From an uncultured Candidatus Saccharibacteria bacterium (GTDB lineage: Bacteria; Patescibacteriota; Minisyncoccia; Phycocordibacterales; XYD1-FULL-46-19): a DNA stretch of 58,949 bases. Position numbers and translations under genes: made by a program. The stretch spans positions 1 to 58,949 of the forward strand of contig CAZZPK010000004.1 in NCBI GenBank assembly GCA_964655995.1, in the 5' to 3' direction. Below, in pieces: positions 1 to 58,949 of this stretch (position 1 is its first letter; the number at the start of each line of letters is the position of its first letter). Under the pieces are notes generated by a model. It searched no databases. It was given only the letters and a program-made list of their open reading frames with translations, and was not told the DNA's origin.

Positions 1-149
1 TTAAATCGGCTGACTATATTATCGACATGGGTCCAGAGGGCGGCGCCGCAGGCGGCCAAATAATCGCCACCGGCACTCCTGAAGAAGTAGCTTACGCCCC
101 CGGCTCCCATACCGCCAAGTATCTAAAACGCGCGTTAAAAAAGAAGTAA
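1..149 (+). CDS. uvrA: UvrA (excinuclease ABC subunit A), C-terminal end; the 5' part lies outside the window
   Basis: Frame 3 reads ...[46 protein letters not shown], then TAA at 147-149. This is a typical UvrA C-terminus. It is absent from the ORF track because it has no start codon in the window. Confidence 0.85.
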
Positions 150-168
150 ATAATTTTAGTATCCACAT

Positions 169-211
169 GTTCCGTAATTCCGTATATACGTTATTACGGA
201 ACAATGGTTTT
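169..211 (+). terminator. Probable uvrA terminator hairpin
   Basis: GTTCCGTAAT (169-178) pairs with ATTACGGAAC (193-202). The loop contains the palindrome CGTATATACG. A T-run (GGTTTTT) follows at 205-211. Confidence 0.5.
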
Positions 212-248
212 TAGTCATTAATCTACGATCGTGGGATAACGGCTAAAA
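209..248. repeat. ACGATCGT-apex palindromic element, copy 1
   Basis: The ACGATCGT core is at 225-232. The flanking arms pair over about 20 positions with a few mismatches and T:G pairs. The flanks TTAGTC...GCTAAAAT are shared with copy 4. Confidence 0.7.
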
Positions 249-283
249 TAAAAAAGAGGCGTTACTCAAGTAGAGAACGCCTC
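245..283 (-). terminator. Rho-independent terminator for the small minus-strand ORF
   Basis: GAGGCGTT (256-263) pairs with AACGCCTC (276-283). On the minus strand the hairpin is followed by TTTTTTATTTT (complement of 245-255). Confidence 0.6.
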
Positions 284-313
284 AGGGTACGATGTCTAAA
301 TTACACTCAGTAG

Positions 314-451
314 TTAATTTGTTTTAGACTCTTTTCTCTCGCGGTATGCACCATAAATCAATATCGCAGACACGAAAGCTAGGGGCAAAATTACCCCAAT
401 GAGAATCCGATCCCATTCATTGGTCAAAAATGCGTAAATTAGATCAATCAT
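314..451 (-). CDS. Possible 45-aa small membrane protein (below the ORF-track size cut-off)
   Basis: Own translation: MIDLIYAFLTNEWDRILIGVILPLAFVSAILIYGAYRERKESKTN. A GGAGAT Shine-Dalgarno-like motif lies upstream, and the terminator at 245-283 lies downstream. Confidence 0.3.
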   Translation of the reverse strand: MIDLIYAFLTNEWDRILIGVILPLAFVSAILIYGAYRERKESKTN

Positions 452-517
452 TTAAAGATCTCCTCAAGGTTTGGTTGTTCTGTTGTGAATTATAGTGAGA
501 TAGAGTATATTTGTCAA

Positions 518-1822
518 ATGGATCTAAAACGGGTTAAGAAATATGATTTGCCGGAGGGGCCCGGGGTGTACTTTTTTTATAAAGGCCGGACGGTTTTGTA
601 TATTGGCAAAGCCACTTCGCTTAAAGACCGGGTGCGCAGTTATTTTAACGGCGACTTGGGCGACACCCGCGGCCCACGCTTGGTGGCGATGCTTGAGCAG
701 GCCACCAGCTTAAAATGGCAAGCGACCAACTCGGTGTTGGAAGCGCTTTTACTGGAGACTAATTTAATTAAAAAGCATCAGCCTAAATATAATGCCAAAG
801 AAAAGGATGATAAAAGTTTTTACCATATTGTCATCACCAACGAGCCTTGGCCTCGCGTTTTAATGCAACGGGGGAAAGATATTTCAGCGACTCTGAATAA
901 AAACGACAGCTTTATCCCAGAGGGTCCCTACGCTGATCGTTTTTCTTCGAGTCGCTTACATTTGTTTGGCCCGTTTCCTAAAGCGAGTGAGTTAAAAGTG
1001 GCGTTAAAATTAATTCGTAAAATTTTCCCATTCAGGGATCAGTGTTTACCCCGTGATGTAGTCATTTTACGGGGTAGCCCCCGTAAAGCGAATACGCCAC
1101 GGGGCACAGCTTGTTTTAATCGGCAGATTGGTTTGTGCCCGGGCGTGTGCACCGGTGAGATCAGTCAAAAAGATTATCAAAAGATTATCAAAAACTTAAG
1201 TTTATTTTTGAGCGGCCAGACCGGTAAAGTGGTTAAAAATTTAGAGCGCGAGATGAAGGCGCTTGCCAAAGCGCAAAATTTTGAGCAAGCGGCCAAAGTG
1301 CGCAATCAACTTTACGCTCTCCAGCATATTCAAGATGTGGCGTTGATAAGAGAGCCCTTCGAGGAGACTCAGGACGGCTCTCACCAAGTGAGAGTTGAGG
1401 CTTATGACGTGGCGCACACGGCCGGTAGTGATACTGTGGGGGTAATGACGGTAGTGGTAAATAATGAGCCAACCCCGAGCGAGTACCGTAAATTCAAGTT
1501 AAAATCTAAAAACAATGATGTCGCCAATTTGCGCGAGATGCTCGAGCGGCGCCTCGCGCACCCCGAGTGGCCGGCTCCGGCGCTAATTGTGGTGGATGGC
1601 GGAGTGACTCAACTTAATGCCGCTAAAGCGGTGTTAAGTCAGGCCGGGGTAAATTGGCCGGCGGTGGCGGTAACCAAAGACGAGCGTCATCGCCCCCGCG
1701 AGCTCAAAGGCACTAAAGAGTTAGTCGCTTTATACGAGACGGCGATTATCAAGGCCAATGCTTTGGCCCACAGTTTTGCACTGTCTTATCATAGAAAGGT
1801 CCGCCGCCGGATGTTATACTAA
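518..1822 (+). CDS. uvrC: UvrC (excinuclease ABC subunit C), short form without a C-terminal HhH2 domain
   Basis: Contains a GIY-YIG motif (GVYFFYKGRTVLYIGKATSLKDRVRSYF), a UVR-like helix (EREMKALAKAQNFEQAAKVRNQLYALQHI) and an RNase H-like nuclease part (VEAYDVAHTAG...IVVDGG). The ORF opens at GTG 485, but ATG 518 gives the usual N-terminal length. Confidence 0.85.
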   Translation: MDLKRVKKYDLPEGPGVYFFYKGRTVLYIGKATSLKDRVRSYFNGDLGDTRGPRLVAMLEQATSLKWQATNSVLEALLLETNLIKKHQPKYNAKEKDDKSFYHIVITNEPWPRVLMQRGKDISATLNKNDSFIPEGPYADRFSSSRLHLFGPFPKASELKVALKLIRKIFPFRDQCLPRDVVILRGSPRKANTPRGTACFNRQIGLCPGVCTGEISQKDYQKIIKNLSLFLSGQTGKVVKNLEREMKALAKAQNFEQAAKVRNQLYALQHIQDVALIREPFEETQDGSHQVRVEAYDVAHTAGSDTVGVMTVVVNNEPTPSEYRKFKLKSKNNDVANLREMLERRLAHPEWPAPALIVVDGGVTQLNAAKAVLSQAGVNWPAVAVTKDERHRPRELKGTKELVALYETAIIKANALAHSFALSYHRKVRRRMLY

Positions 1823-1828
1823 TGGTTA

Positions 1829-2803
1829 ATGACCATATCGGCGCTTATTGTTTTGGCACCGTATATCTTTTTAGTGCTGGCGCTGCTTGAGTTGGCGCGA
1901 GTGATGCATGAGCGCAATGAGTTAAAAAAGCGCGAGCAATTTGTAATCAAGCAGGTGGAGGCGCATAAAGAGCTTACTCAAGCCAAAGTGCAAAGCGAGT
2001 TTTCGAGCCGCGAGCGGGAGCTCTCGAGCCGCGAGCTTGAGGCTAAGTTTGCCACCAATCGTTTGGAGGGGTTTGAGGAGGCCAAGTCTAAATTTGTTTC
2101 AGTGACGGCCCATCAGATGCGCACGCCGCTGGCGGCTATTAAATGGACCCTCCACATGCTCTCCAAGGGCGATTTGGGCCCCATCACCCAGGATCAAAAA
2201 TCTTTTATCGACAAGGGGCTGTCGAGCACCGAGCGGATGATCCGGATTGTGAACGATTTGTTGTTGGTTGATGCGCCGAGCTCCACGCCAGAGGCCTTGG
2301 CACTTAGCCCGGTTGATCTCAAGCTTTTGGTCCAAAATATTGTTAAGGAGTTCGAGCCGCAGGCCCTAAGCAAAAAAATTGCAGTTAAATTTGAGAGTCC
2401 CGACAAGGCTCTGCCTATGCTTAAGGCTGATGCCGGCAAGCTCCGGATGGTAGTCGAAAACTTGCTCGACAATGCCATTAAATACACGCCCGCGGCGGGC
2501 GAGGTTAAAGTCTCGCTTATTGATACGGCGCTTAATAGTCCGACACCGAGCCTGGAGCTGGTGGTGGCCGACAGTGGCATTGGTATCCCGCCGGCCGACC
2601 AATCTAAAATTTTCAGCAAGTTTTTTCGGGCGGGCAATGCGGTGGCGCTGGAGCCCAACGGCAGCGGTCTGGGGCTTTATATCTGCAAAGATATTATTGA
2701 GTCCCATGGCGGGGCAATGTGGTTTGAGAGTCCCGTCAACTCTGCCGGCGGCGGGGCCGCTTTCCATCTCTCACTACCGCTTGCCGGCCCGGCTGTGGTA
2801 TAA
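1829..2803 (+). CDS. Sensor histidine kinase (single N-terminal TM, coiled coil, HisKA + HATPase)
   Basis: H-box HQMRTPLAAIKW, N-box NLLDNAIKYTP, G-boxes DSGIGIP and GSGLGLYICKDIIESHGG. Confidence 0.9.
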   Translation: MTISALIVLAPYIFLVLALLELARVMHERNELKKREQFVIKQVEAHKELTQAKVQSEFSSRERELSSRELEAKFATNRLEGFEEAKSKFVSVTAHQMRTPLAAIKWTLHMLSKGDLGPITQDQKSFIDKGLSSTERMIRIVNDLLLVDAPSSTPEALALSPVDLKLLVQNIVKEFEPQALSKKIAVKFESPDKALPMLKADAGKLRMVVENLLDNAIKYTPAAGEVKVSLIDTALNSPTPSLELVVADSGIGIPPADQSKIFSKFFRAGNAVALEPNGSGLGLYICKDIIESHGGAMWFESPVNSAGGGAAFHLSLPLAGPAVV

Positions 2804-2831
2804 TCGGCCTATATCAGTTTAAATTCCAAAT

Positions 2832-3200
2832 ATGGCGATCAAAAAAATATTTATTGTTGAGGACGACGAGTTTCTCCGCTCGCTCACCGTTAAACGTTTG
2901 GAGAAGGAGGGTTACGAGGTGGCTGTAGCCGAGAACGGTGACAAAGCCATCGACCTGATCCCCAAAGAAAAACCGGATGCCATTTTGCTTGATTTACTCT
3001 TGCCCGGCAAAAGCGGTTTTGAGGTTTTAGAGAAGCTCAAAGACGACGGCGCAATCAAGGGCGTGCCAGTAGTTGTCTTTTCCAACTTGGGCCAGCGCGA
3101 GGATATCGATAAGGCCAAAAAACTAGGCGCCACCGACTTTTTAATCAAAGCCAATTTTACTTTAGACGACGTGGTCGCTAAATTAGGTAGTTTAAAATAA
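2832..3200 (+). CDS. Response regulator, receiver domain only (CheY-like, no output domain)
   Basis: KIFIVEDDEF...DAILLDLLLPGKSGFEVLEKLK...VVVFSNLGQ...ATDFLIKA. The 122-aa length leaves no room for an effector domain. Confidence 0.9.
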   Translation: MAIKKIFIVEDDEFLRSLTVKRLEKEGYEVAVAENGDKAIDLIPKEKPDAILLDLLLPGKSGFEVLEKLKDDGAIKGVPVVVFSNLGQREDIDKAKKLGATDFLIKANFTLDDVVAKLGSLK

Positions 3201-3204
3201 AGTT

Positions 3205-4167
3205 ATGGCGGCGGTCCGGGTGGGAGTGGTCCGAGGCGGTTTAGGCGGCGAGTATGAGGTCTCGCTTAAGACCGGCAGTAGTGTGCTCAAACATTTGCCC
3301 CCTCATTACTCGGGTCGCGATATTTTAATTACCCGAGACGGCCAATGGCATTTGGGCGGACTGCCCACCACCCCGGCTCTTGCCGCTAAAAGCGTTGATG
3401 TCTTTTTTAACGCCTTGCACGGTGAGTTTGGCGAGGACGGCCAGATCCAAAAAATTTTTGACGACTTGGGAGTCAAGTACACCGGCGCCGGCCACCTGGC
3501 CTCGGCGCTTGCTATGGACAAGCCGACCAGTAAAAATTTGTTTGCCAAAGCCGGACTCCGAGTGCCTCAAGGTCGAGTAGTAAAGGCCGGCGAGGATCTG
3601 CATTTAGTGGCGCCCGATATTTTTAAGCGGGTAGCGCCACCTTGGGTGGTTAAGCCGGCTGATCGCGGCTCCTCGCTCGGCTTGTTTTTGGCCAAAACCG
3701 TACATCAATTGATTGATGCTATTAAATCTTGTCTTAATCATACCGACAATGTGCTGGTTGAGGAGTATTTGCGCGGCAAAGAGGCAACAGTTGGGGTGGT
3801 TGAGGGACTGCGAGGCGAGCCGATCTATGCCTTACTGCCAATTGAGATCCGCCGGCCGGCCGGCAAGGCGGTGTGGGATTATGAGGATAAATACAATGGC
3901 GCTACCAAAGAGATCTGCCCCGGCACTTTTACCGCGGCGGAAAAGGCCGAGTTGTCGCGTCAAGCCGCTTTGGCTCATCAAACACTCGGCTTGGCTCATT
4001 ACTCCCGCTCGGATTTTATTGTCACGCCGCGGGGGGTTTACATCATCGAGACTAACTCATTACCCGGTATGACCAGCGAGTCGCTCTTGCTTAAGGCCTT
4101 GCAGGCTGTCGGCGTGGAGTATCCGCATTTTTTGGATCATGTGCTAAGATTAGCTCTCAATGACTAA
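3205..4167 (+). CDS. ddl: D-alanine--D-alanine ligase
   Basis: HGEFGEDGQIQKIFDDLGVKYTGAG, DKPTSKNLFAKAGL, VVKPADRGSSLGL, SRSDFIVTPRGVYIIETNSLPGMT. Confidence 0.9.
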   Translation: MAAVRVGVVRGGLGGEYEVSLKTGSSVLKHLPPHYSGRDILITRDGQWHLGGLPTTPALAAKSVDVFFNALHGEFGEDGQIQKIFDDLGVKYTGAGHLASALAMDKPTSKNLFAKAGLRVPQGRVVKAGEDLHLVAPDIFKRVAPPWVVKPADRGSSLGLFLAKTVHQLIDAIKSCLNHTDNVLVEEYLRGKEATVGVVEGLRGEPIYALLPIEIRRPAGKAVWDYEDKYNGATKEICPGTFTAAEKAELSRQAALAHQTLGLAHYSRSDFIVTPRGVYIIETNSLPGMTSESLLLKALQAVGVEYPHFLDHVLRLALND

Positions 4168-5443
4168 ACTGCGACGTTTAAGGGGGTGGCGCTACTTTTG
4201 GACGGCTGTGACGATCGGCTGGTTTTTGGCCTTTCGCCAAGTCAAACGGAGCTCGCGCTGGAGCACGATACTGATTATTTTTGTGATGGCGCTGACTTTT
4301 CTAAATTTAGTAGTGGTGAGCGGCATTTTAGTCGGCCTCATCGAGGGCTCGGAGGAGACGTATCGCGAGCGCTATACCGGCGACATCATCATCTCCACTT
4401 TAAAACAAAAAACTTACATCGAGCATAGTCCCGAGTTGGTAACTTTGATTAAAAGCTTGCCGTGGACGGAGAGTGCTACGGCGCGCTACATGGAGGCGGG
4501 AACCATCGAGGCCAATTATCAGACGCGGATCAATGAGCGCGATCCCATCGAGAGTGCCGGTACGATTATTACCGGCATTAATCCGCTCGACGAGGATATC
4601 GCCACCGGCATCTCCGACTTGGTAACCGAGGGCGAGTATCTCTCGCCGTCAGATTACGATCAGATTTTGATTGGCTATCAACTACTGCGCAAATATTTGC
4701 CGATTGACTCGCCGGGTTTGCAATTGCTCGACAATGTGGAGGTGGGCAGTAAGGTCCGTTTGGTTATCAATGGCAATACCCGGGAGTTTACGGTTAAGGG
4801 CATACTCCATGGCAAGGTCGATGAGATCGGCCGACGCGTCTTTATGGTCGACAGCCAATTGCGTCCGATGATCGGGCGCGATGATTACAATGTTGACGAG
4901 ATCGCCGTCCGTCTCAAGCCTGGAGCCGACGCCGATGTCGCCAAGCAGGCTATTTTGGCGACCGGGGCCGGCGAGCGGGCCAAGGTCCAGACCTGGCTTG
5001 ATGCCCAACCTAAGTTTTTAAAAGATATCAAAGACACCTTTGCCCTGCTTGGCAATATGATCGGCTCAATCGGTTTGGTGGTGGCCTCGATTACCATTTT
5101 TATTGTCATCTTTATTAATGCGATCACTCGCCGTAAGTACATCGGCATTTTAAAAGGTATCGGTATTGATGCCGTGGTAATCGAGTGTGCCTACGTGATC
5201 CAGTCGCTTTTTTACGCCAGCGTGGGTACCTTGCTTGGCGCGATCATTTTATTTGGCGTACTCCAACCCTATTTGGCGGCGCATCCGATCGACTTCCCCT
5301 TTAGCGATGGGATCTTGGTGGCGACGGTCGGCGGCACCATTTTGCGGATGTTGGCGCTGATGATCGCCACCTTGATTGCCGGCTATATCCCGGCGCGGAT
5401 CGTGGTCAAGCAAAATACCCTAGATGCCATTTTGGGCCGTTAA
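4160..5443 (+). CDS. ABC transporter permease, FtsX/MacB-type
   Basis: An N-terminal TM, a large extracytoplasmic domain and three C-terminal TMs. It overlaps the ddl stop and is followed by a cognate ATPase. Confidence 0.8.
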   Translation: MTKLRRLRGWRYFWTAVTIGWFLAFRQVKRSSRWSTILIIFVMALTFLNLVVVSGILVGLIEGSEETYRERYTGDIIISTLKQKTYIEHSPELVTLIKSLPWTESATARYMEAGTIEANYQTRINERDPIESAGTIITGINPLDEDIATGISDLVTEGEYLSPSDYDQILIGYQLLRKYLPIDSPGLQLLDNVEVGSKVRLVINGNTREFTVKGILHGKVDEIGRRVFMVDSQLRPMIGRDDYNVDEIAVRLKPGADADVAKQAILATGAGERAKVQTWLDAQPKFLKDIKDTFALLGNMIGSIGLVVASITIFIVIFINAITRRKYIGILKGIGIDAVVIECAYVIQSLFYASVGTLLGAIILFGVLQPYLAAHPIDFPFSDGILVATVGGTILRMLALMIATLIAGYIPARIVVKQNTLDAILGR

Positions 5444-5450
5444 CAAATTT

Positions 5451-6125
5451 ATGATCAAAGCTACCAATATAATCAAAAAATACGAGTCAGGCGACGGTGA
5501 GTTGGTGGTGCTTAAGGAGTTGAGTTTAACGGTGCCGGCCGGCCAATTTTTAGCCATTACCGGGCGCTCCGGCTCGGGCAAAAGCACCCTGCTTTACCAA
5601 TTAGGCCTGCTTGATCGGCCCAATAGCGGTGAGATTATTATCGACAATACCGACATTTTGGCTCTCGACGACAACGAGCGGACGCGCTTCCGTCTTTACG
5701 AATTGGGTTATGTGTTCCAGGATTACGCCTTATTGCCCGAGCTTAGCGCTTTGGAAAATGTCATGGTGCCGCTTTTGATGCAAGGTCTCTCGTATCGGGC
5801 GGCGGCGGAGCGGTCGCTTCGGGCGTTGACCCAAATCGGTTTGGGCGATCGGCTGGAGAATCTGCCGAGTCAGCTCTCGGGCGGCCAGCAGCAGCGGGTA
5901 AGTATTGCGCGGGCGATTGCTCACGAGCCAAAGATTATTTTTGCCGATGAGCCAACCGCCAACTTGGATCGCGAGACGGCGCAGGTAGTACTCGAGCTTT
6001 TTAAAGATCTGCATCGCCAGGGGCAGACGATTGTAATGGTGATCCACGAGGCGGATTACACCAAACTGGCGGAGCGAGTCGTCACTTTGGATGATGGACG
6101 GATTATCTCGGATGTGCTACAGTAA
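5451..6125 (+). CDS. ABC transporter ATP-binding protein (MacB/LolD-like)
   Basis: Walker A GRSGSGKSTLL, signature LSGGQQQRVSIARA, Walker B IIFADEPT. The ORF opens at 5424, but ATG 5451 avoids overlap with the permease. Confidence 0.9.
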   Translation: MIKATNIIKKYESGDGELVVLKELSLTVPAGQFLAITGRSGSGKSTLLYQLGLLDRPNSGEIIIDNTDILALDDNERTRFRLYELGYVFQDYALLPELSALENVMVPLLMQGLSYRAAAERSLRALTQIGLGDRLENLPSQLSGGQQQRVSIARAIAHEPKIIFADEPTANLDRETAQVVLELFKDLHRQGQTIVMVIHEADYTKLAERVVTLDDGRIISDVLQ

Positions 6126-6133
6126 AATCTCGC

Positions 6134-7549
6134 ATGCTTAAATTAAAAAACTTATTTTGGCAGTATCCTAAAATTATCTCTGCGGGCGCGGTAGGGCTCC
6201 TCGTGGTTTTGGGTTTTGTTTATTTACGCTCGGGCAATGGTGAAGCGACGATCAAGGTGGTGCGCCAAGATTTGGTCCAAACAGTGCCGGCCAGTGGCAA
6301 ACTCCGGGCTCTCGGGCAAGCCGATCTCTCCTTTGCCAAAAGCGGACGGGTGGCCGGGGTTTATAAACAGCCGGGAGCGCGAGTATATATTGGCGAAACG
6401 ATTGCCGCTTTGGATCAAGCCGACTTGTTGGCCGAGCGCGCAAGCGCCGAGGCCACGCTCCGCCAAGCCGAGGCCAAGTTAGAGAGTTATAAAATCGCCT
6501 TAGCCGATGCCGACCGAGTGCTAACTAACAGCGTGACCAAAGCCTTTTCTACTGCGGACACGGTAATGGGCACGACGATCGACGAGCTGTACGACAGTCC
6601 GGAATGGTCGAGTGCCAATTTAGTAATCGACTTTCAAGGTTCGTCTTTGCGCGAGCGCTTGACTACCTCGCGGCGGGAGGCAGTCCGGAATTTAACCAAT
6701 TGGGAAAAAGAGTTGGCCGCCGGTACCACCGATATCGTAGAGTTGGCTAAAAAGGCGGAAGTTTATTTGGACCAATTTGTAAAATTTTTAGCTGATCTCT
6801 CGTTTGCTGTTAACTATTTGGATAATTTAGCCAATGAAGAGGCGATTAGCGAGGCCCGAGAGACGATTAACTCCGCGCTAAGCAGTTTGTCGACCGCGAT
6901 TGAGACTCATAGCGCCGCGCCGTCTAATGTGGCCATCCAAGAGGGGGTGGTCGATGGCGCTCGGGCCAGTATCGCTAAAATCGAGGCGGAAATTGGCAAA
7001 GGTTTGATCCGGGCGCCGCTCTCCGGACTAGTAACCAAACAGGAGGCCCGCATAGGCGAGAGTGTGGAGGCTAACGAGATATTGACCTCGGTTATTGCCG
7101 ACAATAAAAACTTTGAAATCGAATCTTATATCCCGGAAGTCAATATCACCAAAGTGGCGGTCGGGAATCCGGTTAAAATCACTTTTGACGCTTTGCCGCG
7201 CGAGACTTTTACCGGCCAAGTGTCGACGATTGATCAGGGTGAGACGATCCGCGATGGCGTGCCTAATTTTAAAATCAAAGTGTCGTTAAAAACCGATGAT
7301 GTCCGGGTTAAAACCGGCTTAAGCGCCAATTTAATCATTGAGACAGCCAAAAAAGAGGCAGTGCTGGTGGTGCCGATTTATGCCGTGGCGCGCCAAGTCG
7401 ACGGCAGGGCGACAGTGCAAGTTAAAGACGGTAATAATGTCTCCACGCGCGATATTGTAACCGGCCAAACCGGCGATGGTGGGCTCGTCGAGGTGGTGTC
7501 CGGCTTGGCTGAGGGGGAGCTGGTGCTAGCAGTCCCTCTGGCTGAATAA
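6134..7549 (+). CDS. Efflux periplasmic adaptor (HlyD/MacA membrane-fusion family)
   Basis: An N-terminal TM, a long coiled-coil middle and a beta-barrel C-terminal part (LIRAPLSGLVT..., VKITFDALP...). Operon context with the ABC pair supports the call. Confidence 0.75.
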   Translation: MLKLKNLFWQYPKIISAGAVGLLVVLGFVYLRSGNGEATIKVVRQDLVQTVPASGKLRALGQADLSFAKSGRVAGVYKQPGARVYIGETIAALDQADLLAERASAEATLRQAEAKLESYKIALADADRVLTNSVTKAFSTADTVMGTTIDELYDSPEWSSANLVIDFQGSSLRERLTTSRREAVRNLTNWEKELAAGTTDIVELAKKAEVYLDQFVKFLADLSFAVNYLDNLANEEAISEARETINSALSSLSTAIETHSAAPSNVAIQEGVVDGARASIAKIEAEIGKGLIRAPLSGLVTKQEARIGESVEANEILTSVIADNKNFEIESYIPEVNITKVAVGNPVKITFDALPRETFTGQVSTIDQGETIRDGVPNFKIKVSLKTDDVRVKTGLSANLIIETAKKEAVLVVPIYAVARQVDGRATVQVKDGNNVSTRDIVTGQTGDGGLVEVVSGLAEGELVLAVPLAE

Positions 7550-7569
7550 AAAAGGCGCCAATTGGCGCC
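7548..7569 (-). terminator. Terminator hairpin GGCGCC-AATT-GGCGCC
   Basis: The stem is 7554-7559 with 7564-7569. The minus-strand T-run is the complement of A-run 7548-7553. It sits between convergent genes. Confidence 0.6.
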
Positions 7570-7590
7570 CTAAAAAATAAAATCCTAGAT

Positions 7591-7956
7591 CTAGCCCAGA
7601 CTGCTCTCTAGTCCGTCGATGGACTTGGTGTTAAAAAAGGTCCAAGTGATGACCTCGCCGCCATATAGGCAGGTGGAGTTGCCGGTGTAATCGCCCGTAT
7701 AACTGACGGCTAAAAAGTCATAGCAATCATCAGCGGCAAAAATCGTTGTTGTCTCGCCGGGCAATAAGGGGTCGCCGAGCAAGTTGGGTCCCCACTCTGG
7801 CGAGTCGACGGGCGAGATGTAGATCTCGGTGATGACGAAGGTGGACTCATTTACCACCAAGATGGTGTTTAACCCTGTCGCTGGGCCGACAATCGGGCAA
7901 CCAACGAGCATTAGGCCGATCAACAGGATGGCCGCTGTGCTGAAAATGTTTTTCAT
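7591..7956 (-). CDS. Small putative lipoprotein, unknown function
   Basis: Signal peptide with lipobox (LMLVGC). AGGAGAG RBS upstream. Confidence 0.6.
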   Translation of the reverse strand: MKNIFSTAAILLIGLMLVGCPIVGPATGLNTILVVNESTFVITEIYISPVDSPEWGPNLLGDPLLPGETTTIFAADDCYDFLAVSYTGDYTGNSTCLYGGEVITWTFFNTKSIDGLESSLG

Positions 7957-8000
7957 ACCGACTCTCCTTTCTCTCGGATGAAGTCAAATCCAAATCTATT

Positions 8001-8048
8001 ATAACAAAAAATAAGACCCACTCCTATCTTACGACAGTAGTGGGTCTT
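8001..8048 (-). terminator. Terminator of the 8063-8665 gene
   Basis: AAGACCCACT (8013-8022) pairs with AGTGGGTCTT (8039-8048). On the minus strand it is followed by ATTTTTTGTT. Confidence 0.65.
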
Positions 8049-8062
8049 GATGTAATGGGGGA

Positions 8063-8665
8063 TTAAGCGACGGCGGTAAATACTCCCGCCAGATCTTTCT
8101 TTAGCTCCGGCAAATTGACCGGAGTCAAGTATGGGGCCAGTCGACCTGCCCAGCTCTTGTGGGCTGCGGACTGGTACTCCAGCCGCTCACGCTGGGCCTT
8201 TTCGATCGCCTGACGCTCTTTGACTGGAGCCAAACGAGCGCGGACGTTCTCGACCCGACGGATGTCGGCGTCGACGGCCTGGTACAGTACGATGGCCGCG
8301 GCAAGGCCGAAGTTTTGGCTCGCCACGTGGCTTGCCAACTTGGTCAAGCTTGCCTCGACTTGATTGATGAGATCCTTGTGGACCCTCATCTTCTCAAGTC
8401 GGCGGAGCTCGAAGTGGAAGCGCTTCTCCTCCGCTTTGGCCAGGTAATTCCTGATCCCGGCCTCGAGGGCCTCCTTGGCCTTTTGCCAGGACTCGATCCG
8501 GTTGGCGTCACTCGCGTCCTCGTTGCAGGCTTTCGCGGCCTGCTCGATGACGTAGTCGCTTACCCGGTAGCCGGGCAAGCTGTTATTCTGTACCAGCGCG
8601 AGGCTGGCCAGAAAGGTGGCTTGGGCGCCGTGAATCGTGTCGAATTTCTCCTTCGCTTTCTTCAT
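8063..8665 (-). CDS. Hypothetical alpha-helical protein (200 aa)
   Basis: ATG preceded by GGGGAG, its own promoter (8732-8760) and a terminator. The opposite-strand ORF 8159-8683 has none of these. Confidence 0.6.
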   Translation of the reverse strand: MKKAKEKFDTIHGAQATFLASLALVQNNSLPGYRVSDYVIEQAAKACNEDASDANRIESWQKAKEALEAGIRNYLAKAEEKRFHFELRRLEKMRVHKDLINQVEASLTKLASHVASQNFGLAAAIVLYQAVDADIRRVENVRARLAPVKERQAIEKAQRERLEYQSAAHKSWAGRLAPYLTPVNLPELKKDLAGVFTAVA

Positions 8666-8731
8666 TTCAAATATCTCCCCTAGATTGTGTTGCGCTACTC
8701 ACGGCCCACACAGTGTGAGCCTCTACCTACT

Positions 8732-8760
8732 ATCTTAGCATATACCCCAATTTTTGTCAA
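8732..8760 (-). promoter_or_regulatory. Sigma70-like promoter TTGACA-17-TAAGAT
   Basis: The minus strand reads TTGACA (8755-8760) and TAAGAT (8732-8737). It lies directly downstream of tRNA-Ala. Confidence 0.5.
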
Positions 8761-8761
8761 G

Positions 8762-8834
8762 TGGACCCTATCGGATTCGAACCGATGACCTCCGCTTTGC
8801 AAAAGCGGCGCTCTACCAACTAAGCTAAGGGCCC
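8762..8834 (-). tRNA. tRNA-Ala (anticodon UGC)
   Basis: Hand-folded cloverleaf GGGCCCT/AGGGTCC with the G3:U70 Ala identity pair, anticodon loop TTTGCAA and T-arm ATCGG-TTCGAAT-CCGAT. No CCA is encoded. Confidence 0.9.
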
Positions 8835-8842
8835 GTTTGTTT

Positions 8843-8871
8843 ACTATCTCATTTTTTTAGTCTTTGGACAA
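8843..8871 (-). promoter_or_regulatory. tRNA promoter TTGTCC-17-GATAGT, 8 nt before the mature 5' end
   Basis: It has the same architecture and the same AAAAAATGAGATAGT block as the second tRNA promoter. Confidence 0.5.
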
Positions 8872-8898
8872 GCGGTTTACCTTAAGTTTATTAAAGGG

Positions 8899-8971
8899 TG
8901 GACCCGAGGGGACTTGAACCCCTGACCCCTCCCATGCCATGGGAGTGCTCTACCAGCTGAGCTACGAGCCC
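8899..8971 (-). tRNA. tRNA-Ala (anticodon GGC)
   Basis: Acceptor stem GGGCTCG/CGGGTCC with G3:U70, anticodon loop ATGGCAT and T-arm AGGGG-TTCAAGT-CCCCT. No CCA is encoded. Confidence 0.88.
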
Positions 8972-8979
8972 ATGTGATC

Positions 8980-9008
8980 ACTATCTCATTTTTTTTATTT
9001 TTCAACAA
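8980..9008 (-). promoter_or_regulatory. tRNA promoter TTGTTG-17-GATAGT
   Basis: Duplicate of the 8843-8871 arrangement. Confidence 0.5.
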
Positions 9009-9011
9009 GAA

Positions 9012-9040
9012 TTGTGGTTGGGCTTTTGGAATGGTAAAAT
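9012..9040 (+). promoter_or_regulatory. Promoter TTGTGG-17-(TGG)TAAAAT
   Basis: Extended -10. The ATG at 9052 lies only 11 nt after the -10. Confidence 0.45.
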
Positions 9041-9051
9041 GATATTACTTT

Positions 9052-10491
9052 ATGCCGCCAGAAGAGCTAATACCCACAGAATCATTGGCGCCAGCTAAAA
9101 AGCAGAACGTCTCTAAGTATTTTCTTGGTGTCCTAATTTTGGGTATTTTAGTGGTCGCGGCAATAACTATAAAACCTTTTTTTGATGAATCCCAAGTAAT
9201 GGAAGAAAATATACCCAAACCATTTTCTATTGATGGTCGTTGGTTCCAGTCTAACATTAAGAATATCCGTTTTTCAATTCCTGAAGGATGGACTTTTCTT
9301 CCACAATCAAATATAGTTTCTCCTCTTGGTGACAATTCCTACCTCTTTGTCTTGCAAAAGACAGGCACGACTTGTGTTATTGCCGCTCCAAAAGAATTTA
9401 ATCGAGAGGAATTTAATCAACTTAAATTAAAGCAAATTTCTTGGGCCAATCGAGTTTTTTCCAATTATTGGCAGTTTGATGGTAATTGGTATGTTGCCTC
9501 TACCAGTGACGCTTTAAAATACTCTTTTTCTCAACATAATCGCCAGTATTTAACAGGCGAGTTCCGTTTTTCTAGTAGCGGGTCAGATATCGTGGTTATA
9601 TTATTCACTAGCGATGGATCAGCTGTTCCAGATGATTGTAATAATGATATGAACACTTTATTGCAGACGCTGGAGCCCTATTATGAGAGAGTTAATCTGT
9701 CTAGTGCATCTGATGGCCTGATTATTAGTGAACGGGTAATGGATAACGTTATTCATAATGAGGCCAATAAATCCTATGATCATCTGCTTTTTATCGCTGA
9801 TGGTTCTGAAGAAAGACGAGAGGTTATGCATCTCCCCAAGAACACTTGGGCTAACGGTTTCCATGTATATGGTAATAATTTGTATGTACCAGCTTATAAA
9901 GGTCAATATTTAAGTGCAACCACCACAGCGGTTGTTTATAAAATTGATCCATTTTCTAAACAAACAATGCAAATCCCGGGTGTTAATCTAATAAATTCCT
10001 TTATTTCCTCAATATTTATACATAACGGGACTTTATATTATTTGGCTACCGATCCTACTACTCCTAGGTGCTTGTTGGATGGTTATAAGCCTTGCCCATC
10101 TACTCTTTATTCTATTCCATTATCTGGAGGTAATCCTAAATTAATTGGGCGCTCATCCACGGGTGGATTATTACAAGGATACATTGAAAGTGAAGGAGCT
10201 TTTTATATTACTAGAGGATTTGGTGATGGTGGTTGTTTGTCGAATACTTTAAGTCGTATTATCGGTGGACAGGAAGAATTAGTCGAAAAAATAGCCTATT
10301 GTGAGGGTGATGGAGAAGAAGCAAAAATCATATTTAATCAAAAACGCAATAAAATTAATGAGATTATTGCTCAGGCTAAATCTAGTAAAATCATCAGTAA
10401 GGGATTAAAGGTAAAAAATGGGACCTTAATACCTAATGACACTACAGAAGATACCTACAACCTTTATCCAACAGTCTACTTTGAAAAATAG
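9052..10491 (+). CDS. Hypothetical membrane-anchored extracytoplasmic protein (479 aa), AT-rich gene
   Basis: N-terminal TM (YFLGVLILGILVVAAITI). No motif recognised. Its composition differs clearly from neighbouring genes. Confidence 0.6.
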   Translation: MPPEELIPTESLAPAKKQNVSKYFLGVLILGILVVAAITIKPFFDESQVMEENIPKPFSIDGRWFQSNIKNIRFSIPEGWTFLPQSNIVSPLGDNSYLFVLQKTGTTCVIAAPKEFNREEFNQLKLKQISWANRVFSNYWQFDGNWYVASTSDALKYSFSQHNRQYLTGEFRFSSSGSDIVVILFTSDGSAVPDDCNNDMNTLLQTLEPYYERVNLSSASDGLIISERVMDNVIHNEANKSYDHLLFIADGSEERREVMHLPKNTWANGFHVYGNNLYVPAYKGQYLSATTTAVVYKIDPFSKQTMQIPGVNLINSFISSIFIHNGTLYYLATDPTTPRCLLDGYKPCPSTLYSIPLSGGNPKLIGRSSTGGLLQGYIESEGAFYITRGFGDGGCLSNTLSRIIGGQEELVEKIAYCEGDGEEAKIIFNQKRNKINEIIAQAKSSKIISKGLKVKNGTLIPNDTTEDTYNLYPTVYFEK

Positions 10492-10518
10492 TGAGGTTTC
10501 TGGTAGTCTTGGAAGACG

Positions 10519-10734
10519 ATGTTTCAAGACTTTATGCTTAGGCAAATGCTTAAGAGTAGCGGTGCGCCCGATGATCAGATCGAGGCGATTATTGTAATGG
10601 TCAAAAAAAATCCCGAGCTTTTTAAACAAATCGCCGAGGAGGTCCAAGAGCGGGTTAAGGATGGCAAAAGCCAAATGGAGGCGGTAATGGAGGTGATGAT
10701 GAATCACAAGGACGAACTCGAAAAATTGAAATAA
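10519..10734 (+). CDS. Small helical hypothetical protein (71 aa)
   Basis: The ORF abuts ychF (1-nt spacer) and shows plausible coding periodicity. Function unknown. Confidence 0.5.
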   Translation: MFQDFMLRQMLKSSGAPDDQIEAIIVMVKKNPELFKQIAEEVQERVKDGKSQMEAVMEVMMNHKDELEKLK

Positions 10735-10735
10735 T

Positions 10736-11815
10736 ATGTCTCTCTCGATTGGTATTGTTGGTTTGCCCAACGTTGGTAAATCCACGCTGTTTAATGCGCT
10801 GACGCGTAAGGCCGTGCCGGCCGAGAATTACCCTTTTTGCACCATCGACCCATCGGTGGGCGTAGTGGCGGTTCCAGATGAGCGCCTCCAAAAACTCTCC
10901 GACTTTTCCAAATCGGCTAAGACGATACCGGCGGCGATCGAGTTTGTGGACATTGCCGGCCTCGTCAAAGGCGCCTCGGCCGGCGAGGGCTTGGGTAATC
11001 AATTTCTCTCCCATATCCGCGAGGTGGACGCCATTGCCCAGGTGGTGCGCGTCTTTGAGGACAGTAATATTATCCACGTTTCCGGCCAAGTTAATCCGCT
11101 TAACGACATTGAGGTGATCAACTTGGAGCTTATTTTGGCCGATATGCAGACGGTGACTAAACGTCGCAGTAATATTGCGCGCGAGGTTAAGCGCGGCGAT
11201 AAGTCAGAAGTTTTTGAGGATACTGTTTTAGATAAAATAATTAAAGCTCTCGAAGCTGGTCAATTGGCCAGCAGCGTAAAGCTGGATGATAAAGAAAAAG
11301 AAGTGTTAAAAAGTTTGCACTTGCTCTCGGCCAAGCCGATTTTGTACGTGCTTAATCGTAAAGCGGGAGCCAAAAGCGCGAATTTAGATACTTTAAAAAA
11401 GTTTATTGTCGACAGTGGCGCTAAATATGTAGAAGTGGATGCGCGTATTGAGCAGGAGCTCTCGGAGCTTGAGGTGGGGGACAAGCAAACGTTTAAACAA
11501 GAGTTGGGCGTTACCGATGACGGCGTTAATGATTTGATCAAAGCCAGTTACGAGCTCTTGGGCTTAATTACTTTTTTTACTACCGGTGAGGATGAGACGC
11601 GGGCCTGGACGATTAAAAAAGGTTGGACGGCGCCCTGGGCCGGTACGGCCATCCATACCGACTTTAAAGATAAATTTATCAGAGCCGAAGTGATTAATTG
11701 GCAAGATCTCCTAAACGCCGGCTCCTACGGCTCCGCCCGCGACAAAGGCCTCGTCCGCACCGAGGGCAAAGAGTATATCGTCAAAGATGGCGACGTAATC
11801 GAATTTAAGATATAG
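10736..11815 (+). CDS. ychF: Ribosome-binding ATPase YchF
   Basis: GIVGLPNVGKSTLFNALT P-loop, DIAGLVKGAS, and a C-terminal TGS-like end (EGKEYIVKDGDVIEFK). Confidence 0.92.
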   Translation: MSLSIGIVGLPNVGKSTLFNALTRKAVPAENYPFCTIDPSVGVVAVPDERLQKLSDFSKSAKTIPAAIEFVDIAGLVKGASAGEGLGNQFLSHIREVDAIAQVVRVFEDSNIIHVSGQVNPLNDIEVINLELILADMQTVTKRRSNIAREVKRGDKSEVFEDTVLDKIIKALEAGQLASSVKLDDKEKEVLKSLHLLSAKPILYVLNRKAGAKSANLDTLKKFIVDSGAKYVEVDARIEQELSELEVGDKQTFKQELGVTDDGVNDLIKASYELLGLITFFTTGEDETRAWTIKKGWTAPWAGTAIHTDFKDKFIRAEVINWQDLLNAGSYGSARDKGLVRTEGKEYIVKDGDVIEFKI

Positions 11816-11822
11816 TTTACTT

Positions 11823-12092
11823 ATGGAGAATTTGGAAAAAACTAGGAAGTACGACATTGAATCCGTGGAATTCCAGTTAGAATTTAGGGAAAAGTTGGCG
11901 CAGCGCCTCATCACTGGTTATCCACTGGAGCAATCTGACAATCTTGATCTGCCAGATAAAGTAAAAACTTTAGGTACTAAATTCCCAGCCGATGGTTGGG
12001 TTGGGGATGCCTTTACCCATGTTGCTCATGAGGTGTATCGTCTCCTCGATGACGACTACGATAAATTAAAAGACACTATTTTATATGAGTAA
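11823..12092 (+). CDS. Hypothetical protein (89 aa)
   Basis: ORF only; no motif recognised. Confidence 0.4.
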   Translation: MENLEKTRKYDIESVEFQLEFREKLAQRLITGYPLEQSDNLDLPDKVKTLGTKFPADGWVGDAFTHVAHEVYRLLDDDYDKLKDTILYE

Positions 12093-12133
12093 GATTTGGT
12101 TATAAAAAGTATTCTAAATTATTCGCTATTGTC

Positions 12134-12165
12134 ATAAAAACAAAAGCACGTCGCCGGGACGTGCT
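12134..12165 (-). terminator. Terminator hairpin AGCACGTC-GCCGG-GACGTGCT
   Basis: The stem spans 12145-12165. On the minus strand it is followed by TTTTGTTTTT. It lies between convergent genes. Confidence 0.6.
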
Positions 12166-12196
12166 AAAAGTGATGTGGAACAAGGGACAAGTTAGT

Positions 12197-12427
12197 TCAG
12201 TGACCAAAAGCCTCTCTTAGTCTACTGTCCAAAATTTTTACGTATTGGCCTCGAATAGATAGGAGTTGTTCTGTGTCGCCCATAATTATTTTGGCGATCG
12301 TGATCAAATTTTGGCCATGGTGCTCGCTCATATTCCGAATAAATTCTTCCTCGGTTTGGTATCGGATTTGATGACGATCCCACTTTGTCCAATCACTATC
12401 CTTGTAAACTACCAAATACTCTACCAT
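12197..12427 (-). CDS. Hypothetical protein (76 aa)
   Basis: ATG at 12427 is preceded by AAGGAGGAG. The longer ORF to 12469 lacks an RBS. Confidence 0.5.
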   Translation of the reverse strand: MVEYLVVYKDSDWTKWDRHQIRYQTEEEFIRNMSEHHGQNLITIAKIIMGDTEQLLSIRGQYVKILDSRLREAFGH

Positions 12428-12491
12428 ACAGTTTCTCCTCCTTGTCGATTGCCCTGCTTCTAATGCCACTATAAATCTACCAAGTCTAGAG

Positions 12492-12519
12492 TGTCAACTG
12501 TGATCCATTATGGTATAGT
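12492..12519 (+). promoter_or_regulatory. Promoter TGTCAA-16-(TGG)TATAGT
   Basis: The -10 ends 7 nt before ATG 12527, which implies a leaderless or near-leaderless mRNA. Confidence 0.45.
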
Positions 12520-12526
12520 CTAGAAT

Positions 12527-13063
12527 ATGAAAAACCTTAATATTCTCAAGTGGGCATTGGTGGCGGGGATTGTGATCGTGCTTAATTTGTTTATCAACTT
12601 TTCGATCCAGTTGGTTTACGAGACGCCGGAGTGGGAGGCCTTTTGCGTCCAAAAGCAAGTTAATGTGATGCCGGATACCGAGCAGGCCTGTGTGGCAGTG
12701 GGCGGCCAATGGAATGCCGATAACTACTACGGTCCGGAGACCAAGCCGCTACCAATGCCGGAGAAGCGCGGCTACTGCGACGTCAACTTTACTTGCCAAA
12801 AAGAGTATCAAACCGCACTTGAGCTTTACAATCGCAATGTCTTTATTATCTTAGTGGCGGCGGGCGTGATTGCTTTAATTGTGAGCTTCTTTGTGGCGGG
12901 CACGCCAGCGGTCTCGCTCGGCCTCTCACTGGGCGGTGTGCTCTCGCTTATTGTTGGCACGGTGCGCTACTGGTCTAACATGGATAATTATTTACAAGTG
13001 ATTATCTTGGGCCTCGCCCTTATCGCTCTTATCTGGCTCGGCGTTAAAAAGATTAAGGAATAA
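12527..13063 (+). CDS. Hypothetical membrane protein (178 aa)
   Basis: An N-terminal TM, a Cys-containing extracytoplasmic segment and 2-3 C-terminal TMs. Confidence 0.55.
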   Translation: MKNLNILKWALVAGIVIVLNLFINFSIQLVYETPEWEAFCVQKQVNVMPDTEQACVAVGGQWNADNYYGPETKPLPMPEKRGYCDVNFTCQKEYQTALELYNRNVFIILVAAGVIALIVSFFVAGTPAVSLGLSLGGVLSLIVGTVRYWSNMDNYLQVIILGLALIALIWLGVKKIKE

Positions 13064-13073
13064 GATTTAACTT

Positions 13074-15509
13074 GTGAAAGAGTACGATCATAAAGAAATA
13101 GAGGCCAAGTGGCAAAAAAAGTGGTGGGATTGGGATATCGACAAAGTAGGCAGCGACCCCGCCAAGCCCAAGTGCTATGTGCTGGACATGTTCCCTTACC
13201 CTTCGGGCGAGGGGCTCCATGTGGGGCATCCTAAGGGCTATATCGCCACCGACATTTACTCGCGCTACCAAAAAATGTGCGGCTTTAACGTGCTCCATCC
13301 GATGGGCTGGGACGCTTTTGGTCTGCCGGCCGAGAATTACGCCATCAAAAACAAAGTCCATCCTAAAGTGGCTGTCGACAAAAACATCGCTTACTTTAAA
13401 TCGCAATTAAAAAAGATCGGCTTTAATTACGACTGGGAGCGAGAGATCAACACTACTGATCCGGCGTACTACAAATGGACCCAATGGATCTTTTTAAAAT
13501 TATGGGAGAAGGGCCTCGCTTACGAGTCGTGGGAGCCGATCAATTGGTGCCCCTCGTGCCAGACAGGGCTTGCTAATGAGGACTTGGAGGATGGTAAGTG
13601 TGAGCGCTGTGGCAGTGTGGTAGAGAAGAAGCCCATGCGCCAGTGGATGCTCAAAATTACCGACTACGCCGAGCGTTTGTTGGCAGACATTGATGACCTT
13701 AAGTGGCCGGAGTCGATTAAAGAGTCTCAACGCAATTGGATTGGCAAAAGTGAGGGGTTGTTATTTACTGCACCAGTTAAAGATACTAATTTAACAATTA
13801 AAACTTTCTCCGCTCATTTTGAGGCTTTTAAGGCTGATACTTTTGTCGTTATTGCCCCAGACCATAAGTTTTTACCGGAATTAGTGGCTGGTTTAGATAA
13901 TGAGCAAGAGATTTTAGATTTTGCTAAAAAATTAGTAGCTAAGCGTTTGACCGCCGGTTATTCAGAAGAAAAAGAACCAGAAGGTATTTTTACCGGTCGC
14001 TATATTATTGACCCAGTAGGGAATGGAGATTTACCAATCTGGGTGGCTAGTTTTGCTTTGGCCGATTATGGCACGGGGATAGTAAAATGTTCAGCTCATG
14101 ATGAACGCGATTTTGCTTTTGCTAAAAAATATAATATTCCTCTTAAGGTGGTTTTAGTGCCTGAAGATGAAGAGTTGAGAAAAAAAGTAGAAGCTCAAGA
14201 AATTTGTTACAGCAATATGAGAGAGGGTGTCTTATTAGAACCTTTAGAGTTTGCTGGTAAAAAAGGAGGAGAAGTTAGGGCGGAAGTAATTGATTATTGT
14301 ATTAAAAATAAATTAGCGGAGAAAAAGACTACTTACAAACTTAAAGACTGGGTCTTTTCGCGACAGCGATATTGGGGGGAGCCGATACCGGTAATCCATT
14401 GCGATCAGTGTAAAGTTGTTCCTGTGCCTTATGATCAATTGCCAGTGACTTTACCCGAAGTGGAGCATTATGAGCCTACCGGTACCGGTGAGTCACCTTT
14501 AGCCAATATTACCGACTGGGTCAACACCACTTGCCCCAAATGCGGCGGCCCCGCTAAACGCGAGACCAATACCATGCCCCAGTGGGCCGGCTCCTCTTGG
14601 TATTATTTGCGCTTTATTGATCCTAAAAATAACGAGGCTTTAGTGGATAAGAGTAAGGAGAAATATTGGTCCCCGGTGGATGTGTACGTGGGCGGTACCG
14701 AGCACGCCACGCGCCACTTAATTTACGCTCGGTTTTGGCACAAAGTACTTTTTGATCTTGGTTATGTCGCTCATCCCGAGCCATTTACCACACTTAAAAA
14801 TCAAGGCCTGGTCTTGGGCGAGGATGGTCGTAAAATGTCCAAGCGCTGGGGCAATGTAGTTAACCCCGACGATGTCATTGAGCTTTACGGCGCCGACACC
14901 TTACGCCTTTACGAGATGTTTATGGGCCCGTTTGAGCTGGGAGGCGTTTGGAGCACCGACAGCATGGTGGGGATGCGCCGCTTCCTTGAGCGGGTCTGGC
15001 GCTTAAGCGGCAAAGTGGCCGACACCGGCGCTTTAAATTTGGAGTCAGAGGTTTTGTTTAATCAGACGATTAAAAAAGTGGGGGAGGATATCGCCGCCTT
15101 CCAATTTAACACCGCCATTTCGAGCCTGATGATTTTGACCAATAAATTGGAGGAGTTGGAAAAAGTGCCTAAAAATATTTTTGAAACATTACTTGTCTTG
15201 CTCGCTCCGTTTGCGCCGCATTTAGCCGATGAGTTGTGGGAGCATTTGGGCCGTACAACCTCCATCCACTTAGCCTCCTGGCCAAAATATGACGAGGCTA
15301 AGTTGGTTTCAAGCCACGTCACTATCTCGGTTCAAGTTAATGGTAAAACGCGCGGCACAGTGGCGGCGCCCCGCGGGTCTAGCGAGGCTCAAGTTTTGGA
15401 TTTGGTCAAAAATGAGCCGGCTTTGGCCACCTGGCTTGAACCCGGCCAAGAGCGGGTAATTTACGTCCCGGATCGGCTTATCAACATCATCACCAAACCT
15501 ATCGCTTGA
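13074..15509 (+). CDS. leuS: Leucine--tRNA ligase
   Basis: HIGH-type motif (YPSGEGLHVGHPKGY), a CP1 editing domain (SAHDERDFAFAKKYNIP) and KMSKS (KMSKRWGN). GTG start. Confidence 0.95.
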   Translation: MKEYDHKEIEAKWQKKWWDWDIDKVGSDPAKPKCYVLDMFPYPSGEGLHVGHPKGYIATDIYSRYQKMCGFNVLHPMGWDAFGLPAENYAIKNKVHPKVAVDKNIAYFKSQLKKIGFNYDWEREINTTDPAYYKWTQWIFLKLWEKGLAYESWEPINWCPSCQTGLANEDLEDGKCERCGSVVEKKPMRQWMLKITDYAERLLADIDDLKWPESIKESQRNWIGKSEGLLFTAPVKDTNLTIKTFSAHFEAFKADTFVVIAPDHKFLPELVAGLDNEQEILDFAKKLVAKRLTAGYSEEKEPEGIFTGRYIIDPVGNGDLPIWVASFALADYGTGIVKCSAHDERDFAFAKKYNIPLKVVLVPEDEELRKKVEAQEICYSNMREGVLLEPLEFAGKKGGEVRAEVIDYCIKNKLAEKKTTYKLKDWVFSRQRYWGEPIPVIHCDQCKVVPVPYDQLPVTLPEVEHYEPTGTGESPLANITDWVNTTCPKCGGPAKRETNTMPQWAGSSWYYLRFIDPKNNEALVDKSKEKYWSPVDVYVGGTEHATRHLIYARFWHKVLFDLGYVAHPEPFTTLKNQGLVLGEDGRKMSKRWGNVVNPDDVIELYGADTLRLYEMFMGPFELGGVWSTDSMVGMRRFLERVWRLSGKVADTGALNLESEVLFNQTIKKVGEDIAAFQFNTAISSLMILTNKLEELEKVPKNIFETLLVLLAPFAPHLADELWEHLGRTTSIHLASWPKYDEAKLVSSHVTISVQVNGKTRGTVAAPRGSSEAQVLDLVKNEPALATWLEPGQERVIYVPDRLINIITKPIA

Positions 15510-15543
15510 CGGTAATGTCAATAAATGATACAACCTAGTTATT

Positions 15544-16578
15544 ATGTCCAAAGACCTGATCAGTTTTAAGCCGAAGGAGGTGACTAAAAAATTATTAGCT
15601 AGTTTGTCCGAGCGGGGCCGCGATGTTCTGGCTAAACGCTACGGTCTCGATGCCGCCGCCCGCCGCCGTACCCTTGAGGCCATTGGCCAGGAGTACGGTA
15701 TTACTCGCGAGCGCGTGCGCCAGATTGAGAATTTTAATATCGGTTTGATTAAAAAGTCAGATGTTTTTACCAAGGCTGATCCAATTTTTGCCGAGCTCAA
15801 AAAGCTCATGGACCAGTTTGGCGGCATTGTCCACGAGCAGCTTTTTTTGGATGCGGTTGCCAAAGACAAGGGGACGCAAAATCACATCCACTTTTTACTG
15901 GTTCTCTCCGATCTTTTTACCAAATTAAAAGAGGATGACGACTTTAATCATCGCTGGACCACCGACGTTAATCTCTCACAAAAAATCCACAAGTCACTGC
16001 AAAATTTGTGCAAAAGTTTCCGGGATACCGATCTGATCTCGGAGCAGGAACTGATCACCCGTTTCCTCTCCGAGCTTAAGGATGTGGTTAAGGAGCCCGA
16101 GGCGACCCAGCTGGCTCATAAATGGCTGGCAATCTCCAAGCAGGTTGGCAAAAACCCGCTGGGAGAGTGGGGTTTGTCTAAGTCTCCTAATGTCCGGATG
16201 CGCGGTATTCGCGACTATGCTTATTTGGTGATTCGCCAGCATGGTTCGCCGCTGCATTTTACCGAGGTGGCCCGTGCGATCGGCAAGCAGTTTGGTCGCG
16301 TGGCGCATCCGGCCACCTGCCACAACGAGCTCATTAAGGACAACCGCTTTGTGTTGGTGGGGCGCGGGTTGTACGCCCTGGCCGAGTGGGGCTACACTCG
16401 CGGTGTCGTGGCCGATGTTATCCGCGCTATTTTAAAAAAGAAGGGTCCGCTTACTCGTGAGCAGATAGTGGCCGAGGTATTAAAAGAGCGCTACGTTAAA
16501 GAAAATACCATCATCGTCAATCTGCAAAATCCCAAGTATTTCAAAAAAGACAAAAATAATCGCTACACTGTGGTATAA
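15544..16578 (+). CDS. Sigma-70 region-4-like HTH + HARE-HTH domain protein
   Basis: N-terminal LEAIGQEYGITRERVRQIE (region 4.2-like). The C-terminal part, HFTEVARAIG...LIKDNRFVLVGRGLYALAEWGY, is HARE-HTH-like. Confidence 0.55.
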   Translation: MSKDLISFKPKEVTKKLLASLSERGRDVLAKRYGLDAAARRRTLEAIGQEYGITRERVRQIENFNIGLIKKSDVFTKADPIFAELKKLMDQFGGIVHEQLFLDAVAKDKGTQNHIHFLLVLSDLFTKLKEDDDFNHRWTTDVNLSQKIHKSLQNLCKSFRDTDLISEQELITRFLSELKDVVKEPEATQLAHKWLAISKQVGKNPLGEWGLSKSPNVRMRGIRDYAYLVIRQHGSPLHFTEVARAIGKQFGRVAHPATCHNELIKDNRFVLVGRGLYALAEWGYTRGVVADVIRAILKKKGPLTREQIVAEVLKERYVKENTIIVNLQNPKYFKKDKNNRYTVV

Positions 16579-16587
16579 TCGAGATTA

Positions 16588-17829
16588 ATGGACTGGTCGG
16601 CGTTATCTTCCTCAATATTACAATTGGAACTGGCGGTGGGGCGCTTCCTCTGGGAGAGCGCTTTTGTCTGGATGCCGCTTGGTTTGGGCTATGTATTTTG
16701 GCGGCTGTGGCTCAATTATGTCCGCCAGTATTGGATCGCTTCCCAAGAGTGGGTTTTGCTTGAGATCAAAATGCCGCGAGAGATCACCAAGTCGCCGGCC
16801 GCGATGGAGGTGGTTTTAACTGCCCTCCATCAGACCAGCGAAGGCAATCTGATCGACAAATTCATCAAGGGCCGGGTGCGGAGCTGGTTTTCCCTGGAGT
16901 TGGTTTCGACCGGCGGGACGCTCCACTTTTACATCCGCACCCAAAGGAATTTTAAAAACCTGATCGAGGCCCAAATTTACTCCCAGTATCCGCAGGTTGA
17001 GGTGCATGAGGTCGATGACTATGTCCGAGCCGTGCCCTATGACCCATCCAAGCCGGACTGGGACTTGTGGGCGATGGAACTTAAATTTTTAAAAGAGGAT
17101 GCCTATCCTATCAAGACTTATATCGATTACGGTTTGGATAAAGATCCCAAAGAAGAGTTTAAAATCGATCCGATGTTGCCGATGCTTGAGATGTTGGGCT
17201 CGCTCGGTCCCAGTGAGCATGCCTGGGTGCAGTGGCTGATAACGGCGACGCGAGACCGTTTCCACAAGCCGGGGACTTGGTTTGGCAAGCAAAATTGGCG
17301 CGATGAGGCCAAAAAGGTAGTCGATAAATTAACAGAGAAGGAGAAAGACAAAGGTGATAAAGAAAACGCCTTAGCCGCTGGTGAGCTCAAATTGACTAGC
17401 TGGCAGCGCGAGGTGGTTAAGGCGGTGGAGCGCAGTCTGTCTAAGCTCGCTTTCGATACCGGTATCCGGATGGTCTACACCGCGCCCAAGGACATTTTTA
17501 GCAAAGCGGCGATCGCCGGCCTTTCGAGCTCGGTTAAACAGTATAACTCCGAGCATTTAAACGGCTTTAAACCTTTGCGCTCGACCAGTTTTGATTACCC
17601 CTGGCAGGATCCGACTGGCCGCCGGCTCACCAAGCGCAAAAGAAAAATGTTTCGCGCTTATTGCGAGCGGGGCTATTTTTATGTTCCGCATTCTCTCAAG
17701 CCGATGGTCTTAAATACCGAAGAGTTGGCCACGATGTATCACTTTCCTGGCCAGGTGGCTGAGACGCCGACTCTGGATCGCATTGGCTCCAAGCGTTCCG
17801 AGCCGCCGGCCAATTTGCCGATCAATTAA
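16588..17829 (+). CDS. Hypothetical protein with N-terminal TM pair (413 aa)
   Basis: Long ORF with tight spacing to its neighbours. No catalytic motif recognised. Confidence 0.55.
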   Translation: MDWSALSSSILQLELAVGRFLWESAFVWMPLGLGYVFWRLWLNYVRQYWIASQEWVLLEIKMPREITKSPAAMEVVLTALHQTSEGNLIDKFIKGRVRSWFSLELVSTGGTLHFYIRTQRNFKNLIEAQIYSQYPQVEVHEVDDYVRAVPYDPSKPDWDLWAMELKFLKEDAYPIKTYIDYGLDKDPKEEFKIDPMLPMLEMLGSLGPSEHAWVQWLITATRDRFHKPGTWFGKQNWRDEAKKVVDKLTEKEKDKGDKENALAAGELKLTSWQREVVKAVERSLSKLAFDTGIRMVYTAPKDIFSKAAIAGLSSSVKQYNSEHLNGFKPLRSTSFDYPWQDPTGRRLTKRKRKMFRAYCERGYFYVPHSLKPMVLNTEELATMYHFPGQVAETPTLDRIGSKRSEPPANLPIN

Positions 17830-17832
17830 TAT

Positions 17833-18798
17833 ATGCGCTTAACGAGTCACTGGTATCATCGGCGTAATATTGTGGCCCTAATTGCCGTTACAGCGGCCGT
17901 GGCGCTGATTTATTCTTGGGGTTTGGCTGCCCCGGCCGATTTCCCGGCCAATAAGATTATTAAAATCGAATCGGGCCGCTCGGTGCGCGAGGTGGCCGAA
18001 CTGCTCTCGGCTAAAAATATTGTTGCTCAGCCGGAAATTTTTATCGCTTTAATGCGAGTCTTTGGTGGCGAAAAGGGAGTGATCGCCGGGGGTTATTACT
18101 TTGATCGGCCGCTTAATGTTCTTATTGTCGCCAAACGCCTCAGCCGCGGCGAGTTTAATTTAACGCCGATCAAAGTTACTTTGCCTGAGGGTACTACCAC
18201 CAAAGAAATGTCACGGATTTTGGCCAAAAGTTTACCAGAGTTTGATCCGCAGACTTTTGCCACTTTAACTAAAGATAAAGAAGGCTATCTTTTCCCCGAT
18301 ACCTATTATTTTTTACCGACGACCACCACTGAGGAAATTGTCGAGCAATTGACCGAAACGTTTAAAAATAAAACCGCCGCTTTGGCGGCCAAGGCACTGT
18401 GGAGCAAACATAGTTTCCATGACATTATCATTATGGCCTCGCTACTTGAAGAGGAGGCCAAAACCTTTTCCGACCGGAAAATGATTGCCGGCATCTTATG
18501 GAAACGCCTCGCCGCCGGCATGCGCCTGCAAGTTGATGCCGTTTTCCCCTATATTATCGGCAAAAATACCTTTCAAGTCACCAAAAGCGATTTGCGGGTA
18601 AATTCGCCTTACAATACTTACCGCTATGCCGGTTTGCCGGCCGGGCCGATCACCAATCCGGGGCTTGAGGCGATTATGGCCGCCCTGGATCCGACGCCCT
18701 CGCCCTACTGGTATTACTTGACCGGGCAAGATGGCAAAATGTATTACAGCGAGGATTTTGACGGCCATAAGGATAATCGGGTAAACTACTTGGACTAA
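17833..18798 (+). CDS. mltG: Endolytic murein transglycosylase MltG (YceG-like)
   Basis: An N-terminal TM, then ASLLEEEA, LQVDAVFPYI and SPYNTYRYAGLPAGPITNPG. Confidence 0.88.
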   Translation: MRLTSHWYHRRNIVALIAVTAAVALIYSWGLAAPADFPANKIIKIESGRSVREVAELLSAKNIVAQPEIFIALMRVFGGEKGVIAGGYYFDRPLNVLIVAKRLSRGEFNLTPIKVTLPEGTTTKEMSRILAKSLPEFDPQTFATLTKDKEGYLFPDTYYFLPTTTTEEIVEQLTETFKNKTAALAAKALWSKHSFHDIIIMASLLEEEAKTFSDRKMIAGILWKRLAAGMRLQVDAVFPYIIGKNTFQVTKSDLRVNSPYNTYRYAGLPAGPITNPGLEAIMAALDPTPSPYWYYLTGQDGKMYYSEDFDGHKDNRVNYLD

Positions 18799-18811
18799 TT
18801 TAACAACTTTT

Positions 18812-19366
18812 ATGAAGCGCCATAATTTAGCGTTTATTGACTTGGAGACGACTGGGCTTGATCCGCGTAAGCATGAAATTATTGAAATCGGTGGACTGAT
18901 TGTTAAGCAGATACCAGAGGCTGGTCGCGGGCCGGCGCTCGAGGTGATAAGCGAGTTTGAGTTTAAGGTCAAACCTAAAAATTTGGAGTTGGCCGACCCG
19001 GAGGCTCTCCGGATCAATGGTTACAATGACGCCGAGTGGCTGTTTGCCGTCGATTTGGAGCAGGCGCTTAAGGTGTTGGCCGAGAAGGCGGCTGGGGCCA
19101 ATATAGTGGGGCAAAACGTTATTTTTGACTGGCTCTTTTTGCAGGAGGCGTTTGCCAAGACGGGGATTACCAACACTATGCATTATCACAAAATCGACGT
19201 TATCCCGATGGCTTTTGCCAAGTTTTATCACGACGACCAGATGCAAAATTTTAATCTGCGCGCTTTGGCCGAAAAGTTGGGGGTAAAAAACGAGCGGGCC
19301 CACACCGCCTTGGCCGACGTTAAAACCACTTTCGAAATCTACAAAAAACTGCTAGATATTAAGTAA
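18812..19366 (+). CDS. DEDDh 3'-5' exonuclease (DnaQ/epsilon-like)
   Basis: ExoI FIDLETTGLD, ExoII GQNVIFDWLFL, ExoIII HTALADVKTTFEIY. Confidence 0.85.
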   Translation: MKRHNLAFIDLETTGLDPRKHEIIEIGGLIVKQIPEAGRGPALEVISEFEFKVKPKNLELADPEALRINGYNDAEWLFAVDLEQALKVLAEKAAGANIVGQNVIFDWLFLQEAFAKTGITNTMHYHKIDVIPMAFAKFYHDDQMQNFNLRALAEKLGVKNERAHTALADVKTTFEIYKKLLDIK

Positions 19367-20442
19367 TGAGCAAGGGCAAAATTTATGTCGGGATGTCGGG
19401 CGGGGTGGACTCGTCGGTGGCGGCCGCGCTCTTGGTTAAAGCCGGTTACGAGGTGATCGGCATTTTTGCGCGCGGTTGGGAGCCGGCGGATGAGACGCTG
19501 GCCCGAGCCTGCACTTGGCGCGAGGAGCGGCGTATGGCGATGCGCGTAGCCGCGCACTTAAATATCCCTCTCGTTACTTTAAACACTTCTAAAGAATACA
19601 AACAAAAAGTGGTTAATTATATGTTGGCCGAGTATCAGGCGGGCCGCACACCTAATCCGGACATTTTATGCAATCAGGAGATTAAATTTGGGGTGATGCT
19701 TGAGGCGATACTTAAAACCGGTGCCACTAAATTAGCCACCGGGCATTACGCGCAGGTGATGCAAGAAAAAGGAGGATACAGATTAAAAACCAGTAAAGAT
19801 GGCGAGAAAGATCAAACTTACTTTTTATGGACATTGAATCAAGACAGATTAAAAAATATTTTATTCCCAATTGGCGGCTATACCAAAGACGAGGTGCGTA
19901 AATTAGCGCGTAAATTTAAATTGCCTAATGCGGGTAAAGCCGATAGTCAAGGGCTTTGTTTTGTAGGGCAAATCCCGGTTAAAGACTTTTTACAGGCGGA
20001 ATTGGGTAAAAACCCAGGCAAAGTGCTAAATGAGAAAGGGGAGGTAATTGGCCGACATGATGGCGCACTCTTTTACACTATCGGCGAGCGGCATGGCTTT
20101 ACTATTAATAATCAAACGCCAAATCAAGAGGCGCTTTACGTAGTCAGTAAAGATATTAAAGCTAATATTATTACGGTTGCTAGCGCCAAAAATATCAAGC
20201 GCGAAAAAACAAATTCTAAAATTAAATTAGAGAAAGTTAATTGGGTGAGCGGCGAGGTGCCAGCTAAAACCAATTTAACCTGCCGTATCCGCCACCGGGG
20301 CGACTTTTTACCATGTACTTTAGAGGTTAAAAATGACGAGGTTAATATCACTCTCACCACCCCTCGCTCCGATATTGCTTCTGGTCAGTCCTTAGTTTTA
20401 TACGATGGCAATACTTGCTTGGGTGGTGGTGTTATGATCTGA
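19366..20442 (+). CDS. mnmA: tRNA 2-thiouridine(34) synthase MnmA
   Basis: PP-loop VGMSGGVDSSVAA, NPDILCN, ATGHYA, DQTYFL, SQGLCF. Confidence 0.93.
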   Translation: MSKGKIYVGMSGGVDSSVAAALLVKAGYEVIGIFARGWEPADETLARACTWREERRMAMRVAAHLNIPLVTLNTSKEYKQKVVNYMLAEYQAGRTPNPDILCNQEIKFGVMLEAILKTGATKLATGHYAQVMQEKGGYRLKTSKDGEKDQTYFLWTLNQDRLKNILFPIGGYTKDEVRKLARKFKLPNAGKADSQGLCFVGQIPVKDFLQAELGKNPGKVLNEKGEVIGRHDGALFYTIGERHGFTINNQTPNQEALYVVSKDIKANIITVASAKNIKREKTNSKIKLEKVNWVSGEVPAKTNLTCRIRHRGDFLPCTLEVKNDEVNITLTTPRSDIASGQSLVLYDGNTCLGGGVMI

Positions 20443-20506
20443 ATTCCTAATTTTTGACGACCGTCCGAGATTAGGAATGTGGATATTGATTGAATTTTAA
20501 ATTATT

Positions 20507-20534
20507 CCATCTGTCGACGATCGTAGCGAGATGG
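20507..20534. repeat. ACGATCGT-apex palindromic element, copy 2
   Basis: CCATCTGTCGACGA|TCGTAGCGAGATGG. The core is at 20517-20524, and 11 of 14 arm positions are complementary. Confidence 0.65.
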
Positions 20535-20540
20535 TATAGT

Positions 20541-20580
20541 TTTTTTAAAAATAAACCGCCCTTCGACAAGTTCAGGGCGG
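20541..20580 (-). terminator. Terminator of the 20601-20831 gene
   Basis: CCGCCCT (20556-20562) pairs with AGGGCGG (20574-20580). The minus strand then reads TTTATTTTTAAAAAA. Confidence 0.6.
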
Positions 20581-20600
20581 CGGTTCTGTCATGGGATCAC

Positions 20601-20831
20601 TTAGGCCACTTGGCCGGCGGGGCGGAAGATTTCCACTGGTTGCCAAATTTGGTTGACTACACAATTATGTGTGTCAGACCAAGCCAAGCTGAGACGGGAT
20701 AAGTCCCGTTCAATAGTTACCTGGATTGTCTGGTTATCGCGACGTATAGCCATGATAACTTTCCATTCCAAGCCGTTACAGTCCGTAACGACGTCTCTAT
20801 ACTTTAATCCCAGAAACTTCTCTTTAGTCAT
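20601..20831 (-). CDS. Hypothetical protein (76 aa)
   Basis: A GGAGGG RBS lies upstream of the ATG and a terminator lies downstream. Confidence 0.55.
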   Translation of the reverse strand: MTKEKFLGLKYRDVVTDCNGLEWKVIMAIRRDNQTIQVTIERDLSRLSLAWSDTHNCVVNQIWQPVEIFRPAGQVA

Positions 20832-20920
20832 TATTCCAACCCTCCAGATTTTCAGTCTGTTTTTAACCTAACATACCCCGGCTTTAATTGGAAGCCTTTT
20901 TCTGTTACCATAATTGCACC

Positions 20921-22603
20921 ATGGAGTCCAAGGAGATTAGGGATAAATTTTTGCGCTTTTTTGAGGAGCGGGGGCATAAGGTGGTGCCGAGCGCCTCGCT
21001 AGTACCCGAGAATGATCCCTCGGTGCTCTTTACCACCGCCGGGATGCAGCAATTTAAGCCTTACTATGTCGGTACTAAAAATGCCGAGCAAGATTTTAAC
21101 TCCCTCAACACTACCTCTGTCCAAAACTGTGTCCGGACCTCGGACATTGACGAGGTGGGTGATGATACCCACTTAACTTTTTTTGAAATGTTGGGCAACT
21201 TCTCTTTTGGCGGCTATTGGAAGGAGGAGGCCATTAAATACGCTTATGACTTTATTACCAAAGAGCTTGGTCCGACCATCGACTACGTCTCAGTTTTTAA
21301 AGACGAGTCAAGCGGCATACCGGCCGACGAGGAGTCGGCGGCGATCTGGCAAAAACTAGATCCAACACTCAAAATTAAAGAGCATAATAAAGATGATAAT
21401 TTTTGGGGGCCGACCGGCGAGGAGGGTCCGTGCGGTCCCACCACCGAGATTTATATTAACGGCGTGGAGATTTGGAATGTCGTTTTTAACGAGTATTACA
21501 AAACCAAAGCCGGCGAGTACCAGCCGCTAAAAACCAAAGGTATTGATACCGGCATGGGCTTAGAGCGCCTCTTGGTCCAAGTCCAAAATAAAAATAATAT
21601 TTTCGAGACTGATTTATTTAAGCCGATGATGCTTGAGATCGAGCGTTTAGCAAAAGTTAATAACCTTAAAGCGGCTCGGGTAGTGGCTGATCACCTGCGC
21701 ACGGCGGCCTTTATGATCGCCGATGGCGTGACGCCTAGTAATACCGATCGCGGCTACATTTTGCGCCGGTTGTTGCGCCGAGCAGTCCGCTTTGCTGACA
21801 AATTGGAATTGCCGGCTGGCAATTTGGCCGGTTTAACCTCGGTTATAGAGCAAATTTATGCCAGTGAGTATCCTGAACTCAAAAATCAAAACGCAAAAAT
21901 CAAAAGTGAAATTCAAAATGAGGAAAGTAAGTTCAGAGAGACTTTAAGTAAGGGCTTAAAAGAGTTTGAGCGCGGGGTTGATCCGTTTGTTTTGTTTACC
22001 ACTTACGGCTTCCCGTTTGAATTGACTCAAGAATTGGCGGCGGAAAAGGGTCAAAAATTAGACGAGAGTGATTTTAAACGCAAATTGGAGGAGCATCAAG
22101 CGCTCTCGCGCTCGGGTGCGGAGCAAAAGTTTGCCGGGGGGCTGGCCAGCCACTCCGAGCAAGTGGTTAAGTACCATACGGCCACTCACTTACTCAACCA
22201 GGCTTTGCACGACGTTTTAGGTGAGGGAGTGGAGCAACGCGGCAGTAATATTACCGATGAGCGCTTACGGTTTGATTTTTCCCACCCTTCTAAACTTACC
22301 GACGAGGAAAAACAAAAAGTAGAAAAAATAGTGAATGAAAAAATTAAAGCCGATCTGCCGGTCAATTTTGTCGTTTTGCCTAAAGCGGAGGCCGAGCAAA
22401 CGGGCGCGCGGCATATGTTTAATGAGAAGTATGGGGACGAGGTTAAAGTTTATTACATCGGCGACTCGCTCGCCAACGCTTACTCCAAGGAGTTTTGCGG
22501 TGGGCCGCACGTGGAGCGCACCGGCGCACTCGGCAGTTTTAAAATTATTAAAGAGGAGGCGGTGGCCGCCGGCATCCGCCGCATCAAAGCTGTGTTACAA
22601 TAA
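20921..22603 (+). CDS. alaS: Alanine--tRNA ligase, short form ending after the editing domain (no C-Ala domain)
   Basis: FLRFFEERGHKVVPSASLVP..DPSVLFTTAGMQQFKPYY, editing-domain motifs HTATHLLNQALHDVLG and CGGPHV. The ORF opens at TTG 20888, but ATG 20921 gives the canonical N-terminus. Confidence 0.9.
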   Translation: MESKEIRDKFLRFFEERGHKVVPSASLVPENDPSVLFTTAGMQQFKPYYVGTKNAEQDFNSLNTTSVQNCVRTSDIDEVGDDTHLTFFEMLGNFSFGGYWKEEAIKYAYDFITKELGPTIDYVSVFKDESSGIPADEESAAIWQKLDPTLKIKEHNKDDNFWGPTGEEGPCGPTTEIYINGVEIWNVVFNEYYKTKAGEYQPLKTKGIDTGMGLERLLVQVQNKNNIFETDLFKPMMLEIERLAKVNNLKAARVVADHLRTAAFMIADGVTPSNTDRGYILRRLLRRAVRFADKLELPAGNLAGLTSVIEQIYASEYPELKNQNAKIKSEIQNEESKFRETLSKGLKEFERGVDPFVLFTTYGFPFELTQELAAEKGQKLDESDFKRKLEEHQALSRSGAEQKFAGGLASHSEQVVKYHTATHLLNQALHDVLGEGVEQRGSNITDERLRFDFSHPSKLTDEEKQKVEKIVNEKIKADLPVNFVVLPKAEAEQTGARHMFNEKYGDEVKVYYIGDSLANAYSKEFCGGPHVERTGALGSFKIIKEEAVAAGIRRIKAVLQ

Positions 22604-22609
22604 AGGTTA

Positions 22610-23800
22610 ATGAATTGGTTGTTAAAACCCCAATCAAAAACTCGCGGTGAAATTATTTTGATTTTAGACTTGGGTAGCACTAGCATTGGCGCCACCTTGG
22701 GGACGATTAATATTGCCGCCGCGCCAGGTACTTGTCTTGAGCCGTTGGCCACCGCCAGGCTGCCGCTAAGCGCCAGCGCCCAAGCCACGCCCGAGCAGTT
22801 TAAATACGAATTGAGCGAGACGCTGGAGCAAGCCATGCAAACGGTATTGGGCGATATCAAGCCGGCGCAGATATTTTGCTTCCTCTCCTCGCTTTATTAC
22901 GTCGGCGCGCCGAGAGTTATTAAATTAGCGGAGGATAAACCTTTCACCTTCAGCTCTAAATTGATTAAAAAATTGGTCGATGAGGAGGTTGAGTCGGTTA
23001 AAGCCGAGTTGGGCGAGCGTGGTTGGGCGCCCTGGTCAATGGAGGTGCTGGAGCGAGAGGTTTTGGCCTTGTCGGCCAACGGTTATGAGCTTAAGGCTCC
23101 AAACGGTGAGTCGGTTAATCAAGCTAAAATAAATGTTTTTATTGCTGGCGCCGATCAAGGTTTGCTTGAGACGGTCCGTCAGGTGATCCGCCGGCGTTTT
23201 GCCGCACTGCCGCTTTACTTCCGCTCTTTTATGGGAGCCAGTTTTGTTGTAATGAGAGACTTACTACCGGAGACCCCGTCTTTTGTGATGGTCGATATTT
23301 CAGGCTCTTTAACCGACATCGCCATTGTCAATCAAGGGTCATTGGTCGGGGTCGGCTCTTTCCCTTTAGGGTATCAGTCGATTGTTAAAAAATTAGCTGA
23401 GGAGGGTCGATCTAATCAGGTCGATATCGAGACTAAGTTGGCTCTATTGGCTAAAAATAATTTGGCGCCCAGTCTGGAGCCTTTAGTCCGCTCGGCCGAG
23501 CGGATCTTGACCCAATGGCGGCGGGAGCTCGAGTTTACTTGCCAGTCGGTTTTGGGCAATCTTTTTTTGCCGGATACTATTATCCTAATCGGCGAGAACG
23601 AGCTCGTCTCTTTATTTACCCAAGGACTTAAGCGCGCACCACTCACGGCCCTTACTTTAGGCTCGCATCCGCCGGTAGTTTATGAGGTCTCCGACAAGTT
23701 AATCAGTCAATTGTGCCAAGGGGTGCCGGTACCTGGGGACAGCTTTTTATTGCTTGAGGCTTTATTTTGCCATAAAATAAAGTCATTGATTAAGATCTAA
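22610..23800 (+). CDS. Actin-like ATPase superfamily protein (FtsA/PilM-like), putative
   Basis: Phosphate-1-like ILILDLGSTSIGATLG and phosphate-2-like VMVDISGSLTDIAIV. Confidence 0.5.
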   Translation: MNWLLKPQSKTRGEIILILDLGSTSIGATLGTINIAAAPGTCLEPLATARLPLSASAQATPEQFKYELSETLEQAMQTVLGDIKPAQIFCFLSSLYYVGAPRVIKLAEDKPFTFSSKLIKKLVDEEVESVKAELGERGWAPWSMEVLEREVLALSANGYELKAPNGESVNQAKINVFIAGADQGLLETVRQVIRRRFAALPLYFRSFMGASFVVMRDLLPETPSFVMVDISGSLTDIAIVNQGSLVGVGSFPLGYQSIVKKLAEEGRSNQVDIETKLALLAKNNLAPSLEPLVRSAERILTQWRRELEFTCQSVLGNLFLPDTIILIGENELVSLFTQGLKRAPLTALTLGSHPPVVYEVSDKLISQLCQGVPVPGDSFLLLEALFCHKIKSLIKI

Positions 23801-23805
23801 ACATT

Positions 23806-25110
23806 ATGGACGACATTATCCGGCCTAAAAAAAGTCTGCGTGAGGTTTTACCTAAAGGCGCCAGCCAGGCTGCTCGGGCGCGGGTACGTCCGGCGCCATT
23901 AGAGGAGACACCACTGCAAAGCCCCAACAATCCGCTGCCGCCGCGCGAGCCTGCGACCGTTTATCGCAGGATCCCCAAGCGCGGCTTGATTTGGGGTATC
24001 GGACTTATCGTTTTAATTTTTGTTGTCATCGGCCTCTCCGGCTTAATTGCCCAAGCTACGGTTAAGGTGACGCCCCGCCAGACCTCGCTGCCGGTTGCAG
24101 GCAGTTTTGAGGCGAGTCAAACGCCTGGCACTGCGGCGATTGAGTTTGGTTTGATGCGCACTACCGATCGTGAGCAAAGACTGGTCCAAGCAACCGGCGT
24201 CGAGCAGCGGGCCGACAAGGCTAAGGGTTTAATCACTATTTACAACAACTACGACGAGAAGCCGCAAAAGTTAATTGCCAATACTCGTTTTGAGACGGCC
24301 GATGGTAAAGTCTTTCGCATTAGTGGCGCGGTAACAGTCCCGGGCATGAGTACTGCCGGCGGCGCTAAAACGCCGGGTCAAATTACCGTCCCAGTTACTG
24401 CCGATAAGCCGGGTGCCGAGTATAATATCGGTCCCAGCGAGTTTACTATCCCGGGCTTTAAAGGTGATCCGCGTTTTACCGCCTTTAGCGGCCGCTCGAC
24501 GGCGCCAATGAGCGGTGGTTTTGTGGGTGAGGCGCGCACCGTCTCGCCAACCGACAAGGCCAAGGTTAGAGCGGAACTCCAGCAGTTGATCCGCGAGCGC
24601 ATTGCCGAAAAAGCCAAACAAGAGATACCTGACAGCGCCCTCTTGTTTGCCGACGGCGCCCAAATTACCTTTACCGAGGGGTTACCGATTGCCGCCACCT
24701 CCTCCAAAGACAGTGTGATTTTGGTCGAGGAGGGGACGCTAACGGCGATTGTCTTTGATAATGAAAAGTTAGCCGGCGGTTTGGCGGCCAAGCTATTGCC
24801 CGGCTATAACGGCGAGGAGATCAGACTGGCCAATCCCGGGGAACTCAAATTTACCTTAATTACCAAATCCGCCACCTCGAGTATACCGGACAAAATCAGC
24901 TTTAATTTGGAGGGCACGGCCAAGCTGGTCTGGGATTTTGATCAGGCCGATTTGATCAGTAAATTACGCGGAGTCGCCCCGGCGGAGTATCCAAACATTT
25001 TTGCCCTCTATCCGGGTATTGAGCGGGCGAGTGTCTCCTTCTTCCCCCCATGGTCGCGCAGTATCCCCGAGAGCGACAGCCGGGTCAAGGTAGTCCTCGA
25101 GCTTGAATAA
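23806..25110 (+). CDS. Hypothetical single-pass membrane protein (434 aa)
   Basis: A Pro/Arg-rich cytoplasmic N-terminus, one TM (LIWGIGLIVLIFVVIGLSGLI) and a large extracytoplasmic part. Confidence 0.55.
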   Translation: MDDIIRPKKSLREVLPKGASQAARARVRPAPLEETPLQSPNNPLPPREPATVYRRIPKRGLIWGIGLIVLIFVVIGLSGLIAQATVKVTPRQTSLPVAGSFEASQTPGTAAIEFGLMRTTDREQRLVQATGVEQRADKAKGLITIYNNYDEKPQKLIANTRFETADGKVFRISGAVTVPGMSTAGGAKTPGQITVPVTADKPGAEYNIGPSEFTIPGFKGDPRFTAFSGRSTAPMSGGFVGEARTVSPTDKAKVRAELQQLIRERIAEKAKQEIPDSALLFADGAQITFTEGLPIAATSSKDSVILVEEGTLTAIVFDNEKLAGGLAAKLLPGYNGEEIRLANPGELKFTLITKSATSSIPDKISFNLEGTAKLVWDFDQADLISKLRGVAPAEYPNIFALYPGIERASVSFFPPWSRSIPESDSRVKVVLELE

Positions 25111-25122
25111 TGGCTATACCGC

Positions 25123-25152
25123 TTGACGCTTGGCGGGGAGGTCTGCTAATAT
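25123..25152 (+). promoter_or_regulatory. Promoter TTGACG-18-TAATAT ahead of infA
   Basis: It lies in the only sizeable gap upstream of the infA-rpmJ-rpsM... block. Confidence 0.5.
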
Positions 25153-25167
25153 TACCCAGGTACGCAA

Positions 25168-25407
25168 ATGAGTGATAAAGAAGAAGAAAAGCCTTCTTCC
25201 CCGGAAGGTTCTGTCGTTTCTGGTGTTGTGGTAGAGGCCCTACCCAGCACCCACTTCCGCGTGGATATTGGGGACCCGGAGGCGCCACTTTTGGCTTATT
25301 TATCGGGCAAAATGCGCCTCCATCGGATCAGAGTTTTGGTCGGCGACAAGGTCGATGTGCTTCTCGATCCTTACGGCGGCAAAGGCCGGATCATTAAGCG
25401 TTACTAA
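25168..25407 (+). CDS. infA: Translation initiation factor IF-1
   Basis: S1-like core GVVVEALPSTHFRVDIG...LAYLSGKMRLHRIRVLVGDKVDV. Confidence 0.9.
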   Translation: MSDKEEEKPSSPEGSVVSGVVVEALPSTHFRVDIGDPEAPLLAYLSGKMRLHRIRVLVGDKVDVLLDPYGGKGRIIKRY

Positions 25408-25414
25408 ATTTTTT

Positions 25415-25531
25415 ATGAAAGTTCGCTCCACAATCAAGCCACGTTGCGCTAAATGCAAACTCGTCAAGCGACGGGGCCATTTGTATATTATTTGCCCAGC
25501 TAAGCCGCGCCACAAACAAAAACAGGCCTAA
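25415..25531 (+). CDS. rpmJ: 50S ribosomal protein L36
   Basis: [38 protein letters not shown] (38 aa). It is embedded in the longer track ORF 25268-25531. Confidence 0.9.
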
Positions 25532-25554
25532 TCTACAAATTTACTTCCAAATCT

Positions 25555-25935
25555 ATGCGTATCGCTGGTATAACCTTGCCCTCCAATAAGCGCCTCGAGA
25601 TTGCTTTGACAGCAATTTACGGCATTGGCCGCCCTTTGGCTCATCAGATCTTGGATCAGGCCAAGGTGGATTATGGCAAAAAAACGCCGGATATCACCAC
25701 TGACGAGGAGGCCCGGATCCGTAAAATCATCGAGAGCTTAAAAATCGAAGCCGATTTAAAGCGAGAGATTGCCGCCAATATTAAGCGGCTTAAAGATATC
25801 AAGGCTTATCGCGGCGTCCGCCACATGCGCGGGTTGCCGGTGCGTGGCCAGCGGACCAAAACCAACTCCCGCACTCGCCGCGGCAATGTCCGCAAGACGA
25901 TGGCCTCCGGCCGCAAGAAAGTAGAGAAGAAATAA
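25555..25935 (+). CDS. rpsM: 30S ribosomal protein S13
   Basis: [26 protein letters not shown]...[20 protein letters not shown]. Confidence 0.95.
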
Positions 25936-25938
25936 TAT

Positions 25939-26373
25939 ATGGGTAAAAAACGCGTTATTAAAAAAGGACAGACGGAAGGTGACACCCTCAATAAGGGCTC
26001 GCTGTCCTCTAAAGCGTCCAAGCGGCGGTTGGAGGTGGGGACAATCCATATCCAGGCCACTTATAACAACTTGTTGATGACCTTGACCGATGAAAAGGGC
26101 GGGGTTGTCCTCTCGTCCTCAAGCGGCTCTTTGGGTTTTAAGGGTTCTAAAAAGGGGACACCATTTGCTGCCGGCAAAGTGGCTGAGAATTTGCTCGATA
26201 AGGCCCAAAATTTGGGTCTTAAGGAGGTGGCGGTGGTTATTAAGGGCGTGGGCGCCGGCCGCGAGTCGGCGGTGCGCGCACTTATTGCCCGCGGCATCGC
26301 GGTAAGCTCGATTACCGACGCGACCCCAGTGCCATTTAACGGCCCTAAGCCGCCGCGGCCGCGTCGAGTCTAA
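25939..26373 (+). CDS. rpsK: 30S ribosomal protein S11
   Basis: IHIQATYNNLLMTLTD..GFKGSKKGTPFAA...ITDATPVPFNGPKPPRPRRV. Confidence 0.95.
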   Translation: MGKKRVIKKGQTEGDTLNKGSLSSKASKRRLEVGTIHIQATYNNLLMTLTDEKGGVVLSSSSGSLGFKGSKKGTPFAAGKVAENLLDKAQNLGLKEVAVVIKGVGAGRESAVRALIARGIAVSSITDATPVPFNGPKPPRPRRV

Positions 26374-26402
26374 ACTTTTATTAATCACTACACGATTGAG
26401 TT

Positions 26403-27020
26403 ATGAAAACAGGTCCAAAATATAAAATTTGTCGCCGAGTAGGAGATCGCGTTTTTGGTAAATGCCAAACGACTAAATTTACCATCTCCGGCACAGAAAA
26501 ATCCCGTTCCGGCAAAAAGGGTGGCGGTCGGACCGCCACCGAGTATGGCGGCCAGCTGCTTGAGAAGCAGAAGGCCCGCTTTACTTACGGTATTACGGAA
26601 AAGCAATTTGCCCGGTATATTAAAGCCTCTCAAGCGGCGCATGGTGGCGTGCCGGCCGAGCGTCTATACTCAGCTTTGGAGAGCCGTTTAGACAACGTGG
26701 TTTATCGTCTCGGCTTGGCGCCTACCCGCCAAGCGGCCCGCCAACTGGTCTCCCACGGGCATATTACCGTTAATGAGCGCAAAGTTAAGATCCCATCTTA
26801 TACCGTCCGTTTGGGTGACCGAGTGGCTATCCGCCAAGGCAGTCGAGATAAAGGCGTTTTCCGCGCCCTGGCGGAGCGGCTGGCTGAGTGGCCGGTGCCG
26901 GAGTGGCTTGTTTTGGACGCGGCGACTTTTAGTGGGACGGTCAAAGCCTTGCCCGCTCATCCGCAAACGGCTGGCACGATCAACTTTAGTTCCATTTTGG
27001 AGTTTTATAGTCGAGTTTAA
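26403..27020 (+). CDS. rpsD: 30S ribosomal protein S4
   Basis: EYGGQLLEKQKARFTYG, RLDNVVYRLGLAPTRQAARQLVSHGHITVNERKV (S4 domain). Confidence 0.95.
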   Translation: MKTGPKYKICRRVGDRVFGKCQTTKFTISGTEKSRSGKKGGGRTATEYGGQLLEKQKARFTYGITEKQFARYIKASQAAHGGVPAERLYSALESRLDNVVYRLGLAPTRQAARQLVSHGHITVNERKVKIPSYTVRLGDRVAIRQGSRDKGVFRALAERLAEWPVPEWLVLDAATFSGTVKALPAHPQTAGTINFSSILEFYSRV

Positions 27021-27050
27021 AATTTATTATTTTTTAAATAATTTAAATTT

Positions 27051-28001
27051 ATGTCTGATCTAAATATCATTTTGCCATCAAAGCCGATCGCCGTGTCCGA
27101 GTCTGAGACCGAGGGTGTTTATGAGATCGAGGGTTTATACCCGGGTTACGGCCACACTTTAGGCAACTCGCTCCGCCGCATTATTTTGTCGTCGCTGCCC
27201 GGCTATGCCGTAACCGCGGTTAAGATTGCCGGCGTCAGCCATGAGTTCTCCACTATCCCGGGGGTCAAGGAGGATGTGGTGGCAATCATTCTCAACTTAA
27301 AACGCGTCCGCTTTAAGGTGGTGGGCGATGAGCCGCTTACGGTTAATCTTAAAATCAAGGGCCCTAAAACGGTAACGGCCGGCGACATTGAGACCCCGGG
27401 CCAAGTGGAGGTAGTCAACAAAGATCAGGTCATTGCCACTATTACCGACAAAAACACCAGCTTGGAAATGGAAATCACTTTGGAAAAAGGCTTGGGCTAT
27501 GTCCCCAAGGAGGTGCTCCAAAAAGACAAAGTGGAGATCGGCACTATCGCTTTAGACGCTATTTTTACTCCAATCCGCCGAGTGAGCTACGAGGTGGAGC
27601 CGATGCGCGTGGGCAATCGGACTAACTTTAACAAATTACGCCTGACTATTGAGACCGATGGCGTAGTCTCACCCCGCGAGGCCTTAACTCGCTCCATCGA
27701 GATTATGATCAGCCAACTCCAGGCCATTGTCGGCTTTAAGGAGTCAGAGACCACTCTTGATGATGCCGCTCTCGCCGGGGCCGAAGGAGGCGCCGACAGC
27801 GATTTAGCCAAAGTCCGGATCGAGGATTTGGACCTCTCTGTCCGCACCATGAAGGCGTTGACCGGCGCCTCGATCCGCACCATTGGCGGCTTGATGCGCA
27901 AGAAGGAAGATGATTTACTCGAGGTTGATGGTCTGGGTCAAAAGGGCTTGGAGGAGATCAAGGAGGCTTTAGCGCTCCGCGGTATTGTGCTCAAAAAATA
28001 A
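27051..28001 (+). CDS. rpoA: DNA-directed RNA polymerase subunit alpha
   Basis: PGYGHTLGNSLRRILLSSLPG, and a C-terminal domain (IEDLDLSVRTMKAL...). Confidence 0.95.
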   Translation: MSDLNIILPSKPIAVSESETEGVYEIEGLYPGYGHTLGNSLRRIILSSLPGYAVTAVKIAGVSHEFSTIPGVKEDVVAIILNLKRVRFKVVGDEPLTVNLKIKGPKTVTAGDIETPGQVEVVNKDQVIATITDKNTSLEMEITLEKGLGYVPKEVLQKDKVEIGTIALDAIFTPIRRVSYEVEPMRVGNRTNFNKLRLTIETDGVVSPREALTRSIEIMISQLQAIVGFKESETTLDDAALAGAEGGADSDLAKVRIEDLDLSVRTMKALTGASIRTIGGLMRKKEDDLLEVDGLGQKGLEEIKEALALRGIVLKK

Positions 28002-28007
28002 TCATTT

Positions 28008-28361
28008 ATGCGTCACCACCGCAAAATCAAAAAATTAGGCCGCGAGCGCAAAGCGCGTACCGCTTTGATGCGCTCTTTGCTGGTGGCGCTTATTTTGGAG
28101 GAAAAAATAAAAACCACCGAGGCTAAGGCCAAAGCCACTCGGCCGCTGGTTGAAAAGATGGTTACTCTCGCCAAGCGCGGCAATTTAAGCGCTCATAAGC
28201 TCCTGACCTCGCGCTTGGGCGGCAATGAGCGGGCGGCTAAAAAATTAATCGACGTTATTGCCAAACGGCAAGCCGATCGGCCGGGCGGCTATACCCGCAT
28301 TATTAAATTGCCGGCGCGCCAAGGCGATGCGAGCCCGATGGCTTATATTGAATTTGTTTAA
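28008..28361 (+). CDS. rplQ: 50S ribosomal protein L17
   Basis: MRHHRKIKKLGRERKARTALMRSL...GGYTRIIKL..R.GD. Confidence 0.95.
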   Translation: MRHHRKIKKLGRERKARTALMRSLLVALILEEKIKTTEAKAKATRPLVEKMVTLAKRGNLSAHKLLTSRLGGNERAAKKLIDVIAKRQADRPGGYTRIIKLPARQGDASPMAYIEFV

Positions 28362-28365
28362 ATTT

Positions 28366-28716
28366 ATGGCTACCAATCACACCATTGACGCAACAGGTAA
28401 AAGTTTAGGTCGCTTGGCTACCGAGGCGGCGCTCCTTTTGCGCGGCAAGCGCTCACCACAATTTGCCCGCCATATGGCCTCCGGCAACACGGTAACGATC
28501 ACCAATGTCTCTAAGCTCAAGCTCTCCGGCACCAAAATGGCAACCAAGCGTTACAAGCGCTACAGCGGTTACCCTGGGGGCTTAAAAGTGGAGTCGCCAG
28601 TTAAGGTGGTGGCTAAAAAGGGCTATGCCGAGCTCGTCCGCCGGGCGGTGCGCGGGATGCTGCCGGCTAACCGCTTGCGCCGCGACTGGCTTAAGCATTT
28701 GATTATCACCGACTAA
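28366..28716 (+). CDS. rplM: 50S ribosomal protein L13
   Basis: IDATGKSLGRLATEAALLLRGK...YKRYSGYPGGLK...MLPANRLR. The ATG at 28366 lies inside track ORF 28258-28716. Confidence 0.93.
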   Translation: MATNHTIDATGKSLGRLATEAALLLRGKRSPQFARHMASGNTVTITNVSKLKLSGTKMATKRYKRYSGYPGGLKVESPVKVVAKKGYAELVRRAVRGMLPANRLRRDWLKHLIITD

Positions 28717-28721
28717 ATTTT

Positions 28722-29129
28722 ATGACTAAAGCGACTGATAAAAAATACGTAGAGGGTGTGGGGCGACGTAAAACCGCGATAGCGCGAGTGCGCATTACGC
28801 CCGGCACCAAAGGCGAATTGGTTATTAACAACAAGCCGCTTAAAACCTATTTCCCAACTTTGGCTTTGCAAGAAAAAGCTTTGGCCGCCGCCAATTTGAC
28901 CAAAATGGATGGCGCCGTCGTTATCTCGGTTAAAGTCACCGGCGGCGGGATTAGCGCCCAAGCCGAGGCGGTGCGCATGGGCTTGGCTCGCGCGCTGGCA
29001 CTTTGGAAGCCGGAACTCCGCGCTCCGCTTAAAACGGCTAAATACCTCTCGCGTGATTCTCGGATGAAAGAGCGCCGCAAATTCGGTCTCAAAAAAGCCC
29101 GCAAGGCCCCTCAGTGGAGCAAGCGTTAA
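28722..29129 (+). CDS. rpsI: 30S ribosomal protein S9
   Basis: GVGRRKTAIARVRI..., GGGISAQAEAVRMGLARAL, RDSRMKERRKFGLKKARKAPQWSKR. Confidence 0.95.
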   Translation: MTKATDKKYVEGVGRRKTAIARVRITPGTKGELVINNKPLKTYFPTLALQEKALAAANLTKMDGAVVISVKVTGGGISAQAEAVRMGLARALALWKPELRAPLKTAKYLSRDSRMKERRKFGLKKARKAPQWSKR

Positions 29130-29196
29130 TGCCAAGGCGAGGCCTTGACATTGGGGAGTAGATTGACAGCCTTGGTATAATGAGTATGCTAGGGGT

Positions 29197-29736
29197 ATGG
29201 AATTATTGCCCAGCGGCCAAACTCGCCCCAGCCTTAAGTGGTACTTATCGGTTGCAGTTGCGGTCTCTCTTATAGTCGGCTTTATTGTTGGCTGGCTCTC
29301 GGCCGGCGCCCGTCTCGGCGCCGGCGGGCCTGGCGGCTCTTTGGTCGATAAAATCAAAAATAATTTAAGCGCGACCACCACCACTACCACCGCCGGCGCA
29401 CTAGCAAACTTTACTGTCCTAGACCAGCCGCCGGGTAATCAAGTTTTGATTCGGGATGTCGCCATTACGGGTCAGGTGTGGCTGGCAGTGTACGAGGACA
29501 GAGAGGGCGAGCCGGGTAATGTGTTGGGCGCCGTCTTTGTCCGTCCGGGCACTTATCCTGCTCTGGCGATACCTCTGCTCCGCAACACCGTTGACGACTT
29601 GCCTTATTACGTTCAAGCTCACACCGACGACGGCGATGGCATGTTTGACTACCGCCAAGACCAGCTAATTAAAGATCTCTCGCTTGCGGCCGGCACTTTT
29701 ACCACTAAATCTACCGGCTCGCGCGGCGACAACTAA
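29197..29736 (+). CDS. Hypothetical membrane-anchored protein (179 aa)
   Basis: An N-terminal TM, a Thr-run linker and a beta-rich extracytoplasmic domain. An extended -10 (TGGTATAAT) lies at about 29173-29181. Confidence 0.55.
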   Translation: MELLPSGQTRPSLKWYLSVAVAVSLIVGFIVGWLSAGARLGAGGPGGSLVDKIKNNLSATTTTTTAGALANFTVLDQPPGNQVLIRDVAITGQVWLAVYEDREGEPGNVLGAVFVRPGTYPALAIPLLRNTVDDLPYYVQAHTDDGDGMFDYRQDQLIKDLSLAAGTFTTKSTGSRGDN

Positions 29737-29756
29737 CTTATTTAATAAGAACCGCT

Positions 29757-30293
29757 ATGGACCAAGATGATTTAAACCCATCAGATGATATTGTGGTGGA
29801 TGAGGAACTCGAGGCCCCGGCCGGAGCGATTAAAAAACTGCGTGCCAAGCTTAAGGTTTGTGAGAATGAACGGGCGGAGTACTTGGCTGGCTGGCAACGC
29901 GCCAAGGCCGATCTTATAAACGAGAAGCGTCAATTTGACGACGAGCGCCGAGCGCTCCTGGACCGCTCGCTCGAGCTTGTTTTGGGACGGTTTTTTATCT
30001 TAGCCGATCATTTTGAGAGCGCGATGGCCGCCAAGGAGGCCTGGGCCGAAGCACCGCCTAATTGGCGCCAAGGCATTGAGGGCATTTACCGCGAACTCCT
30101 CAGTATTTTTAAAGAGTATGGAGTGGAGCCCGAGGCACCGGCGGTTGGAGAGCTCTTTGATCCCGCGCGAGACCACTCGGTTGGCACGGTCTCGGGAGGC
30201 CAGGAGGGTACAATTGCCCAAGTGATTCAAAAAGGTTATCGGCGCAACGGCAAAATATTGCGCCCCACCCAAGTTAAAGTCTTTAACAGCTAA
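29757..30293 (+). CDS. grpE: Nucleotide exchange factor GrpE
   Basis: An N-terminal coiled coil ([22 protein letters not shown]) and a C-terminal beta domain. It sits directly upstream of dnaK. Confidence 0.88.
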
Positions 30294-30310
30294 TCAAAAA
30301 ACAAAAATAT

Positions 30311-32197
30311 ATGGCAAAAATTTTAGGCATTGACTTAGGTACTACCAACTCGGCGATGGCTTATGTGGCCGGCGGCGAGCCCAAGATTATTGAAAACAGC
30401 GAGGGCGTCCGCACCACGCCCTCAATTGCCGCGATATCCAAAACCGGCGAGCGCTTGGTGGGCCTTTTGGCCAAGCGCCAAGCGATTACCAACCCACTTA
30501 ACACCATTTACGGCATCAAGCGCTTAATGGGCCACAAGTTTGACGACCCGAATGTGCAAAAAGATAAGGGGCTAGTACCGTTTGCCATTGAGTGCGCCGA
30601 TGATGGCGGAGTTAAGGTCAAGTTGGGCGACAAATTTTACCGTCCGGAGGAGATCTCGGCGATGATTTTGAGTAAATTAAAACATGATGCCGAGGCCAAA
30701 TTGGGCGAGAAGATCGAAGAGGCAGTGATTACCGTACCGGCCTACTTTGACGACTCGCAACGCCAGGCCACCAAGCATGCCGGGGAGATTGCCGGCTTTA
30801 AGGTGCGCCGGATCATCAACGAGCCAACGGCGGCGGCGCTTGCTTACGGTCTAAACAAAAAGAAAAACGAGCAAGTGGTCGTTTACGACTTTGGCGGTGG
30901 TACCTTTGACGTCTCGGTACTCGACATTGCCGGTGGTGAGGACGAGCAAAGTGTGGAGGTTAAGTCCACCGATGGCGACTCACACATGGGCGGCGAGGAT
31001 ATCGATCAAAAAATTATCGCCTGGATTGCCGCCGAGTTTAAAAAAGAGTCGGGAATCGACGTGAGCAAAGACGAGCTCGCTCTCCAGCGCCTTAAAGAGG
31101 CCGCCGAAAAAGCTAAGCACGAGCTCTCGACGGTTATGGAGACGGAAATCAATATCCCGTTTATCACCTCCGATGCCTCTGGGCCGCGCCACCTGCTTTT
31201 AAAAATGACGCGGGCCAAACTGGAGGAACTAGCCGCCGAGTATGTGGAGCGCTCAATTGAGATCACTAAGCGGGCACTCGACGCCTCGGGTTACAAAACC
31301 GGCGATATTGACGAGATTATTTTAGTCGGCGGCCAGACCCGGATGCCGGCGATCCAAGAAGCAGTTAAAAAGCTGTTTGGCAAAGCGCCCAATCTCTCGA
31401 TTAATCCCGATGAGGTGGTGGCGCTTGGCGCAGCGGTACAGGCAGGCATCTTCCAAGGTGATGTTAAAGATGTGCTCTTGCTTGACGTGACGCCGCTCTC
31501 GCTTGGTATTGAGACCTTAGGCGGCGTGGCCACCAAAGTGATTGAGAAAAATACCACCATCCCGACCTCGCGCTCACAAGTCTTTTCCACCGCGGCGGAC
31601 AATCAGACCTCGGTGGAGATACACATTGTCCAGGGCGAGCGCGAGCTGGCCAGCGACAACAAGAGCTTGGGCCGCTTTATTTTAGACGGCATCCCACCGG
31701 CGCCGCGCGGCATGCCGCAGGTGGAGGTGACTTTTGACCTCGATGCCAACGGCATTTTAAACGTTAAGGCTAAAGATAAAACGAGCGGTAAAGAGCAGTC
31801 GGTGCGCATTGAGGCCCAAACCTCGCTCTCCAAAGAGGATATCGAAAGGATGAAAAAGGATGCCGAGCTCCACGCCGAGGAGGATAAAAAGAAAAAGGAA
31901 ATGATTGAAGCTAAAAATACCGCTGATCAAATGATTTATACGGCCGAGAAGGCGTTGACTGATGCCGGCGATAAAGTGAGCGCCGAGATTAAAACTGAAG
32001 TTAATTCTAAAATAGAGGAGGTTAAAAAAGTAAAAGAGAGTGGCGATAAAGAGGCGATAATGAAGGCCGTTAGCGAGCTCTCACAAGCGATGTCTAAGAT
32101 CGGTGCCGCCATGTCTCAACAAACGCCACCAGCCGGCGAGGAGCCTAAACAAGATGGAGGCGAAGGTGACGTCAGAGACGCCGAGACTAAAGAATAA
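30311..32197 (+). CDS. dnaK: Molecular chaperone DnaK (Hsp70)
   Basis: [29 protein letters not shown]. Confidence 0.97.
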
Positions 32198-32228
32198 GAA
32201 AACACCGCCGCGATTTCTCGCGACGGTG
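32195..32228 (-). terminator. Hairpin between dnaK and the convergent 32243-32689 gene
   Basis: CACCG-C-CGCGA / TCGCG-A-CGGTG (32203-32228). The minus strand then reads TTTTCTTATT. Confidence 0.5.
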
Positions 32229-32242
32229 GGTAAAGTCTAGTT

Positions 32243-32689
32243 TTAACTAAAATCTACGTCTAGTGGGAGGTGCTTCAACATAGATTCGGCCACTCGTCGA
32301 TTTTTTCTACAAATTTCGATCAAGATGGCCATTGTCCTAGTCGCGTCTTTCTTAAATCTCTCTTCTAAGACGCGGACCAACTCTCGACAGTCCTTATCTT
32401 GAATTGGATATTGAATGGCCAATAAAGCCGAAGCGATCAGCTTAGGATTTGCCTCCCAAAAATAAGGAGGCAAGATGAACCCACCAAGTCCATAGACATA
32501 ATAAATGTCACCGTCCAGCAGAGTCTTTTGGGCATCCTGTAATTGTTGTTGTGAAGCCAAACGGAGTAGAGACTCAAGGTGAAGAATAGATTCACTTCTC
32601 TTTTTTCTACCCCTCTCCCTCTCGGATTTAAGATGTGGTGGTAGTATAAACACAAAAAACACAATCCCCAACAGAATAAATATTTCCAC
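32243..32689 (-). CDS. Hypothetical protein with N-terminal TM (148 aa), AT-rich
   Basis: GTG start with AAGGAAGAG upstream. Function unknown. Confidence 0.5.
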   Translation of the reverse strand: MEIFILLGIVFFVFILPPHLKSERERGRKKRSESILHLESLLRLASQQQLQDAQKTLLDGDIYYVYGLGGFILPPYFWEANPKLIASALLAIQYPIQDKDCRELVRVLEERFKKDATRTMAILIEICRKNRRVAESMLKHLPLDVDFS

Positions 32690-32707
32690 CTCTTCCTTAC
32701 CTTTCTA

Positions 32708-32783
32708 CTACCGCGGGGGTAGCTCATGGTTGATCTCTGCCGGGGGCAGACTCCGCCAATTGGCGGATTGGGGGTGGCCCCAA
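32708..32783 (-). promoter_or_regulatory. GC-rich leader with four consecutive short hairpins
   Basis: CTACC-GCGGG-GGTAG (32708-22), CTGCC-GGG-GGCAG (32737-49), TCCGCC-AATT-GGCGGA (32752-67), TTGGGG-GTGG-CCCCAA (32768-83). They lie between promoter 32830-32858 and the start at 32689. Confidence 0.45.
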
Positions 32784-32829
32784 ACCAACTGATTTTTAAG
32801 GTCCTACTCATTCAGACCCTCTATCTGCC

Positions 32830-32858
32830 ATACTATCATATCTATTAATATTAGTCAA
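32830..32858 (-). promoter_or_regulatory. Promoter TTGACT-17-TAGTAT (minus strand)
   Basis: The -35 is the complement of 32853-32858 and the -10 is the complement of 32830-32835. The palindrome at 32861 begins 3 nt upstream of the -35. Confidence 0.5.
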
Positions 32859-32860
32859 TA

Positions 32861-32894
32861 GTCTCTATTTTCTACGATCGTAGAAAATAGAGAC
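32861..32894. repeat. ACGATCGT-apex palindromic element, copy 3 (perfect 34-bp palindrome)
   Basis: GTCTCTATTTTCTACGA|TCGTAGAAAATAGAGAC, with 17 of 17 positions complementary. It lies in a divergent promoter region. Confidence 0.8.
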
Positions 32895-32965
32895 TTTGAG
32901 AAGAGTGGCAAATATAACCTTATTTTTCAACAACGAGACTAAGCCCCGTTGTATAAGAGACAGAA

Positions 32966-32993
32966 TTGACTTTTGTCTCAAAAAGACTAGTAT
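32966..32993 (+). promoter_or_regulatory. Promoter TTGACT-16-TAGTAT
   Basis: The -10 ends 5 nt before TTG 32999 and 11 nt before ATG 33005. Confidence 0.5.
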
Positions 32994-33004
32994 AAATCTT
33001 GTTT

Positions 33005-33577
33005 ATGATTGAAAACAGAAAAATTGAAACGGAGGTAAAGTTAGAGCTTACTCAAAGTGAGTTTGACCAGGTTTTGAGTGTTCTTCAAACCAAAGGTTTT
33101 ACATTAACAAAAGAGTCTAGACTTAATGATAACTTTTTTAACATCAAACAGTTTGATGAGAAGGGTTGGAATTTTACTCGCATCCGAGTCTATAACGAGA
33201 GCGAGTATGAGAAAACAGACAAGATTTGGAAATTAGATGCTCAAGGTAATCGGGTCCGAGAGGAAAAGGAATTCCCATCCTCAGTTGAGGAGTTAACTAG
33301 TTTAAAGAGTATCGAACCAACTCACTTTTCACTTAACAAAGAGCGGGTAGATTATAGTGGCACTGCTTTAGATTATCCAGCTGTAATTTCATTAGACACT
33401 GTTGTTTTCCCTGACGAAACTCGTTATTTTATGGAGTGTGAGATTGAGGTAGATGAGGCAGAAAGTCATGAGATTAGACCAAAATTAAAACAATGGATGT
33501 TAGACACTTTTAATTTAAGCGATCGCCCAGAAGGTATCGGAATGTTGCGCTTAGTGATGTCAAAAATCGAAAAATAA
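33005..33577 (+). CDS. CYTH-like domain protein (triphosphate tunnel family), putative
   Basis: N-terminal ExExK signature (IETEVKLEL) and a C-terminal acidic strand (FMECEIEVDE). AT-rich gene. Confidence 0.5.
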   Translation: MIENRKIETEVKLELTQSEFDQVLSVLQTKGFTLTKESRLNDNFFNIKQFDEKGWNFTRIRVYNESEYEKTDKIWKLDAQGNRVREEKEFPSSVEELTSLKSIEPTHFSLNKERVDYSGTALDYPAVISLDTVVFPDETRYFMECEIEVDEAESHEIRPKLKQWMLDTFNLSDRPEGIGMLRLVMSKIEK

Positions 33578-33584
33578 AAACTAA

Positions 33585-34658
33585 ATGCCTAAAGATTATT
33601 ATCAAATTTTGGGAGTAGAGAAGGGGGCCTCCAAGGACGAGATCAAAAAAGCCTTTCGTAAATTGGCTCACCAGTATCACCCCGACAAACCGGGCGGCAA
33701 TGATGCCAAGTTTAAGGAGGTTAATGAGGCCTATCAAATTTTGTCTGACGACGCCAAACGCGCGCAGTATGACCGATTTGGTAACATGGACGGCTTTTCC
33801 GCCCAAGGTGGACCAGCCTCGGGTTGGGGCGGGTTTGATTTTTCCGGCTTCCAACAAGGTGCTGATGGCGGCTTCCAATTTGATTTGGGCGACTTGTTTG
33901 GCGATATTTTTTCTGGCGGCGGTGGACGGGGCAGACAGAAGCGTGGTCGGGATATCTCGGTAGATATTGAGCTTAGCTTCCGCGACTCGATTTTTGGCAC
34001 CGAGCGTACCCTGCTTATAAACAAGATCGCTCAATGCGAGACTTGCCAAGGTGACGGCGCCGAGCCCGGTACCAAGTTTAAAAAGTGCACCACCTGCAAT
34101 GGCCAAGGTCGGATCCGCGAGACGCGCAATGCTTTTATTGGGACCTTTAGCACGGTAGTGGAGTGTAACGTCTGTCACGGCAAGGGCGAGGTGCCGGAGC
34201 GCTCTTGTGCTACCTGCCACGGCCGCGGTGTGCTTAAGCGGAGCGAGGAGGTGCGGGTGATGGTGCCACCGGGCATTAATCCGGGCGAGATGATTCGCCT
34301 TGCCGGGCGCGGCGAGGCCGCGGCCGGCGGCGTGCCGGGCGATTTATATATCAAGGTCCACGTTGAGCCGCATAAAAGTCTGCGCCGGCAAGGCAGCGAT
34401 CTCCTGATGGATTTGCCGATCAAGCTAAGCGACGCTCTCCTCGGCGCGGAGCATAAAATTGAGACGCTGGACGGACCGCTAACCTTGGTGGTGCCGGAGG
34501 GCGTTAAATATGGCGAGCTCCTCCGGGTGCGCGGCAAAGGTGTACCTAAGGGTAGTAAGCGCGGCGACTTGCTGGTGCGCGTTACTTTTACCACTCCCGC
34601 CAAACTCTCCAAATCGGCGCGCAAACTGATCGAGGAGTTGAAACGAGAGGGCCTCTAA
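33585..34658 (+). CDS. dnaJ: Molecular chaperone DnaJ
   Basis: J-domain (DYYQILGV...HQYHPDKP), a G/F-rich linker and four CxxCxGxG zinc motifs. Confidence 0.95.
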
Positions 34659-34673
34659 ACCGTCTTGATTATC

Positions 34674-34778
34674 ATGGAAACCCTCCACACCGTCATCTTT
34701 TGGCTCACCTTCCCATACTGGGTCATCCAGGAGGAAAAAGAGCGCAAGAAAAAGGAGTCAGAAAAAGAGGGGAAATAA
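34674..34778 (+). CDS. Possible 34-aa small protein
   Basis: Own translation: METLHTVIFWLTFPYWVIQEEKERKKKESEKEGK. No clear RBS. Confidence 0.2.
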   Translation: METLHTVIFWLTFPYWVIQEEKERKKKESEKEGK

Positions 34779-34814
34779 AAAAGAGAGGTAAGGCTGGCAC
34801 CTTGTAACCTCTCT
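34773..34814 (-). terminator. Terminator of the MBL-fold gene
   Basis: AGAGAGGT-AAGG...CCTT-gta-ACCTCTCT (34782-34814). The minus strand then reads TTTTTTATTT. Confidence 0.65.
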
Positions 34815-34847
34815 TGTCTCGCTATGCGCGTAGGATACTACTCAACT

Positions 34848-35804
34848 TTACAACTCAATAACCTGGTAGTCGGCACAGGCAAATATCTCAACCTGGCCAG
34901 CATTACCGTCGAGTAAGTTCTGAGCATCTTGAACCAGATTCTCGACATCACTGTCGCTTGATCCGGGATCATGATGAGTAAAACCAACTCGTTTGATACC
35001 GCAACTGTTAGCGACCTCGACAGCATAACTTGGCGTGCCGTGACCAAAACCGGCGGTACGGGTTTTGTACATCAAGTCGCTGTACTGGACGTCTTGGATT
35101 AAGAGATCCACTCCCGACAAAAAGGTTTTTAGCTCTTGCGGCAGGGCCGCTCGACACTCCTCGTCGGTTAAAAAGACAAAGGTCTTACCGGTGGGATATT
35201 CCTCAAAGCGGTAAGTGATGGTGCGCTCCGGATGATCAGTGTAGCGCATCCGGATTACCAAACACTCGTCGAGAGGGTATCTGTCCCGCTTGTCAAAGGG
35301 GATTTGCTCGCCCTTAGACACTAAGCGCCGAAACTGCTCCATATTCATCAACTTGATCCCACCCTTGGAGTGAGAGACGAACACCTTTGTTGAAGGGTGC
35401 TCGATATTGTGGCAGTTGATGTGGTCGGCAATTTCCGCAAAATCCACCGGGTGCAAAGGCTTACGCATTATAGCGTCGTAAACCTCGCGCGGACCCATCC
35501 CTCGCTCCACCGGACCGTAAAGTCGGATCGGTAAGCTACGGATGTAAAACGGCGGCGCAATCAACGCTCCTTGAGTATGGTCATGATGCCAGTGGGTATG
35601 CAGAAGGACTAACTCCTTCATACCTTGGGACATAGCCTCGCTAGCTAGTGGCCTAAAACCAGATCCAGCGTCGACGGCTAAAACCAGACCTTCCGGCAGG
35701 CATACTGACTCAATTCTCAAAGAGGTAGTGTTGCCGCCATATTTGACGGCATTGGGGCTTGCGATCGGCAAGCTACCGCGCGTACCAAACAGCTTAATAA
35801 ACAT
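34848..35804 (-). CDS. MBL-fold metallo-hydrolase
   Basis: HxHxDH motif (LLHTHWHHDH), later TDEE and FTHHDP. Confidence 0.8.
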   Translation of the reverse strand: MFIKLFGTRGSLPIASPNAVKYGGNTTSLRIESVCLPEGLVLAVDAGSGFRPLASEAMSQGMKELVLLHTHWHHDHTQGALIAPPFYIRSLPIRLYGPVERGMGPREVYDAIMRKPLHPVDFAEIADHINCHNIEHPSTKVFVSHSKGGIKLMNMEQFRRLVSKGEQIPFDKRDRYPLDECLVIRMRYTDHPERTITYRFEEYPTGKTFVFLTDEECRAALPQELKTFLSGVDLLIQDVQYSDLMYKTRTAGFGHGTPSYAVEVANSCGIKRVGFTHHDPGSSDSDVENLVQDAQNLLDGNAGQVEIFACADYQVIEL

Positions 35805-35923
35805 ATTTTGCCTCCTTTTTCGACTTATAAGCGAGAGGGAGGTCTAACAAAGGCCAGCCTTACGTCTCTAATTTAAGCTTATACCTAAAGGCGAGAGTGT
35901 CAACAACGGTAACCTTCCATTTT

Positions 35924-35932
35924 TGTTATAAT
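35924..35932 (+). promoter_or_regulatory. Extended -10 element TGTTATAAT
   Basis: It ends 11 nt before ATG 35944. No good -35 is present. Confidence 0.4.
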
Positions 35933-35943
35933 TGAGTGACCTT

Positions 35944-37971
35944 ATGGATAAACCGAAAACAAAAAAGGAGGACCTAATTGAAGATATTTTTGGTCACAAG
36001 ATACCAGATCCTTATCGTTGGTTGGAAGATAATAATTCCCAAGAAGTTAAAAATTGGATTAGACAACAAAATGATTACACGGATTCTTTTTTAAGAACCA
36101 AAGATTTTTTAACAATCTCCGAAGAGTTGATTAAAAATTATAAAACGGTCGATTTTTCAACCCCGTTTCCGACTAATGGATTTTATTTTTATAAAGAGCG
36201 TAAGCCTGGTGAAGATCAATTTACCCTTTATTTTAAACGAGATTTAGATGGTGAGGCGGTAAAACTAATTGACCCCAATGAGATTAGTAAAACTACCACC
36301 ATAAGTTATTGGTTTCCATCAAGGAGTGCCAAATATGTCGCTTACGGCCTCTCGGTTGATGGTGATGAAATGTCGACCCTACTCATTCGTGATGTTGAAA
36401 AAAATACAGATAGTGCCGATAAAATAGAACGCTGTCGCTACTCGTCTGTAACTTGGCTGCCGGACGATACCGGCTTTTTTTACACAAAAAATCCTAAACC
36501 AGGTGAGGTGCCTGAAGGTGAGGAGCATCTACATGAAAAAGTTTTTTTGCATATCATTGGGAAAAACCCCGACAATGATCAGTTGATTTTTGGAGCCAAT
36601 AGACCAAAAGACGATATGCTTGACCTGACTCTTTCTGTCGATGGTCGTTATTTAGCGATCGAGGTTGCTCAAAAATGGACCGAAAATGACATCTTTATAT
36701 ATGACACGCAAACAAAACAAACAACAGAATTGGTAGTGGGTAAAAAAGCCCAATTTAAAATATCTTTTGTTGCTAATCTTGCCTTGATTTACACTGATTA
36801 TCAGGCTAATAATTTTCGCCTCCTATCTATCAGCTTAGATAAACTACTTACTCCGATAGACAAGTGGCCAGAACTAGTGCCAGAAGATAAATATCCTCTA
36901 ATCGGCATATCAACCACCAAAGATTTAATCTTGTTAGAGTATATAGTTAATGCCTGTTCGCAACTCAAGATTGTAGACCACACCGGTCAGCCAGTTGATG
37001 GTTGGCAAATAGAGTTACCGCCATTTTCCACCATCGTTGGATTTGGCACTAATCGAGTCGAAAAAGATTTTTTCTTATCTATTACTTCTTTTACTTTTCC
37101 AAAAAAAATCTTTTATTTAAACAACGGAGCCAAGCAACTTTATCGCGAAGTCGGTAATCCAATTAATTCTGACGACTACGTTATCAGGCAAGAGTGGTGC
37201 GAGTCTAAAGATGGCACGAAAGTACCATCTTTTATCTTTCATCACAAGCAGATTGATTTGTCTAAACCACAGCCAACTATTTTATACGCTTACGGCGGAT
37301 TTGGTTCAAATGAAATGCCCAGCTTTTTGAAATCCTGGATCCCTTGGGTGTCGCGAGGCGGGTTATTTGTAATAGCTAATATCAGAGGCGGTGGAGAATT
37401 TGGCCGCGATTGGCATCAACAAGGTATTAAAGACAAGAAACAAAACTCCTTCGACGACTTCATATCCGTAGCGGAGTATTTAATTACCAAAGGCTATACT
37501 TCCAAAGAAAAGCTAGGTATCCTTGGTGGCAGTAACGGTGGATTGCTGGTATCAGCTGTTTCCGCCCAAAGGCCTGATTTATTTAAAGCGGTGTGCGCAA
37601 AAGTGCCGTTAACGGACATGGTGCGTTTTCTTAAGTTTGGTATTGCTATACGCTGGATCCATGAATATGGCAATCCCGAAACAGAGGAGGATTTGAGAAA
37701 TATATTAAAATGGAGTCCATATCACAACATCAAAAACAATGTTAATTACCCTTCTTATCTCTTTACTACGGCCGATAAAGACACTCGGGTTCACTCACTG
37801 CATGCGCGCAAGATGACCGCACTACTCCAAGAAGTATCCGACGACAATAAGGTGCTACTGTTTACCGAGTCACAGGCCGGCCACGGACCTGGCAAACCGA
37901 TTTCTAAAATTATCGAGGGACAGGCTTTAATTATCTCGTTTTTTAGTCAAGAACTAGGGTTGGAGATTTAA
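35944..37971 (+). CDS. Prolyl oligopeptidase (S9A family serine peptidase)
   Basis: N-terminal DPYRWLED, a beta-propeller region, the catalytic GGSNGGLL serine motif and a late AGHG. AT-rich gene. Confidence 0.88.
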   Translation: MDKPKTKKEDLIEDIFGHKIPDPYRWLEDNNSQEVKNWIRQQNDYTDSFLRTKDFLTISEELIKNYKTVDFSTPFPTNGFYFYKERKPGEDQFTLYFKRDLDGEAVKLIDPNEISKTTTISYWFPSRSAKYVAYGLSVDGDEMSTLLIRDVEKNTDSADKIERCRYSSVTWLPDDTGFFYTKNPKPGEVPEGEEHLHEKVFLHIIGKNPDNDQLIFGANRPKDDMLDLTLSVDGRYLAIEVAQKWTENDIFIYDTQTKQTTELVVGKKAQFKISFVANLALIYTDYQANNFRLLSISLDKLLTPIDKWPELVPEDKYPLIGISTTKDLILLEYIVNACSQLKIVDHTGQPVDGWQIELPPFSTIVGFGTNRVEKDFFLSITSFTFPKKIFYLNNGAKQLYREVGNPINSDDYVIRQEWCESKDGTKVPSFIFHHKQIDLSKPQPTILYAYGGFGSNEMPSFLKSWIPWVSRGGLFVIANIRGGGEFGRDWHQQGIKDKKQNSFDDFISVAEYLITKGYTSKEKLGILGGSNGGLLVSAVSAQRPDLFKAVCAKVPLTDMVRFLKFGIAIRWIHEYGNPETEEDLRNILKWSPYHNIKNNVNYPSYLFTTADKDTRVHSLHARKMTALLQEVSDDNKVLLFTESQAGHGPGKPISKIIEGQALIISFFSQELGLEI

Positions 37972-38041
37972 ATATACAATATAATATTTGCTACTTCTAG
38001 ATATTCATGATACTCTAAAACTAGAGGCCAAAGACCTATTC

Positions 38042-38380
38042 ATGGACACAAAGCGTTTCTTGTTCTTATGCTCCACCGAGGAGGGGATTTTTGCCCCACC
38101 ACCTCAAATCGACGAATGCTGGCATATGTTCATTCTATTCACGAGAGACTATGCCGAGTTCTGCGACGAGTATTTCGGTGAGTTTTTACACCACCACCCT
38201 CGCACCAAGGCAATGAAGTCCAAAGAGGGTGGACGTAAACGTGCACCACACACTCTCGAAGTTGCCCGTCGCTTGTTTGGGTCGATCTTGTCACAAAATT
38301 GGCAGTATACCCAAGGCCAGCTCGGTGCCTGTAATTGCAGTGGTTCCACTAACTGCCAGGATGATCCGTGCTGTCGGTAA
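38042..38380 (+). CDS. Small protein with CWHMFILFT...FLHHHP core and a Cys-rich C-terminal tail
   Basis: The core resembles proteins annotated as glycine-rich-domain-containing-protein-like, but this is from memory and not searched. The tail is GACNCSGSTNCQDDPCCR. The track ORF opens at TTG 37988. Confidence 0.45.
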   Translation: MDTKRFLFLCSTEEGIFAPPPQIDECWHMFILFTRDYAEFCDEYFGEFLHHHPRTKAMKSKEGGRKRAPHTLEVARRLFGSILSQNWQYTQGQLGACNCSGSTNCQDDPCCR

Positions 38381-38400
38381 ACTTCCGATTTCAATCAAAC

Positions 38401-38452
38401 TAGAGGGGGAATGTATGTAAATAAACCGACTACATCCCCCTCTAAATTTTTT
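38401..38452 (+). terminator. Strong terminator
   Basis: TAGAGGGGGA (38401-10) pairs with TCCCCCTCTA (38435-44), plus 4 inner pairs. TTTTTT follows. Confidence 0.7.
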
Positions 38453-38474
38453 AAATATGGTATTATAAAAAATT

Positions 38475-39008
38475 ATGAGTTTTTTACTTAAAAAAGTTGA
38501 AGAGATCAATCAATTAGAAGCCGGAAAAGCACTCGATCTTGGTAGTGGTAGTGGTAAAGATGTTCGCGAATTAGTCGCCAAAGGTTGGGAAGTTGAAGCG
38601 GTAGATCGTGAAGCAGGAGCAGTAAAATCTTTACAAAATATCCCAAATATAACCGCCATTGAGACAAATATAGAAACTTTTCTAATCAAAGAAAATTATT
38701 TTGATTTGATATTGGCTAGCAATTCGTTGCCTTTTATTGGCGACTCCAAAACCATTTTTGAGACACTTAAAAAAGCAGTCGCTGGTCTAAAAGATGGTGG
38801 GGTATTAGCTTTTAGTTTATTTGGACCTAAAGACGAATGGAATGGGGTTAAGCCTAACATTGCTTTTATTGAATATAACGAGATTTTAGATTTATTAAAT
38901 AAACTACCCCTTGAAATCCAATTTCAATCTACCGAGCTGGGTTACGGACCAACCATGGCCGGTCCTCTAAAATTTTGGCATATCCACAAATTTGTGTGTA
39001 AAAAATAA
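38475..39008 (+). CDS. Class I SAM-dependent methyltransferase (177 aa)
   Basis: Motif I ALDLGSGSGKDVRELVAKGWEVEAVD. Confidence 0.8.
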   Translation: MSFLLKKVEEINQLEAGKALDLGSGSGKDVRELVAKGWEVEAVDREAGAVKSLQNIPNITAIETNIETFLIKENYFDLILASNSLPFIGDSKTIFETLKKAVAGLKDGGVLAFSLFGPKDEWNGVKPNIAFIEYNEILDLLNKLPLEIQFQSTELGYGPTMAGPLKFWHIHKFVCKK

Positions 39009-39012
39009 GTCC

Positions 39013-39042
39013 TTGACTTTTAGGGGGAGTGTATGCTATAAT
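39013..39042 (+). promoter_or_regulatory. Promoter TTGACT-18-TATAAT
   Basis: It lies within the 17-mer CTTGACTTTTAGGGGGA, which recurs at 39451-39467. Confidence 0.55.
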
Positions 39043-39118
39043 AAGGGGTAGAAGTAGGGAAGTACCTTGTGATCTAAAGAAACCTTAACTTGGGGCCTTT
39101 GGGCCGAGGAGATGAGTA

Positions 39119-39373
39119 ATGCTGAAAGAAATGTTAGAAAATTGGGATTGGGATGATTTTAAGGATTGGTTCATATCCTGGTTTATCAGTTGGGCTGTTT
39201 CCACCCTTGTATTTGGATTTGTAATCCTGGTTGTATTGGCACTTGTGGTAACTATCACCCAAGAGCCGATACCAAGATCGTCTCTATTTGAGTGGAGCCG
39301 AATCGTCGGCTTCGTGACTGGCGCTGGGATTAGCAGTATGGCAATAACTTGGTGGAAAACATACAAAAGTTAA
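39119..39373 (+). CDS. Small membrane protein (84 aa)
   Basis: GAGGAG RBS, two TM helices, a promoter upstream and a terminator downstream. Confidence 0.55.
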   Translation: MLKEMLENWDWDDFKDWFISWFISWAVSTLVFGFVILVVLALVVTITQEPIPRSSLFEWSRIVGFVTGAGISSMAITWWKTYKS

Positions 39374-39377
39374 AGTA

Positions 39378-39420
39378 CACCCCTGGCGGCATCAATGCTA
39401 CCAGGGGTGATTTGGTTTTT
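39378..39420 (+). terminator. Terminator
   Basis: CACCCCTGG (39378-86) pairs with CCAGGGGTG (39401-09). ATTTGGTTTTT follows. Confidence 0.65.
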
Positions 39421-39477
39421 ATAAAATAACTAATTTTAATGTACAAGCCACTTGACTTTTAGGGGGATAATCTGGGT

Positions 39478-39507
39478 TTGCTTCTTATATAAAAGATGGT
39501 TTATAAT
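39478..39507 (+). promoter_or_regulatory. Promoter TTGCTT-18-TATAAT
   Basis: The -10 ends 7 nt before ATG 39515. Confidence 0.4.
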
Positions 39508-39514
39508 TAATCTA

Positions 39515-39853
39515 ATGGATAAAAAGTCTACAATTTTACTTTACGTAATGGGTATATTGATACTGGTCTCCGTTGGCGTAACTTTCTACCGTTATATGAT
39601 TTTAAAGGACTATCAAGTAATTACCGAGATTGAATGTAACCCAGAAATTGAAAATTGTTTTGTTAGGACAGAGGAGGATGGAACTATCAGTTATTACAAG
39701 ATAATCAGTCGTAATGCCGCTAATATTCCACTCTGTGACCCGGCACAAGATGAATCATGTCGAGCTTTGGTCTGTGAAGCAGAAGAACTTAAGTGCGAAA
39801 TCACTTTTTGCTCGCCAAAGGACACCCCAGAAGGTGAGACTTGCTCTCGCTAA
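39515..39853 (+). CDS. Membrane-anchored Cys-rich small protein (112 aa)
   Basis: An N-terminal TM, then 8 Cys residues (ECNPEIENC...LCDP..ESCRALVCEAEELKCEITFC...ETC). The track ORF start (TTG 39452) is actually a TTGACT box. Confidence 0.5.
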   Translation: MDKKSTILLYVMGILILVSVGVTFYRYMILKDYQVITEIECNPEIENCFVRTEEDGTISYYKIISRNAANIPLCDPAQDESCRALVCEAEELKCEITFCSPKDTPEGETCSR

Positions 39854-39862
39854 TACTGTATA

Positions 39863-39891
39863 TTGACAAATGACAACGATGGGTGTATAAT
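39863..39891 (+). promoter_or_regulatory. Consensus promoter TTGACA-17-TATAAT
   Basis: Exact consensus hexamers at 39863-68 and 39886-91. Confidence 0.6.
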
Positions 39892-39945
39892 TATAGACAG
39901 AGTGAACTTTGGGTATTTGACAACTAACAACAAGGGGGGTAGCCC

Positions 39946-40602
39946 GTGAATACTGTAATAGTGGTTTTTCTGCTTGTGTCGCTTGTTCTCTTTGGTTTAG
40001 GAGCCTGGCGACAAGAGAAAAGGTCACACAAGAGTGCGGTCTCAAGTCAGGAGGTGGCCGGCTTCTTTATGTGGCAGGCCATTGATCGCTGGGTCAACTA
40101 CTTGTTGTATCCGGCCATGATCACGATTTTTGGTCTGGTAAACGGCACATTAGTGATGATTGTGGTTACATTGTTTAGTAACACAATCTACGTTATCACT
40201 AATAATGCCACAGAGGGGGACTGGACCTTCATGTCTTGGTTTACCCTCTTACGGGACAATGGTTCTCACTTGTGGCCATTGCGCTATTGTCGAGCCCTAA
40301 AGAGGCTCCCTTGGTTGCGTCGGCCACTTATCAAGTCATTGGGACTTGTTAGGGCCCTACTTCGCGTAAAGGTTGGGCGGTTCTCCTTGGCCAATCCGAT
40401 AGGGTACTTATACCTCTCGGTCTGGAAGGATTCTTTTTACGCAATCAACTTTCTGTATCATAAGGAAGCGGATCTGCGTAAGCCACGGATCCTTGGCCTA
40501 TACCTGATCAGTCACATTATATGCAATATGGCCTGGGCGCCATTTGCAGGGCTGATATCGGTTGGGGTCGGGATAGCTCTCAAAGCTCTCCCGATTAGTT
40601 AA
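39946..40602 (+). CDS. Hypothetical polytopic membrane protein (218 aa)
   Basis: GTG start after an AAGGGGGG RBS. Several hydrophobic helices. Confidence 0.55.
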   Translation: MNTVIVVFLLVSLVLFGLGAWRQEKRSHKSAVSSQEVAGFFMWQAIDRWVNYLLYPAMITIFGLVNGTLVMIVVTLFSNTIYVITNNATEGDWTFMSWFTLLRDNGSHLWPLRYCRALKRLPWLRRPLIKSLGLVRALLRVKVGRFSLANPIGYLYLSVWKDSFYAINFLYHKEADLRKPRILGLYLISHIICNMAWAPFAGLISVGVGIALKALPIS

Positions 40603-40607
40603 AGACT

Positions 40608-40652
40608 AAGGGCGGTTACGTTTGTACAAACATTCGTGATCGCCCTTTTTGT
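40608..40652 (+). terminator. Terminator
   Basis: AAGGGCG (40608-14) pairs with CGCCCTT (40641-47). The loop contains the palindrome GTTTGTACAAAC. TTTTGTG follows. Confidence 0.55.
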
Positions 40653-40699
40653 GTTAATATGTTATTACAGTAATAAAATGGTTGAATTGTCTTCAAACT

Positions 40700-42028
40700 A
40701 TGGCAAATCTGGTAACTAAATTAAGAATATTTGCTCAAAAAATCAAGCCACAGAATAAATTCGAAATCCGCGATACTAAAAAGTATGGTAACGGGGTTTA
40801 CGCTAAAAGAGATATAAAAAAAGGGGAAGTAATATGGGTTTTAGATGGTAAAGAAATCTCTGAATATATTTGCGACAAAATGATCGCGGATGGACTTTTG
40901 AGTAATGACAACCCGCTCCAAATAGGGATGGATAATTATTTAATTTTAGATCAAATTTCTTTATCGTTTAATCATAGTTGCTCACCAAATGCGACACTCT
41001 ATGGACGGAGCACTTTGATGGCGATAAAAAATATAAAAAAAGGAGAGGAGATAACCTATGACTATTCGCTCACGGTACCGCCGTCTAATTATACTTTTAA
41101 CACCATGGATCATTGTCAATGTGGATCTGATCGCTGTCGACAAAGTCTAGGCAACGTACTAACAGTCCAAAAAAGTAAACTTAAACATCATGCCGAAAAT
41201 GGCCATTTACAAGATTTTATTGTAGAGGAGTTAAATAAAATTAACTTTTTCAGAGAGATAGCTACAATTGGTTTAGAGGATATTTACACCTCAAAAGAAG
41301 AGGCTATCATTGAATTAAAAAAGCGGTGGGAAAATGATGGGTTAAAACAAAAAGCGATTGCATTTATTGGCCGTGAATTTTTACCTAATTACTTTTTTGA
41401 TAAACCACATGCTATTTCAATTGAGGATGTGGCTACACCAAATCTGTCTACCCTCTCCTTCCGTGACGCAGCTAAAGAGATGGGCCTGGATCCGCTCCAT
41501 TTTGAATACTTAGAAGACATCTTTGTTACGAGAAATATTGATAAGTCATCGCTTGCTAGAATGACTTTTTACCATGGCCTAAATTCTAACAATGAGATGA
41601 TTACCACCCACAAAAAGGTCATTGACCTGTCAGGCAAAGAAGAGAAAAAACCTTTTAAAGAGATAAGCACCCTCTGGGGGGAGAATTTTGTTGACTTTCA
41701 TCATCGACTATTTTTTAAGCATTTTCCGGAAGCTAAGGTCTTTGATGGGTCTAAGTGGTATAAAAATAAGGGAACAAAAGCGAAAGAATATTATATTTTT
41801 GTTTTTGCTTTGTCTATTTGCCACGGCGTTCTTTTTGAAACATTTTTTGACAATGGATACGAGGAGGGATTTACCAAGGAAGTCGCTGCGCCAGCATTTC
41901 AATTTGTCACCGAGTATTTTGGTGTAAAGCCTTTAGTGGTGCCAATTATACCCTTAAAATCAATTCCTGGATCCATAGCGGAGAAATACTGGTGGTGTTA
42001 CCCGGAATATATTAAAATAAGTATATGA
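40700..42028 (+). CDS. SET-domain protein fused to a ~280-aa uncharacterised C-terminal domain
   Basis: SET core: GNGVYAKRDIKKGEVI, FNHSCSPNA, GEEITYDYS. Post-SET Cys cluster: CQCGSDRCRQ. No motif was recognised in the remainder. Confidence 0.75.
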   Translation: MANLVTKLRIFAQKIKPQNKFEIRDTKKYGNGVYAKRDIKKGEVIWVLDGKEISEYICDKMIADGLLSNDNPLQIGMDNYLILDQISLSFNHSCSPNATLYGRSTLMAIKNIKKGEEITYDYSLTVPPSNYTFNTMDHCQCGSDRCRQSLGNVLTVQKSKLKHHAENGHLQDFIVEELNKINFFREIATIGLEDIYTSKEEAIIELKKRWENDGLKQKAIAFIGREFLPNYFFDKPHAISIEDVATPNLSTLSFRDAAKEMGLDPLHFEYLEDIFVTRNIDKSSLARMTFYHGLNSNNEMITTHKKVIDLSGKEEKKPFKEISTLWGENFVDFHHRLFFKHFPEAKVFDGSKWYKNKGTKAKEYYIFVFALSICHGVLFETFFDNGYEEGFTKEVAAPAFQFVTEYFGVKPLVVPIIPLKSIPGSIAEKYWWCYPEYIKISI

Positions 42029-43719
42029 GTTTTAATCTAGTTACAAATTTAGAGGCTTGTTATGACTTTGTAGTAAACGACGCCCCGTTGTCTCTGGTTT
42101 ATTACTCTCACTTTACAACAATCATTATTTCACTTTTAGTGGGAATTTTGGTTCTAAGAAACAGCCGTCCTCCAATAACTGGTAAGGTGTTATTTAGCTT
42201 ATCTGTTTTTTTTAGCCTTTGGGTGGTCATAGACCTGATAACCTGGACCAGCTACAACAGCACATATTATATGTTTTTCTGGTCACTTTTTGGTGTATTA
42301 ACAGCTCTGGTTTATCTATTTTGTATATATTTTGCTTATGTTTTTATAAATAAGAGAGACATTTCGTTTGCAGTACTTTCTGTTTTTTCTATATTAATTG
42401 CTCCAATTGTTTTTTTGATTCCTACAAATTATAACTTAAGTGGTTTTTTGGTGATTGATTGTATTTCCATAGAAGAAGTAATTTACACTAACTATTTTCT
42501 ACTTTTTGGGGCACTCGCTTTTGTTTGGGTTGCTATATCAGCATTCATAGGTTACAGAAAAACAAAAGAAAATGTCCTTAAAAAACAGATTATTTTAATG
42601 ACTGTTGGTTTAGAGTTATTTATCACTATCTTTTTTACAGCTACATTTTTAGACAGTTATCTAGTAAATATAGGCGTAACTGGGGATTATATGTTAGGTA
42701 ACTATGGCCTCTTTGGGATGGCTATATTTATGGCCTTTTTGGCATATCTGATTGTCCAATTTAAGGCTTTTAACATTAAACTTATTGGAGCGAATGTGTT
42801 GGTTATTACTTTGGCTGGGCTGGTTGGGTCATTGCTCTTCGTGGTGCAAAGTACCACCTCTTTGATTATTGCGGGGGTTACCTTTATTTTGTCAGTGGTA
42901 TTTGGTTATTTCCTCATCCGTTCTGTCCGTAAGGAGGTGGAGGCGCGGGAGTATATTCAGGAGCTGGCGGGGGAGTTGGCCACCTCACGCGACCAACTCT
43001 TAGTCGCTAATGAGAAGCTACAGGAGCTCGATAAGCAGAAAACGGAGTTTGTCTCCATCGCCTCACACCAGCTCCGCTCGCCGCTGACGGCGATCAAGGG
43101 CTACTCCTCAATGATTTTGGAGGGCTCGTTTGGCGAGATCAACGGTAAGACTAAGGACGCTGTGGACAAGATCTTCCAGTCTAGTCAGCGCCTCGTCAAC
43201 ATTATCGAGGACTTTCTTAACGTTACTCGTATCGAGCTCGGCACGATGAAGTATGAGATGAGCGAGATCAACGTTAAGGACATGACTAAAAAAATTATTG
43301 AGGAGCTCCGGCCAAATATCGAGGACAAGGGACTTGGTGTCAGTTTTAAAGCCGATAAGGGCAACCACACCGTTTATGCCGATGCGGGCAAAATTAGCCA
43401 AGTGATAGGTAATATTATCGATAACGCCATCAAATACACTCCCGAGGGATCTATCGATATCACTCTGACTGGACAAAACGGTACCATACTACTAGCGGTT
43501 AAAGACAGTGGGGTGGGTATACCCAAAGAAACATTACCTAAGTTGTTTGAAAAGTTTATTCGGGCCGACGACGCCGGCAAGACCAATATCTCAGGTACCG
43601 GCCTGGGCCTATACGTCGCCAAACAGATCGTAGAGGCTCACAGGGGCCGTATTTGGGCCGAGTCCGACGGCAAAGGCCACGGCTCCACCTTCTTTATCGA
43701 GTTTAAAAGGAGGGGGTAA
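42025..43719 (+). CDS. Sensor histidine kinase with a multi-TM (about 7-8 helix) N-terminal sensor; no adjacent response regulator
   Basis: H-box HQLRSPLTAIKGYS, N-box NIIDNAIKYTP, DSGVGIP, GTGLGLYVAKQIVEAHRG. Confidence 0.9.
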   Translation: MSFNLVTNLEACYDFVVNDAPLSLVYYSHFTTIIISLLVGILVLRNSRPPITGKVLFSLSVFFSLWVVIDLITWTSYNSTYYMFFWSLFGVLTALVYLFCIYFAYVFINKRDISFAVLSVFSILIAPIVFLIPTNYNLSGFLVIDCISIEEVIYTNYFLLFGALAFVWVAISAFIGYRKTKENVLKKQIILMTVGLELFITIFFTATFLDSYLVNIGVTGDYMLGNYGLFGMAIFMAFLAYLIVQFKAFNIKLIGANVLVITLAGLVGSLLFVVQSTTSLIIAGVTFILSVVFGYFLIRSVRKEVEAREYIQELAGELATSRDQLLVANEKLQELDKQKTEFVSIASHQLRSPLTAIKGYSSMILEGSFGEINGKTKDAVDKIFQSSQRLVNIIEDFLNVTRIELGTMKYEMSEINVKDMTKKIIEELRPNIEDKGLGVSFKADKGNHTVYADAGKISQVIGNIIDNAIKYTPEGSIDITLTGQNGTILLAVKDSGVGIPKETLPKLFEKFIRADDAGKTNISGTGLGLYVAKQIVEAHRGRIWAESDGKGHGSTFFIEFKRRG

Positions 43720-43721
43720 TA

Positions 43722-44234
43722 ATGAGGCCAGTCTCACAAATTTTTAAAGACGACCAGGATGATCGGAAAGATCCAACTATTGGTGTTGATTTAAAAATAC
43801 TACAAAAAGTATCTGACAGAGATAAAAAGAGACGAAAAGAGGTTGAATTATTGCTTAAGAAAAAATTAATTAAAACCGGGGCGGATTTTTATAAAGCGGC
43901 GATGATTTATCATCATACCCCAGGTTATGGAGATGGTCTCAAGGCACCAAAGTCGACTCTTAAAAACTATAAAATTGCTTTAAAGCTGGCCCAAAAGAGC
44001 ATCGATAAAAAATACGAAAAAGCTAAATGGTTATTTGCGGCTGTCACCGATAGATTATTGACTAATCAAGGCAAACCGCAAAAGTTTGGCACGCAGTATC
44101 GCAAAAAAGATCAAAGTAGTCCCTGGGAGCTTTTACCCGTAAACCCAAAAACTACCGATACTGAGCGCAAAAAGTATAACGTCCCAACCTTAAAACAAAC
44201 CCAGAATCGCCTTAAAAAGCTAAATCGTATATAA
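43722..44234 (+). CDS. Hypothetical basic protein (170 aa)
   Basis: ORF tightly coupled to the kinase gene. No motif assigned. Confidence 0.5.
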   Translation: MRPVSQIFKDDQDDRKDPTIGVDLKILQKVSDRDKKRRKEVELLLKKKLIKTGADFYKAAMIYHHTPGYGDGLKAPKSTLKNYKIALKLAQKSIDKKYEKAKWLFAAVTDRLLTNQGKPQKFGTQYRKKDQSSPWELLPVNPKTTDTERKKYNVPTLKQTQNRLKKLNRI

Positions 44235-44242
44235 TAGTCGGT

Positions 44243-45190
44243 ATGTCCGAGAAGATTATGTTAAGCGGGGTTAAGCCGACGGGGCGGCCGCATATTGGCA
44301 ATTATTTTGGCGCCATGCGCCAGTTTGTGGATCTCGCTAAGCAAAATAGTGCTTACGTGATGATCGCCGACTTGCACGCTCTCACCACCTTACACAACGC
44401 CTCCGAGCTTAAGCAAAATACTTTAGACTTAGCGCTTGACTACCTCGCCATCGGCCTCGACCCGGCTAAAGTCACCATTTTTAAGCAGTCTGAGGTGTCG
44501 GCTCACGCGGAGCTGGCCTGGATTTTTAATACGCTCGTTACCATCCCTTATCTCCAGCGCGCCCACGCCTACAAAGATGCCGAGGCTAAAGGTAAGGAGC
44601 TCGACGCCGGTACTTTTACTTACCCGGTGCTGATGGCGGCGGATATTTTACTCTACAACACCGATGTGGTGCCGGTAGGCCGCGATCAAAAACAGCATGT
44701 GGAGTACGCTCGCGACATCGCCGAGAAGTTTAATCGCACTTATGGCGAAACGTTTAAACTGCCCGAGCCGCTCATTTTAAGCGACGTTGAGACCGTGCCG
44801 GGTATTGACGGGCAGAAGATGAGCAAGAGCTATAACAACACTATCCCGCTTTTTGCCAGTGATGAAGAAATAGCCAAATTAGTAATGGCGATAGTGACCG
44901 ACTCGAGCGGCGAGCGCCCGGAGAATGTGTATCAAATCCATAAACTGTTTAAGTCAGAGAGTGAGTTAACCAATTTGTATGGGGAGAAAAAAGGTAAATA
45001 TAAAGAGCTTAAAGAGGCGCTGATCGAAGACGTTAAAGCGTTTATTAAACCGCTGCGCGAGAGGCGAGAGGAGTTGGCTAAAAATCCGGGCGAAGTTATT
45101 AAAATGTTAGAGGAGGGTAGTAACCGGGCGCGCGAGTCTGCTACAATAAAGTTAAACGAGGTAAAACAAAAAGTCGGTTTGGATCTCTAA
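44243..45190 (+). CDS. trpS: Tryptophan--tRNA ligase
   Basis: GVKPTGRPHIGNYFGA, GRDQKQHVE, KMSKS. Confidence 0.93.
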   Translation: MSEKIMLSGVKPTGRPHIGNYFGAMRQFVDLAKQNSAYVMIADLHALTTLHNASELKQNTLDLALDYLAIGLDPAKVTIFKQSEVSAHAELAWIFNTLVTIPYLQRAHAYKDAEAKGKELDAGTFTYPVLMAADILLYNTDVVPVGRDQKQHVEYARDIAEKFNRTYGETFKLPEPLILSDVETVPGIDGQKMSKSYNNTIPLFASDEEIAKLVMAIVTDSSGERPENVYQIHKLFKSESELTNLYGEKKGKYKELKEALIEDVKAFIKPLRERREELAKNPGEVIKMLEEGSNRARESATIKLNEVKQKVGLDL

Positions 45191-45199
45191 TCAAACTAA

Positions 45200-46975
45200 A
45201 TGGCTAAAATTAAATTAAATGACATCCAACTTGGGATAAAGATCCTAAGTCGTTATTTAGCTCCTTACAAAAACCAATTGATATTGGTGTGGGCTTTAAG
45301 TTGCGCTTCGGCATTAACTAATGGTCTTATACCATACATTACCGGTAAATTAGTTGATAATATAATCTCCCCAACTACCGTTAATTTTATCAATTTAACT
45401 TTGGCCTCTTATTTTGTGCTACTAGGTTTGTGGGTTTTGATTCAGATTTTTGCTTATTTAATTGATTGGAAAAATGGATATGAAGCCGACCGCTTATCGG
45501 CTATTATTTATTCCGAATACGTCTCTTTGGGGATGAGTTACATACTGCTGTTACCATTGTCATTCCATAAAAAAACTAAATCGGGTCAGGTCGGTAGTAA
45601 AATCCAAAAAACAGCCCAATCTTTTTATAATATCGGTAAGGTGGTTATAGATATACTGCCCCAGCTTTTAACTATAATAATCGCCGTAATCTTGTTGGCC
45701 ACTATAAATATTAAGCTTTTAGGAATCCTACTCATTGGCCTATGTTTATACTTAGCGATTTTATTTAAAGTCGTACCTAAAAGCGGCAAATTGCAGAGGG
45801 AAATATACGAGACCTGGAGTAAGGCCTGGGGAGACGCCTGGGACGCCCTCAATAATATAACTACCGTAAAACACGCCTCGACGGAGGATTATGAGAAGAA
45901 AAAAATATACAAAAGCTTTTTTGGTAAGGCTTTTAACGTTGACCTAAAACTGATGGCAATTTGGAATAATTTAGGTTTTTACCAGAGAGTAATAATTTTG
46001 ATAACCCAGTTTACTATTTTCTTTTTCTCAATTATTTATATTCAAAAAGGTTTAATGACGATTGGCGAGTTGGTTGCTTTTAATGCTTATGCCGCTATGT
46101 TTTTTGGTCCTTTTGTCACGCTGGGCCGACAATGGCAGGATTTTCAAAATGGTATTATTTTTGCCATCGAATCAGAAAAAATACTGTCTTTGCCGATGGA
46201 GTCATACGAAAATAAAGACTCGATAACCAAAGTCGTAAATGGCGCTGTTAATTTTAAAAACGTCGATTATTATTACGAAAAAAGCAAACCCGTGCTCAAG
46301 GATATTAATTTTGAGGTCAAACCGGGCGAAGTGGTGGCCCTGGTAGGCAAATCCGGGGAAGGTAAGACCACTTTGGTTGATTTACTGTCAAACTATCATT
46401 CGGCCAAAGTGGGGAAGATTTTGATTGATAATATTGATATTAAAAAATACAATCTTAAGTCTTTGCGCTCCCAGATTGCGGTGGTGCCGCAGGAGGTGGT
46501 GCTATTTAACGACACGATCAAAAAGAACATCCAATACGGCAGCTTTGGCACTACCGACAAGCAGGTGGAGGAGGCGGCGCGGAAGGCGCATGCGCTCGAG
46601 TTTATTGAGAAGTTTCCTAAAAAATGGAAGCAGATTGTGGGCGAGCGGGGAGTTAAACTCTCCGTGGGTCAAAAACAGCGTGTCGCCATTGCCCGTGCTA
46701 TTTTACGCGATCCTAAGATTTTAATTTTAGACGAGCCGACCTCGGCGCTCGATGCCGAGTCGGAGAGCTTTATTACCAAGTCGCTTGAGGAGCTGATGCA
46801 GGGTCGCACCACCTTTATCATCGCTCACCGGCTCTCCACCGTACGCCGGGCCGATAAGATCTTGGTCTTTAAAGACGGCACCATTGTGGAGCAGGGTAAG
46901 CACGACGAGCTTATTAACCTCCCTAACGGCGTTTACCGCCGACTCTACGAGCTCCAAATCGGCTTACATCAGTAG
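45200..46975 (+). CDS. ABC exporter, fused permease/ATPase (MsbA-like type I)
   Basis: A six-TM N-terminal half, Walker A GKSGEGKTT, signature LSVGQKQRVAIARA and Walker B ILILDEPTSALD. Confidence 0.9.
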   Translation: MAKIKLNDIQLGIKILSRYLAPYKNQLILVWALSCASALTNGLIPYITGKLVDNIISPTTVNFINLTLASYFVLLGLWVLIQIFAYLIDWKNGYEADRLSAIIYSEYVSLGMSYILLLPLSFHKKTKSGQVGSKIQKTAQSFYNIGKVVIDILPQLLTIIIAVILLATINIKLLGILLIGLCLYLAILFKVVPKSGKLQREIYETWSKAWGDAWDALNNITTVKHASTEDYEKKKIYKSFFGKAFNVDLKLMAIWNNLGFYQRVIILITQFTIFFFSIIYIQKGLMTIGELVAFNAYAAMFFGPFVTLGRQWQDFQNGIIFAIESEKILSLPMESYENKDSITKVVNGAVNFKNVDYYYEKSKPVLKDINFEVKPGEVVALVGKSGEGKTTLVDLLSNYHSAKVGKILIDNIDIKKYNLKSLRSQIAVVPQEVVLFNDTIKKNIQYGSFGTTDKQVEEAARKAHALEFIEKFPKKWKQIVGERGVKLSVGQKQRVAIARAILRDPKILILDEPTSALDAESESFITKSLEELMQGRTTFIIAHRLSTVRRADKILVFKDGTIVEQGKHDELINLPNGVYRRLYELQIGLHQ

Positions 46976-47031
46976 AATTAACGTGATACATTACAAATAA
47001 GCGTTCATACCTATGTGACGCAATCACGGTT

Positions 47032-47061
47032 GCCGTCCCTTTCTAGAGGAGACGGCTTTTT
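47032..47061 (+). terminator. Terminator of the ABC exporter gene
   Basis: GCCGTC (47032-37) pairs with GACGGC (47051-56). TTTTT follows. Confidence 0.6.
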
Positions 47062-47073
47062 CTTCAATATAAA

Positions 47074-47109
47074 TTAGTCGTTATTCCACGATCGTAGATT
47101 AACTGCTAA
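47074..47109. repeat. ACGATCGT-apex palindromic element, copy 4
   Basis: The core is at 47088-47095. TTAGTCGTTATTCC|core|AGATTAACTGCTAA. It overlaps a promoter-like TAAAAT (47107-12) that ends 6 nt before ATG 47119. Confidence 0.7.
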
Positions 47110-47118
47110 AATATAGCT

Positions 47119-47676
47119 ATGAGAAAAATAAGAAGTAAGACCAAGAAAAAGATATTACTCATACTTGAAGCTGGAATAGCATTAGGACTGAGTAGCCATA
47201 ATTTTAGGCAGCAAAGATTTATTTTAAAACAAATTCCCAAAGAATTATCTAGTATAAATAAATACGAATTGATAAAAAATATCAAAGATTTTTACAATAA
47301 AAACCTAATAAATTATCAAGAAAAAACTGACGGGAATATAGAAGTAATTTTAACAGAAAAAGGCAGGGAACATGCCTTACTTTACTCATTAGATACAATA
47401 CAAATTAAAAAACCTAACACCTGGAATAGTTGCTGGCATTTAGTCCTGTTTGATATCCCAGAGAAGAAACGCAAGGGGCGCGATGCTTTGCGAGAAAAAT
47501 TAAAGGAGCTGGGATTTTACGAATGGCAAAAGTCGGCTTTTATTTACCCTTATCCCTGCAGCAAAGAGGTAGAATTTATTGTCGAAATTTTTGACCTGAG
47601 ACCTTATGTCAGATATGCCGAATTGCGTCATCCAACCAATGAGTCAGAATTAAAACTTAAATTTAAATTGTATTAG
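47119..47676 (+). CDS. Winged-helix + Cas2-fold/PaaX-C-like domain protein (putative transcriptional regulator)
   Basis: The C-terminal WHLVLFDIPEKKRKGRDALREKLKELGFYEWQKSAFIYPY matches the W-x-LV-x-FDIPE...R..LR..L...GF pattern of PaaX C-terminal and Cas2-like folds. Confidence 0.65.
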   Translation: MRKIRSKTKKKILLILEAGIALGLSSHNFRQQRFILKQIPKELSSINKYELIKNIKDFYNKNLINYQEKTDGNIEVILTEKGREHALLYSLDTIQIKKPNTWNSCWHLVLFDIPEKKRKGRDALREKLKELGFYEWQKSAFIYPYPCSKEVEFIVEIFDLRPYVRYAELRHPTNESELKLKFKLY

Positions 47677-47684
47677 TTGTATTA

Positions 47685-47726
47685 GGATTAGCTGTTAACC
47701 CACGATCGTGAGTTAATGGATAATTT
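47685..47726. repeat. ACGATCGT-apex palindromic element, copy 5
   Basis: The core is at 47702-47709. TTAGCTGTTAACCC|core|GAGTTAATGGATAA. About 21 arm positions pair, including wobbles. Confidence 0.7.
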
Positions 47727-47744
47727 ACCAAATAATCTAGACTT

Positions 47745-47760
47745 GTTACATTAATGTAAC
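47745..47760. promoter_or_regulatory. Perfect 16-bp palindrome GTTACATTAATGTAAC (operator-like)
   Basis: The sequence equals its own reverse complement. It is intergenic, about 110 nt upstream of the aspS promoter. Confidence 0.35.
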
Positions 47761-47869
47761 GGCGCCGAATGGCCCCTATGATCTTAGGACTAGGGAGTCT
47801 GCGCGCCTAGACAATGGCCAAGTCGGTGGTATAGAAAGATATTAAAGTTATGTATAATATTTCAGGTAC

Positions 47870-47897
47870 TTGACAAATTTTGGGGACCTGCTATACT
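47870..47897 (+). promoter_or_regulatory. Promoter TTGACA-16-TATACT for the aspS leader
   Basis: Hexamers at 47870-75 and 47892-97. Confidence 0.6.
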
Positions 47898-47903
47898 GGG
47901 GAG

Positions 47904-48119
47904 TAGCCGAGGTTATGGGTCCTTACCTGGCTCTCGCGTCGAAGGACCCCCGATGGTGGCCGGATGCCGCCCCCGATGGCGCTAGGGACGCGCTGGACTC
48001 TTAGGAAAAGACGCCTGTTTAGACGACCAAACAGGTGGTACTCCTGAGAGGACCAATTAACTGGTCGTCTCCCACGACACGGGCCCGCAGCAAACTTGCT
48101 GACGGGCCCTATTTTTATT
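47904..48119 (+). promoter_or_regulatory. Structured ~215-nt aspS leader ending in an intrinsic terminator (attenuator or riboswitch-like; T-box only tentatively)
   Basis: Mutually exclusive helices: CCTGTTT (48014-20) with AAACAGG (48029-35), versus AGACGACCA (48021-29) with TGGTCGTCT (48062-70). An AGGTGGTAC element lies at 48033-41. The terminator is at 48081-48119. Confidence 0.6.
48081..48119 (+). terminator. Intrinsic terminator inside the aspS leader
   Basis: GGGCCCGCAGCA (48081-92) pairs with TGCTG-a-CGGGCCC (97-109), giving 12 bp with one bulge. TATTTTTATT follows, 30 nt before the aspS ATG. Confidence 0.75.
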
Positions 48120-48149
48120 ACCAGCAGATTGTGTTATAAATAAAAGACT

Positions 48150-49544
48150 ATGCAGCGGACGTATATTAAAGATTTAAAGGGTAAAACCGGCGGGGAGGTT
48201 TTGATTAAGGCTTGGGTGGATATTAGGCGCGATCAGGGTAAGATGGTCTTTTTTGACTTCCGCGATATGAGCGGTAAGGTGCAGGGGGTGGTATTACCTG
48301 GTAGTCCGGCAATGGAGACAGCCAAGGAGGTGCGCTCCGAGTGGGTGCTGGCCATCACCGGCAAAGTCAATGCTCGACCGGAGAAAAACGTTAAAGCCGA
48401 CGTTTTAAACGGCGATATTGAATTAGAGATTACTAATATAGAAGTTTTAAACAAAGCGGAGACCCCACCGTTTGAGCTTAATGACAATACTTTTGGGATT
48501 AATGAGGAGGTACGACTTAAATATCGCTATTTGGATTTACGGTCGGAGCGGATGCAAAAAAATATCCGCTTCCGTCACCAAGTAATCAAACATTTGCGCG
48601 ACGAGCTTAATAATCGCGGCTTTATTGAGGTAGAGACACCGATTTTAACCAAATCAACGCCCGAGGGCGCCCGCGACTATGTGGTACCGGCTCGTCTTTA
48701 CCCCGGCAATTTTTACGCTTTACCTCAAGCGCCACAGCAATATAAGCAACTTTTGATGGTGGGTGGAGTAGAGAAGTACTTCCAAATTGCGCGCTGTTTC
48801 CGCGATGAGGATACGCGGGGCGATCGCCAGCCGGAGTTTACTCAGCTCGATATGGAACTCTCATTTGTCGACCGCGAGGATGTGATGCGCATCAATGAAG
48901 AACTCTTAATTTCCGTAGTTAAAACTTTAGCGCCGGAGAAAAAGATCCAAACTATCCCATTCCCTCGCCTTACTTACCAAGAGGCGATGGAGCAGTATGG
49001 TACCGACAGGCCCGACTTACGAGAGGATAAAAATGATCCTAACTTACTGGCCTTTTGTTGGATCATCGACTTCCCATTTTTTGAAAAGACTGATCAAGGC
49101 AGTTGGACCTTTACCCACAACCCCTTCTCCCGCGCTTTACCCGAGCACGAGGAGTGGTTAAAAAATAAAGAAAATATCGATAAAATTATTACCACTCAAT
49201 ACGACGTAGCCTTAAACGGCTTTGAGATCGGCGGCGGCAGTATCCGCAATCATAACCCGGAGCTCCTTAAAGCGGTGTTAGAGATTATCGGCTTTACGCC
49301 CGAGCAAATGGAGTCAAGCTTTGGCCATATGCTTAAGGCGTTTACGTTTGGCACGCCGCCTCATGGTGGCATTGCCTGGGGCTTGGATCGCTTTGTCGCT
49401 CTCCTCTTAAACGAGCCTAATATCCGCGAGGTGATCCCGTTTGCCAAAACCGGCGAGGGCAAAGACTTGATGATGGATTCTCCCGCCCCAATCTCCGAAA
49501 CTCAATTAAAAGAGCTTAATATTAAATTAACTGATGCCAAATGA
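48150..49544 (+). CDS. aspS: Aspartate--tRNA ligase, bacterial-type core lacking the GAD insertion domain
   Basis: An N-terminal OB fold, motif 2 FRDEDTRGDRQPEFTQLDMELSF and motif 3 GGIAWGLDRFV. Only about 10 residues separate TDRPDLR from CWIIDFPFF. Confidence 0.92.
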   Translation: MQRTYIKDLKGKTGGEVLIKAWVDIRRDQGKMVFFDFRDMSGKVQGVVLPGSPAMETAKEVRSEWVLAITGKVNARPEKNVKADVLNGDIELEITNIEVLNKAETPPFELNDNTFGINEEVRLKYRYLDLRSERMQKNIRFRHQVIKHLRDELNNRGFIEVETPILTKSTPEGARDYVVPARLYPGNFYALPQAPQQYKQLLMVGGVEKYFQIARCFRDEDTRGDRQPEFTQLDMELSFVDREDVMRINEELLISVVKTLAPEKKIQTIPFPRLTYQEAMEQYGTDRPDLREDKNDPNLLAFCWIIDFPFFEKTDQGSWTFTHNPFSRALPEHEEWLKNKENIDKIITTQYDVALNGFEIGGGSIRNHNPELLKAVLEIIGFTPEQMESSFGHMLKAFTFGTPPHGGIAWGLDRFVALLLNEPNIREVIPFAKTGEGKDLMMDSPAPISETQLKELNIKLTDAK

Positions 49545-50265
49545 GTTTAAGGTTAAAGCGGGGGAGTTTGAGGGGCCGCTGGAGCTCCTGCTTGATTTAG
49601 TGGAGAAGAAAAAATTGCATATTAGTCAGGTGTCGCTGGCCCAAGTGGCCGACGATTACGTCGCGCATTTAAAATCAGATACTAAAATCCCAATGGGCGA
49701 TATGGCTAATTTTATTTTAGTCGCCTCGACATTAATGTTTATTAAATCGCTCTCGCTCCTGCCTACCTTGTCGCTCTCGGAGGAGGAAAAGGGCGACATC
49801 GCCGACTTGGAGCGCCGCCTAAAACTTTACGAGCAAATGCGCCAGCTCTCGGCCGGCATTAAAGAGCGCTTTGGCGCCACCTCGGCTTATACTCAACAAA
49901 TTGCCCCCGCCCGCGAAGTGATTTTTGCCCCCAGTCGCGAGCTCAGCGTTGCCAATTTGCTCGCTACCGCTAAGAGTCTCATTGCCGCTTTGCCCAAGCC
50001 CGAGTCCCTGCCGCAAGTGGTGGTTAAAAAAATTATCAGTTTGGAAGAGGCGATTGCCGATTTAACCGAGCGCGTCAGCCAAGCGCTAAAATTAAAATTC
50101 AGCGATTATGCCGCCACCAAAGGAGACCGGGTCAACATTATTGTAAGTTTTTTAGGAATGCTTGAGTTGGTCAAACAAGGGGTCGTGGACGTGCGCCAGG
50201 AACTCAACTTTGCCGAGATCGAGCTTGAGCCGAGAGCAGCCGGCGTGCCTCGCTACGATCTTTAA
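49534..50265 (+). CDS. scpA: Segregation and condensation protein A
   Basis: FEGPLELLLDLVEKKKLHISQVSLAQVADDY. Confidence 0.88.
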   Translation: MPNEFKVKAGEFEGPLELLLDLVEKKKLHISQVSLAQVADDYVAHLKSDTKIPMGDMANFILVASTLMFIKSLSLLPTLSLSEEEKGDIADLERRLKLYEQMRQLSAGIKERFGATSAYTQQIAPAREVIFAPSRELSVANLLATAKSLIAALPKPESLPQVVVKKIISLEEAIADLTERVSQALKLKFSDYAATKGDRVNIIVSFLGMLELVKQGVVDVRQELNFAEIELEPRAAGVPRYDL

Positions 50266-50288
50266 AACAATTTTGCTATACTGTCCAT

Positions 50289-50816
50289 ATGCCGCTTACC
50301 GCTTTAATCGAGGCCCTTTTATTTTGGCGCGCCGAGCCCTGGAGCATAAAGGAGCTGGCCCAGGCCACCAACACTACGTCTCAGGCCGTTGACGATGCTC
50401 TAAAAGCTTTAGACGAGGCCTTGGCGGGCCGTGGCCTCGTCTTAACTCGCAAGGGGGAGGAGGTACAGCTGGCCACCGCTCCCGGGGCCAGCGAGCTTAT
50501 TAGCGCCCTGGCCAAGGAGGAATTGAGTCGAGACTTAGGCAAGGCCGGCCTCGAGACCCTGACCATCGTTTTATACAAAGGTCCGATTTCTCGGCCCGAT
50601 ATCGACTATATCCGCGGCGTTAACTCCAGTTTTACCTTGCGCCACCTCTTGGTCCGCGGTTTGGTCGAGCGCATCCCTAACCCTCAAGATGCCCGCACTT
50701 TTTTATATCAACCGACCTTCGACACCTTGCATCATTTGGGCCTCGCCAAATTGGAGGACTTGCCGCAATATCAAGAGATTAAAAATAATTTAGCCGCCCC
50801 GGAACCTAATTCATGA
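50289..50816 (+). CDS. scpB: Segregation and condensation protein B
   Basis: LEALLFWRAEPWSIKELA, and a second wHTH (LETLTIVLYKGPISRPDIDYIRGV). Confidence 0.88.
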   Translation: MPLTALIEALLFWRAEPWSIKELAQATNTTSQAVDDALKALDEALAGRGLVLTRKGEEVQLATAPGASELISALAKEELSRDLGKAGLETLTIVLYKGPISRPDIDYIRGVNSSFTLRHLLVRGLVERIPNPQDARTFLYQPTFDTLHHLGLAKLEDLPQYQEIKNNLAAPEPNS

Positions 50817-51733
50817 AGTTGCCGTCCTTTTCTGCCAATCAGCTCCGCTTAATTTTGATCGGGGGCATAGTCCTGGCGCTCTTTGGTTTGATCCTCTTAT
50901 ATTTGGCCGGTTATCGGGCGGAGCGCCAGGCACCCGAAACGCCGCCTATTGTCGCCCCCAATCCTTTTGACTCAGTTTATCTTGAGGCCCGCGCCGCCGC
51001 TGTTTACGACTTGGAGACCGGGCAAATGATTTACGAGCTTAATGCCCAGACGCCGTTCCCTTTAGCCTCGATTACCAAAATAATGACGGCGCTGGTCGCG
51101 AGCCACCAATTGGCCGGGGATAGTCCAATAGCGGTTACTCCGGCGGCGATTGCCGAGCTGGGGGACAGCGGTTTTTTGCCGGGCGAGCGCTGGAGTTTAA
51201 AAAATCTGCTTGATTTTACTTTGATTACCTCGTCCAATGACGGCGCTCGGGCGCTGGCTCTGGCCAGCGAGGAGACTACCGGCGAATCTTTTGTCTCGGC
51301 GATGAATTTAACCGCCGGCCGCCTCGGCTTGGCAACTATGAGCTTTGCCAATCCAACCGGTCTTGATGTAGCTCCCGGCCAAGCCGGCGCTTACGGCTCG
51401 GCGGCCGACGTGGCCAAACTCCTGGCCCATATCATTGTTGAACGCCCCGAAATTGTTTTGAGTACTCGTTTGCCGAGCGCAAGCATCGCCTCGGCGGCAA
51501 CCTCGCATTTGGCGATCAACACCAACAAAGCGGCCGGCTTATTGCCGGGCTTGATCGCCTCCAAGACCGGTTTTACCGATTTGGCCGACGGCAATTTGGC
51601 GGTGGTGATCGACCGCGGCTTGCGTCAGCCGGTCGCCATCGTCGTACTCTCCTCAAGCCAAGAGGGCCGCTTTAACGATGTGTTAAAGCTTACTCGCGCC
51701 ACCATTGCCTATTTTGCAGAGCCGTCCCGTTGA
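50813..51733 (+). CDS. D-alanyl-D-alanine carboxypeptidase (S11 PBP5-type)
   Basis: SxxK (ASITK), SxN (SSND), KTG (SKTGFT). N-terminal TM anchor. Confidence 0.85.
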   Translation: MKLPSFSANQLRLILIGGIVLALFGLILLYLAGYRAERQAPETPPIVAPNPFDSVYLEARAAAVYDLETGQMIYELNAQTPFPLASITKIMTALVASHQLAGDSPIAVTPAAIAELGDSGFLPGERWSLKNLLDFTLITSSNDGARALALASEETTGESFVSAMNLTAGRLGLATMSFANPTGLDVAPGQAGAYGSAADVAKLLAHIIVERPEIVLSTRLPSASIASAATSHLAINTNKAAGLLPGLIASKTGFTDLADGNLAVVIDRGLRQPVAIVVLSSSQEGRFNDVLKLTRATIAYFAEPSR

Positions 51734-52803
51734 TTTATAATACCCTTATGTTGCTTAGCGTTTTTAAAGTTCTAGCCCCCACCGCTTTGGCCTTTTTTAT
51801 CGGCATTGCTCTGGCGCCGCTGCTTGCGCACTATCTTTACAAATACAAATTATGGAAAAAGCGCGCCGGTAAAATCGCTCCCGACGGCCGCGACACTCCG
51901 ATTTTTAACGAGCTCCATAAAGACAAGGAGGTGGGGACGCCGCGGATGGGCGGCGTGATTATTTGGGCCAGCACCTTAGTAACCGTTTTTTTATTTTGGC
52001 TCCTCGATGTTTTTGTCCCCGGCGATTTAACAGCTAAATTGGATTTTTTGAGCCGCGAGCAGACTTGGCTGCCGATTTTTACTTTAATCGTCGGTTCGCT
52101 GGTCGGTTTGATTGACGACTTATACCAAGTTTTAGGCAAGGGTGCCGGCAACGGTGGGCTGGCTTTCCGCAAACGCTTGGCTGTCGTCATTTTACTGGGA
52201 CTGGCCGGCGGTTGGTGGTTTAACGCCAAATTGGGCGTAGTCAGTATTTTTATCCCTTTAGTCGGGCCGGTAATGATCGGCTGGTGGCTCGTGCCGCTTT
52301 TTATCTTGGTGATGGTTGCTCTATTTTCGAGCGGCGTCATTGACGGCCTAGACGGCTTGTCCGGCGGCATTATGGCGATTATTTTTGCCGCTTACGCTGC
52401 GATTTCCTTTTTTAACAATCAAATCGATTTGGCCGCTTTGTGCGGCGTGATTGCCGGCGGCACCTTGGCCTTTTTATGGTTTAATATCCCGCCGGCGCGC
52501 TTTTACATGTCGGAGACGGGCATTTTGGGACTAACGACCACTTTAACAGTAGTCGCCTTTTTGACCGACTCGGTTTTATTTTTGCCGATTATCGCCTTAC
52601 CGCTAGTTGCCACCTCGCTCTCAGTGATAATCCAGCTCGCCTCCAAAAAACTGCGTGGCGGCAAAAAAGTTTTTTTAGTGGCGCCACTGCACCATCACTT
52701 TGAGGCCATCGGCTGGCCGGCCACCAAAGTGGTGATGCGCTATTGGATTATCGGCGTGATTGCGGCGATTATTGGCATGATCTTGGTACTTCTCCGTGTT
52801 TAA
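51730..52803 (+). CDS. mraY: Phospho-N-acetylmuramoyl-pentapeptide transferase
   Basis: TPRMGGVIIW, DDL, VIDGLDGL, PLHHHFE. The TTG at 51730 overlaps the previous stop; the alternative start is ATG 51748. Confidence 0.92.
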   Translation: MIYNTLMLLSVFKVLAPTALAFFIGIALAPLLAHYLYKYKLWKKRAGKIAPDGRDTPIFNELHKDKEVGTPRMGGVIIWASTLVTVFLFWLLDVFVPGDLTAKLDFLSREQTWLPIFTLIVGSLVGLIDDLYQVLGKGAGNGGLAFRKRLAVVILLGLAGGWWFNAKLGVVSIFIPLVGPVMIGWWLVPLFILVMVALFSSGVIDGLDGLSGGIMAIIFAAYAAISFFNNQIDLAALCGVIAGGTLAFLWFNIPPARFYMSETGILGLTTTLTVVAFLTDSVLFLPIIALPLVATSLSVIIQLASKKLRGGKKVFLVAPLHHHFEAIGWPATKVVMRYWIIGVIAAIIGMILVLLRV

Positions 52804-52806
52804 GAT

Positions 52807-53898
52807 ATGAGGCTGCCTAAACCCGACCGCTTTTTGTGGATTTTGCTTCTGGTGCTTATTGTCGCCGGCTTTTTTATTTTTGCCTCGGCCTCATTGGGCC
52901 TAGTTGGACGCGGCGGTCAAGCCAGTTTTTATTATGTCGCCCTAAAGCAAGCTTTGATCTTGGTGGCGGGAGTAGTCGGAATGATCATCTTGTCCAATAT
53001 TCCATACAAATGGTGGCGCAAATATGCCATCTATCTGGCTTTGGTCGCTTTGGGAGTCACCGCCTTGGTCTTTATCGATCAAATCGGCTTTACCTCGGGC
53101 GGCGCCAGGCGTTGGATTAAATTGGGCTCGCTCACGTTTCAGCCGGCCGAGTTTTTAAAAATCGGCGTCATTATGTATGTGGCGGCTTGGCTAGCCGCGG
53201 CCAAAGAGGAGATTGGCACTTGGCTGGGCGGCTTTTTCCCATTTTTGGCGATTTTGGCCGTGCCGGCCGTAGTGCTGTATCTCCAGCCTAATAACAGCAG
53301 TATCATCATTATCACCGTTGCCGCTTTTGCGATGTATTGGGTAGCCGGCGCGCCCTGGAGACAGATTATCGCTTTTGCCTTGATCGGCGTTATAGGCCTG
53401 GGCTTGATTGCCGCTACCAGACCTTATGTCCGAGAGCGCATCCACACCTTTTTTGACACCAACCGCGACGTCCAGGGCACCTCGTGGCAAATCAACCAGT
53501 CATTGATCGCTATCGGCTCCGGTCACTTAACCGGCCGAGGATTCGGCCAAAGCGTCCAGAAGTTCAATTATTTGCCGGAGCCGATGGGCGACTCGATTTA
53601 CGCCGTCGCCGCCGAGGAGTTTGGTTTTGTGGGCGGGACAACGATTATTGTCTTGTTTTTACTGCTGGCGCTGTGGGGCTTAAAAATCGCGTCGCGGGTT
53701 AATGACAACTTTGGTAGACTGCTGGCCGTCGGTATTGTTATACTGATAATTAGCCAATCGTTTATTAATATCGGCGCGATGCTGGGTTTGGCGCCACTAA
53801 CCGGTGTGCCGCTACTGTTTATGAGCCACGGCGGCAGCGCCCTGTTGGCGGCCCTCTTCCAAGCGGGGATCTTGCTCAATATCTCGCGCTATCAATAA
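52807..53898 (+). CDS. ftsW: SEDS-family peptidoglycan polymerase (FtsW/RodA)
   Basis: Polytopic protein with RWIKLGSLTFQPAEFLK, LPEPMGDSIYAVAAEEFGF and PLTGVPLLFMSHGGSA. Confidence 0.88.
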   Translation: MRLPKPDRFLWILLLVLIVAGFFIFASASLGLVGRGGQASFYYVALKQALILVAGVVGMIILSNIPYKWWRKYAIYLALVALGVTALVFIDQIGFTSGGARRWIKLGSLTFQPAEFLKIGVIMYVAAWLAAAKEEIGTWLGGFFPFLAILAVPAVVLYLQPNNSSIIIITVAAFAMYWVAGAPWRQIIAFALIGVIGLGLIAATRPYVRERIHTFFDTNRDVQGTSWQINQSLIAIGSGHLTGRGFGQSVQKFNYLPEPMGDSIYAVAAEEFGFVGGTTIIVLFLLLALWGLKIASRVNDNFGRLLAVGIVILIISQSFINIGAMLGLAPLTGVPLLFMSHGGSALLAALFQAGILLNISRYQ

Positions 53899-53904
53899 AA
53901 TTTT

Positions 53905-55029
53905 ATGAAGATTGTTTTAACCGGCGGCGGCACGGGCGGCCACTTTTACCCCTTGATTGCCGTGGCCCAAGCGCTGCACCAAGAGGCCGAGAGGCAAAAG
54001 CTTGTTGATGTCGCCATTTGGTATTTTGCCCCCGAGCCTTATAATCCGCGCGCGCTGTTTGAGGAGCGGATCACTTTTGTGCCAATCAAGGCCGGCAAAC
54101 TGCGGCGTTATTTTTCTTTCCGTAATTTTACAGATATGTTTAAGACATTGTGGGGGATGGGGCAGGCTCTGCGCTCCCTGTATTTTATTTTTCCCGACGT
54201 GGTGTTTAGTAAAGGCGGTTACGCCAGCGTCCCCACCTTGTGGGCGGCGCGCCTACTTGGCATACCAGTGGTCATTCATGAGTCGGACTCCAAGCCAGGG
54301 CGCGCCAACTTATGGGCCGGCAAATTTGCGGTTCGAGTCGCTGTCTCATACCCCGAGGCCGCCGCTTATTTTAAACCCGACAAGGTGGCCATTACCGGCA
54401 ACCCGCTCCGCGCCGAAATTATGAACCCGATCACTCACGGCGCCCACGAATTTTTAAAACTTGACCCAAAAATGCCGGTGATCTTAGTCCTGGGCGGCTC
54501 CCAAGGAGCCGCCCGCCTCAACGACGTCTTTTTGGATTTGGCCACCGAGCTGATCGAGTCGTATCAAGTGATTCACCAGGTAGGCAAAGCCAATGTTGAT
54601 GAGATCAACAAGCGCTTGTCGTATCTTTTGGCCGACAATCCTCACCGCGACCGTTACAAAGTATTTGATTATTTAAATGAGACCGCTCTGCGGATGTCGG
54701 CCGGAGTGGCCACCTTGGTCGTCTCTCGGGCCGGCTCGGCGATTTTTGAATTTGCGACCTGGGGGATACCGGCGATTTTGATCCCGATCCCGGAGGACAT
54801 CAGCCACGATCAGCGCTCCAACGCCTTTATGTACGCCCGGAGCGGCGCTGCGGCCGTGATCGAGGAAAATAATTTAACCAAGTCGATTCTCCGTTCCGAG
54901 ATCGGCCGGATTATCGACGATCGCGCCATCCACTCTAAAATGAGCGAAGCGGCCAAATCTTTTGCCAAGCCGGAAGCGGCAGAGAGCATTGCCCGAGCCT
55001 TAATCGACTTAGCCAAAAGCCATGAGTAA
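53905..55029 (+). CDS. murG: UDP-N-acetylglucosamine--LipidI N-acetylglucosamine transferase MurG
   Basis: GGGTGGHFYPLIAVAQAL, HESDSKPG, GGSQGA. Confidence 0.92.
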   Translation: MKIVLTGGGTGGHFYPLIAVAQALHQEAERQKLVDVAIWYFAPEPYNPRALFEERITFVPIKAGKLRRYFSFRNFTDMFKTLWGMGQALRSLYFIFPDVVFSKGGYASVPTLWAARLLGIPVVIHESDSKPGRANLWAGKFAVRVAVSYPEAAAYFKPDKVAITGNPLRAEIMNPITHGAHEFLKLDPKMPVILVLGGSQGAARLNDVFLDLATELIESYQVIHQVGKANVDEINKRLSYLLADNPHRDRYKVFDYLNETALRMSAGVATLVVSRAGSAIFEFATWGIPAILIPIPEDISHDQRSNAFMYARSGAAAVIEENNLTKSILRSEIGRIIDDRAIHSKMSEAAKSFAKPEAAESIARALIDLAKSHE

Positions 55030-56326
55030 ACCCGCATCTGCCCAAGTAATCACCCGCTTTGCCCCGAGTCCCACTGGACTATTGCATTTAGGCAATTACC
55101 GAACGGCCTTATTTAATTATTTGTTTGCGCGCCAAGCCAAAGGACGCTTTCTCCTCCGGGTGGAAGATACCGACCGCGAGCGCTCTCAAAAAGAATACGA
55201 GGATAATATTTTTGAAAGTTTGACTTGGCTTGGTCTTGATTACGATGAAAAATCCAGACAATCGGAACGCGCGCCCCGCCACACTTTTTATCTCCAAAAA
55301 TTAATTGCCGACGGCCACGCTTATCGCTCCCAAGAGACGGCGGGGGAACGCGGCGAGGTAATCCGTTTTAAAAATCCCAATCAAGTGGTCACTTTTACCG
55401 ATTTGATCAGAGGGGAAGTAACTTTTGACACTACCGACTTGGGCGATTTTGTGATCGCCAAAAGCGAGACGGAGCCCCTTTTTCACCTAGCAGTGGTGGT
55501 TGACGATTTTGAGTCCGGCGTCACTCATGTGATCCGCGGCGAGGATCACATCTCCAATACCCCGCGCCATATCCTGCTCCAGCGGGCCATTGGCGCCCCT
55601 ACGCCCATTTATGCCCACTTGCCGCTGGTCCTGGCGCCGGATCGCAGCAAACTCTCCAAGCGCCACGGCGCCCTGCCGATAACTGAGTACCGCGATGGCG
55701 GTTATTTGCCGGAAGCCATTATTAATTTTATGGCTCTGTTGGGCTGGTCGCCCCAACATGGGGAGGGGACTAATCAAGAGCTTTTCAGCCTGACGGAATT
55801 AATCGAGCGCTTTGATCTCTCGGCGGTGGGGAAGAGCGGCGCCATTTTTAACATCGATAAACTAAATTGGCTTAATAAGGAGTATTTGGCGCGCCTCGGG
55901 TCGGAGGAAAAAGTAAATTATGTCGCCAAAGCCCTGCCGGACTTGGATCAGGCCATGGTGGCAAAAATCACGCCGCTTATTTTGGATCGGGCCAGCAATT
56001 ACGAGGAGATAAAAAAAATGAATCAAGCAGGGGAGTTGGCTTACTTTTTTACCGCCCCTCGACCGACCAAAGAACTGCTTAAAAACACGGCTCATTTGCC
56101 CAAAGCGATAGAGTTATTGAATACCGTGCCGGAAGCCGATTGGACGGCAGAGAATATCAAAAATAGCGTTTGGGATTACGCGACAAAAATCAGTCGAGCC
56201 GAAGTGCTTTGGCCCATGCGCGTGGCCCTCTCCGGTCTCCCTAAATCAGCCGACCCTTTTACCATTGCCGCCATCCTCGGCAAAGAGGAAACTGTGGCTC
56301 GTCTGACTTATGCCCAAAATTTGTAA
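55022..56326 (+). CDS. gltX: Glutamate--tRNA ligase
   Basis: RFAPSPTGLLHLGNYRTALFNY, VIRGEDHISNTPR, KLSKRHG. Confidence 0.93.
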   Translation: MSKPASAQVITRFAPSPTGLLHLGNYRTALFNYLFARQAKGRFLLRVEDTDRERSQKEYEDNIFESLTWLGLDYDEKSRQSERAPRHTFYLQKLIADGHAYRSQETAGERGEVIRFKNPNQVVTFTDLIRGEVTFDTTDLGDFVIAKSETEPLFHLAVVVDDFESGVTHVIRGEDHISNTPRHILLQRAIGAPTPIYAHLPLVLAPDRSKLSKRHGALPITEYRDGGYLPEAIINFMALLGWSPQHGEGTNQELFSLTELIERFDLSAVGKSGAIFNIDKLNWLNKEYLARLGSEEKVNYVAKALPDLDQAMVAKITPLILDRASNYEEIKKMNQAGELAYFFTAPRPTKELLKNTAHLPKAIELLNTVPEADWTAENIKNSVWDYATKISRAEVLWPMRVALSGLPKSADPFTIAAILGKEETVARLTYAQNL

Positions 56327-57584
56327 TGGATTGATTATTGTCGGTTTACTGTTAACCATGGGAGCGGGAGCGGCTTGGGCGCAAACGGAAGCCGAGCTTA
56401 CCAGAACAATCGATACTAAACAGGCCGAGATCAAAAAACTGGAGCAGGAGATCAAGGCGGTGCAGTCCAATATCACCGAGACCCAAAAAAAGGCGAACAC
56501 GCTCCAAAACGACATTAAAGAAATCGATTTGACCCGCGACAAGTTGGCTAAAGATATCGCCCTGACCCAAAAAAAGATCGAAGCCTCCCGCCTGGTCTTG
56601 CAACGGCTCCGCCTCGATATTGCCGACACGACCAGCGATTTGACTCGAATTAAGGAGGCAACGAGAATTTCCTTGCGTCAAGTTCAAAATTTGGACGTCT
56701 TAACTCCGCTGGCTTTTGCTCTAAAGGGAGAGAGCTGGTCGCAAATTTGGACCGATATGGCCCATTTAAGCCGTCTCTCTCGCCGATTGGTCGATTACAG
56801 CCGGACAATTACCGCCTATAAAATCGATCTGGAAAACAAAGAAGATGCCACCAAAAAAGAGATGGCACGTTTAGCCGAGCTCAATGCCCAATTGGCCGAT
56901 CAAAAAATCTTGGCCGACTCGGCCAAAAAAGCCAAAGACTCGCTTTTGGCCAGCACCAAAAATCAAGAGAGTGTTTACCGGGCGCTACTGGCCGACCGTC
57001 TGGCCAAAAAACAGCAGGTGGAAAGCGAGATCGCCCAGGCCGAGGCCGCTTTGCGGACGATTATCGATCCTTCATCAATCCCTAAAACCGGCCGGGGCAT
57101 TTTGGCCTGGCCGGTATCGCCGGTAATAATTACTCAATATTTTGGCAATACCGCTTTTGCCTCCCAAAATCCCCAAGTTTACAGCGGTAGAGGACATAAT
57201 GGCATTGATTTTGGCATCCCTATCGGCACCCCGATCAAAGCGGCCGCCGAGGGAGTGGTGTTGGGAACTGGCGACACTGATTTAACCTGCCCGGGCGCCT
57301 CCTATGGCCGCTGGGTGCTGGTTAAACACAATAACGGGCTTACCACTCTTTATGCCCATCTGTCGCTCATTAAGGCAGGTGAGGGACAACGGGTGGGGCG
57401 AGGCGAGCTCTTGGGCTATAGCGGCAATACCGGCTACTCCACCGGGCCGCATCTCCATTTCTCCCTCTTTGCCAGCCAAGGCGTCCAAATCGGCTCCCTA
57501 AAAAGCAAGGTCCCGGGCTGCGGCACTTACCGTTTGCCTTTGGCCTCCTACAATAGCTACCTTAATCCACTATCTTATTTGTAA
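56310..57584 (+). CDS. M23 family metallopeptidase with an N-terminal coiled coil (EnvC-like)
   Basis: A signal/TM segment, a long coiled coil, then HNGIDFG and GPHLHFSLF. Confidence 0.88.
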   Translation: MPKICNGLIIVGLLLTMGAGAAWAQTEAELTRTIDTKQAEIKKLEQEIKAVQSNITETQKKANTLQNDIKEIDLTRDKLAKDIALTQKKIEASRLVLQRLRLDIADTTSDLTRIKEATRISLRQVQNLDVLTPLAFALKGESWSQIWTDMAHLSRLSRRLVDYSRTITAYKIDLENKEDATKKEMARLAELNAQLADQKILADSAKKAKDSLLASTKNQESVYRALLADRLAKKQQVESEIAQAEAALRTIIDPSSIPKTGRGILAWPVSPVIITQYFGNTAFASQNPQVYSGRGHNGIDFGIPIGTPIKAAAEGVVLGTGDTDLTCPGASYGRWVLVKHNNGLTTLYAHLSLIKAGEGQRVGRGELLGYSGNTGYSTGPHLHFSLFASQGVQIGSLKSKVPGCGTYRLPLASYNSYLNPLSYL

Positions 57585-57617
57585 CCGCCGGGGCCGGTAA
57601 GTTATAATTAAGACAGT

Positions 57618-57914
57618 ATGAGCCGACGCGGCTTTATTAAATGGATTATCGTCATTTTAATCGGCGTATTTATTTTGACTTTATTGCGGGTGGATATCCG
57701 CGCCATCGTCAACTCCGACATCGGCCAATCCAACTTTAATTATTTGCGCGAATTGGTTACCAGCGCCTGGGAATGGCTGGTCTGGTTTTGGGGAGAGTAC
57801 CTCTCAGAGCCGTTTTGGGCCATTGTCGAGGCGCTCCAACTCCGAGAATTATGGGAGGCCTTCAAAGACGGTATTGCCCGCGGCATGCCCGATATCGGGG
57901 GTATTGGCAATTAA
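57618..57914 (+). CDS. Small membrane protein (98 aa)
   Basis: N-terminal TM (WIIVILIGVFILTLL). Terminator downstream. Confidence 0.5.
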   Translation: MSRRGFIKWIIVILIGVFILTLLRVDIRAIVNSDIGQSNFNYLRELVTSAWEWLVWFWGEYLSEPFWAIVEALQLRELWEAFKDGIARGMPDIGGIGN

Positions 57915-57915
57915 C

Positions 57916-57947
57916 AAAATATGGCTCAACAGAGCCATATTTTGTTA
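57916..57947 (+). terminator. Terminator AAAATATGGCTC-AACA-GAGCCATATTTT
   Basis: A perfect 12-bp stem (57916-27 with 57932-43) running into TTTTGTT. Confidence 0.7.
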
Positions 57948-57954
57948 ATTTTGA

Positions 57955-57983
57955 TTGACTTTTAGACCCCATTATGCTAAGCT
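57955..57983 (+). promoter_or_regulatory. Promoter TTGACT-17-TAAGCT
   Basis: It shares the TTGACTTTTAG box with 39013 and 39452. Confidence 0.5.
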
Positions 57984-57989
57984 AGACTT

Positions 57990-58077
57990 AGTATCAAGTA
58001 AGGTTAAATGGTTGACTTGATACTCTCAAATTAACTTTAATTCTTCCGGTAAAGACTAAGGTAATACCTTAGTCTTT
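57990..58077 (+). promoter_or_regulatory. Leader with two strong hairpins ahead of the transglycosylase gene
   Basis: AGTATCAAGT (57990-99) pairs with ACTTGATACT (58015-24). AAAGACTAAGG (58051-61) pairs with CCTTAGTCTTT (58067-77). Confidence 0.5.
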
Positions 58078-58134
58078 ATTGGTTCCAAACTTATTCTTAC
58101 TATTGCCCAATTAGGTTTAGCTGGCCTCATTACC

Positions 58135-58554
58135 ATGAGCGCCGCCGGTCTTACTGCTGGTAGCGCAAACATCGGGATGACCGGCGTCGTACTTAAAAGT
58201 ATCGGCCCGGACGCTGCGACCTCGACAATCGCTTTGGCGATTGAGCAAATAGCCAAGGACCAAAAGGTCGATCCCGAGCCCTTGCTCGAGATTGCCCGTT
58301 GTGAGAGCCGGTACCGCCAGTATGATGAGGACGGCAGCGTCCTGCGCGGCACTCACAACCCTCGCGATGTTGGAATCTTCCAAATCAATGAGCGGTTCCA
58401 TTTGGAGCAGAGCCACGAGCTCGGCTACGATATTTACACCGCTGAAGGAAATATCCGCTACGCCATCTGGTTAAGTGAAAAAGAGGGTATCGGTCACTGG
58501 AGCGCCTCCAAGCCCTGTTGGGGCAAGGCGGTCAGTCAGTTAGCTAAAAGATAA
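58135..58554 (+). CDS. Lytic transglycosylase (SLT/lysozyme-like) domain protein
   Basis: Catalytic-Glu context IARCESRYRQYD, then VGIFQINERFH. The frame stays open upstream to 58060 and encodes a TM-like segment without an ATG/GTG/TTG, so the true start is uncertain. Confidence 0.75.
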   Translation: MSAAGLTAGSANIGMTGVVLKSIGPDAATSTIALAIEQIAKDQKVDPEPLLEIARCESRYRQYDEDGSVLRGTHNPRDVGIFQINERFHLEQSHELGYDIYTAEGNIRYAIWLSEKEGIGHWSASKPCWGKAVSQLAKR

Positions 58555-58566
58555 TTTATTTTAGTC

Positions 58567-58597
58567 AAAAATATCCCGGCTCGGCCGGGGTATTTTT
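58567..58597. terminator. Bidirectional terminator
   Basis: AAAAATAT-CCCGGC-TCG-GCCGGG-GTATTTTT. It has an A-run upstream and a T-run downstream, and sits between convergent genes. Confidence 0.7.
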
Positions 58598-58725
58598 GGT
58601 TGGGCCGAGGGGAGACCCTATGTCGCAAAAGGTATATTGTGCGACGTACCCTCTCTCTGAGTGGGACGAGCCTAAGCCATTAATAATTAATTGAGAAATT
58701 ATTTAATTAATTATTTTTTAAATAA

Positions 58726-58949
58726 TTATTTGGCTTGGCAATTGCCGGCTAGCGTATACCCCGCCTGCTCAGCCTCGGCCGGACTATTAAACCAGACTTG
58801 ATTGACCTCCTTAATTTGCTTGGCGCCGGGGCAGTGCGGATAATGGTACTTAGTCCCCTGTTTGGAGGCTACGACAACCTGCTTAGTCTGAACCTGATTA
58901 TTTATTGCTGGCTTAATTTCTTCTTTTACTGCCACCGGCACCGGAGAGG
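58726..58949 (-). CDS. Protein with a C-terminal Cys-containing metal-binding-like domain; 5' end probably outside the window
   Basis: ...GTKYHYPHCPGAKQIKEVNQVWFNSPAEAEQAGYTLAGNCQAK. The frame remains open to the window edge. Confidence 0.45.
   Translation of the reverse strand, partial: SPVPVAVKEEIKPAINNQVQTKQVVVASKQGTKYHYPHCPGAKQIKEVNQVWFNSPAEAEQAGYTLAGNCQAK

Follow-up and report, generated by a model that had tools for sequence, protein, structure and literature searches.

Results

A gene for a small PaaX-like protein lies between two matching palindromes

The window, by which we mean the whole stretch of 58,949 nt analysed here, carries on its plus strand a gene (47119..47676) for a 185-aa protein, mini-PaaX, which combines a predicted winged helix with a Cas2-like PaaX_M domain and has no PaaX C-terminal domain. 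In a Pfam search, PaaX_M (PF20803) matched residues 100-175 (E 2.3e-21, 76 bits against a cut-off of 24), and residues 1-99 returned no match. The AF2 model has an overall pLDDT of 79, with values of 50-74 in the winged-helix region, and places helices at residues 7-24, 29-44 and 48-60, a beta-wing at 64-78 and, after the wing, a beta-alpha-beta-beta-alpha-beta Cas2-like domain at residues 100-181; the N-terminal winged helix is a prediction of this model, made with moderate confidence. When the model was compared with the PDB using Foldseek, the top match was E. coli PaaX (8a39), aligned over 193 columns across both domains, followed by Cas2 proteins and Rv0674. The 185-aa protein ends where the effector-binding domain of PaaX would start, and no recognisable sensor domain was found in it. 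An initial sequence-only reading had described the product as a winged helix-turn-helix plus Cas2/PaaX-C-like protein; the Cas2-like domain was correctly recognised and the winged helix is predicted, but the domain is PaaX_M and not PaaX_C.

The PaaX family is described by TIGR02277 together with PF07848, PF20803 and PF08223. The PaaX equivalog model TIGR02277 scored 29.9 bits, far below its cut-off of 264.55, while the NCBI cas2 model TIGR01573 narrowly passed (26.2 bits versus 24.5), which is why relatives of this protein are named "Cas2". We rejected a CRISPR-associated Cas2 identity on account of the winged-helix fusion and because neither cas1, nor any other cas gene, nor a CRISPR array was found in the window or in the neighbourhoods inspected; the window also lacks a regularly spaced repeat family. 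Many public "CRISPR-associated Cas2" labels in genomes of Patescibacteria (CPR) appear to be wrong. PADLOC and PHROGs searches gave nothing beyond Cas2-type or insignificant matches.

Two palindromic sites bracket the gene, as had been noted from the sequence. The upstream site, U (47074..47109; core ACGATCGT at 47088-47095; arms TTAGTCGTTATTCC and AGATTAACTGCTAA), is centred 27 nt 5' of the mini-PaaX ATG and scores 23.6 bits against a position weight matrix (PWM) trained on 124 sites, all from genomes other than that of the window. The downstream site, D (47685..47726; core ACGATCGT at 47702-47709; arms TTAGCTGTTAACCC and GAGTTAATGGATAA; 22.9 bits), belongs to the same arm class as U and is centred 29 nt past the stop codon.

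Exact matches to ACGATCGT start at positions 225, 20517, 32874, 47088 and 47702 of the window, against an expectation of 0.58; in 100 dinucleotide shuffles the count always stayed below five. No copy falls within an ORF, in a window that is ~7.5% intergenic (P for five of five about 2e-6), so the claim of five intergenic palindromes was confirmed. Each core is the centre of an extended imperfect palindrome in which 11, 11, 15, 10 and 11 of 16 arm positions outside the core are complementary in copies 1 to 5, respectively, approximately as first counted. These five sites also hold the top five ranks of the PWM scan, with scores of 21-26 bits compared to a shuffle maximum of 16.5. Copies 1, 4 and 5 have in common the arm pattern TTAGYN-RTTAWYCY...RRRWTAAY-NGNTAA, which has no other match in the window.

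Copy 1 (209..248; TTAGTCATTAATCT-ACGATCGT-GGGATAACGGCTAA; 21.4 bits) has the arm class of U and D and lies between the 3' end of a uvrA-like gene, which has a hairpin, and the terminator that belongs to a small ORF on the minus strand; it is likely to be a further target of the window's own mini-PaaX protein. Copy 2 (20499..20542; ATTCCA-N7-ACGATCGT-N7-TGGTATAG) is the best match in the window at 26.2 bits, and its arm class is the one that surrounds the orthologous genes of three relatives (L002, L003 and L097). Copy 3 (32860..32895; AGTCTCTATTTTCT-ACGATCGT-AGAAAATAGAGACT; 21.4 bits) represents a third arm class and forms a perfect 36-bp palindrome in a divergent intergenic region 5' of a CYTH-domain gene. 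A probable sixth site, missed when the family was first described as having five copies, lies at 20443..20478 (core ACGACCGT at 20457-20464; arms TTCCTAAT.../...ATTAGGAA; 11 of 16 arm positions paired). Its PWM score of 13.1 bits falls under the shuffle maximum, and the same core is used at three homologous loci (L017, L074 and L006). Its arms are of another class, and it would presumably be recognised by a paralogue whose gene lies outside the window; more generally, the sites at 20457, 20517 and 32874, with their other arms, probably serve paralogues with genes elsewhere in the genome. In addition, an isolated left arm (TTAGTCATTATTCC, 20824..20837, plus strand) matches at 14 of 14 arm positions around a centre, AACCCTCC, that is not a core, and may be a half-site or a relic.

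Two other identities were considered for the sites and rejected: CIRCE/HrcA, prompted by the outer TTAG...CTAA and a nearby dnaK, has a different sequence and a spacing of 9 nt rather than 24, and a promoter-only (-35/-10) reading is contradicted by the 20-nt spacing from TTATTC to TAAAAT and by the sites that lie between convergent genes.

Sites with matching arms flank nearly every gene of a family in Patescibacteria

The mini-PaaX family comprises 1399 clusters at 50% identity (E<=1e-10), and its named members all belong to Patescibacteria (Vogelbacteria, Paceibacterota), with MAGs often carrying at least two copies. From homologous loci drawn from assemblies and metagenomes, we took the best palindrome within 150-200 nt on either side of the gene, with no motif given. 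Among the 73 non-redundant loci with both flanks, this blind search yielded a site with the core nC....Gn upstream at 58, downstream at 60 and on both sides at 50. A similarity search recovered the missing partner at 17 further loci, so that 67 of the 73 genes have both sites.

Family sites are ~40 bp long, and their core is nC....Gn throughout and mostly nCGATCGn: ACGATCGT is the commonest, and GCGATCGC, CCGATCGG, TCGATCGA, GCKATMGC, ACGRYCGT, GCTGGAGC and GCATATGC also occur. The arms, by comparison, are specific to the locus, and the two sites of a gene have matching arms. This holds for paralogues within one MAG, as the L009 gene has its own core (GCATATGC) and its own arms relative to the L003 gene; L003-type arms recur at a site on another contig of that MAG, 5' of dnaE. 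In the neighbourhoods inspected, the genes of the family adjoin tRNA synthetase, ABC transporter, cell-wall and replication genes, and no paa genes.

Different parts of the protein co-vary with the arms and the core

Mutual information between alignment columns and half-site positions, a score that may be inflated by shared ancestry, linked two regions of the protein to two regions of the site. Predicted helix 3 holds residues 49/53/54/57/58/61, which vary together with arm positions -11 to -17; a (Q/E/D)(Y/H)L(Y/H)R motif (e.g. YLYR), for instance, pairs with TATACCA arms across four core types. Residues 118 and 122, where helix alpha-1 of the Cas2-like domain begins, instead track the outer core base, with Arg118 present with 27 of 31 A-cores and Lys118 with 30 of 33 G-cores. 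When residues 114-123 were omitted from tree building, about 20 changes of the core base and about 18 of residue 118 were counted along the tree. This division, in which N-terminal residues follow the arms and C-terminal residues the core, would be hard to explain unless the protein reads the site.

The upstream site overlaps the promoter of the gene

At homologous loci, the upstream sites are centred 18-90 nt 5' of the start codon. Hexamers resembling a -10 element recur at two distances from the centre. Those at +14 belong to the arm, often read TGGTATAAT and are shared by U and D sites, and those at +27 are found in upstream sites only. In the window, TAAAAT (47107-47112) is located 6 nt 5' of an ATG that lacks a Shine-Dalgarno sequence, suggesting a leaderless mini-PaaX mRNA. 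L002, L003 and L097 share this arrangement, and at several loci the -10 element is 6-9 nt 5' of an ATG without a Shine-Dalgarno sequence. Since the upstream site overlaps the -10 element, bound protein would occlude the core promoter, an arrangement that implies autorepression by mini-PaaX.

The downstream site is present independent of the orientation of the neighbouring gene, be it convergent or co-directional, and mostly lacks the extra -10 element. The distances between U and D (598-768 bp) showed no periodicity at 10, 10.5 or 11 bp.

Sites that are conserved, paired, promoter-overlapping and co-varying with the protein are probably the cognate DNA-binding sites of a small PaaX-like regulator family widespread in Patescibacteria, with U serving autorepression and D perhaps acting as an auxiliary site. 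We infer from the sequences that the protein binds, that it represses and that the downstream site has a role in this. One dimer would occupy each ~40-bp site, its two winged helices reading the locus-specific outer arms, about 12-18 bp on each side of the centre, and its Cas2-like domains, placed at the dyad, reading the core nC....Gn, usually nCGATCGn. Protein bound to U, over the -10 element, would shut off transcription of its own gene. D, which directly follows the transcription unit, could be an auxiliary operator that raises promoter occupancy through cooperative binding or looping; alternatively, it could act as a roadblock to polymerases entering from the 3' side. The suggestion made at the outset that the palindromes are paired operators of an autoregulated repressor is thus well supported by the pairing at 67 of 73 loci, the co-varying arms and the overlap of U with the -10 element.

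A related possibility is that autoregulation is secondary and that protein-bound sites mainly mark and insulate the ends of transcription units in a compact genome, whether by stopping read-through or convergent polymerases or by local DNA organisation. Sites do lie at both ends of the unit, and at L049 an identical second copy (44/44) follows a second gene (an AAA_33 kinase), so that the site pair marks the ends of an operon; at L026, a site pair surrounds a BtpA gene, which is not a family member. Moreover, solo sites often lie where operators seldom do, 3' of stop codons or in the space separating convergent genes; those in the window include sites between convergent genes and adjoining terminators, and no other intrinsic terminator was predicted 3' of the window's mini-PaaX gene. 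U, however, is placed relative to the -10 element and the ATG rather than to the end of the upstream gene, which in the window ends with a terminator hairpin of its own, ahead of the site. Solo sites also have mixed positions, in the window and elsewhere, and some lie 57-97 nt 5' of genes as ordinary operators would. On balance, we consider it unlikely that insulation is the main function of the sites.

The gene has turned over at the window locus

The nearest relative that we found, L097, has AspRS and TrpRS proteins 96% and 97% identical to those of the window. Its DNA is 95.4% identical to the window up to the stop codon of the ABC transporter gene and 86% identical from the aspS leader promoter on. 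Between those points, L097 carries a family gene on the opposite strand, the product of which is only 55% identical to mini-PaaX (36% in the N-terminal half and 75% in the C-terminal half) and which has TACCA-type arms. L096 (AspRS 91% identical), L098 and L099 have neither gene nor site at this locus. A T-box in the aspS leader was also considered and rejected, as the GGUGGUAC motif is not conserved in L097; Rfam searches at gathering thresholds identified only two tRNA-Ala genes in the whole window, and nothing matched in 47720-48170 at E<=1.

This allele turnover keeps alive the reading of site, gene and site as a selfish or recombining cassette, in which the Cas2-like domain would act at the core as a recombination factor or an active nuclease and the unit would be inverted, excised or spread in a REP/RAYT- or homing-like manner, leaving solo sites as scars or targets. 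An inverted, 55%-identical gene between flanks as similar as those of L097, and the complete absence of gene and site from a relative whose AspRS is 91% identical, would fit such a cassette. Palindromic flanks are direct and inverted repeats of each other at once, and closely spaced pairs of solo sites are found in the window (20457/20517) and at L009 (4485/4579). In addition, the Cas2 Asp (D112), which aligns with the Asp of SSO8090, is invariant across the family and lost in Rv0674, so the protein may have an enzymatic role. In its most specific form, the Cas2-derived domain would both read the core and, via the invariant Asp at the dyad, cut or nick it, making the gene and its two sites a new kind of self-recognising cassette. 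Were this true, it would constitute a winged helix-Cas2 site-specific nuclease system with fast-diversifying specificities, whose cassette inverts, excises or replaces alleles; we regard this form as improbable.

Several findings argue against a mobile cassette. PaaX_M and Cas2 were the only matches in the 185-aa protein, with no HUH, Y1, DDE, serine-recombinase or tyrosine-recombinase domain, and neither a His-x-His nor a Tyr is among the residues invariant in the family. The breakpoints of the replacement are at the borders of the flanking genes, the stop codon of the ABC transporter gene on one side and the promoter of aspS on the other, and not at the palindromes, which fits ordinary homologous exchange. 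The empty loci do not retain a solo site, and a single arm class accounts for only three copies in 59 kb. General hyper-variability of the cassette was also rejected, since at other pairs of loci the orthologous genes are conserved like their flanks or better. Because the breakpoints fall at gene borders and the gene is elsewhere conserved as its flanks are, we read the turnover at this locus as probable allele replacement and loss by ordinary recombination, not as self-mobility, and find a selfish cassette quite unlikely. The comparison with REP elements flanking their RAYT gene, raised in the sequence-only reading, likewise fails: the protein has no HUH/Y1 domain, just three copies with the same arms occur in 59 kb whereas REP elements number tens to hundreds of near-identical dispersed copies per genome, and the sites are specific to the gene.

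The symmetry of the sites fits a dimeric protein

The observation that the arms vary in sequence while staying complementary had been taken as a sign of selection on a hairpin or cruciform. We therefore compared half-sites. Identity between the two arms of one site, after reverse complementing, is 0.67, and identity across the two sites of a locus is 0.67-0.70, compared with 0.37 between different loci. The best conserved half-site positions are -18 to -12 from the centre, and positions -8 to -5, next to the core, are complementary in 42-51% of sites only. G:T-type mismatches in the family sites are split by strand 107 to 103, so that the G:U pairing hinted at in copy 1 has no counterpart across the family. 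This pattern fits four noisy copies of one half-site for a symmetric dimer and does not fit selection on pairing. With complementarity within a site no greater than similarity between sites (0.67 vs 0.67), 4-5 core-flanking positions non-complementary and no G:U bias, the symmetry of a dimeric protein accounts for the pattern, and selection on a hairpin or cruciform is not supported.

All of the window's sites do fold as hairpins better than shuffles (z -2.5 to -7.0), as any palindrome would. U and D form only weak hairpins (-8.5 and -12.8 kcal/mol), neither with a T-run, whereas the real terminators of the window are GC-rich hairpins followed by T-runs. An intrinsic terminator was rejected: the terminator scan called none of the sites, their AT-rich stems contain internal mismatches and U precedes the -10 element. 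It is very unlikely that the palindromes are protein-independent structural elements, be they RNA hairpins serving as terminators or stabilisers or DNA cruciforms, even though many family sites have an A-rich 5' and a T-rich 3' border and D is located where the gene ends. U, being 5' of the -10 element, is outside the gene's own transcript, and in a hairpin the core bases GAUC would form an unpaired loop on a closing stem of 2 bp, which would explain neither the conservation of the core nor its co-variation with residue 118.

Discussion

Literature searches for ACGATCGT, for PaaX with Cas2 in Patescibacteria, for PaaX-like proteins and for PF20803 found no relevant description. A conserved core that a Cas2-like domain would read, the near-universal presence of sites at both ends of the gene and the diversity of specificities all appear to be undescribed. 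Patescibacteria are mostly uncultivated and have tiny genomes with almost no characterised regulators; for them, the family offers a testable protein-to-DNA code, spanning ~1,400 sequence clusters, that relates a helix to part of a 40-bp site. Our results point to a possible new role for the Cas2 fold, in that a Cas2-type domain may share in the sequence-specific reading of DNA. Textbook autoregulation does not explain why nearly all genes of the family have a cognate site at either end, and natural pairs of proteins and sites with distinct arms could supply orthogonal repressor-operator parts.

Comparison with known systems

The C-terminal domain of mini-PaaX resembles Cas2 in its beta-alpha-beta-beta-alpha-beta fold and its YD/FD...Q(K/R)S(V/A)F signature. 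CRISPR Cas2 proteins, however, are stand-alone proteins of ~90 aa encoded beside cas1 and an array, while mini-PaaX is a 185-aa winged-helix fusion with neither. REP/RAYT systems are similar in that their palindromes are imperfect and intergenic and in that two copies flank a gene for a protein with a ferredoxin-like fold. They differ from mini-PaaX, which has no HUH motif or catalytic Tyr, whose site copies are few with arms that differ by gene and whose upstream site is built into the promoter.

Nearest in predicted structure is PaaX, the GntR-type phenylacetate repressor of E. coli and Pseudomonas (PDB 8a39, 3l09), which has a winged helix and a Cas2-like dimerisation domain, as predicted for mini-PaaX. 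The E. coli PaaX operator is TGATTC-N27-GAATCA, with a span of ~39 bp, and its autorepression works by steric hindrance, the promoter being occluded to RNA polymerase (PMC9493321). The geometry of the putative mini-PaaX operators is alike, with arms at +/-12-18 and a span of ~38-40 bp. In contrast with PaaX, mini-PaaX lacks the phenylacetyl-CoA-sensing PaaX_C domain and has no paa genes nearby, its sites share a conserved core in the middle, whose sequence co-varies with that of the Cas2-like domain, and a second cognate site is present at the 3' end of nearly every gene. Its paralogues are also many and differ in specificity, and the family is, as far as seen, restricted to Patescibacteria. 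By analogy, mini-PaaX would work like a sensor-less PaaX, and it is not a PaaX orthologue.

Regulators of the LacI/GalR and DeoR types use symmetric operators with a conserved central step (CG in LacI/GalR) and arms that vary among paralogues. These regulators also have auxiliary operators at a distance of hundreds of bp, within the regulated unit or past it, which work through looping. The likeness to mini-PaaX is one of analogy only. The fold of mini-PaaX is unrelated, its site is 40 bp rather than 16-20 bp and the spacing of its sites lacks phasing.

Finally, the lambdoid immunity region, where the repressor gene lies between OL and OR, resembles mini-PaaX in placing a gene between its own operator sets. 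Unlike that region, mini-PaaX sits amid housekeeping genes with no phage genes nearby, consists of a single gene with one site per end and has another fold. In both, repressor and operators co-evolve as exchangeable modules of differing specificity and, as in lambdoid immunity, the mini-PaaX module differs between otherwise near-identical genomes at the window locus.

The cassette segment and the aspS leader in relatives

When we compared the window with its nearest relative found, L097, the segment running from the stop codon of the ABC transporter gene to the promoter of the aspS leader (46976-47869), which carries the mini-PaaX gene and its two palindromic sites, was entirely replaced (L097 positions 2909-3688), while the flanks were 95% identical. 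The L097 gene within the replaced segment is inverted and 55% identical to that of the window, and its arms are different from the window's. This segment is absent from a second corresponding locus, L096 (4769-4975), whose AspRS is 91% identical. At window 47826-47834, GGTGGTATAG is similar to TGGTATAG, which forms the right arm in the class of sites found at the relatives' orthologous cassettes, and ACAATGGC is located at the expected core position; this stretch could be left over from a previous cassette.

Window 47870-48149 holds the aspS leader and, 5' of it, a promoter close to consensus (TTGACA-16-TATACT, with a TG). This leader is 247 nt long, GC-rich and strongly structured (z -5.4), and it ends in a terminator-like hairpin and T-run directly before aspS. 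Comparison of the leader with Rfam matched nothing, even at E<=1. It is 86% conserved in L097, and in L096 it is absent or different. Across window 36000-48000, a block that takes in the trpS-ABC-cassette region, GC content is ~0.40 vs ~0.52 on either side.

Sites away from the regulator gene

At locus L026, family-type sites (GCTATCGC at 1321 and GCGATAGC at 2322, with arms AATGTTCCCC) lie on both sides of a gene that belongs to the BtpA family and not to PaaX_M, indicating that bracketing is not confined to the regulator's own gene. Closely spaced pairs of solo sites, 60-94 bp apart and differing in their arms, were observed at locus L009 (4485/4579) and in the window (20457/20517). Such pairs may reflect either the action of two paralogues at a single location or a bracket that has lost its gene.

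The solo palindrome at 209-248 lies between the 3' ends of two convergent genes, one uvrA-like and the other a minus-strand ORF of ~43 aa (325-453) that resembles a membrane protein. On the same strand, this small ORF has a sigma-70-type promoter with a perfect 12/12 match (517-489) and a clean terminator (257-285). Elsewhere in the window, two tandem, ordinary tRNA-Ala genes with anticodons TGC and GGC are encoded on the minus strand (8761-8972).

Annotation of family members

Many family members are labelled "CRISPR-associated endonuclease Cas2" in public records despite their wHTH fusion and the lack of a CRISPR context; the cut-off of the NCBIfam cas2 model is exceeded by <2 bits.
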